A stretch of 59,963 nucleotides of DNA, filler included, from Sluysia triapertura (taxonomy: Eukaryota), in the NCBI GenBank assembly GCA_046118255.1. It is 4 parts of 4 records of this genome, joined end to end, with 100 filler letters (N's around TTAATTAATTAA, not from the genome) between each part and the next. Parts side by side here need not be neighbours in the genome. Positions count along the whole stretch, not along the records: positions 19,218 to 32,153 come from JBJNIA010071393.1; 3 more parts are not named here. One strand, given 5' to 3'. Positions 1-59,963 of the stretch are shown here, piece after piece (the stretch's first letter is position 1; every line of letters begins with the position of its first letter). Below the pieces are notes generated by a model. That model had not been told where the DNA came from. It saw only the letters and a list, made by a program, of their open reading frames with translations, and ran no database searches. The translations under genes were made by a program, and so were the position numbers.

Positions 1-1
1 G

Positions 2-1402
2 AAACAATCAGAAGATACCAGTAATTATAATAAAAATAATAATAATTCTTTAGTAAATAACACTGGGGATGTAAAATTCCATGTACTAAACAAGAGAGCT
101 CGTTATGAAGCAATTTCAAATACTTTAGACAATTCGTGTGATCAAGCAGCTTTTATTGAAGTTATGAAAAAATTGCTTACTCGTTCTGGTTGCCTGAAAG
201 TATGCAAACCAGCTAATCAACGTCTCAATGGTCATTTAGATTGTATAAATGGTGCACTTTGTATACTACAATCATCGACATCAAATAAAGACATTGCACG
301 TCCAGTTTATAAAGTGCCTCCGTTGGGATCTTATCAACGCTCATTATTAGCTGAACAATTAATATCTGAATTACTAATTCAATGTCGACTTTCTTCGTCA
401 GTCTTGTCAAATCGTCACATTCAACAACATGAAACATATGTATGCTATTGTCGAATTGTGGATTGTAAGTATTGTTTATTTTGTTGTGAATGGAAAAGAG
501 TAACCAAAGACAGATTAAACCGCGAAATTGATTGTCAAATAGGTTTATCTAGTGTTGTCAGTGCAAGTTATGTTGTGAATAAAAACATAAAAAAACAGTT
601 ATTATATTATGATAAATGTGAACGAAATAATGAATTTAAAATTATTCTTAAACGATTAGTACTTTCAAAGCATGAAAATTTAAATAAGGTTATATGTTTC
701 GAAACATCTAAATTTCTTATACTTAATCATATTTTTTCTGTAAAATTTGAAGTTATTTTCGAACCTAAACTACATCAAACAAGCTTATGCTATAAATTAA
801 ATTGTACTGGTAAAGACAAGCTATCATTTTGTTTTTTTTTAAATTCATTACGTTGTTACGATGATATATTTGAATTAGCTGATAGTTTACGTTATTTTAT
901 TTTCGATGAAAAACAACCAAAAGTCGAACATTTCAGTGTGAATTTATTTAAATCGAATTTATACAAAGATAACGTAACATTCATAGAGTTATTGAAAGCA
1001 AAAGAAAGTACTTATTTTGAAACATTTTTTTATTTTGAAAATGTCGACACAAATTATATATATAACTCGAGTAATATTTATAATGATACTACCCGTGTTC
1101 GTCAAAATCATCTGACTGTGCGTGATAAGGCGTTTTATTCTTTATCTATCCATTTGTTTATATTATTATATGTTTTGTGTTTTAAACTAATACATTGTGT
1201 TTTTCAGTGTTCGTATTTAATGTTCTTAATATTAGTTAATTCGGGCATTAAGCCCTTTTTGTTAATGGTTAAATTTATTAATTATTCTTGTTTAATTGTT
1301 TTGAAAGTTTTAAAAAAGAAAATTTATAGTATTAATAAAATTGTAAAAATTACAAAAAGCTCGAATATACCCACAGCACTTCAACAATATTATCGTTGTT
1401 AA
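2..1402 (+). CDS. Orphan ORF/large exon, 5'-open at the window edge, with a Cys cluster and C-terminal hydrophobic segment
   Basis: Frame is open from nt 2 (KQSEDTS...) through ATG 164 to TAA 1402, about 466 codons in very AT-rich DNA. Contains YVCYCRIVDCKYCLFCC and a hydrophobic C-terminal stretch. A GTAAGT donor at 465 could end the exon early. Confidence 0.55.
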   Translation, partial: KQSEDTSNYNKNNNNSLVNNTGDVKFHVLNKRARYEAISNTLDNSCDQAAFIEVMKKLLTRSGCLKVCKPANQRLNGHLDCINGALCILQSSTSNKDIARPVYKVPPLGSYQRSLLAEQLISELLIQCRLSSSVLSNRHIQQHETYVCYCRIVDCKYCLFCCEWKRVTKDRLNREIDCQIGLSSVVSASYVVNKNIKKQLLYYDKCERNNEFKIILKRLVLSKHENLNKVICFETSKFLILNHIFSVKFEVIFEPKLHQTSLCYKLNCTGKDKLSFCFFLNSLRCYDDIFELADSLRYFIFDEKQPKVEHFSVNLFKSNLYKDNVTFIELLKAKESTYFETFFYFENVDTNYIYNSSNIYNDTTRVRQNHLTVRDKAFYSLSIHLFILLYVLCFKLIHCVFQCSYLMFLILVNSGIKPFLLMVKFINYSCLIVLKVLKKKIYSINKIVKITKSSNIPTALQQYYRC

Positions 1403-2101
1403 TTTTTAATTAGATTTTACGCAGAACCTCTTAAATGGTTTTAAAAATAATTAAATGATAATATTTGTAAATGTTACAAAGTGCGTGAAGTGTAAAAAAT
1501 CTTAATTAAAATAAAATAATGACTGACAATGCATAAGTTTCTTTTAAATATGTATGAGTTTGCAGCTACGGGAAGTGTCTTCCAAAATCGTTATTATATC
1601 GAATGCTCTTTCGAGAAACTTAAAATTATCACTAATTTTTGCTGTGAACTTTCGTGTAAACTGCTTACCTTAACCTTGAAACAAATAAAGTAAAATAATT
1701 TTTTAAAAATAATTTCATAAAATAATTAAGTCACATTGAAAATGTTCTAAATAATTACTCCAAAATATTTACAATAAATATATTCCAAATATTAATCAGA
1801 ATGTTATTATTATTTAATAAATACCAACTATAGTGTTAATAATAAATATTTTGTTTTTTATTTCTTTATATAAAAATCCGTATTTATATTTTAGTGTTGG
1901 TTTTGGATTTGTTATGGGGTTTTTTAATGAAATGTGGGTTAATATTGAGAAAGAATTCTTGTTTTTCTAATATTTGACTTTTAGGACTAATTTCTTGTGT
2001 TTGTTTTTTGTTTCAAGTTTTTAGTTTTATGTTTATTGATATTGAAAAAGATTTTTAGTAGTTCTTCTTTTAGTTATATTTTAGTTGTGAGTAAAATATA
2101 T

Positions 2102-2172
2102 ATATTTTTAGCTTAAGGTTAATGCATTGAATTCTTAATTCAAAAGGTGGTTTGATATATATTCAAAATGTT
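2102..2172 (+). tRNA. trnK: Mitochondrial-type tRNA-Lys(CTT) within NUMT
   Basis: Acceptor ATATTTT/AAAATGT; anticodon arm TTGAA-TT CTT AA-TTCAA. Confidence 0.75.
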
Positions 2173-2178
2173 TTTGGT

Positions 2179-2245
2179 AAAATCTTAGTTTATAAAAAAC
2201 GTAAATTTGCTAAATTTAACGAAAAACCCACAGTTTTAGATTTTT
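2179..2245 (+). tRNA. Mitochondrial-type tRNA, anticodon GCT (Ser1, or mutated Asn GTT), within NUMT
   Basis: Acceptor AAAATCT/AGATTTT; D arm GTTT/AAAC; anticodon arm TAAAT-TT GCT AA-ATTTA; T arm AAAAC/GTTTT. Confidence 0.7.
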
Positions 2246-2248
2246 AAA

Positions 2249-2314
2249 TAAGAGGTAATTTATAAAAAATATAAATTTGTCATATTTAAGGAGACAAAAA
2301 TTTGTTTCTCTTAG
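2249..2314 (+). tRNA. trnD: Mitochondrial-type tRNA-Asp(GTC) within NUMT
   Basis: Acceptor TAAGAGG/TCTCTTA; anticodon arm TAAAT-TT GTC AT-ATTTA; T arm GACAA/TTGTT. Confidence 0.75.
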
Positions 2315-2953
2315 GTGTATAGAAATTTATTAATTTTTATTTTTATATTAAGTTTAGTGTTTTTAGAGGATGGGTTTTTTGTGTTATTTTATAGTTCCTA
2401 GATTAGAAAAATTTTTTTTAAATACTGTATAGTTGTTTTGTATAGATATTATTTTTTTATTGGTTAGTCTTTTCGCTATTTAATTTTCCTATGAATTTAT
2501 AATTCTTATAATTGTTATTAAGATTCGTAGGTTCTATGTGTTTTTTAATTGTCTCATTCGATTTGTTTAGTTTTATAATTGGTTGAGATGGGTTAAGAGT
2601 TATTAGATTTTATTTAATATTATATTGTGTATTCCTTATGTTTTTTTGATTATAATAAAAATATGTCAAAATCTTTACTTACTCTCCTACATATTCAACC
2701 AGAATAGTATTTTTTTACCACATTATGTAGATCTAAGTTAGGAGCTGTTTTAACTTTGGTTATTTTTACCTATGGTGAGAAGATTTTTTATTGTTTTAAG
2801 TTTATTGTTAATAGAAAGAGGTTGTTTGTGTTAGTTTTGTTAGGGTGTGGTTATTATTAATTTGGGTAGGTTCAAAGCCTGTTAAGTTTATTATTTAGAT
2901 TTGAGTTTTTTTGTTTAAAAAAGATTCAGTTGAAGGAGAATGAAAGTTGTAAA

Positions 2954-3012
2954 AAAATTTTAGTTCAACAAAACATTGATTTGTGGAATCAAAGATGAAT
3001 ATTATAATTAGT
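2954..3012 (+). tRNA. trnH: Mitochondrial-type tRNA-His(GTG) within NUMT (degenerate)
   Basis: Anticodon arm TTGAT-TT GTG GA-ATCAA preceded by a TAGTT...AAAC D arm. Confidence 0.6.
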
Positions 3013-3477
3013 TTCAAGGTTTATATAATGAAGTATTGTTTTAGGAATCATGCTATAGATATCATGTTATAGATATCATGCTATAACTAAAAATTGTTGT
3101 GAGGGTTTTGGGTTATGGTTTGTTTTTTGGTTGTTTTTTTATTTGTCTGATATATTTCTATATTTCTTTCACAATTTAATAAATTAGGTGGCTTATACAT
3201 AAAATATAAGGATGATGATGAATTGGAAATGGTTTGGACTTTATTTCTTGTATTTATTGTAATCATTTTAGGTGTACCTAAAATGTTTGTTTTAGGTTAT
3301 TAAAAATTATCTCATTTAGGAGGAAACTTTTATAATGTTTCTTTAGTTGGAAAACAATGGTTTTGATAGAGTAGTTGGTACAAAAATCCTTCTAGGGTAA
3401 TAAGATGTTTAAAATATTATAATGGGTTTTATAATGATGATAATCGTTTAGAATTGTTTTATAATATTTATACAATT

Positions 3478-3772
3478 GTCACAATACAATAACTGTTACT
3501 AAACACACAATACAAAAATAGTTAGTATTAACGTATGTATTGTACTTTAAAGTCCTAAATGTGGTAAATACATTACCACAAAATTCGAAAACACTATTAT
3601 TTAACATGCAAAAATGTTGAAATCAATAAGAAATTTCCATAACTTTTGGTAACACAAAACCAAAATGTAAAGGAAAGTTGTATATTTCAACCCCTATTCA
3701 GCAATAAATGCTCAAATTAATAAGGTCACTGCCAATTATAAAAGTTAATACTACAAAAACCAAGTCATTTAT
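3478..3772 (-). pseudogene. Possible inverted NUMT fragment (nad2/nad4-like)
   Basis: Strand skew flips at ~3470. The minus frame is open if TGA=Trp and reads FPLHFGFVLPKVMEISYW, resembling the P.HFW.P.VME motif. Confidence 0.3.
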
Positions 3773-4021
3773 TAGGAATGGTAATGTGTCACTTAATTGA
3801 CTTTGTCAAATTTAGAGTTTCCGCTTAGAAATTAAGAATTACTTTGAAATAACATACTTCAATAAAGGTAATATGGAATAAGAATAAAATTAAAAATTTT
3901 CATAATAAAATCATCCATAATGTGAAAAAATGTATAAAAATAAAAATATGCGTAATTGAGCCTAATTATGGAATATTATATTTAATATGAAATTATAATT
4001 GATAATAATTTTATAACTTAC

Positions 4022-4102
4022 TCATAAAGGTTTGAATTGATTTCTAAGGCCATTGTGTACGCAGTTAAAGCAGCCATATAATCACCAGCTTGGAAAAGAG
4101 AA
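4022..4102 (-). CDS. Internal exon encoding a TPR motif (co-chaperone type, e.g. DNAAF4/DYX1C1-like)
   Basis: ttatttag|...|gtaagt, 81 nt, symmetric phase 2. Translates SLFQAGDYMAALTAYTMALEINSNLY, matching the TPR consensus. Confidence 0.75.
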
Positions 4103-4769
4103 CTAAATAATTAAATTATTATTTATATAAATTTTAATAAATAATTAAAAATGTTATATATCGAAACTATTGTTTCGACAAAATACAAATTTAAAACAAG
4201 AAAATTAACCGCTTAAGGTTTTTAAAATTAGAATGTATGGTGTATAATTGTGTATCAAGATAAGTATCCCAAAAACCAGTCGATTATTTGAATTGATGTA
4301 AATATAATAATTATTACTATTAAAATAGTTAATATATGGTTTTGATTGATCTAGTGTTTTTGATAATGACCTTATATTTAGATTTGGTGCTAGTAAAATG
4401 TTTTATCACTGGTTTTGATTTGATGGAATGTGCGTCTTATATTTGGGGTTTAGATTAATATACCTTTTTTATACGTGACATAAATAATTTCAATCATATT
4501 TATGATCCTAAAGATGGAAAATCGAAATAGACGATATAGATAACCTGAATCAAGCAAACGAAGCTTAAAAGGTAAAGGTGAATCAGAGAGACTGCATAAA
4601 CAATTTGAATGAAACGCTCCATTTCTTTGATGAACAAACAAAGCAGATAATCACCAAAAACTGCCTAGATATGCAAATCGCGAAATGGAAAAGTAAAGTA
4701 CGAAGAACATATTTAGTTATCTATCTGTAAGTGTATCTATATTTTTATAAACATTTTAATTTTTATATC

Positions 4770-5870
4770 TGTTCAATTTTTAAGGGAGTTAACTCACATG
4801 AATTTCAAGATAAATGGCGTTTATTGATAAAATTTTTGTAAATTTTCTTCGTACTGCAATTTCTAATCATAATAGAAGTAAAATTTCATTAATTAAAGCT
4901 CTTTGTAAATCAGATGCAGATTTTTTTTACTAATTCTTTGATATTTTATTATTATATCAGTAACAAAAACTTTAAACTTTACTTGAACATTAATCTTAGC
5001 GTCTCTGTAGCTACTATTTTCGACACGTTCATGTCATTCAAATGCTTCGAAACATCTAAGGTATCCTTGTCTCAAAACGCACAATTAAAGATAAGTATAT
5101 CAATAACGTTATGTTCGATTTACCTCTCACCACATTCAGATATCTTACGAACTTGAAGATAAATCTTATAATAACCACTACATCAACATATATTTCAAGC
5201 ACGAACAGTATCTAACTCGTTTATCACCATCAATACACTACAATCTACATCGGTCTAAGAATTCAACATTCTACAAACAGTACCAGCAGTATCTCATATA
5301 AATGGCGTCAGGCTTTTTTGGAACAGGATAAATCTGACCTTAAAGGTGAACTACCCTTTTTTATTCTTCATATAGAAATTTCATTATTACTAAATATTTT
5401 TATTAAAACAATCTTATCAAAATATTCAATAGACAATAATTTTAGCGATAAAATCCTACATATAATTTTCAAAATCATTAATTTATATTATAAAACCATA
5501 AAGTCAACACAAAAGAAACCATGTTTTCGAACAACGTAATGTACATAAGTTATCCACAACCAGTATCAATACAATCATGCACAAAAACAATCTCATACAA
5601 CAACCTCAACACTACCGAATCAATAACATTTCTACAATGATACAATTTTATTACATCCAATAAATGGCATTCTTAATTCTATATCTTTCAAAACAACATT
5701 TTTTCTCACAATTCAACAAAAAAACAAGATTATTACAATTTCAGAGCAAAAACATAATTGCATATCACCAACAATCAATAAGACTCTTATTCCACAAACA
5801 ACTTTACGAACAAATAAACAGTATACAGTACTTTTGTTATTACTACCGTCATACATAAATTCATATACAA
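4770..5870 (-). mobile_element. Highly decayed LTR-retrotransposon (Ty3/Gypsy-like) reverse transcriptase
   Basis: Ordered RT motifs across frameshifts: SSP..IYPVPKKPD, CRMLNS.TDVD..INELD, SGYYKI, LRQG, FVTDIII (degenerate YVDD). Confidence 0.55.
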
Positions 5871-6449
5871 ACATTTTAATTTAATTTCCCGGATTCAAGG
5901 CCGGAAAAGTTTTGTTTTATTTTAATATTTTATTTTTTTAGAAATTGTGCCCACTTAAGGCCGTGCGAACCTAGATGGTTATAAATATTATTAGTAAGTG
6001 TTAAACTTGAGATGAGTATATTTCTAAGAATTAAACTTAATAAATAATAAACATAAAAACTATAATTAAGAATGCTTGTAATAAAAAGTAACATGTTTGG
6101 GAGCGTATAAGAAACTTCATTTATTAATAATTTAAAAATTATGATTGTTTTTATTAAATTTTATATATGTACAAATTAAATTATTATTTTTATTATCTAT
6201 TTGCTTAATAAAATTTAATTTAATAAAATTATGATAAATTTCTTTACAAAAACGAGTAATCAAATAAAGTAATAGAGATATATTACACAAAACATCAACG
6301 AAAAAACTATTATTATAAAATGTTAAGGTTAGTAATATTATTGACGAATGATTTATATTTTGTTTGCCATACATTTAAACCTAAACAAACAATAACAATT
6401 ATGATCATAAGTCGAATTTTCAAAATTAATTAACTTTACTTTTTGATCT

Positions 6450-8051
6450 GTGTTGTCCAGTAACTAATTGTAACTAATTGTCCTCGACATTGTTTTGAAA
6501 GTAATTGGTCCTAGAAATCGATGACGATTGATCAATTTGAAGAGAATTCATCAACTCGTACACTCTTTCAAGGTAGAATTTTAAAAGCGAAGTTCTTGGA
6601 CATTGTGAATGTATTTACATGAGACACCAAATTTAACACATGCGCCAGATTGGTTTAAACAGGATGGACATAGAGCTACTGTTTTGTCAATCGAATAGGA
6701 TTCGTTCTTGTTCAAAATCTTGGGTGTTGTAGGAGACGAGATAAACGTATGGAACATATGGTTGTCCGTCGGACTAGCTAAGCACTTCAGTAAGAAAACT
6801 CTTGGTAATTCAAATATAACTTTTCAATACTAATATACAATTTTTTAATCTGGTTTCAGTTGCCCTAAATGAACTGTTCTTATGACATTTGTAATATCAC
6901 CACTTTCATACTGAACGTCACTATCTAATAAAAACATCTGATCCGAAGTGATATAAATATCCATTCCACCATGCGTACCAACACCGGTAATAGTTTCTAA
7001 ACTGGTTGATACAAAATCCGTCAGATCAACACGAAAAGAATCAACCTTTAATGAAGCATCAGCTTCACTTACAACGGTTTTATTTTTAACGAATTTTTTG
7101 TTTAACCAGTAATAAAAGTGACATAAAGAAATAGAATCTACAAGGAAACATTTATGAAGACATTCAATTTCACGAGAATTCTTGATACATTTCAAGTTAC
7201 CGACTGGCAATGGACTGATAAATTGTCTAGATGCTGGTGATAAATCTAGGAAACCTATATTAACATCCGGATCTAATCGTATTCGTTCTGAAGATCTAAA
7301 TACTTGCTCAAGTTCATCATATACTTGCTGATAATCATGAATACTCATGACATATTTATCCTGGCCATAATTTCGAATATAATCGCCAAATTTACAATCA
7401 TTTTTCATGTATGATTCATTAATAAACAAATGTATATTAGTCATATTAACCATTAAAAAGAATACAATACATCAATACCACGAATATTGAATAACCATGC
7501 AATATCATCTAGTGCACTAAAAATACATTATCTACATGATTTTCTTCTAATTGAGTACGGACACGACCAAAATTTCGTCGCCAATTCTCACCAGTCATGT
7601 TCATATCATTTAAAACCATAATCGGCTTTTTTTGGTCTCTATGGTCGTTCAAGCCAAATACCATCAACTAAACCTCGATCAAATTCTTGCAAAATCACAT
7701 CCTCTTTAAGTTTCACTTTCAAATCAGTGTACCATCTAGTGGAAGCTGTGTACTGATATATTCAAACGCGAGAATTTAAGTTTAATAAATGTGTATTCAA
7801 CCATTGACTTATTGTTTGATCTCGAGGATATTCAAAGACTATACAATTTGTATCGACGCACTCTCTATCTGTCATAATGCAGCTAGAGTTTTAGAGCCAT
7901 CAAATCCAGAAATATAATTTATACGCTTATCAAATTCCGATACGCATTCATCATTTTGTTAATCATTCATGCGAATAACATAGGTTTCCACATTTTTCAT
8001 AATCATTGCATATCTAAGCTTAGACAAAATATCTGTTGTATTTTTCTCCAT
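6450..8051 (-). pseudogene. XPNPEP1: Intronless, degraded Xaa-Pro aminopeptidase 1 (aminopeptidase P, M24B) copy
   Basis: ATG 8051: MEKNTTDILSKLRYAM...DKRINYISGFDGS. ORF 6845-7453: SPLPVGNLKCIKNSREIE...FLLDSDVQYESGDITNVIRTVHLG. Multiple stops/frameshifts and no obvious introns. Confidence 0.85.
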
Positions 8052-8199
8052 CAATTACTTAGTGTAAAAATAAAAATAAAAATAAATATATACTTGTAAA
8101 AATAATTTATTTATAGCATTACACGCTATTTGATGCGATACAATCACTATATTTTAAAATTCAAAATCAAATGCTGCTTCGAAATTAAAAAGCTTTAAA

Positions 8200-8420
8200 T
8201 GATCAGAAAGACCGAAGTATCTTCGTTAATCGAAGAGATGTCAAGACAGACCAAAATGTAAATTTTATTGCTATTGAATATTTGATAGTGCCAGTAATAT
8301 ATAGTGACAATTGGAAACGTGACTATCAAAAGGCGTTTAGACTTTAGATTGCATTACGGTGCAATCTAAATACTAATAATACTAAATACTAAATACTAAA
8401 TAATACTAATAATAACAACA
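8200..8420 (+). mobile_element. 3' end of a non-LTR retrotransposon (RTE-like)
   Basis: RPK...DVKTD...DNWKR..QKA remnant, then an 11-bp hairpin TTTAGATTGCA/TGCAATCTAAA (8343-8370) and a (TACTAAA)n-type tail. Confidence 0.45.
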
Positions 8421-8444
8421 ATAACATAATATATTAATTTATAT

Positions 8445-8703
8445 TTAACTCATATCTACTGAGAAAGGTAAATCATTCACCATAATCTTTCCGAAACAGA
8501 AAGAACTTTGCCTTTTTCTTAAATATATTTCATAATCTTCCAGCAATTTGACATTCTCTGGTTCTATATTTTTGAGACAAACAGTATACAACCTATCACC
8601 TAGCTTGTTATCACTGTGGATTCTGTATAGATTATTATGTCTCAATGAAATATTCATCTTCCTTTCCAATTTTCGTATTATTTCTAAAAGATATTCAGGA
8701 TTT
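8445..8703 (-). CDS. Putative terminal exon of an unidentified gene
   Basis: ttacag acceptor then about 85 stop-free codons (NPEYLLEIIRKLERKMNISL...FSVDMS*) with protein-like composition. Confidence 0.35.
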
Positions 8704-9580
8704 CTGTAATGTAAGCATTTGTAAATTATTTTAAATAATTTTAAATTATATTCTTGCTTTTATTGGCATACAATTACGGATTTGGAATCAAAATTAATGT
8801 ATATCCATGGGTTTCTATTACCTATATTTGTTATTCAAGTTTTCAAATAAAAATCTTGAATTTAATGTGTCGTATTCATTTAATCATTCAAGAATTAAAA
8901 TTTTATATCGAATAAAGTGCCTTGAGCACTGTAACAAAGAAATTATAAAACTGAAATTTCATGCTTAATAGAGTGCATTAATATATTTGATGAAAAAAGT
9001 CGTTATCTCCTAAATCTTGAAAATATTTTAAAAAACATGATAAACCATGAATAACATCGTTTATTATGTGGGGCACTTTTGCTTGTAAAATATTAATGAA
9101 TTATATTTATTCATATTTAGCTTTATATATTTAATGGAAAATTTCAAACATTTAATTAAAAACGAACAATTAACATTTAATTTTAAAACTAATAATTTTC
9201 TTAACTAATAAATTAGGCTTTAAAGAATAATAATTTAACAGAAACGAAATTTAACTCTTTATTAATATAAAATAGAACAAAAGGACACATAAAAACACTT
9301 ACACTATTATATGACTGTACAAACGTTATGGTATTCAAATTGTTTGATTTGTTTACACGTTTAAACACACGTTGTTTAGTTATACTATTGGGCATAATAG
9401 CCTTAACCCAATACATTTGAACTTGTGCTACTTTAATTTCTATTCTTGCTTTAGCATTTTGGAGTAATGCATAAAAACACCTTTATAATGTAATGATTGT
9501 AGAAATCTCAAAAATGATAATATAGAGAAAAATACTAATATGACGTAATTTTTCGAATCCAAGTAATAAATTTGACGTAA

Positions 9581-9817
9581 CCTTTTCAGCCCCGGGACCG
9601 CCATATGGCGTCAATGGCGATTTTTACTCTTACACAACTGCTATGCAAGATCCTACTAAAGTAATACGAAGAGCATAATTTTAGCTTTGAACTTTCACCT
9701 ATATATTTTTACTTCACGTCAATATTTACAATTTTCATACATTTTCCCTAAATCATCATCTATAAAGACAATAAATCACCATAAATCTTAAGGAAAAAAA
9801 ATTCGGGGCTGAAGGAG
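9581..9817. mobile_element. piggyBac-type MITE
   Basis: TIRs CCTTTTCAGCCCCG / CGGGGCTGAAGGAG, flanked by GTAA (left) and TTAA (right). Confidence 0.7.
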
Positions 9818-10742
9818 TTAAGTGTTTTAAATAAATTTTTAAAAACAATTTAATGGTTTTAACTGAAGATAAGTTTGGGTGATGAAAGGATTTTGAAATA
9901 ATATAAATGTTTTACGTGGATTTTTAAATATACATTGATGTTTTGACTGAAAGTAATGTTTGGATGTTAAAAGATTGTAAATTAAAAATACATAGAAAAG
10001 AGTGTGGTTTAATGGATATAAAGAAGATGAATTATAGCTTATCTTTTGATACATTCTAAAAAGGTGGTTGTGTGATATTAAAAATATACTTTTGGTTATG
10101 TTGGTACTATGTATGAAAATGTTTATAATAAGCTTTTAAAGTGTGAATTGTAGATTTTGAAAGTGAATGTGATTTTGTTGTATTTAAAAGAAAAATTTTT
10201 AAATAAAATTTGTTAAAATTAATAGGTTGGCCACCACACAAATATATCTTATTGATACATTAGAAATTTTGTATAAATATTAAACCTACTTATTACTTAG
10301 TATGTTGTACTAATAATTTTAAAATTAATCTTTATCATAAAATAAATAATAAAAGTAACGATAAAACCATTAATGATGAAAACAATAGAATTAAAAGCCC
10401 TTAATGCATGATAACTTTAAATATAAAATTCAAAAACATAATTTGGAAATCCAAATACTAAATTTGTTAAATCAAATAAGAATTAAATTATGGTATTTAA
10501 CGTCAAATAGATTTCAAAAAATCGTTCCAGACCATTGTTAGATTAATATCCTGTTCTATTTGTTATAAAAGTGACACTGACGTTATTTCTTGTTTTAGAG
10601 TGGTAATGCTCATTATAAAATCATGTTATATGTTATTGAAAGTTAGGTGCGAGAAAATACTAAAATTTAATATTAAAATATGTAACAAAAAAGAATAAAT
10701 AATTGAAGAAATGGTACTAAAACATTATACCTCAAATCTTGC

Positions 10743-10915
10743 TGTTGAGGTACAGGCCTAAAGTGTCAATTAGAATAATGATAGTATCATTGACTATAAT
10801 GAAATTGTTAGATGGGGCTGATAGATTAGTGGTCAGAGCATCGAACTGTACAGTTGTGCAGTAAGAGGGCCCTGGGCGAATTCGGATCAGTCCATTTAAT
10901 GGAGTCTAACAATAC
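10743..10915 (+). mobile_element. tRNA-derived SINE-like repeat, copy 1
   Basis: A-box-like TAGATTAGTGG and a degenerate B box. Aligns over ~170 bp with 22910-23085 (minus). Confidence 0.6.
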
Positions 10916-13699
10916 GTAGTATATATCAAATTAATGGTCATTAAGAAATATTTTGTTATTGAAATTGAAGTGCGGCATACCCATAATTGCTAGATAATAC
11001 TAAAATGGAAATTAATCTTCAAATTTGACTAATAAAATTGATCATGCGTTGACATACACAATAATTAAGTCGAATTCCAGACTTCCTAGCAATTATCTAA
11101 ACATTATATAAAGAACCACATTTTGCTATCATTTATTACTTTTGAGTAAGGCTGATCCGATACAGTTATTGAATCTTATAGGTCTTTATCTTTAAATTGA
11201 CATACTTGTTCTTAGATCGCGAATTTTTATTATTTGGGTACTAATATTTATATGTTGCGTCTCCCTAGCATTGAGTATTGCAACTTATATTCTCACTGAA
11301 TTATCTTGATATTGATTCGTAATTAACTATAATTATCAGAAAAATGATTTATATTGCAACTATTATAAAATATTATTATGGTAAAGTTCGTTAAAATACA
11401 ATAGCCCATAAATTATAAAATAGAGCCAAAAAAGTCAATATACCATAACGAAAACTAACAAGTTTTAACATAAGACGTATTTATTAAATGTTTCCTCGCG
11501 AGATTAAAAATTTTAATAACGAGTAAGAATTTCTATTTCAAAATATATACTAAACTCTAAATGAAGTAATTTAAAAAGCCTTATAATAAATGAAAAATAA
11601 AAGTAATTATTTTATTTTACAATACAAAGTTATACAAGTATAATCTATAAATACCAAATTAAAAACAAAGCATTTAATTACCACAATATTTAAGAATGCA
11701 ACGAAAATAAATTCATAGAATTTTTTAATTTTTACAAATCATTTATCAATGTTTTTCAGTATACGATATTATATACTTATTCTTAGAATAATTTCAAAAA
11801 ACACTATCGAAGTCATTTCCATAAACTAAATTGGTGTTTATTTACAACTCGAAATTAAAATATATAAAAAAATAATTATTTGATGCCATTTTGAAGACTG
11901 AAAATACATCTCATTAGAAAACTCTAAGTTTGTAAATTTCACGTCAAATTTACATATTTTTTAATATTTCTGGAAAAACAAATGCGTGACAAAGATAAAA
12001 AATGAACTCGGACTCAGAAATAATAATAGAAATTGTTAATATTTTTTGAAAAATGTTTTTGGTTTTTGAATTATATAAAAAACTCAAATTAAGTGATGTC
12101 CAGATAAGACAATAAATAAACTTAAATACAAGAAAATTATAAGGTCTAATTAATTTAAGCACGACGTATGGTTCAAATGTTTTAGAGGTAAAATGGATAA
12201 TCAAATTCAATATTTCCCAACGAGACTCCTTTTTGAACGTATGTGATCAAAACCAACAGTTTGAAAAGCATGTGCTTTATGAATAGTAATCTAACATTTA
12301 AGGATAGGAAAGGAAATATATTTCAATCCTCGTACAATTTTTCTGATTCACGATACTTTTCATTTTTAACATTGATAAATGCTAACACTTCTAAAATCTA
12401 TTTATCAAATATTTATGTATTTAAATAGATTCCAAATTATAAATAAAATTGTTTAGCAAATATTGTGGTATAGATAAAAACTGATAACACAAAAATTTCA
12501 TTTTGATAAGTTATAGAAAATAAAAATGCAAATTTGACGGACCACAACCAATAAAAAAGATACAAAAATTAATTAAAAATAAGTTTTATTTTATATAACA
12601 CAAACAATAAAGAATTTTGTCATAATTTTAAAACAGAAAATTATTTACCTGACAAAAATAAATATAAAATAAGTGCTGCCATTAACTTTTTTCAAATAAT
12701 ATCCTAGTTTTCTACAACGACACAAAACCATTATTATAAAGAAAATTATATCAGACTGAATTCAAAATAATGGTCTTAACCAATAATGGTAAAATTAAAA
12801 TATTTATAGACAAATTATGGCAAATAAGGTCAGTGTGTCAGATACAATTGTAATCGAGTTTTTACAAGGATAACCTTCAATTTCATAATTTAATATCAAT
12901 ATTAAGAATTTTAAGTCAGCGATAACACTAGTAATTGTTTTGATCATCTTCTATAAAATCATTTTGTAAAAGTGAAACATCAATGGAAAGCAACTGAATA
13001 TTAACAGGAAAAAACAACTATAGTACACAAAAACAAACAAGTTATTCGTTTTATAACTCATCAATTTTGTTAAAATGATAATGACAATACGTATATTCAA
13101 AACAGAAAATCAATTAATGTATTGTTTATTTATCATGAAAAGGATAAATACACACAATTATTTTTACTACAAATAACAAATATTTTATAAATAATAAATA
13201 TAAATTTAATAGCTAGTGTTATTTAATAAAGCAATAAAATCGACACAAAAAAAACGAAATTTTACACTATTATTTTATTCCCATTACTTTAATGTTTACA
13301 TATGGTTTTCTTTTTCAAATACATATCATCTGCTTAAGTCGTATTGTTTCGAACTATTATTTCTGGTTTTCATCGTAAAAAGACAATCATATTTAACATC
13401 ATTGGGAACTTATTTGAAAAACTATCTTACTATCTTACTACTGTAAAGCTGATCGCACATTGACTTCTAAAAAACGCATTCAAAGTTTTGGAGATTACAA
13501 TAATAAATGCAATAAAAAGTACAATAAAAAGGTAGTGCTTTAGTGATGACGAAATGGCAACAGGCGTTACGTATAAGGAAATGTTAATAAAAAAGATTTT
13601 ATTAGGCGTTTATGATTTGCCGGGGATAAAAGTGTGATAACGCAGATATTATAGATGTGTTTTATTTTGATATGATTTTTGTTTGTGGTGAGCTTTATG

Positions 13700-14960
13700 T
13701 GATTGATGGTGATAGTGAATGAGATGTATGTTATATATTGAAGCGTGACACCACATTCATTAAATCGCCATTCTCGCTGCAAAATCTTCTAAGGAGATTA
13801 CTGAAATAATGGCGTTTCACTAAAGAGATAACTCCTTGATCCATAGGTTGAATTAAAGATGTTACACTAGGTGGTAAAAATTTTTCAGCTATAAGACCGT
13901 CGTCTGTTTTCAATATGGTTTCATTTGAATGACAAGGAGCATTATCTAGTAACAGTACTGCCTTCTGTGGCAATCCTTTACTTTTTAAAAACTCGAATTT
14001 CTAGGACCAATTTATTTTTAAACCAATGTTCAAAGATTCTTCTGTCCATCCATGATCCTACGTGACTGTAATAGTCAAGAGGATGTTTCCTTTAAGTGAT
14101 CTTGGCTTTTTTGCTTTTCCAATCACGAGAAGTTTCATTTTATGAGTTCCGGATGCGTTTCTACAACACATGATTGTGATACATACTTTAGATGATTTAT
14201 GGTCTGAAGTCGATGATTCATTAGACAAAGCAAGTGTCTTTGTATGCAAACATTTCCAATCTAAGCCTGTCTCGTGGGCATAATATATGTTCGGTCTGGA
14301 TTCAAATCATTTGCTTAAATATATTCCTCAAATTCAATCAGGAATTTAGTAGCGGCGCCATAATCTCCGCTAAGGTGATGTCCTTGAAGTTTCTTAAATC
14401 TGATTAAAGTCGTCTTTTAATCCCAATGAATCATAAAAGAATTTGACTTTATGTGCAATTACAGAGCCTATAATTGACATTCTTTCTGCTCGTTTTTGAT
14501 TAATCCATTTAACCATAGATGTATCTAAATCTTCATATGATGATATTTTCATACTTTTCCGAGTTGAAAGACCTGAATTACTATCACAATCTATTGTAAA
14601 ATCTTCCAAATTTCTTTTTTGTTTAATTAAATCTCGAAATGTTTGAGAACCAACTCTGTCTTCTTCCAAAGGTTTCGATGTGGATTTACCCTTTTCACTC
14701 ATTTCAATTAAGTGAAGCTTTTGCGATTATTTGACATTGCGATAGGGTATTTTCATAAAATAATTTAAAATTTAAAAAAATTTATTTTTAATTAAAATAA
14801 ACCTAAAGAAAAATAAACAATATATAACAAATGAATAACAAATCAATAAAATTAAAATTATACTTCTTAAAATAAATAGATGCGTATTTATTTAAACAAT
14901 TATGCATTTTCTAAATATTATCCACAAATAATCCGCACACGGATAATCGGGAGTTGACTG
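13700..14960 (-). mobile_element. Tigger/pogo (Jerky/CENP-B-like) DNA transposon, frameshifted transposase
   Basis: HTH-CENPB (YEDLDTSMVKWINQKR), CCRNASGTHKMKLLVIGKAKKPR, LLLDNAPCH, FLPPSVTSLIQPMDQGVI. TIR CAGTCAACTCCCGATTATCCG ends at 14960 followed by TA. Confidence 0.93.
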
Positions 14961-15129
14961 TATTTTATCTTGATTTAAGTATTTTATATACTTACCTTAC
15001 CATTACAATTCATCACAATTTTTTAATGATGTTTAATTCACCTTGTTATCATAAGCCACAATTCTTATGTTTACATTTATCCTTCACCAATCCAAACATT
15101 ATTATAAAAGAATAGGTGTTAGTTCTTAG

Positions 15130-17970
15130 AAGTTGTTAGAAGTAATTTAAGTAAAAATAAGTCGAGTAGAGTAGAAAATAATAGATGATAATGCATATAA
15201 TAAAGTTTGACAGACTGTACTATGTAACTGTCAAAGTTATTATTGTCGGTTTAATTCTCAAAGAATGTTTGATTGTAAAATTCAGGAATGACTAGATGAT
15301 GATAAAGTATAAAAGGGAATACTTGAAAATTTTACAACACAACTAGAGTCAACAAAAAATTTTCAATAATAATGACAATGATGACATGATCTAGTACCAG
15401 TTTCATGCTGTGGTAATATTTTATTTATTTGTTTATTTTTTATAAATGATAATTTATATATTTAAATTATTTAGAAATTATTTTTTAGGAATTCCCCTTT
15501 TTGTTTAATAAAAATTATTTTTTCGAAGTTCCCTTTTATTTATAGATTTTAAGAACCGTCCGAGAAAATAAAAATTGCATTATTTTTTGTTGTGCCACCA
15601 TTGGTTACTGAAATATTTTGTTAATTATTATCTGATGTACTGATAGCTAATAATTTTTCATTAGGTATTTACTAAATTTTTTGCTAGTTTTGATAATAAA
15701 TTACTGTTTTATTTTTCATTAGATTGAATGCATTTGGAGTTGCACCTTTTGATTTAATAAATGTTAGTGTTAGAATAAAAGCTGAATCTGTATTTGATTT
15801 TGTGATTATTAAATTATTGTTATTAATTTAAATTAAAAGGCGTAACATTTTGATTTTAATAAGTATCATTGTTAAAATAAGAAATAATGTGATAATTTGC
15901 ATTTGATTTTTTAATTGTTAACTTTATTGAGATTCTCCTAACTAAAATGATTTGTTATTGACACTAATTCTACTAAAAGTCAACAAATGTACCACGATAA
16001 TATTAATAATAATTCAAAGCTTATGTAGCCTTAGAAAATTATTTTAGATAAATCGGCCTAAGCGGCTGATATTAATATAAAAGCACAATGTAAAAATAAT
16101 CAATGATAGTTAAAGAAAAACAGTTAACACAATATAAAATTGAAATAAACTTTCTTCGCTTAAATTGATTAATTTAATAAGATTGCAATTAACACAAATT
16201 AGTACAGTAGGAAACGACAACAAAATGATAAAAATAATGTTTGGAAAATACAACTAGTTAAAATTCTGATTGTGGTGATTCAATACCTTTATATAAACTC
16301 ATTAACGATAAACAAGTTGGCATAAAATTTTCTATCTTCTAAACCACTTTTATCACTAAAAGTCTTACTACTACTACTGTTGGAATCGTCCATCTGTGGA
16401 TTAAGAGATGAGTAAGAGACAAAATGAAGGAAGAGTTGATACCAAGTGATGGATTGAAATTATGAACATTGCTGGAAAAAGAATCATGAAAGTAAAAACA
16501 TCTATAATAATGTTAACAAGTAAAGAATACTTTGGCATTCCACAGACCTATATAAGGTGTCGAGACCTTACGGAAGCTTGAAAAGGTCTTGAAAAAACTT
16601 TGAAAGCATTAAGGTACCTTTGAACTTGTGAATCTTTAGAATATTTAAAACGTTAGGTATTCTTGAAACCTTGATAAGCATCTACGATCTGCGAGTATTT
16701 TTATAGTGTTTAAAATCTTTAAAATAGTTAAGAAATAAAATCAATGTTATTGGTATTAAGAATAAATTGAGTATAGTAATAATTAACATGAAGTAGAAAA
16801 AGGAATCAGAGAGGTGAAGTGAAAACATCAATAACTTTAAAAAATTAATGAAACTTTTAAACATAAAATAGGATTGCTATGTTAAATTTGAAACTGTGTA
16901 TGTATTTGTTTTGAAAAGACCTTTCGATGAAGTTATGGTTTGACCAAGTTCATACAATAAAAGCCTTAATATTGAGCAAAGTTAAATTTTAATCAAATAT
17001 TAATTTTGTAATGTTGAATTTTTATACTTATGCAAATACAATGAATTGAATATGAGATGATTGCTAAGGAAGAGGAGAATCAAGAAGTAAGTTTGAAATG
17101 TTTGTAGAGCGGTTTATTTGAGAATATGAAGCTTAACCGTTTTCCACAAGAAAAACCAAAATTGAATTAAATTCTGAAAACTAAAATTAAATTCATTATT
17201 TTTATGTATGTTAACAATAATAATGATTGTTATATTAATGAGAATTAATCTAAGTAAAAGTAGTTTGAGTAAAGGAAAATAATAGATAATCGTAAATCAA
17301 CTATTTGTGTTTTGTATCTAATAAAGTTTGACGGTCTGTACCATGTCGGATTAATTCTCAAAGAATGTTGTAGTGATTTATGTGAGAGAATGTTTAATCA
17401 AAAATTTGGGAATGATTGGGTGATGAGAAAATATAAAAAGGAATACCAAAAAAATTATACCTAACAACAACACAACATTAACAACAAAATTAATAATGCA
17501 AATTAGAAGATCCATGCTTTAAGTAATTTTTAAATTTATTTTATAATTATAATTTTATTAAAATAGTTTTTGCTTTGTGCTATATTTTGGAAATTTATAC
17601 TTGATTATTAAGAAATAATCACGAATAATAATTAATATTTTTCTTAGTGTTTGTTGCGTCACTCCTGGTTTCTTTAGATAGATAGTTACATCCTTGATAT
17701 TATTATAAATGTTATTGTTAATCTCGTCATTTTACTCATTTTTAGTATTGTTTAGTGAAGATTTATAATAATAATTTGTATTTAATTTTTGTTTAACCAG
17801 TAAATTAATGTTGTTATTGATTTGATTTTCAAAAGCTTAATTTTGGGATGAATAATTATTATTATCAAAGTAAGAAAATTACTGAAAACTTATACTTGAT
17901 ACACATAGTGAATACTTAAATCATTGAGATTTTTCTTAAGCTAATTACATTGTTATTGATTTAACGTAAT
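15130..17970 (+). mobile_element. Decayed LTR element: two diverged ~0.8 kb direct repeats (15130-15970, ~17090-17970) around an integrase remnant and polypurine tract
   Basis: Shared blocks ATAAAGTTTGAC..CTGTAC, TTAATTCTCAAAGAATGTT, TATAAAA(A/G)GG and CATGCT. Internal KEYFGIP (~16522). Purine tract AAGGAAGAGGAGAA at ~17066. Confidence 0.5.
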
Positions 17971-18639
17971 CAGTAATTTTCAAATACCCAACAAATTATA
18001 TAATGAAAAATGTCTACTAGTGACATGAAAACGTATTTAGTTTTTGGCATTAGCTAAGATTCAATCAAGAATGTTCCAAAATTTCACAGTTATAAAATTT
18101 TCAGTAATTGTATGATTAAAATGAACACAATCTTAAAAATTATTAATATTACTATTATTAGTTTACGAACACCTTTATCTGCATTTGGCATTTTGTTTAT
18201 TTTAGCATCCTCGAAGAAAGTAATTGCTCAAGTACGTCAGATGTTGTTTTCGAGTTTAATAAATGTGCCTACTTTAATTAATATACTTTTGTATTCAGCT
18301 GTTTGGTTCAAAATAATTGTCAAGGCACATTCTGGGGCGTTTTAATCTTTGAATTATTACATAATTTGTTTTCTAGTAATATTCTTAATCTGTTTTAAAA
18401 CAACAATATTTGTAATTTAATTTGTTTTAAAGAAACTTTTTAATTTTTTTAATGTAATAATATTAAATTTTAAAATATTTTTTACGAATATAAATAATTC
18501 TACAAGAAGGAAAAATTTTAATAGGTAATACAGCATTTTAAATATGGTAATACAACATTATATTCTGATTCTAATACAAAATCAGAATGTAATAAATTCT
18601 TAACTCACAAGATAATTACAATTCTTAATTTAAATCACA

Positions 18640-18930
18640 TATACCTTATCATTTAATAATCCTTCATACACTCTATACTTCACAACCTTTAGAATCAATC
18701 AATCCACTGCGTTATTCAATAAACCATTTTAATTTAACAATTATGAAACATTAGACAAATTCATCAACTACAAAATCAAATTCATATGAATACCATATTA
18801 AAGCAAGATTACAACATACTCTAGTAATTCACGTCAGATTCACCGAATAACAACAGTTCACAGAAGAAAATTCATACTTTATAATATCCAATTCATTTAA
18901 CGAAGTCATCCTACTGCTGTGGTTTTTCTT
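18640..18930 (+). mobile_element. Penelope-like RT C-terminal remnant
   Basis: Degenerate LH...FT..ES.N and VHR.K.HT...I.F...SHP motifs. Confidence 0.3.
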
Positions 18931-19040
18931 GAGATCTCTTAATTTACGGCAAAATAAGATTTAGCATGGTCTGTTACAGTAAACGACTTATGACGTAGAG
19001 GTGGACCTTTATAAAGGTTGACCATTATAGTTAACCTTTG

Positions 19041-19042
<2 letters not shown>

Positions 19043-19107
<65 letters not shown>

Positions 19108-19117
19108 GTTGTTGTTG
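19043..19117 (+). repeat. (TTA)n/(TTG)n microsatellite at contig end
   Basis: Direct observation. Confidence 0.95.
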
Positions 19118-19217
19118 NNNNNNNNNNNNNNNNNNNNNNNNNNNNNNNNNNNNNNNNNNNNTTAATTAATTAANNNNNNNNNNNNNNNNNNNNNNNNNNN
19201 NNNNNNNNNNNNNNNNN
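19118..19217. other. Artificial contig spacer
   Basis: N44-TTAATTAATTAA-N44 (stops in six frames). Confidence 0.97.
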
Positions 19218-19655
19218 AATTTTGAAACGAAATCTAAATTCTGGAATGCAAAAGTATAAAGTACACCAGAAGCTATCACGTCATTGGGCAAAAAATTCAT
19301 TTTTTCTTAATAGAGAAAGTTCAGTCTCGATGGATCGAACGAATTTCATTACTATTGACATCATCTCCGAAAATATAAAGATGGATGATTAATCGTTGAT
19401 TTAGTTAAAATTTCATGTGACAATTACCAAGAAATTATAGGAGAATCATTTCCACATTTAAAAATGGAAATGATCTGATCAAATGCTTTTTAATGCTACC
19501 ATTTTGGACCGGTTAAGCAGAAGTCATAATACATCACCTCCGTAATAAACTTTCGGGTGTTATTCTTCAGACACCTGAGTTAGAAATATCTTTTCAGATA
19601 AATATGAAGCTGATCAACAGTGAATCGAATGTATGAGTTATTAACAAAGTACCGT
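19218..19655 (+). mobile_element. Tc1/Tc3-like transposase remnant
   Basis: FS**RKFSLDGSNEFHYY*HHLRK matches the Tc3-type FSDEKKFNLDGPDG..YYWHDLRK motif. Confidence 0.7.
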
Positions 19656-20202
19656 ATTAGTTTTATTAATTTAGTTTATTGTAATTAATAGTTTTTGTGA
19701 ATATTTACTTTTGTTACTAGTATTTGTTGAAATATTTTTATCTTTTCAATTCCGTAAAAGGGGAATTAACATTGATTATTTATAATTGAGTGATTGTATT
19801 ACAGAAATTATATTCATTAATTTCTGTTTTATTCGTAGAAAGAATGAATTTGTAGGAGCTCTTTCTCTTAATGATTTGTTGGTTATTATTGATCGGTATC
19901 TCTTATTTATTTCCATTTTAATAACATTATATGTATTTTCCTTACGCTGCTTTTTAATTCATGATCGTTTTGACTTGATGATTAAGTGCATCGAGTTCAG
20001 TTCAAATTTCTCTTTCTTTCAACTTTTATCTTGAGTTTATTTCTAAATTTTAAAGTTAATACTTCTAACAATAACAAAACATTTTTAGGTTCTATCGATA
20101 CATTTTTACGAAAAAAACTAAAATCTTACAAAAATGCTGAACTTAATTTTAAAACTGGAAATTAAACTTATTTTTCTTGCAGTTAATTTTAACTTTATTC
20201 AG

Positions 20203-20627
20203 TTTGGACATCGTTTATTGAATGGAAATCAATCTTCATACCATAATCGTCTTGATGAATCTACTATTCCTAATCAACATTCACGTTGTTCTAATGTATT
20301 ATCAAATCAATCTTCGGTGCAAGTTTCTTCCACTGGTACCAATGTCAATTCTAATGTATCTTTAGATTTGGACATCCACCCACCACCACCACCCCAATCT
20401 GCTTCCTCAGGACAGTTAGTTTCATCATCTGGTATTGAAAAACGTAAAGTTCGAAACAGAGTTACATTTGTATCAGAAGACTTAAAACAATTAGAAGAAT
20501 GGTTTAAATTTAATCCACGACCGTCTCGAGATAAATTCCAAGAATATGCAGCAGAACTTAATCGTAGACATCATAATTGTCATAATAAGATCAAACGCAT
20601 TCTCCATGCTCGAAATATTGTATATTG
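20203..20627 (+). CDS. Exon of an atypical homeobox gene, dve/Compass (CUT-class)-like
   Basis: ttcag acceptor. RNRVTFVSEDLKQLEEWFKFNPRPSRDKFQEYAAELN...NIVYW with an insertion between helices 2 and 3. Probable donor TG|GTTCGT. Confidence 0.75.
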
Positions 20628-22909
20628 GTTCGTTTTTTGTTAAGCATTATATTGTAAATTTATTTTAGTACACATTTTAGTGCATATTAAAAAATTCAAA
20701 CTTTTATCTCAAATGTACTTTCTTGAATATATAAGATAAATAAATAAATTTATTCAGTTTAATTTAATAAAGTACAATATGATCATAGATCTCTATATTA
20801 TTGAATTAATTGAATATAAAATTTCAATTAAAGATAATTTTAATTTAAATATATTAAATTATAAACGAAGTAATTGAATTATGTTTTGTGTTAAGTTGGA
20901 ATTTGAATTTGATATTTAGTTGAATTATGAGTTGTATCGATTTATAATTTGCTTTTGAATTTTAAAATAAGCCTTGGATTGTAAATAAAATTTAAATTAC
21001 ATTTTCATACTAACTGACGTTCGATCTTGAGGGTCAGCATCATCTGGCTTAACCATCGAATGTTTGAAAATTAATATTGGTTTTTAAAAATACTTTCTTG
21101 ATAAAACTTATAATTTTTAAAAATATTCTGGTCTTTCTTTTTAATGTATATATCAATGGTAGCACTTTTTATTTCTATTGTGTCAAATTGATTGATATTT
21201 TGAAAACTGTAACCAGTTTCATTTATTAATAATATCAAGTTCAACAATTATTAATTTTCAATATTTTCCTGTTTCTCTTTCTTTATTTAACTTTTTATTA
21301 CTGTTTCTCATATCAAATCAATGTACAAATTATTAATAGTTAACCACTATAAATAAGTTAAAAAGCAAACAGTCTGTTACAGATAAAAACATTTAGAATC
21401 CCATATACAATTTCGAAACTTTTGGTTATTAATACTAATGAATGCTTATTCTGTGATACAAAATGCCTCTTGATATAAATATAAAATCATTATTAGAAAG
21501 AATCTTGGTTTATTCTTAAAATAATAATAATAATAATAAGAAATAATAGTAATAATAGTATTAATAATAATAATAATAAACATAAAATAAATTTCATCTT
21601 TCATTGTCATCATTCATATCATTATAATTACCGTTATCATCCTGAATGTTCAATTAAATTTATGTAATAGCTTCCAATTCATATTTCACAGGAGCAACCT
21701 AAAAGTAAATTGAAATTTTATAATATTGTGTATTGTCGAACATATATCGAACAGTGTAATAAATGTAAATTGAACATACAATTATTCGAACATATGAATT
21801 AACAATTATTGATTAATTTAAAGTTTGTTATTCGAACATTTTAACAATCATTAAAATATTATTAATTTGTTCTAGTTGGATTGTCAAATATTTTATTTTT
21901 AAATATTTTATTTATTGGAAATTTTATCATTACATTTTTGTGAGTAATTCTTTAATTTTAATTATTTATTTAATTTTAATTTTAATTATTTAATCAATTA
22001 ACTTTAATTAGACTAACAATTAATTTTTGAAATTATTAGCTTTTGAAAAATTATTTGTTTTAATCTTTTAATATTTGTTTCAATCCGATTAAGGTCGGAT
22101 TGAAACTATTTGCAATCAAAACACAATTTTTTATAAACATTTCATAAAAACTTTCCGTAACATTCAAATATTATTCAAGAATCTCCATCTTGTTTCAATT
22201 TCGTCACGATACTCTTTACCTTTAACATTTATTTCGAAAGCTACGTTAGTTTAATTATTTTTAAGGACGATTCCTTAGTGTATCATAGGTATGACTCAAA
22301 ATCATTTTTTAACTAATTTCCTGATCTTATCACAGATCAAACGAAAAATATATATTGTTAAAATCTTCATCATTAAAAATTAACTAGCGTAGTTAATTTA
22401 GTAAAGTTTATATTACTATTATAAAGTTGTATATTTTTTCTTTTGAAATTTTTTGAGAATAAATTACACTAATCCTTAATTCCGTTGTATTATATAATTT
22501 ATATAACTTCAACTATAAAATTGATTGTTTTATGATTTCAATAGCTAGAATTTATCTCTAGCAACGTAAAATATAATCTAAAGATTCCATATAAAGGAAT
22601 CTACGAAAAATCATCTCATAACTTTATTATTATCAATTTTTAGATAAAATTTCATTAATATCGTTACTTACCTCCAGTTAGTTAAAGATTTAATTAAACC
22701 TTGCAGTTTTCAGTAGTTTTTAAGGATTTTCTGTTGATTCACCAAAAATCCAATGGTTGGCCCTAACTGGTAAGTCCAATACGTTGGTGAACTGACGTTA
22801 AACTTTTGATTTATTCTATTGCTTTACTTTTAATTTTTTCATAATATTATGGACAAATAAAAAAGTAGTTATTAATGCATTGATTTTAAAACTAAATTTT
22901 ATTTCATAC

Positions 22910-23085
22910 TATTAGATTTCATTAAATTGACTGACGGGATTCGAACTTGGGATCTTTCACCTCACAGCTGTGAAGTTCGATTCTCTGACCACTAGGCATA
23001 GGTCCGACTAACAATTTTATTTTATTATAGCAATTATACTATTATTATTCTAAATGGAACTTTTTAGGCCCATACCTCAACAATA
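22910..23085 (-). mobile_element. tRNA-derived SINE-like repeat, copy 2
   Basis: A box GCCTAGTGG, B box AGTTCGAATCC; homologous to 10743-10915. Confidence 0.65.
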
Positions 23086-23169
23086 TAACTGCTAATATTA
23101 CAAAACTTAACTAAAATTTATTTAATCATGTGGGTGCCTTGTATAATTAATTCCTATCTTAATTTTTTT

Positions 23170-24080
23170 ATTCAAAACTCAAACGGTGTTCCATGGAAAA
23201 TTGTCGGTGTTGATCGTAATGGAAATCGTACAGCATATGAAAGTGTGAAAAGTTTAGAGTCAAAGTTTTATCATTGAAATATAATGTGCAACGTAAAGCC
23301 ATTACAAATAGGATTCATTCTGACGCTAAAAAGTACTTAGGATAAATTAAACTTGAAAAATCAATATATCAATATTTCTATCATTTACAAGCCGATCTAA
23401 TTAAATCAGAATTGAAGTGTTTAATACAAAACGCTATACTAGAATGCGCATCAATCAACAAAACTAACAGGATCATGGGAAGTCCACAACATGACATTAA
23501 AGGTTTATTTAACAATTTTTCATACTTAAATAATGAAAGAAAGAGGAAAATTTAGAAATGAATTTGAAATGTATGTAGAATAATGAGAATAAGAACCTTA
23601 AACATTTTCCATTGGAAAATTGAGTGCGACAATAAAAAAATTCATTGAATTATAAAAACTAAAGTTATATTCATTATTTTTATTTTAATGTGAGAAATAA
23701 TTCATGTAAACACAGACGAAAACAATAGATAATCATTAATCAACACTATATTTGCTGTATCTCATAAAATCTGGCAAGCCTTATCATGTAATTGTCAAAA
23801 CTGTTATTGTGGGACTAATCCCAAGATAATGTTTGATTGTAAAACTGAAGAGTGATCAGATAATGTGAAATTATTAAAGAGAATATTTGTGCAATTTTAA
23901 AACACAATAATGCTTCCGCAATGCAGGACAACAGAAGATTCGTGATTTTTGGTAACTTTTTTTAGCTTATTTATTTCAATAATTTTAAATATTTTTAAAG
24001 ATATTCTCCTTTAATTTGTATTTTTAGAAAAAAAGCAAAATCCCCTTTTATTTTTCTTTTAAATTTCTTTTTTGGAAAAT
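23170..24080 (+). mobile_element. Gypsy-like integrase remnant, purine tract and third copy of the LTR-like repeat
   Basis: PWKIVGVD and RIHSDA motifs; GAAAGAAAGAGGAAAA at ~23535; 23570-24080 aligns with 17090-17530 and 15170-15540. Confidence 0.55.
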
Positions 24081-25586
24081 AGTTTTTTTTAATTTATTTT
24101 GGAAGCTTTAGGCAAAATTCCCAAAAGAAGAATTGTTGCTCCTAAATTAATTTTAAATTAATTCGATGTTTTGATTGAAATTCAAATTACAATTTAATTT
24201 CAAAATTTTAATCATAAATATGGGGTTTTGGTATATATTGAGATGAACCTTAACATTTTTGTTTCTACTGACAATTTAAAGCAAATTATTACTTTACATT
24301 ATTGATCATTTGAAAATATTGATTTTTTGTTTATATTTTAGTTTCATTTTTTTAAATTATACTTTATTATAGCTCTGATGGTATTTTATTCAATTTGTAA
24401 TTTTTTTATTATTATAAATTCAAAATGATTTTTAATATTTTCAATCTTTAAAAGAACGAGATTGATGGACATTTGGTATAATAAATGTCTCTAATTATAA
24501 AAAAATTACCTACAGTTTGTCACCGGTCATAAATGACAAGATTAGAAGTCGATTATTCTACTTGTAAATTTAAATATGGATTAAATAATAATAGCATTAA
24601 ATTGAATTTTTATGTATGAATTTTAGTTTTAAGATTTGTACAAATTTGTTTTGGAGTTTAGTTTAATGTTAAATTAAAATATAATTCAGATTGTTAGATT
24701 TTGCGTTAGTAATACCTGTGTAGGTCTAATTTTATTTAATTAAAGCTTATGTTAATATTTCAGTTTTTATTTTTTTAATTTTATATTCTAAGCTGTTAAT
24801 TAATTGTAAAATTATTTCTAAATTATGATTTTTTTGAATATAATTGTTCTACTGTTTAACCATACATAATATGTAAGACTCATGTTTCTAAAAAGAAATT
24901 CATATGTATTTAAAAAGTATCTAACGTTTGTTGTGAGTTTTAAGATTAAAACTTAAGCTTGTTTTACAAATAACTAATAAAATTTGTATCACCGAGTAAT
25001 ACCAACTTTTTTCTTTTGATTATAAATATTTAACAAATGAGTGCTTTTATTGATAATCACTTAAAGTTAACGTAGTAACTTTATTTTCTGGTCATCATTT
25101 TTCTTTATTGTGTACATGTTTGTAGAAATTTTTAATGTAATTTTTATTTTGAATCTTTTGAAAATTTTGAAAAAAGTGATGTTCAATTATTAATGATAAA
25201 ATATACAATTTTAAAAAATGAATGAATTATTTTGTTACAAATATAACATCAATGAACTGTTGAAATTAGTAGTCCTTGAAACATTCTTGAATCTTAATGT
25301 TAAATCACTCTATTTATATTTTACAAATGTTTAATAGGAATCTTGTTTTAAATCTTGAACTAATTTTGTCATACTATAAAGTGTTCTGTTCCACTAAAAA
25401 TATAGCAGACATTTTGCACAGTAAATTATTAAAAATTAATCAAAAATAGCAAAATTATACAATATATTATTAAAAATTATGTAAAAACAAAAAAGTTATT
25501 AATAATATTTTTACAAATACCAAAAATGATAAATATATTATCGCAGAAATAAGAGAAAACAAATTTAAATGTTTTAGAATCTTTAT

Positions 25587-25832
25587 CTATGTTTTCCCTT
25601 CATTGGCGTTAATAAGTGCCACAATTTTTTCTTGAGTAACCTAAAATAAAAGAAATATAAAATTGTTACATTATAAAATGTGTGTAGAGAAAAATAAGTG
25701 AATCTAAAGAAATACAGAAGCCTCTAAGATAAGCATCTAAAATAACACAGTAAAAAAGAATAGGGTGAAAAACTTACTTCCAAAAGTATCTGCTTGATGA
25801 ATGAATATAGTGGAAAACGGCAGCTTTATAAT
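25587..25832 (-). CDS. Putative small spliced exons (25778-25832, 25587-25640) of an unidentified transcript
   Basis: Clean GTAAGT...TTTTAG intron at 25777-25641; reading frame unresolved. Confidence 0.3.
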
Positions 25833-26706
25833 CTATATTAGACCCATAAACGTAATTGAATTGAACCAATTTGAAAGAAAAAATAAAATTTAATTAAAAA
25901 AGGGAAGTATATTCTAATTTACATGTACGTACCTACTTATTTAGCATGCCAATTTCTAAAAAATTGACCAAATTGATGATCCAAAATAGTCGGAAAATAA
26001 TTATTGTCATTAAATATGCATAATCATTAGTGAAATACATTGATTAACTTTTTAATTAATAAGTACATTTATTTAAAACAATACGATATCATAATGCTTT
26101 ACATGCAAATAATACACATATTTGATAAAAATTATGAATGAAAATTATTCGGCTATATTAAGCGCCTTGCAAACTATACTTGCGTATGTTTTTTCCTTTT
26201 TCTGATGAAATATCGGCTTCCCGCCCTGTGTAGATTATAGCAGGACCGACGCTCTAAGACACAACTTGAATAAATCCTTTGAGCGTTCCGTTTTTATCCC
26301 TTAGAATTGTGACAAAATAAAATGATAAATTATTCTAAACAATAAAAAATTAAATATATTCCTTTTTTGCATTATATGAGATACTTTTCTATGGACTGAT
26401 TGAAATTAGTTGATTTAGGTGAAATTAGTTGAAATTAGTTGATATGTTGAATTAGGTTAAAAAATAAAGAGGAACGCTGGGTTATGACTCATAATATAAA
26501 AATGAAATAAGTATCATTAAGAAATCAAAATAAAACATTATGAGGAATTATGATGACAAAATAAGTGTATAAAATATTTAAATCAAAATAAAAGAATGAA
26601 GAATATTAAGAAAGAACCCTTTCTAAGGTTTTACTTGTTAAAATTTGTTAAAATATTAAAGTACATTTATAAATTAATTTAATTAAAAATTGTTCAACTT
26701 TGTAAC

Positions 26707-27924
26707 TTAATGAAAAATGTTATCAAGCCAGCATCCTTTATGTACTAAAGGCAAGTCAACAGATATAGAAGAACAGCAAGGTTCGTGCTTGTCATTGTTA
26801 TTGTGTGTTTCTGTATTAGAAGTAGTATAAGATAAGGAGTTAGTATTTTCATGATTCTGTGATAAAAACATAGGGTCCTTTTTTATCAAAAAATCATATA
26901 GATTTATAAACTCCTTGGCCAACTGTTGGCAGGAAGTTTTCGGTGGGAACGGGTAAAGTAACTTCAACACCCTTCTAGTTTTGGTTATTGGATTTAAAGA
27001 AGTTTGGGGTATTAAATTAGTACAGTTCAAATTAATCACCCCTTTTAACCACCCATAGGGAACCCGTAGGGTTTTTATTATTAGTTCTGGATACGTCGAT
27101 ACTAAGATTTTATCGTATAGCGCCGCTAGTCAGAATTCTCTTATATCTGAAAGATCTTTAGCGTTATTAAGATGGTCCTCTTTCAGACCATGATCCACTG
27201 TCAAATAATTTTTTATACGAATACGCGGCCTTAAAAGCGCCTCCCCGTGGAACAATATATGATAAGGCATAAAGCACATTCGGAGAATGTGATGCCTATC
27301 ATCGAAACCTAGCGCAAATTGGGCGGAAACGAATATTAGTTCCCCCACACACGACATTGGTGTCTCTGAGTCGTGTGAATACGTCAAACTCTCTTGCCAG
27401 TTATACATATTGATTTCGTCCTTATGGTATATTAAAGGGCGCTTCTTAAAATCAATAGCTTTCTCTGTTTGGGCCAAGAGTACCGCAAAAGTTTCAGGTA
27501 ACTCTGTTGTTTCGATATGGATGGTACAAGACGGGCTAAGGTTAGTTATTAACACTGAAGAGTATCTTTGTATTCTCGATAACAATGGGATACCTTCTAT
27601 AGTGATTATAATCTTAAGCGTGCCCCTAGCGGCAGCAATAATTATGGGTCTGTTGTTATAAGAAAATCCCCTTAGCTGATTTATGCATACGGGCGATTGG
27701 ATATTGTCTATTTTAAATAGATGTGTGATGAACCTATCGTCCAATTCACACTTCAAGATATTAGGGGTGGTATTCGAATTTAAAAAATGACATGGTGTTT
27801 TGTTATTACCGCAGAATCGGTCGATCCCATTGTAGAAAGGTATGATATTACTAATGACGCGTGCTTGTGTTTTTTGTGGTGGTGTATTGTTGTTTGATGG
27901 TATGATGTTGTTTGTTTGAGACAT
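26707..27924 (-). CDS. Intronless orphan gene: 264 aa, extended to 405 aa by putative UGA-CUAG readthrough
   Basis: ORFs 27130-27924 and 26707-27039 are in the same frame, joined by 30 sense codons (LAALYDKILVSTYPELIIKTLRVPYGWLKG). The only stop is TGA at 27132-27130, followed by CTAG. GC content is visibly higher than the flanks. Confidence 0.7.
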
Positions 27925-27939
27925 ATTTAATCTGAATAA

Positions 27940-28041
27940 TGTGTTCTGTTTCCTACGAACAATTATGAATATTCTTAAAATGGGTTCGCCTACGATAAAC
28001 GCTTTATCTTATAAAAGGACGCTCTCGTAGGATTTTAACGC
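27940..28041 (-). promoter_or_regulatory. Repeated hairpin/TATA leader upstream of the orphan gene
   Basis: CCTACGA...TCGTAGG inverted repeat enclosing TTTTATAAGA on the minus strand, ~90 nt upstream of the ATG; homolog at 59848-59963. Confidence 0.45.
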
Positions 28042-28842
28042 GACTTAAAAAATGATTGAAGATAAAGATTCTTAAAGTAACAATGTTAACTCACAAGGTT
28101 TTATTCTCTAATGGAATCTTTAATGAATGCTCAATGACAATTAAACGTTAATCTAGATTTATTTTTTAAACAGTTTCAAAAATTTTAATGATACGTGATA
28201 AGTCCCAATTCAATTTATCAAACTTATCGATCTTTTTAATACTAAAATGTAAAATAGTTACTTCTTAAGGAGGTTACTCTCTTTTAATAATTAAATTAAT
28301 TCTCGATTATCTTTTTTCTTAAATAGAACTGAACTGTGCTCGTCTAACAACAAAAGAATATAAGTAAAATAGAGTTTTAATTTCAATTGAACTCTCTTGA
28401 AATACAAACCTTTCGTAATTAGTAATTACCTGTTAACTTTTAGTTAAAATCCCCTTTTTTAATCCTTACTATGAAATTTATAATTAATAACTCAAACTAA
28501 AACACGAATGTTTATTATGTAAAATAATGATGAAAAAATACAATAATTATACAAGGATTTAATATATTATCAATAAAATATTAACAAAGAATCTTGGATA
28601 TTAAGTTGATATTAACCCTAAGAATTATTCTTGGGTACTTAATGAATATAATTAGAAGTTTATGTGTATTTTAAAACGCCTATTACTAGGGTTAAAAACT
28701 TATATAAAATAAGCTTACTTAAATAAAAACAGAAAATTTTTGAAAATAAATTGTTTCAATTCCTTCCGTTTAGATTGTTGATATCGACACTAGGATTTTC
28801 CAAATCAATCTTTTTTGCTCCAACTATAAAATAAACCAAATG

Positions 28843-28975
28843 ATTTTAGTTCGAATGTCAAATAGACCAAATGAATTCCAAAAAACAAACGAATTTAGTT
28901 TGAATACCAAGTAGACCGAATGAATTTCAAAAACAACTGAATTTAGTTCGAATACCAAATAGATTTCCAAAAAAC
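28843..28975 (+). repeat. Minisatellite, ~48-bp unit x ~2.6
   Basis: TTTAGTT(C/T)GAAT..CAA.TAGA recurs three times. Confidence 0.85.
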
Positions 28976-30104
28976 TTTAAAATTAGTTATAATTTCTTAA
29001 CATGAACTTGTGTCATTTCGTGAGTAAAATTAACAATTTATATATTTCGATACATCCGATGAATCGTTAATAATTATTCGTAATTTGATTTGGTTAAAAT
29101 AAGTGACATTTTTTCATAAATATTTATAATAATAAAATGATTGGCAATTTTTCATAAATACTATTAAATTTGAATAATGAATTTGGATAAAATAAATAAC
29201 AGTTTTTTATAAATATTTATAATAATAAAATGATTGGCAATTTTTTCATAAATGCTGTTTATTAATATAATATGGTATTGTTTATAATTATTTACAATAA
29301 TAAATAATATTGTTTATTTTTCGAATAATATGTTTTATCATTATCTACAAATTTATTATTATTATTATTATTTTCATTAAAATTATTCACTATTACAAAA
29401 ATTTTAATATTATTATTATTTGCTAAATTAACTATTATTAAAATTTTACAAAAATTTCAATTTTCTTACAATATTATTGAACAACATTATTCTTTAAACA
29501 ACATTATTCTTTACAAATTTTTTTACTTTTTTAAGTATAAACACTAAGTTTATACAAATTAATATAATTGTCATTAAAAATTAGATCTAAATAAAGCTAC
29601 TCTGATCTACAATATTTAATTTTGGGTGATAATAATTATAATTATCATTCGAAAGTGTTATATTGTAAACTACGCGAAGGAATATTTTAGACGAATTTTC
29701 AACACTTCTTTAAACCTTATAAACATTTTTATAATAAATAAATTTTAAATAAATAAACTTATAATAAATATTTTTAATTTCGTTTAATTCGTAAGAGAAA
29801 AATATTAAAAAATTAACTTCAAATAATTATTAATAATTTAATGAGGTATTTAAATTAGTATTTAAAATCTAGAATTGATACATTAAAGACCTAATAAGTT
29901 TAAAATCTTTCTTTTTATGTCTTTTAGTTTTTCATTTTGTTTATATCATTCCTTATTTATAATTGTGAGTTCTATTTTATTTGTAGCGTAGGCTTTTCTT
30001 TATTATACCTTACCATGAATTGATTAGAGTAATTAATTCTGAATTAGTAAAGATCCATAAACTCTCTGTACAATGTATATCGCATAAAGTAATAATAACC
30101 TTAA

Positions 30105-30144
<40 letters not shown>

Positions 30145-30869
30145 GTTTTGTTATTTTATTTTTTCTGAAGAAATTTCTTTATTTGTTTTGTCACATAGCG
30201 ATATTCTTTATTTTTATATAATTCGGAAAATGATGTCGTATATTTCTTTTTGTTTCTATTTATAATTAAATGAAGATATTCGTTAACTGTTTTAATACTT
30301 TAATTTATTATTGGAAATAAAAAAATATTTTAAATATTATGAAAGAAAAATTCATTTCATAGCAACCTTTGTTATCTTTTCAGCAATTGTAGAAAATTCA
30401 AAATTAAATTCAAAAATTAGATGAGATTTTAAATGTAATCTTCTTTGTAAACGTGGCCAATGAACATCGTCAACTACACTAAAAGGTTTATTGATAAATT
30501 TACGACTACAATTTATAAATGTCCTATTTAAATATTAGATTAAAGCATGCTTAATCTTGAAAAATTTTCTAATAGTAGAATTAAGTTTTCATGCTCAAAA
30601 TTTGAAAATACATTTGGCATTTATGCATTTTCCTTAACAAAGACTTTTTAATTACTTTTTATTACTCAGATATTATTTGATAGTTTATAAATAAATAAAT
30701 GAAGAGTTAACAACAATAAAATTGAAATGTGTGGTAGCCGAAACTCCGAAACAAATTAATTATATATTATTAAAAACGTCATAAACCCATTAGTCACTAA
30801 TCAACATTGTAACCTTCCAATTCACAATGTATGAACATGATAGCTTATTATTTAACAATATACGCCTGG

Positions 30870-31390
30870 TCATTTAGTAATTAACAATAACATATTGAAA
30901 ATGTGGACACTTTATACGCGCTCTCGCAGACGTTAACTTGGTCAAGCACTGTCTAAAATAATCCATAATAAACATAATTGTTTCTCCAAATTAAACAATA
31001 AAGAGAGATATTTTTAATCAAAAACTTAAGAGATAATCCATCGTGGCCATTTTAAACAGCAATTTTTTGATTAAAATATTCCAATTCAAAAGTACAAAGT
31101 AGCCAATGAATTTGATTTATCAATATTCTTTAAATAACGATAGTAACTATCTTAAAAGCTTTAAAATTTTTTTAATTGATGAACCTGATCGTCTTATTAT
31201 TCACGATTTCTCAGTAAACAATCGCAAAACAGTGCTATTATGTTTTCTTAAGTGTTAGTTCAGCAAAATTCAAAGAATAAAATCAAAAATCGTTCAGATA
31301 AATATATAAAGAACAAAAACTACAACAAAAAAGTGGTTAAATTGGCTTGTTACATTTAAAAATCAAATTGTGTTCATATCGACTTTAGTC
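30870..31390 (-). mobile_element. Possible pogo-type DDE remnant
   Basis: MFIMDYFRQCLT resembles the LVMDSFRAHLT motif; heavily decayed. Confidence 0.25.
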
Positions 31391-32153
31391 ATAGTTGCTA
31401 TAGTGAAATAAATTGTGTACATACAAAAGATCCTTATACAAATCTTCAAATTAGAATAAAAGAAATTTAAAATCTTATTGAAGGCACATGATGAAACTTC
31501 AAAATATGAAAATTTTATATGAAAATTTATTAATTCACAACAATGGTGAAGTCGAGATTATCTTAGCAATCTCTATGGGTGATCATCGACTCTGCAGAAG
31601 AACGATTCATCCAAACTGTGTCGAGAAGTTTTATCTTTTTTATTTTTATTTCGTAAAACTCTGAATAAAACAATGTATCGGTGCTATCTTATTTTTGGGA
31701 ACCAGAAAACAAGCTGGTGTAAGACACTTTGAAGAGACATTACTTTGAAGATGGAAGACAAGAAAAATAAAGCATAATTCAATTAATAATAAATTTTGAA
31801 AATGAAGACAAAGTTCACAAATCGTCTAGAGTTAGGCATCTGAGACATGAATCGGACATACTAGGCATTACACACTACCTTAACCAAGTTAATAAAGTGT
31901 TTCGTGAATACTTTCTAAAAGAAAAGTAAGCACTAATATATAATATTTTGGCAAGTCTGATTTGTCAATTTCATTAAACATTTCCAAAATATTGTAAATA
32001 TTATCTAGTAAACTTATAATTTGATATCTTTTCAAAGTTTCATTTTTATTATTTTGTAAAGTTCAAAATATCAAAAATTTTCAAGTTTTTCGATTATTAG
32101 CCAATTAGTAAATATCACATAAATCAAAGTATTAGACATAGTCATTATAAATA

Positions 32154-32253
32154 NNNNNNNNNNNNNNNNNNNNNNNNNNNNNNNNNNNNNNNNNNNNTTA
32201 ATTAATTAANNNNNNNNNNNNNNNNNNNNNNNNNNNNNNNNNNNNNNNNNNNN
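32154..32253. other. Artificial contig spacer
   Basis: N44-TTAATTAATTAA-N44. Confidence 0.97.
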
Positions 32254-33537
32254 AATCTAAGAAAATTATGCATAACTGACACAAACTATGAAGCCATATT
32301 TCTGATTTGTTACATATGACCTAAGTGATTTTAATGTTTAAAAATAAATTAAATAAATTTTTAAATAAATCGGAAGTAAAAAAACTGATGAAACAAATAA
32401 CAATATACGTAATTTCGTGAAATCTTATACCACGTTATTAGAAAGATTTTATGAGTCATTAAAAATCAAATCAAGTATTAAGAAAATTTTAAGTTATTAA
32501 ATAAATTATTTGGTGAAAAAATGAAAATAATTTTTGATAATCATATAAAATTTTATTGTATTGAAAGTTGAAAATACAAAAGTTAAAAAATGCAAAGTCA
32601 AATGAAATATATGAAAAATGAAATTCCTCAAGGAACAGTCTTGGTCCATTATTGTTTCAATGATGTTTCGAATTATATGGTTATAGATACCGTATATACA
32701 TTCAGAAATTGACATCAATAATGTAAATAATAGAAGAATATGAGAAAATTATTAAAAGCACAGAAGTACTAACTGAATTTATAGTATGGTTTGCGAATCA
32801 TCAAGAAAAGTCTGCATTTATAATATGGTATATAATTCTAGTAATTCTATCTGAACGCTATTTCAGAAAACACTATAAATATAAATATTTTAATTGGTTA
32901 CTATTTTTAAAATTTATAACTATTTTTAATCCACATATCTTATAACAATTGTATTGTAATAGAAAAAACCAATACTTTTACATAGATCTTATTATTGACA
33001 ATACTAAAATCACTAAAGAAAAATTCTACAAATTTATTGATAATTTATAAGTACTAATTTATTATTTCTACCGATTATTTATTTAAACGGTTCAATAATG
33101 TCGCAGTCATCGAAACAGACTTTCTGACTTAATTAAAAATTCATAGATTTTCTTCCAGAGTATGTCATTTTATTACATCTTCATTTATATGTTTTAAATG
33201 GATTAAGTTCAAAGAAATTTAATATATTTCTTAGTATATTGAAACAGTAATGTTTTAAGCTAAGATAATGAAGAGTGCCACATTAATTAATATAACTTAA
33301 TGTTAAATTAAATATCCAATAATTAATGTTATCATAAGTATCCTAGAAACTCAACATTGGCTAAAACCAGGTTATTTATGAAGATTACAATTCGAAATTC
33401 TTATTTACCAATTTATTTTTACTTTTATTCATATTTACAAATCAAATATATTAACATTGATTAATCATTACTTATTTTAAGTATTTAAATTGGTAATAAT
33501 TTATTTTATTTTGTGTTTGCTAAAAATGTATTTTTAG

Positions 33538-33702
33538 AATAATTATGTATTGGATAATCATGGTGATATAACAACTACTATTGATAATAAAAGTGATAAA
33601 AATAGTAACATTGTTGATGATTACGAAAATTTGAATATTGATATTGAGCGAAAACGATCATCCATTATTAATCAAGAGGCATTGTTTATTATCAATGAAC
33701 GA
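33538..33702 (+). CDS. Probable upstream linker exon of the GRAMD1-like gene
   Basis: tttttag|NNYVLDNHG...FIINER|gttagt, 165 nt open. Confidence 0.5.
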
Positions 33703-35083
33703 GTTAGTTTTTATTTTTATTCTTAGGTTAGAAAGCAAATATTTACGGAAATTTCTATACATAATTAAAAATTGAATCGTTCAAATTTAACAAAATATTG
33801 TTCAAATATTCATTAAACAAACGTAGATTTAAAAGTATAAAAATAAATTTATACACTAAGATTCATAATTCAAGACTTTCAAGTACATCATTAGTCATAA
33901 TATTTAGAAACAGGAAAAGCTATCGAAATGATCTATGATTATTTTATTGAATAATAGTTACGATTTTCCTTCCAACCTTGTATTTTCATAGAAACAGTAA
34001 GCAAAGCAAACACAAATCAAATACTTTGTAATAATTTTATTTATTTTATGCTTATAAATTATCGATTCTATTATTTATACATTCGTGAAATATAAATTAC
34101 AGAAAATTGCTTTTGTCAATTAATGAAAGGTGGGAAAATTAGTAACTTAAATTTCAATGTTTTGATATATCTGCAATTAAAGTTATACGTTGTTTTATGG
34201 CTAGTGTTATACAGTTAAATAAATATTGCATATAAAAGGATAACACATGTATTAGAGAAATAACTTATACCATTTAGTAACTGATTAAATTTAATGTAAT
34301 ATAGATAATTTTTTAGTAACTTTAAACTAAAAACTTTTAATTTCAATTACCACTCCCAAATTATGCGAACCTTTTTATGTAGATTGGTTCTCCAAAAAGA
34401 TGTTTATATTGTGAGTTTTTCATTAATTTATTAAGCTAAATTTATTAACTTATTACTTTTATCTGATTTGTTAAAAATTTTAACTTTTAACAATCTTTAT
34501 TTACTTGATGTTAGTTTATAAGAATAAGATGATATAGAAATGTTAAATTTAGTATCAGTTGTTTGACTCCAATATTTCCTCAAAAATCCAAATCAAATTT
34601 TATTGAATATTTATTGCTACATCAATAATAAATAATACAAAAATGAGTAAAAATGTGTCATGCTTCTGACAATTTGCACTATTTTATTTCCTTTTGTACA
34701 AATTATTTGAATTTTAATACTGCGCTGGATACTGACCAAATGAAGAATCAATGTTAAAATACTCTTTAATGTTAATTTTTAAATTCTATAAAAACTGTTA
34801 ATGAAATTCTCCAAAGAAATAGAGACATTTCAAAATCAAAAGTGATAAAATATTGAATTAGAAATGTTAAATTAATTTTTTAATCAATGTACTATATACT
34901 ATATTATACTATTTTTCTCCGTTTAGAATTTGTAGCCAATAATTATTAATTTTCATCAAATAAGAGTCAACTTCCCGCTGCTCAATATTTCTCTTTCTAT
35001 TTACTTCTATAATATTTCTTATGTAATGGATTTATATAACTCTGATTTTTATTCGAATTTACGTTCGGTTTTATGTATTTCAG

Positions 35084-35677
35084 AAACACAAAACATGTAC
35101 AAATTGTTGCGACGATTGTATTGGACAAAACAATAGTCCAGTGTCGTTAAATAACGCCTTTAAACCCCATGATTCTATTTGTTCTAATCATAACAATAAT
35201 GACCAAAAGGAATCTTTCTTCACTGAAAGTGCTCTTGTTGCTCCTTCGATTCTAAGTAGTTACAGAAATTCGTTATTAAGGGAATCAAAATCGGTTTTAA
35301 GTAGTAAATGGTCGAAAGATTCTAATTCGAATATGGGTTCTGTTCGTCGTTCTAGAAGATCGGAATCATTAGTTCGACATAGTCATAAATTAATACCTTC
35401 AAATGTGGATCGCTTGTATTGTAATGACCATGAACATACAGGGAAATGCTATCTTGACTTTCAAGCTGATGTGAATGTTAGTCAAGTCTTCGATTGGCTT
35501 TTTAATGCTAGTCAGTTTTTCAAGAAATTTTTGGAACACAGAAAAACATTTAATGTGGAATATGGAAAGTGGCAAGATTCAGAGGATGCATTGGCAAAAC
35601 AAGCTAGGACACTTAAATATACCTTAACACTGAAAGCGAAAATTGGACCGAAAGTTTCTCCAACTGTTGAAACACAA
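35084..35677 (+). CDS. GRAMD1: GRAMD1/Aster-like exon (VASt domain N-terminal part)
   Basis: tttcag|...VFDWLFNASQFFKKFLEHRK...GKWQ...RTLKYTLTLKAKIGPKVSPTVETQ|gtaaca. Confidence 0.85.
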
Positions 35678-35769
35678 GTAACATCGATTTTATAATAATA
35701 ATATTAATATTAATAATAGTAATAGTAATAGTACTAGTAATGTTAATAGTAATAATAATTTTAAAGTTG

Positions 35770-35965
35770 AATAAGATATAGTGGTGATTGTCCTATTAAC
35801 ATGAACAAGAGTTATATGTTTACTCGAGAGACCATCAGAAGGATGGTATGAGCATACATAATCAAATGATTGTAAAGATTATTAATACTATAAGAATTGT
35901 CATCTGTAATCAAGCATATCTCTTAGAGTTGTAAGACAAAATCTTATTAAAAATACTTTACTAAG
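35770..35965 (+). mobile_element. Penelope-like GIY-YIG endonuclease remnant
   Basis: CP...SYM.TR..IRR..EH...SSVIKH, degenerate. Confidence 0.35.
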
Positions 35966-36531
35966 GCGATGACAATTGTGTAAAATGTCGATTTTCCAGC
36001 TTTTATTAGCACTTTGTTTCTTAAGACTTTCATCATCAGAAGTTTTCTACATTTACTGCTTCAGGAATATTTAAAAGAAAATTAAAGATTAAAGTGAAAA
36101 GAAAATATTCTTGTAAATTCTTCCAAAACAAGAAACAAAACATTACTTCTTCTGATATGATGAATCCGATAAAAAATTTTTCTTAAATAAAAAACCAAAA
36201 AATTATTTAAACTTACAAAATTAATAAATGCACGCGAAATAAAAAAAATGATATTTTCATAAAATTAATAAAATCTAAAGGTACTATATATTGAAGTAAA
36301 TTCTTATATTGACAATGATAACCAAATAGAGAAAAGAGGCGTGTGTAACGAATAGGTGATATATCCTTGTTTATAGTGTACTTTACAAACAACTTTAACC
36401 TAATAACGAACACAAAAGTAATTTACATGTTTTCATCATTTCTATAGCGTCAACTGAATAATCCTTAGTAATAATAATAATTTATTTATTTATTAATTAT
36501 TATTATTATTAATATTATTATTATGTTTTAG

Positions 36532-36724
36532 AAAATACATTTTTCATCTGTTAATGAAACTTTTTATCTAGTCGATTGTTTTATTTATAATAGTGGTTTT
36601 CCATTGGCTGATTCTTTTCACACTCAAAATCGATATTGCTTACATAAACTGGGAAATAATAAGTGTCATGTCAAAGTATTTAGCGAGCTTATTTATGATA
36701 AGCAAGTATTTTTTGCTTCAAAAT
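36532..36724 (+). CDS. GRAMD1: GRAMD1-like exon (VASt domain)
   Basis: ttttag|KIHFSS..FYLVDCFIYNSGFPLADSFHTQNRYCL...VKVFSELIYDKQVFFASK|gttagt. Confidence 0.85.
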
Positions 36725-36734
36725 GTTAGTTTGG

Positions 36735-36782
<48 letters not shown>

Positions 36783-37325
36783 GTAATAAAGTATCTCTTT
36801 TATTAATTTTATTTAAATATTATTATTATCAAGAGTAATACTACTTTATTGGATAATCGTTTTATTAAGATTATTTGAATTTTCGTAACTGTTTAAATTA
36901 CGATGAATACTTTTGTCATTTAAATCATTTTATTCTTTATATCATGGATGTTAGTTTTTAATCGAAGTGCAAATCTTTGTAGTTAAATGAAGTTAAAGTT
37001 TCTAATACTTACCAAATATAAATTAAGAGCTTAATACACATAACATTTATTAACAAAACAAATATACTGTATATTTTAATTTCAAGCGCATTTTATTTAA
37101 ATTTAAATTTAGATATTCTAATTAGTATTCACCAAGCGAATCAAAATATCAATTCAAATAATTCTGATGCTAATTATTCCGATATTTGATATTAATTTAC
37201 ATTTTATCTGATACTATTTCAAAATTTTGTGTATATATTCTTTTAAAATTACTAAAGGTATATTAATTAAAATTACGGCGTTTTTTGAGTTATTTTTGAT
37301 AATTAGTACTATGAAATTATTCTCA

Positions 37326-37326
37326 C

Positions 37327-37404
<78 letters not shown>
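37326..37404 (+). repeat. (TTA)n microsatellite abutting a splice acceptor (similar tracts at 30105, 36740, 49425, 53110)
   Basis: Direct observation. Confidence 0.95.
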
Positions 37405-37405
<1 letters not shown>

Positions 37406-37408
37406 TAG

Positions 37409-37462
37409 CACTTTTGGAATCTACTTCCAAGTCAGGTTTAACAGAGTATTTCTCTGATTTAG
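37409..37462 (+). CDS. GRAMD1: GRAMD1-like exon (VASt C-terminal helix)
   Basis: tttag|SLLESTSKSGLTEYFSDL|gttaga, phase 1-1, matching the Aster IEKN..SGL..YF..L helix. Confidence 0.8.
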
Positions 37463-51199: not shown

Positions 51200-53105
51200 A
51201 TATAATGCTCAAATTGATTTTATAAAAATCATAATGCTTTTGCAGTAATTTAAATTGAGATAACATAGAGGTAATATAGATTCAAAATTTAATAATAAAT
51301 AATAATTTTAAATCAAAATTGTATAAATAGTCATTTTAAAGAGAGATTGTATAAAGACAACACTAAATCAATATTTATAAACATCACAGCTGATCGAATA
51401 AATAAAATCATTCTAAATTGAGATTAAATAGAAATAATATGAAATCAAAATTGAACAGCGCAATATTCGATCAAAATTAACTTAAAAATAAGATGTAGAG
51501 TATTCTGTTAAATATAATAAAATCGTGTTAAATTAACATTTAATAGATATAATATGTAATCTAAATTTAACATTATACTTCATCAAAGTTATTTTAAATT
51601 AAAGATTAGGCAGTATAGATAGATATAAATTTTAAATTATATTAAAATTTAAAAGCATTATGATCGACTAAAATCATCTTAAATTATGATTAAATAAAAA
51701 TGATATAAAAATAAAATTTAGAAAATGTAAAAATATTTTCAGAATTATATTCCAACTAGAAATAATTAATTTTGTAACGCTTATTACTGCGTTGTAACAT
51801 ATTAAATAATTTCCTAATTATTATATTACAATTATAATTACAACTTTATTACATTTATAGAAATAATTAATGCTTAAAACTATGTTATAACATTATATTA
51901 AATAATTTATGTTTGGAATTATTAAATAATTCGGTTTATATGTCGTTATTATCGAATACATTACAAAAACACCATAATAAAACATTTATTTATTAAAACC
52001 GTATTTATTTGGGACATTTATTGGAAATTATTACTAAGAATCAATTATTCAACGACATTGAATTTCACTGATACAGTATTATTGAAGAAAGCATATTTTT
52101 AATTTTATTCTGTAATCAGTTTCTTCACGTACTTATTTTACAATTTTATTCTACAATCAGATATACACAATCCTATTTTACATTGTATGGCCAATTTCTT
52201 CTGCGTAACGGTTGTTTTCAATATAGTTAATTATATTCTATATTTTTGATATATTTACATTCGCCTTGTTTTTTAGTACTTGTTCGATCTGTATCTCTTC
52301 TGCTAATTATGTGAGGTATGTCCCATTCTATTGTTTTAATTTTTAACTTAACTTAGGGAAGTAATTTTTTAAGAGTTCGCTTTTAGTGACTTTTATGATT
52401 TTATCTAATTAATAATTATATATCTCAGAGGATCAAATTGTTAAATGCTCGCTTAATATTAATACTAATTTTATAACTTTCCGATTATGACTATCTCATA
52501 TGTGCTTTTGTTAATTTTATAAGAAAGTATAATCTGACGAGAAATTTATTATTTTCTTCTATTTCTTTGATTAAACAGCATACTTATTTTTCGAGGGACA
52601 ATTCGTTTATTTCAAAATTAACATGAACAATATAAATTATAAGGTAATAATAATTGTAGAATTAATTTCCTTGATTAATACTTAAATACAAAGATTTTAA
52701 TTATAATTTTTGCAGTAATATATTTATTTACTGTTAAATAAAAATTGTTACTTTAAGTGGAAGTTTATGCTTAACTAAGAAAACTGACCTTAAAAATTTC
52801 AAACTAACTATAATGTAATTTCCAATTTATAATATTATCCACAATTTTTCTTTAACTAAAAACTGAGTAAATTCGTAGTACGCATTTGAATAATTTAATT
52901 TTCCGATTTTAATAATTTTAAAATTGTTTTACTTAAAAATTAATTTTTTCTTATTCTGTGATATGCAAATAATTTTTTCTTATTTTTATTTTCTTCTGTC
53001 ATCCTGAATTGAATAGAGCTTTTTTATTTATTAATCAACATCAGTATAAATGATATCGCGATAATGTAGGCTGTTATAAAGACTTTAAATTATTATCATT
53101 ATTCC

Positions 53106-53155
<50 letters not shown>

Positions 53156-54730
53156 GTGAAAATTAAATTGTTATGTAAATATGGGTTATAAAAATTTGAA
53201 TATGTTTGAGTGGGCTCTCAATCTATGGTAAGAATCTCCTCTAAATTTCTTTTCTTATAGTTAATAATATTAATGGATACTTTAAAACAACAAAGTTTTA
53301 TTGAATTCAGATTCGAATAACTAAATTATTAATAATATTTGTACTCTACATTAATATATTAACCTTACTTTATATGAAGATACGATTTATTATAAATGTA
53401 AGCTTCTACTAACGCATTCTACAAATGATATCTATATTCTATATGTTAAATTTATCTGGAAGTGTGAATTCTAATACTCGTCCAGAATTCGATTAATTAT
53501 TCAATTAAACTATCGTTATTGTCGGACTATATCTCGGTCAATTTCTTTTAATTAAGCTTTATGATAATTTACTGTACTATATTAAAACTTTATTTTAAGT
53601 CATGATGATTCCAAAAAAACTTGTTTTATATATTTTATTTGTAGTACTTAGATTTTATCCTGTAGCCCTACTATCAATCCCTTACGAAGAAAAACGAAAT
53701 AAGACTACTATTATTTTATTTTAAAAAAATCAAATGAAATGCTCAATATAATATGATTCAATCGTATCACAATGTAATTTAAACAAATTATAATTAAAAT
53801 TGTATTTTTATTTATAACAAATTGTTTTAATCAAGATTTTATATTGTTCAGATGCAAAAAACAATTCTTACTTTTGTCGTCAAATTAGTTAATGTCGATT
53901 TGGTGTTTGATTCAACTGCTCGTAGTAGTTTAGTATCACCGCAGAAATAATCTCCGATACGATTTCGACTAAAATGTCCAATAACTGTTGTAGATAATTA
54001 TTAATATACTATTTTGTGATATAATTCTAAATTACAAATTCTTTGATTGATATTGTTCGTAATTTAATTATATTATAAATTATTTGATTGCAATATTCGT
54101 AATTTATATGTACAAGTCTATATTATATACACAATGTTTATATAAATTATTAAATGATAATATTATTTATAATCCAATATTAATTACATACAAATTATTT
54201 AATTATAAAGTATACGAGATTGTTTTGTAATAATACTATTTATGATAAAGCATACAATTATTTTTATTTAATCAAAATTTAAGATAATAATGCTTTTAAA
54301 TTTTGATCGAATATAATGTTATTAATTTTTGATTACATACTGATTCCATTTAATTTCAGTTTAATAAGATTTATCAATATTCTATATCATGTTTTTAAGA
54401 TAATTTTGAGCGGAACTTTATGCTCTTAAAGTTTGATTTCATATTATTATTAATTCGTACTTTAAAATTGATTTATTGACTACAGTAGTAAGATTTGATG
54501 TTTATAAATTTTAATTTCATATTGCGTTTGTAGAATCTAATTTTAAACGGATTGTTATTTGTTATTAAATTTGGAATCTTAAATCAAATATGATCTCAGT
54601 AATGATTAAAATGAAAATGAGCATTATTTTAACATTTTTTAGAAAAGATTTTAAGATTAATTTATCAGTATTTGGAGATGGGCATTATTTTACAAAATTA
54701 TTATTCGTTAAATGAGCATTATTTTATAAA
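51200..54730. repeat. Pair of ~0.5 kb diverged inverted repeats (51200-51705 / 54258-54730)
   Basis: Collinear reverse-complement matches, e.g. ATTTATAAACATCA, AATAATATGAAATCAAA, AAAATTTAAAAGCATTA and TGATTAAATAAAAA. Confidence 0.75.
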
Positions 54731-55969
54731 ATGAATTTTATTTAACTATTTTACACATTTACATTATTATTATGCGATTATCATTAAATCATGATTATTA
54801 TGTTATTATTCTTATTATTATATTATTATGTATTATTATAAGTACAATTATTTATTTAATAATACCAAATTATTTAATTGTACAAAATATTGCCAGGTGG
54901 TACTCATGTTAATATTTATTTTTGACTTCTATTTTACTAGCATCTAATGTTTTTTCGTTACCACGGTGTACCGTAAATATTGAAGTAGGTATGCTTTTTA
55001 CTATATTTTCTAAATCTAGACATCTTTTCTTATACTGTCTATTATTTTCGAAGGTTTTTGTTTCTTACGAGATATTCTAAAACCTTTTCAATATATGTTC
55101 TTATTTATCTTCTAAACTTGTAAATCTGACAGTGTTTAAAGGATGCAAATTTCATTTTCCAGTTTTTGTTTTATATTATCAAATAATTTTATGCAATTAA
55201 TTCATATTAAAAGTTAACTAGAACCAAAGGAACAATTGTTTAAGGATTATTACTGTTTCAATTAATCAAGCGTTTTTACTTTTAGTAGAATTTCAAGGCT
55301 TATTTCATTTCCTGCTTTTAAGGAAGTCAGACAAAATGAAACTGGTCAACAGTTTCAAGAAACATCAAACGGGACTATGTATAATTGAATATATGAGTTG
55401 GCAAAAAATATGGAAATCAGATTTAAAAAATTTGTCTTTGATAAGTCGCTTTGGAATGTGACCTGTACAGATAGAAATTGAATTAATGTTGTTTTAATAT
55501 ACAAACTTTTATTCTTGTTTGGCGTTTTTGTTTGAGTCTAAGCACTGCTGAACTTCATCATGTAGACAATGTTTCTTCACTAAGCTTTGCAAAATCTACG
55601 TGTAAACTTGTGTTTCATTAATAAATTCATTAATTTAGAAATTCGAAATACCCATTTCTTTTTAGTAGTAAAAAGGAAAACCAGCCATTTGTCATCTTAA
55701 AAATGACTGATTTTCTTAATAATTAATAAAATCGATGAATTATTAATTCATTGGTTTTGGTAAGTAAAATTTGATCGTTTTGTCCGAAACAAAAATGTTT
55801 AAAAAATAAAACATTTTTGTTAATCATAAAATTTTTTCTCGCCTTTTATTTGTTAATTAGTAAAATTCCTATTTAATGAGATGTAAAATAAAAGAAATGT
55901 TTACTTTCTATTGCACTATTTATATTTTTTCCTACGTAACTTATTTGTTAATTGCATATTTTATTTTAG

Positions 55970-56469
55970 ACAAAAGGTTTTTAGAATATTTTTTTCGAGG
56001 TATGAGATTAAATGAAAATGAAGAAATTGCTAAATTTTTCCCATACACTGCTCATTATGGGAAAGAAAGGAATTATATAAAATGTGCTGATAGACCAATT
56101 GTATTTTCAAAACTTATGCTGTCATCAGATACAAAGTTCAAATCATGGATTTTAAGTTACGGTGTTTATACTGATGATAGTTTATATGTTTCTTTCGAAC
56201 CAAATCATCTATTTATTCATCCCGAAAATCACCGCCTTTATCATCCATGTAGTGTTCATCATAGTGGAATCGGTTTGATCCGATCAAATTTAGCATCTGA
56301 ATTGTATGAGAGATTTTCTTCTTCGTCTTCAAAAACAAGTATTAACGATAGTTCGGAAGTAAAACCAACTCATTTTAATTGGGAAAATCATGAATATCCT
56401 TTAACGTATAAATTGATGCAAGTTTTTCAAAACGAATCTTCGTGGATTAAAGGTTCTGATTTTAATTGA
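55970..56469 (+). CDS. C8orf82: UPF0598 / C8orf82 homolog, terminal exon
   Basis: ttttag|DKRFLEYFF...FPY...GKERNYIKCADRPIVF...FEP...NHRLYHP...GIGLIRSNLASEL...PTHFNW. Confidence 0.88.
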
Positions 56470-56859
56470 TGTTATAAAATATTAAAAAATTGTTTAGTTA
56501 TATTTTATGTATTTTGTTTTTAGTATATTTAGATTGCCTTGCGTAAAAATGAAGTTCTATATTTAAATATATAACTCTGACTTTAAGAATAAAAGAAGTT
56601 TACCTGGTTTTCTTTTGTCAAACGAATATTGAAATGCTTGTTGCAGAACTTTATTACACTGTTACAACAGTAAAAAAAGTCTTTTAAGCGAATTACTTGA
56701 TACCATCGAAGATATTGTATTGCAAAACATTAATTCCAAATAAAGTAATGAAAGCTGCATTATCTACATTAAGTATAAATATCTTACTCTATTTGAAAAA
56801 AGCATTTTAATATGTAGGTCTGGGAGAAAAAACTAATTGCAATTTATATTTGTTACATT

Positions 56860-57045
56860 CTGTTGATAATTATCATCGTGATTCTAACGGGCAAAAGCCT
56901 CACGTACAATGTTACAAAGTTTGTTCAGTAGTTGTACATCGAATTACGAATTAAATATTTTGCATTGCTGGTAAACCGATGCACATTGATGAGACTCGTT
57001 TTGCTTGAAAGTGTAAATACAACTGCGGTAGTTGCAAACAGCGAG
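56860..57045 (+). mobile_element. Merlin (IS1016/ISXO2-like) transposase remnant
   Basis: IAGKPMHIDETRFA*KCKYNCGS matches the IGG...V.IDES.F..KRKYNRG motif. Confidence 0.7.
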
Positions 57046-58580
57046 AATTTATGTTTATATTATATTTAAAATGAATTAATAATTTTAATAAATCGTAATG
57101 TTTATTTTTTGAAATAAATGAATTAATTTAGTTTGTTTGATTGATAATAAATGTAATCAAAATTTAGTATATAAGGAGTGAAATTTCATTTTGGTGTATA
57201 AATTGACGGAGCACAAAAAATAATGAAACGAATATTTATTTCATTTTAAACTTTACCCTGCCAGTTGGATCTAAGGGACCAGAGTGTAAATTTCACTGAA
57301 AATTATTCGAGTAATATGTTGCATAAAATTTGTTTAGACTTCATGACTTTTTGTATAGTAGACCACTGTGTTTGTTTATGTGGTTGGTTTAAATTTGGTT
57401 TTGTGTAGGCTTGCATGATATGCAATGCATACGTAATTTTTTGGTAGGTTAAACAAGATATAAACTGATTTGACAATTATATCGGCAATATATTCTAAAA
57501 ATAAATGATTAAGTAACAAATCATTTGGAATGACAGTGAGCGTTAGTTATAACACAACAGTTATTTTATAACCTTTAAGGATGGCTTACGTAAAATCTTT
57601 ACAAATTTTCTACTTTGACTTAATAAGGAGTAATATCTTTTAAAGTATGACTACGAAAAAAGCACTTGAGTTTCGATATTTATTTTACTATGAGTATTGG
57701 TTTTTCTACTTTATAATAAAAATATTAATTAATACTTTATTTAAAATTATTAACAATAACTCAATAATTAAATTAGTCTGAAATCAGGATATATTTTTAA
57801 TAATCATGTTGGGACTTATGTTAAAATGTCACAAAAATATTCTTAATAATTGAAATTCTCAAAAATTCTTATTGCGATAATAAATCCTTTTCTAGTAATA
57901 TAGATCAAATGATGAAAATCAAAATAACTAACAAATTAATATATTTTAAACAATCTACCAAAATAATAATTATTTGCAATGAAAAATTTTAACAATTACC
58001 AACTACAAATTAATTCTATAATAATTATAAATATAAATTATGCGTAACTTAATCTTAATCTAATTACAACATAAAAATAAACTCTCTAAATATGTCATTT
58101 AAAATCGCATGATACAAAGTTGCTTCAAACAGGGATTCCAAAAAATATCACATACCTAGATTAAATCAAAATGAATCCCCAAAAAATAACAAAATTGTTT
58201 ACAAAAATATGAGAGAGCGAATCCCAAAAATAAAATATAAATTTTTCTAGTTTTTTCTAATTATTAGTGATAAATTGAATTATATTGCGTCATATCTGGT
58301 TTCTTTGGATAGATTATTGTGGTCGTAATATTGTCATAAATATAATTGTCAATTTTGAAATTTAGTCATTTTCATTTAGTTTATTTGTATTATTGTTAAA
58401 TCAGACACTTATAATAACGAGTTGTATTTGATTTTGTAATTACTATATTAGTGAGTTATTATTATTAATTTGAATTGAGAACGTGATTTTTGGGTTGAAT
58501 AAATATCATTTGTGATAAGTTATACTTGATTTAGTGAATATTGAAATTATTTGAGGTTCTATTTAAGTGTTAGAAATCAT

Positions 58581-58633
58581 AAAATGAACTGACCGGGGAT
58601 CGAACCCAGGACCTTTCGCTGCGCATTTCGATG
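58581..58633 (-). mobile_element. tRNA-derived SINE-like repeat, partial copy 3
   Basis: GGTCCTGGGTTCGATCCCCGGTCAGTTCATTT: B box plus the shared TCAGT..ATTT tail. Confidence 0.55.
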
Positions 58634-58869
58634 AATTTGAATTTAAGACGTTCATTTCAACACAGAAACGAGTTGTACATATATAATAAAGATAATCAAA
58701 ATATATGTATAAATATAAATAAAGATAAATTGTGGGGATCACAAGAAGGATCGTTACTGTTTGTTAGTGACAAAACAATGTTAATAAAAATGACAAATGC
58801 TGCTGCTGGTAGTGTTGAGTTATCAGTCCCGTCTAATAATTTTAGATTATTATAGTCAACCATACCACA

Positions 58870-59215
58870 TGTCACCTTGGTTTATTGTTACTATTAATTT
58901 CAAAGACGCAACAATTTTACTAATGCCACGTATACCTAAATGTATTACGTCGGTCATAATTTCTACACAAATCTACATTAGAAAAATATGCATTCTCTGA
59001 CTGACTTACACAATAAACGATCTTTTCTCTCGTCGCCTGTTTGCAGGAACCTATGATCATCATTCGGCGTTACTGTCAATCATGAATTTTTTTGCAGTTT
59101 GCCTTGTAACAAGCAAACTTTATCAACCTAGAACATTTGTCGGCAATGCAATTCAAGCGCTCAAAATATGCAACTTTAGTTTATACTCAAGTAATTGTTC
59201 ATAAATTTCTTCTCA
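58870..59215 (-). mobile_element. Possible MULE transposase remnant
   Basis: Degenerate FLQTGD..DRLL... segment; heavily decayed. Confidence 0.2.
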
Positions 59216-59847
59216 GATTATAATACAAATTTGCCTTTGCAACTACTTGATTTATTTAATAGAAAATTTTATAGTATAAGGTTTTTCATTTTAATATTTT
59301 AGATAAAACGTTTATATGATTCTTCTTTTATGTTTTTCAAAATCTCAGAAGTTCAAATGTCTCTTTAAACATCATCGAAGTGTAGACCCTATAAATAAAA
59401 TCATAATTAATAATTTAATGCATATTATGATATCAATTTATTTTAATATTGCTAGATAATCAATATTTACCTAATCACGGCTAAGTTTAGTTAACGTTTA
59501 AAATTTTGAAAAAAAATTATTAGAAATTATTGATTTTATTTTTATGTATCTATTCTAATATAGTTCTTTTAAACAAAGTTTATTGTTGTAATTGCTAATT
59601 ACATGAATTACTTTGTTGGATTAATAAAAGTCACTTATACGTAGAAATCTAAATTTTAGTCATTGTTTAACAAATTAGAATCATCATGGTTATTCATTTA
59701 ATGTAAATTTTTCAGTTATTTAAAAACGGTATTTAATTTATATTTTCGTGATTATGAATCTAATCATGTAAATACTATGGTTAGACTATCATTCAGTTAA
59801 AATCAATAAAAGTATATGGCATTTATGATATGATTGATTGTCGTTCT

Positions 59848-59963
59848 TGTGTTCGGTTTTTACTACTACCTGAACAATTATGAAAAAATTTTATGTTTAT
59901 AATTTGGGTTCGCCTACGTCAATCGATTTACCTAAAATGGACGAGTGCGTAGGATTTTAAAGC
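59848..59963 (-). repeat. Second copy of the 27940-28041 hairpin leader (truncated by window end)
   Basis: Shared GAACAATTATGAA, TGGGTTCGCCTACG, GGACG and CGTAGGATTTTAA. Confidence 0.8.

What the first reader, a model, noticed from the sequence alone, without database searches (positions are those of the whole stretch)
26707..27924. Orphan intronless gene with a single in-frame UGA in the canonical UGA-CUAG readthrough context (264 aa / 405 aa)
Seen: the two minus-strand ORFs are one frame. After ...DIREF the sequence reads TTC TGA CTAG CGG and stays open for 140 more codons to TAA at 26707, with no frameshift or other stop. Established: UGA-CUAG is a well-known programmed readthrough context (alphavirus nsP3/4 UGA-CUA; mammalian AQP4, OPRL1, LDHB, MDH1). 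Inference: a random nonsense mutation would rarely land before CTAG in an otherwise intact frame, so this may be a recoded gene making short and C-terminally extended products. I do not recognise the protein family.
Basis: partly seen in the sequence, partly recalled or inferred. Interest (0 to 1): 0.85.

Follow-up and report, generated by a model that had tools for sequence, protein, structure and literature searches.

The report
Stop-interrupted copy of orphan multicopy gene
The in-frame TGA followed by CTAG is real and both halves belong to one ancestral 405-codon gene, but it most likely marks a recently broken copy of an uncharacterised multi-copy gene family, not a gene built to be read through.

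Summary
On the minus strand an ATG at 27924 opens 264 codons. Then comes TGA (27132-27130) followed by CTAG, and the same frame runs 140 more codons to TAA (26709-26707). Only 4 of 100,000 shuffles keep that downstream frame open.

The gene is not a singleton. Contigs of four public runs hold many diverged copies (80-99% identity). Of the 40 best-supported differences, 26 are synonymous against 21% expected, so this is a real coding family under purifying selection.

Among 1.8 billion representative proteins there is one distant relative, P0001 (365 aa). It aligns collinearly and without a gap across both halves. It has a sense codon (TAC, Tyr) where the window has TGA. The best-conserved block of the whole protein starts four residues after the stop. 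So the stop interrupts the protein core and does not sit at a natural C-terminus.

I found no SECIS, no tRNA gene, no stable RNA structure after the stop and no credible intron.

Best reading (about 0.58): a young nonsense-broken copy, or a null allele or base error, that happens to lie in a leaky context. Functional readthrough (about 0.2) and a UGA-sense genetic code (about 0.07) are not excluded. I could not read what the paralogs carry at this codon. The protein's function is unknown.

The parts
27925..28052 (-). 5' flank of the gene, shared with other family copies. It contains a 7-bp inverted repeat CCTACGA...TCGTAGG. In runs X2-X4 the similarity ends near 28052.
   Evidence: depth table, loose ends at 28052; sequence.
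27133..27924 (-). First 264 codons (ATG 27924 to TTC 27135-27133). They align with residues 2-259 of P0001.
   Evidence: In one search, 38 of the 40 listed paralog differences lie here and are mostly synonymous.
27130..27132 (-). In-frame TGA. It aligns with Tyr263 (TAC) of P0001 inside an ungapped, poorly conserved 7-residue stretch (REF*LAA against ITPYRNM).
27126..27129 (-). CTAG directly 3' of the TGA. It is made of the CTA (Leu) codon and the G of GCG (Ala).
   Evidence: context literature (PMC4132726).
26710..27129 (-). 140 further sense codons in the same frame. They align with P0001 residues 264-365.
27028..27120 (-). Best-conserved block of the whole protein: LYDK(I/V)LV..PE(L/I)IIK.L..P.GWL.G..NL. 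It starts 4 codons after the stop.
   Evidence: 35% identity and 63% positives over 78 residues, against 24% over the N-terminal part.
26707..26709 (-). TAA that ends the 405-codon frame.
26643..26706 (-). AT-rich 3' flank, laid on by very many contigs. Clipped ends pile up at 26642/26643, and the clipped consensus still resembles the window beyond that point.
   Evidence: tables 2 and 7.

Best explanation
This is one copy of an uncharacterised, intronless, multi-copy protein-coding family whose ancestral product covers the whole 405-codon frame. In this copy a single point change created a TGA inside the protein, between two conserved blocks. Normal termination there would give a 264-residue fragment lacking the most conserved part, so the copy is best read as a young pseudogene. 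A segregating null allele is possible, and a base-calling error less likely. The change is recent, which is why the 140 downstream codons are still open. The CTAG after the stop is simply the pre-existing Leu-Ala codons (CTA GCG). It makes the stop intrinsically leaky, so if the copy is transcribed a few percent of ribosomes may still make full-length protein, as a by-product and not a programme. Shown: one frame, homology across the stop, a sense codon in the homolog, a multi-copy family under purifying selection. Inferred: that the TGA is private or recent to this copy, and that it is not decoded.
For:: contigs of four runs hold many diverged copies (in X1, 2756 laid pieces at 80 to over 99% identity, with up to 27 distinct contigs at a single ORF position), so broken copies are expected; 27 of the 40 listed differences are at third codon positions and 26 of 40 are synonymous against 21% expected (p = 3e-9), so the family is or was a working gene; the only homolog, P0001, aligns across both halves (tblastn gives a single HSP 27879-26887, E = 1.6e-25) with no gap at the stop and TAC (Tyr) at the aligned codon; the most conserved block begins 4 residues after the stop, so the stop is not at a natural protein end., table 8: paralogous contigs cross the stop and the downstream part without gaps at 10-19% divergence (for example 26953-27205 and 26817-27075), so the downstream part is coding in the family as a whole; under neutral change the downstream frame stays open with probability 0.64 at 1% divergence, 0.42 at 2% and 0.01 at 10%, which is compatible with a recent event; no SECIS, no tRNA gene, and no stable RNA structure 3' of the stop (z = +1.9).
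Against: Only 2 of 406 codons in this frame are followed by CTAG, so a random nonsense change landing here is roughly a 1-in-200 coincidence. The top-40 list of differences has no row at 27130-27132, although the neighbouring 27120 is listed as different in most copies of all four runs. If every paralog carried one and the same sense codon here, I would have expected such a row. This is an argument from absence, because 267 rows were not shown. The homolog is distant (24-35% identity) and the aligned 7-residue stretch is not conserved, so the ancestral codon cannot be named. The organism and its genetic code are unknown.
Confidence: 0.58

Rival explanations
1. Functional readthrough. The UGA is decoded by a near-cognate tRNA often enough, helped by the CUAG context, that the gene still makes useful full-length protein. 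Either it is a recoded gene with two products, or it is a nonsense change that was tolerated because it fell in a leaky context.
For: TGA-CTAG is present. This context alone gives about 1.5% readthrough, and 3.5-31% in natural mammalian cases (PMC4132726). The downstream frame is fully intact and is the best-conserved part of the family. No uniform alternative letter at the stop was listed among the paralogs.
Against: The only homolog has a sense codon here, and the stop interrupts a continuous conserved polypeptide and does not end a complete one. No stimulatory RNA structure follows the stop. A few percent of full-length product is a poor way to express a protein's core. The case was selected because of its context. 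In humans only 4 of 23 UGA-CUAG genes carry a coding signature downstream.
Confidence: 0.2
2. The organism reads UGA as a sense codon (most likely Trp) in its nuclear code, so this is an ordinary uninterrupted 405-residue gene ending at TAA.
For: The aligned residue in the homolog is aromatic (Tyr). The ORF ends with TAA. The genome is extremely AT-rich, and the 'homeodomain' neighbour that suggested an animal is only a borderline match, so a protist source is not excluded.
Against: The frame has a single TGA against three TGG Trp codons. Treating TGA as sense creates no other long ORF in the 12.9-kb piece. The homolog's contig has no in-frame TGA in either ORF. Nuclear UGA reassignment is rare.
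Confidence: 0.07
3. Assembly or base-calling error: the real genome has a sense codon here.
For: The piece comes from a fragmented assembly and a repeat family, where consensus errors and collapsed paralogs are more common.
Against: A single substitution error producing exactly a stop is uncommon. X1 holds 177 pieces at 99% or more identity to the stretch, and no high-support difference was listed at 27130-27132.
Confidence: 0.06
4. Selenocysteine codon, mRNA editing (UGA to UGG), or a short in-frame intron that removes the stop.
For: A 63-nt GT...AG stretch (27188-27126) is a multiple of three, ends exactly at CTAG with a CTGAC branch-like motif, and would remove the TGA.
Against: No SECIS or any other Rfam match at E up to 1, and the homolog has Tyr, not Cys, at the site. 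The candidate intron is homologous coding sequence in P0001 (G246, K248, L252, N254, D257 and I261 conserved). The A of UGA is preceded by G, a poor context for known A-to-I editing enzymes (my own knowledge).
Confidence: 0.03

Closest known systems
Vertebrate UGA-CUAG readthrough genes (OPRL1, OPRK1, AQP4, MAPK10, MDH1; Loughran et al. 2014, PMC4132726)
   Same: Identical stop and 3' tetranucleotide (UGA CUAG), and an open frame after the stop.
   Different: In those genes the stop ends a complete protein, the extensions are short (13 to about 30 residues), and UGA-CUAG is conserved across vertebrates. Here the stop sits inside the conserved core, the 'extension' is 140 residues and holds the best-conserved block, and the only homolog has a sense codon.
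Alphavirus nsP3/nsP4 opal (UGA-CUA) readthrough
   Same: UGA followed by CUA, with a large functional downstream part.
   Different: The viral stop separates two distinct mature proteins and is a regulated expression device. Here one polypeptide is interrupted, and no evidence of viral origin was found.
Young pseudogenes (single-nonsense copies) in multi-copy gene or mobile-element families
   Same: Many diverged copies, a family-level purifying-selection signature, and one copy with a single stop and no other lesion.
   Different: No hallmarks of a defined mobile element were found (no terminal inverted repeats, no poly-A tail, no long terminal repeats), so the way the family multiplies is unknown.
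P0001 (365 aa; Logan contig of run SRR22824324, locus L001)
   Same: Collinear homolog of the whole 405-codon frame (24% identity in the N-terminal part, 35% after the stop); also without any Pfam family.
   Different: It is uninterrupted, lacks the Asn/Thr-rich C-terminal tail, and sits 155 nt behind another ORF on a 1964-nt contig. The window copy has no such upstream partner.

Membership tests
Programmed stop-codon readthrough gene (UGA-CUAG class) | UGA followed by CUAG | tested here: met
   TTC TGA CTA GCG.
Programmed stop-codon readthrough gene (UGA-CUAG class) | Protein-coding signature continues after the stop | tested here: met
   4 of 100,000 shuffles stay open; homology to P0001 downstream of the stop.
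Programmed stop-codon readthrough gene (UGA-CUAG class) | The stop codon and its context are conserved in homologs | tested here: not met
   The only homolog has TAC CGA AAT at the aligned place. Paralogs could not be read at this codon: one search shows only 40 of 307 differences, and its cap is one call.
Programmed stop-codon readthrough gene (UGA-CUAG class) | The stop ends a complete protein and the extension is an add-on | tested here: not met
   The stop lies between conserved blocks of one continuous polypeptide in P0001, and the strongest block is downstream.
Programmed stop-codon readthrough gene (UGA-CUAG class) | Measured readthrough (footprints, peptides, reporter) | not testable with these tools
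   No RNA run holds the stretch.
Selenoprotein gene | SECIS element in the 3' UTR; Cys or Sec at the site in homologs | tested here: not met
   No Rfam match at E up to 1 in 19218-32153; the homolog has Tyr.
Nuclear genetic code with UGA as sense | In-frame TGA at conserved positions of other genes of the genome | not testable with these tools
   The piece holds no other well-conserved gene. Reading TGA as sense gives no further long ORF, which is uninformative.
DEDD / RNase T-like 3'-5' exonuclease fold | Significant profile match and the acidic Exo I-III residues | tested here: not met
   The only hints are weak: Atlas feature scores of 0.75-0.82 for both P0001 and the window's N-part and an NCBIfam match at E = 0.076. 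There is no Pfam RNase_T match at E up to 10. hhalign against E. coli DnaQ gives probability 0.1%. By eye, no conserved D-x-E.
DNA transposon or retroposed copy | Terminal inverted repeats and a transposase domain, or a poly-A tail with target-site duplication | tested here: not met
   Only AT-rich chance-level inverted matches; no transposase Pfam; no poly-A after the ORF.

The most novel reading that the evidence does not exclude
The TGA is shared by diverged, otherwise intact paralogs and is decoded. That would make this a family in which a stop codon inside the conserved core of the protein is kept and read, by efficient UGA-CUAG readthrough or by a lineage-specific UGA-sense code. Full-length protein would then depend on recoding, not merely be extended by it.
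Probability: 0.15. Interest if true: 0.65.

Novelty: new member of a known kind. Interest (0 to 1): 0.27.

Why it matters
If my reading is right, the finding is ordinary: one more broken copy in a repeat-like gene family, and a reminder that a leaky stop context alone does not show recoding. Two things keep some value. First, the family is essentially unknown. It has one distant relative among about 15 billion predicted proteins and no domain match, yet it shows many copies and clear purifying selection. Second, a stop in a naturally leaky context inside a conserved core would be a clean natural test of how much function basal readthrough can rescue. If the TGA proved conserved among paralogs, it would be an unusual case of an essential internal recoding site.

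Tried and rejected
- **Short in-frame intron.** A 63-nt GT...AG stretch (27188-27126) would remove the TGA. Rejected because that stretch is conserved coding sequence in P0001.
- **Selenocysteine.** No SECIS, and Tyr in the homolog.
- **Suppressor tRNA nearby.** No tRNA gene found.
- **Readthrough-stimulating RNA structure.** The 126 nt from the stop fold worse than shuffles (z = +1.9).
- **More relatives.**
  - The search for homologous proteins with the 264-aa part, with its last 80 aa, and with the three-row alignment found nothing beyond P0001.
  - P0001's cluster has one member.
  - The exact 264-aa product is not on record.
  - Viral contigs, metagenome contigs and genome contigs gave no relative, by protein patterns or by a degenerate DNA pattern for the conserved block.
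- **Fold.** AlphaFold2 on P0001 plus the two window pieces gave pLDDT 30 and was useless, so I ran no fold search.
- **Families.** Pfam, PHROGs, NCBIfam and PDB sequence searches gave nothing significant.
- **DEDD-exonuclease lead** from the Atlas: not supported by hhalign against E. coli DnaQ.
- **Transposon ends.** None convincing.
- **Other copies inside the piece.** None.
- **Variant-code ORF scan of the piece.** Uninformative.
- **Depth peaks on the flanks.** I do not use them as copy numbers, because depths of unrelated AT-rich contigs are summed there.

Full report
**Observation**

The minus strand reads ATG at 27924, then 264 sense codons ending ...GAT ATA AGA GAA TTC. Next comes TGA at 27132-27130, followed directly by CTA GCG GCG. 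The same frame then continues for 140 sense codons to TAA at 26709-26707. The frame has no stop other than this TGA and the terminal TAA, while the other two frames have 35 and 37. Only 4 of 100,000 shuffles of the downstream 420 nt keep it open. The ORF is a 35-41% GC island in DNA of 16-30% GC.

**One gene, not two**

Pfam finds nothing in either half. A word-indexed search of 5.8 billion protein clusters finds nothing either. An exhaustive phmmer search of 1.84 billion representatives finds a single relative, P0001 (E = 1.1e-5).

- P0001 is 365 aa and comes from a 1964-nt Logan contig (L001).
- BLASTP aligns P0001 residues 2-259 with the window's first half (E = 4e-12).
- It aligns residues 267-344 with the second half (E = 4e-15; 35% identity, 63% positives).
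- tblastn of P0001 on the piece gives one HSP from 27879 to 26887 that runs straight through the TGA (E = 1.6e-25).
- Around the stop the two sequences are in register without a gap: window D-I-REF*LAA-LYDK against P0001 E-I-ITPYRNM-LYDK.
- The TGA therefore corresponds to Tyr263, codon TAC. That 7-residue stretch is not conserved, so the ancestral residue of the window's lineage cannot be named.
- The block that begins four residues after the stop, LYDK(I/V)LV..PE(L/I)IIK.L..P.GWL.G..NL, is the best conserved of the whole protein.

The 405-codon frame is thus the ancestral protein. The stop lies inside it, between two conserved blocks, and not at a natural C-terminus.

**The gene is multi-copy and selected**

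Four public runs hold parts of the stretch. When their contigs are laid at 80% likeness or more, X1 gives 2756 pieces: 177 at 99% or more, 456 at 95-99%, 1206 at 90-95% and 917 below 90%. Up to 27 distinct contigs differ from the window at a single ORF position. X2-X4 give 69-116 pieces each.

I do not read the summed depths as copy numbers, especially on the AT-rich flanks. The number of distinct contigs still shows a family of many diverged copies.

- Of the 40 best-supported differences, 27 fall on third codon positions (p = 1e-5).
- 26 of the 40 are synonymous, where 21% would be expected (p = 3e-9).
- The family therefore evolves as a working protein-coding gene.
- Only two of the listed sites lie after the stop. 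One is a synonymous CTA-to-TTA change at 27120; the other is a Ser-to-Pro change.
- Paralogous contigs cross the stop and the downstream part without any gap at 10-19% divergence, for example 26953-27205 and 26817-27075 (table 8).
- A neutral AT-rich sequence would rarely stay gap-free at that divergence, so the downstream part is coding in the family as a whole.

**What the stop most likely is**

Three points lead me to read this TGA as a recent point mutation in one copy, or a null allele, or less likely a base error.

- Broken copies are expected in a family with many copies.
- The single homolog has a sense codon at the site.
- Termination here would cut off the most conserved block.

A simple neutral simulation keeps the downstream frame open with probability 0.64 at 1% divergence, 0.42 at 2%, 0.12 at 5% and 0.01 at 10%. 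The event would therefore have to be young, which is unremarkable for one member of a large family.

**Tests of other ways to pass the stop**

- No Rfam family, SECIS included, matches at E up to 1 anywhere in the piece.
- There is no tRNA gene.
- The 126 nt from the stop fold less stably than shuffles (z = +1.9).
- A 63-nt GT...AG stretch (27188-27126) would remove the stop in frame. It is conserved coding sequence in P0001 (G246, K248, L252, N254, D257, I261), so it is not an intron.
- A UGA-sense nuclear code cannot be tested on this piece. Reading TGA as sense yields no other long ORF. The frame has three TGG and one TGA. The homolog's contig has no in-frame TGA.
- The neighbouring 'homeodomain' ORF, which might have argued for an animal, is only a borderline match (25.4 bits against a 22.9 cut-off, with a 13-residue insertion). 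Its best PDB hit is an FF domain at E = 0.019. The source organism therefore stays open.

**The context argument**

UGA-CUAG is a genuine leaky context. UGA-CUA alone gives about 1.5% readthrough, MDH1 about 3.5% and OPRL1 about 31%. Yet of 23 human genes with UGA-CUAG, only four carry a coding signature after the stop (PMC4132726).

In this frame 2 of 406 codons are followed by CTAG, so a random nonsense change landing there is roughly a 1-in-200 coincidence. That raises the odds of functional readthrough. It does not outweigh the low prior, the selection of this case for its context, or the position of the stop inside the protein core.

One observation points the other way. The top-40 difference list has a row for 27120, where most copies in all four runs differ from the window, but none for 27130-27132. 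If all paralogs shared one sense codon there, I would have expected a row. It is the main reason I keep about 0.2 on functional readthrough and about 0.07 on a variant code.

**What the protein is**

Unknown. There is no significant match in Pfam, PHROGs, NCBIfam or PDB sequences. AlphaFold2 with the three available rows failed (pLDDT 30).

Language-model look-alikes for both P0001 and the window's first half lean weakly toward DEDD/RNase T-like exonucleases (scores 0.75-0.82). NCBIfam gives an insignificant DEDD match (E = 0.076). hhalign against E. coli DnaQ gives no support (probability 0.1%), and I see no conserved D-x-E. I therefore record this only as an untested lead.

No transposon or retroposon hallmarks flank the gene. 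No relatives turned up in viral, metagenome or prokaryotic genome collections.

**Verdict**

- The 'one gene' reading is confirmed.
- Programmed readthrough is not supported, though not excluded.
- The most likely reading is a young nonsense-interrupted copy of an uncharacterised multi-copy family, in a context where some full-length protein could still leak through.
- The decisive test is to read the codon at 27132-27130 in the diverged paralogs and in raw reads of the source.

Noticed in passing
window 20134-20643 (+): A 169-aa ORF with a borderline homeodomain match (Pfam 25.4 bits against a 22.9 cut-off). It carries a 13-residue insertion before helix 3 and ends at TAA right after ...IVYWFVFC, so the WFxNxR end of helix 3 is missing. 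No continuation exon with a QNRR-like motif was found within 4 kb. The best PDB sequence hit is an FF domain (E = 0.019). It may be a divergent or decayed homeobox exon.
   Followed up: partly
L001 1-354 and 1658-1790: On its 1964-nt contig the homolog P0001 lies 155 nt behind the end of another ORF (a partial 117 aa with a CPEC motif and a basic Lys/Arg-rich tail; no Pfam match). It is followed by a 64-nt tandem repeat of 2.1 copies at 90% match. This two-ORF layout could be a virus or a mobile element. The window copy has no such upstream partner.
   Followed up: partly
window 26643-26706 and 27926-28078: The gene's flanks attract far more contig depth than the ORF in all four runs (for example 788,853 against about 2,000-10,000 in X1). 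The 3' flank is low-complexity AT-rich sequence and may collect unrelated contigs. The 5' flank (27977-28027, with the inverted repeat CCTACGA...TCGTAGG) is not low-complexity and may be a separate, more abundant repeat or a shared promoter.
   Followed up: no
window 26165-26305: A patch of about 140 nt with higher GC in otherwise AT-rich spacer, 400 nt downstream of the gene. It has no Rfam match, and its folding is only slightly better than shuffles (z = -1.6 and -1.3 on the two strands).
   Followed up: partly
window 28833-28963, 29088-29245, 30100-30150, 21517-21594: Three copies of a unit of about 49 nt, a 65-nt direct repeat spaced 93 nt apart (92% identity), and long (TTA)n/(TAA)n microsatellites that pair as inverted repeats 8.5 kb apart.
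   Followed up: no
window 27993-28100: Contigs of X3 and X4, labelled as other organisms, match this upstream stretch with no difference, while their ORF-covering contigs are 14-20% diverged. The four 'organisms' may be very close relatives, or this stretch may be a highly conserved repeat.
   Followed up: no
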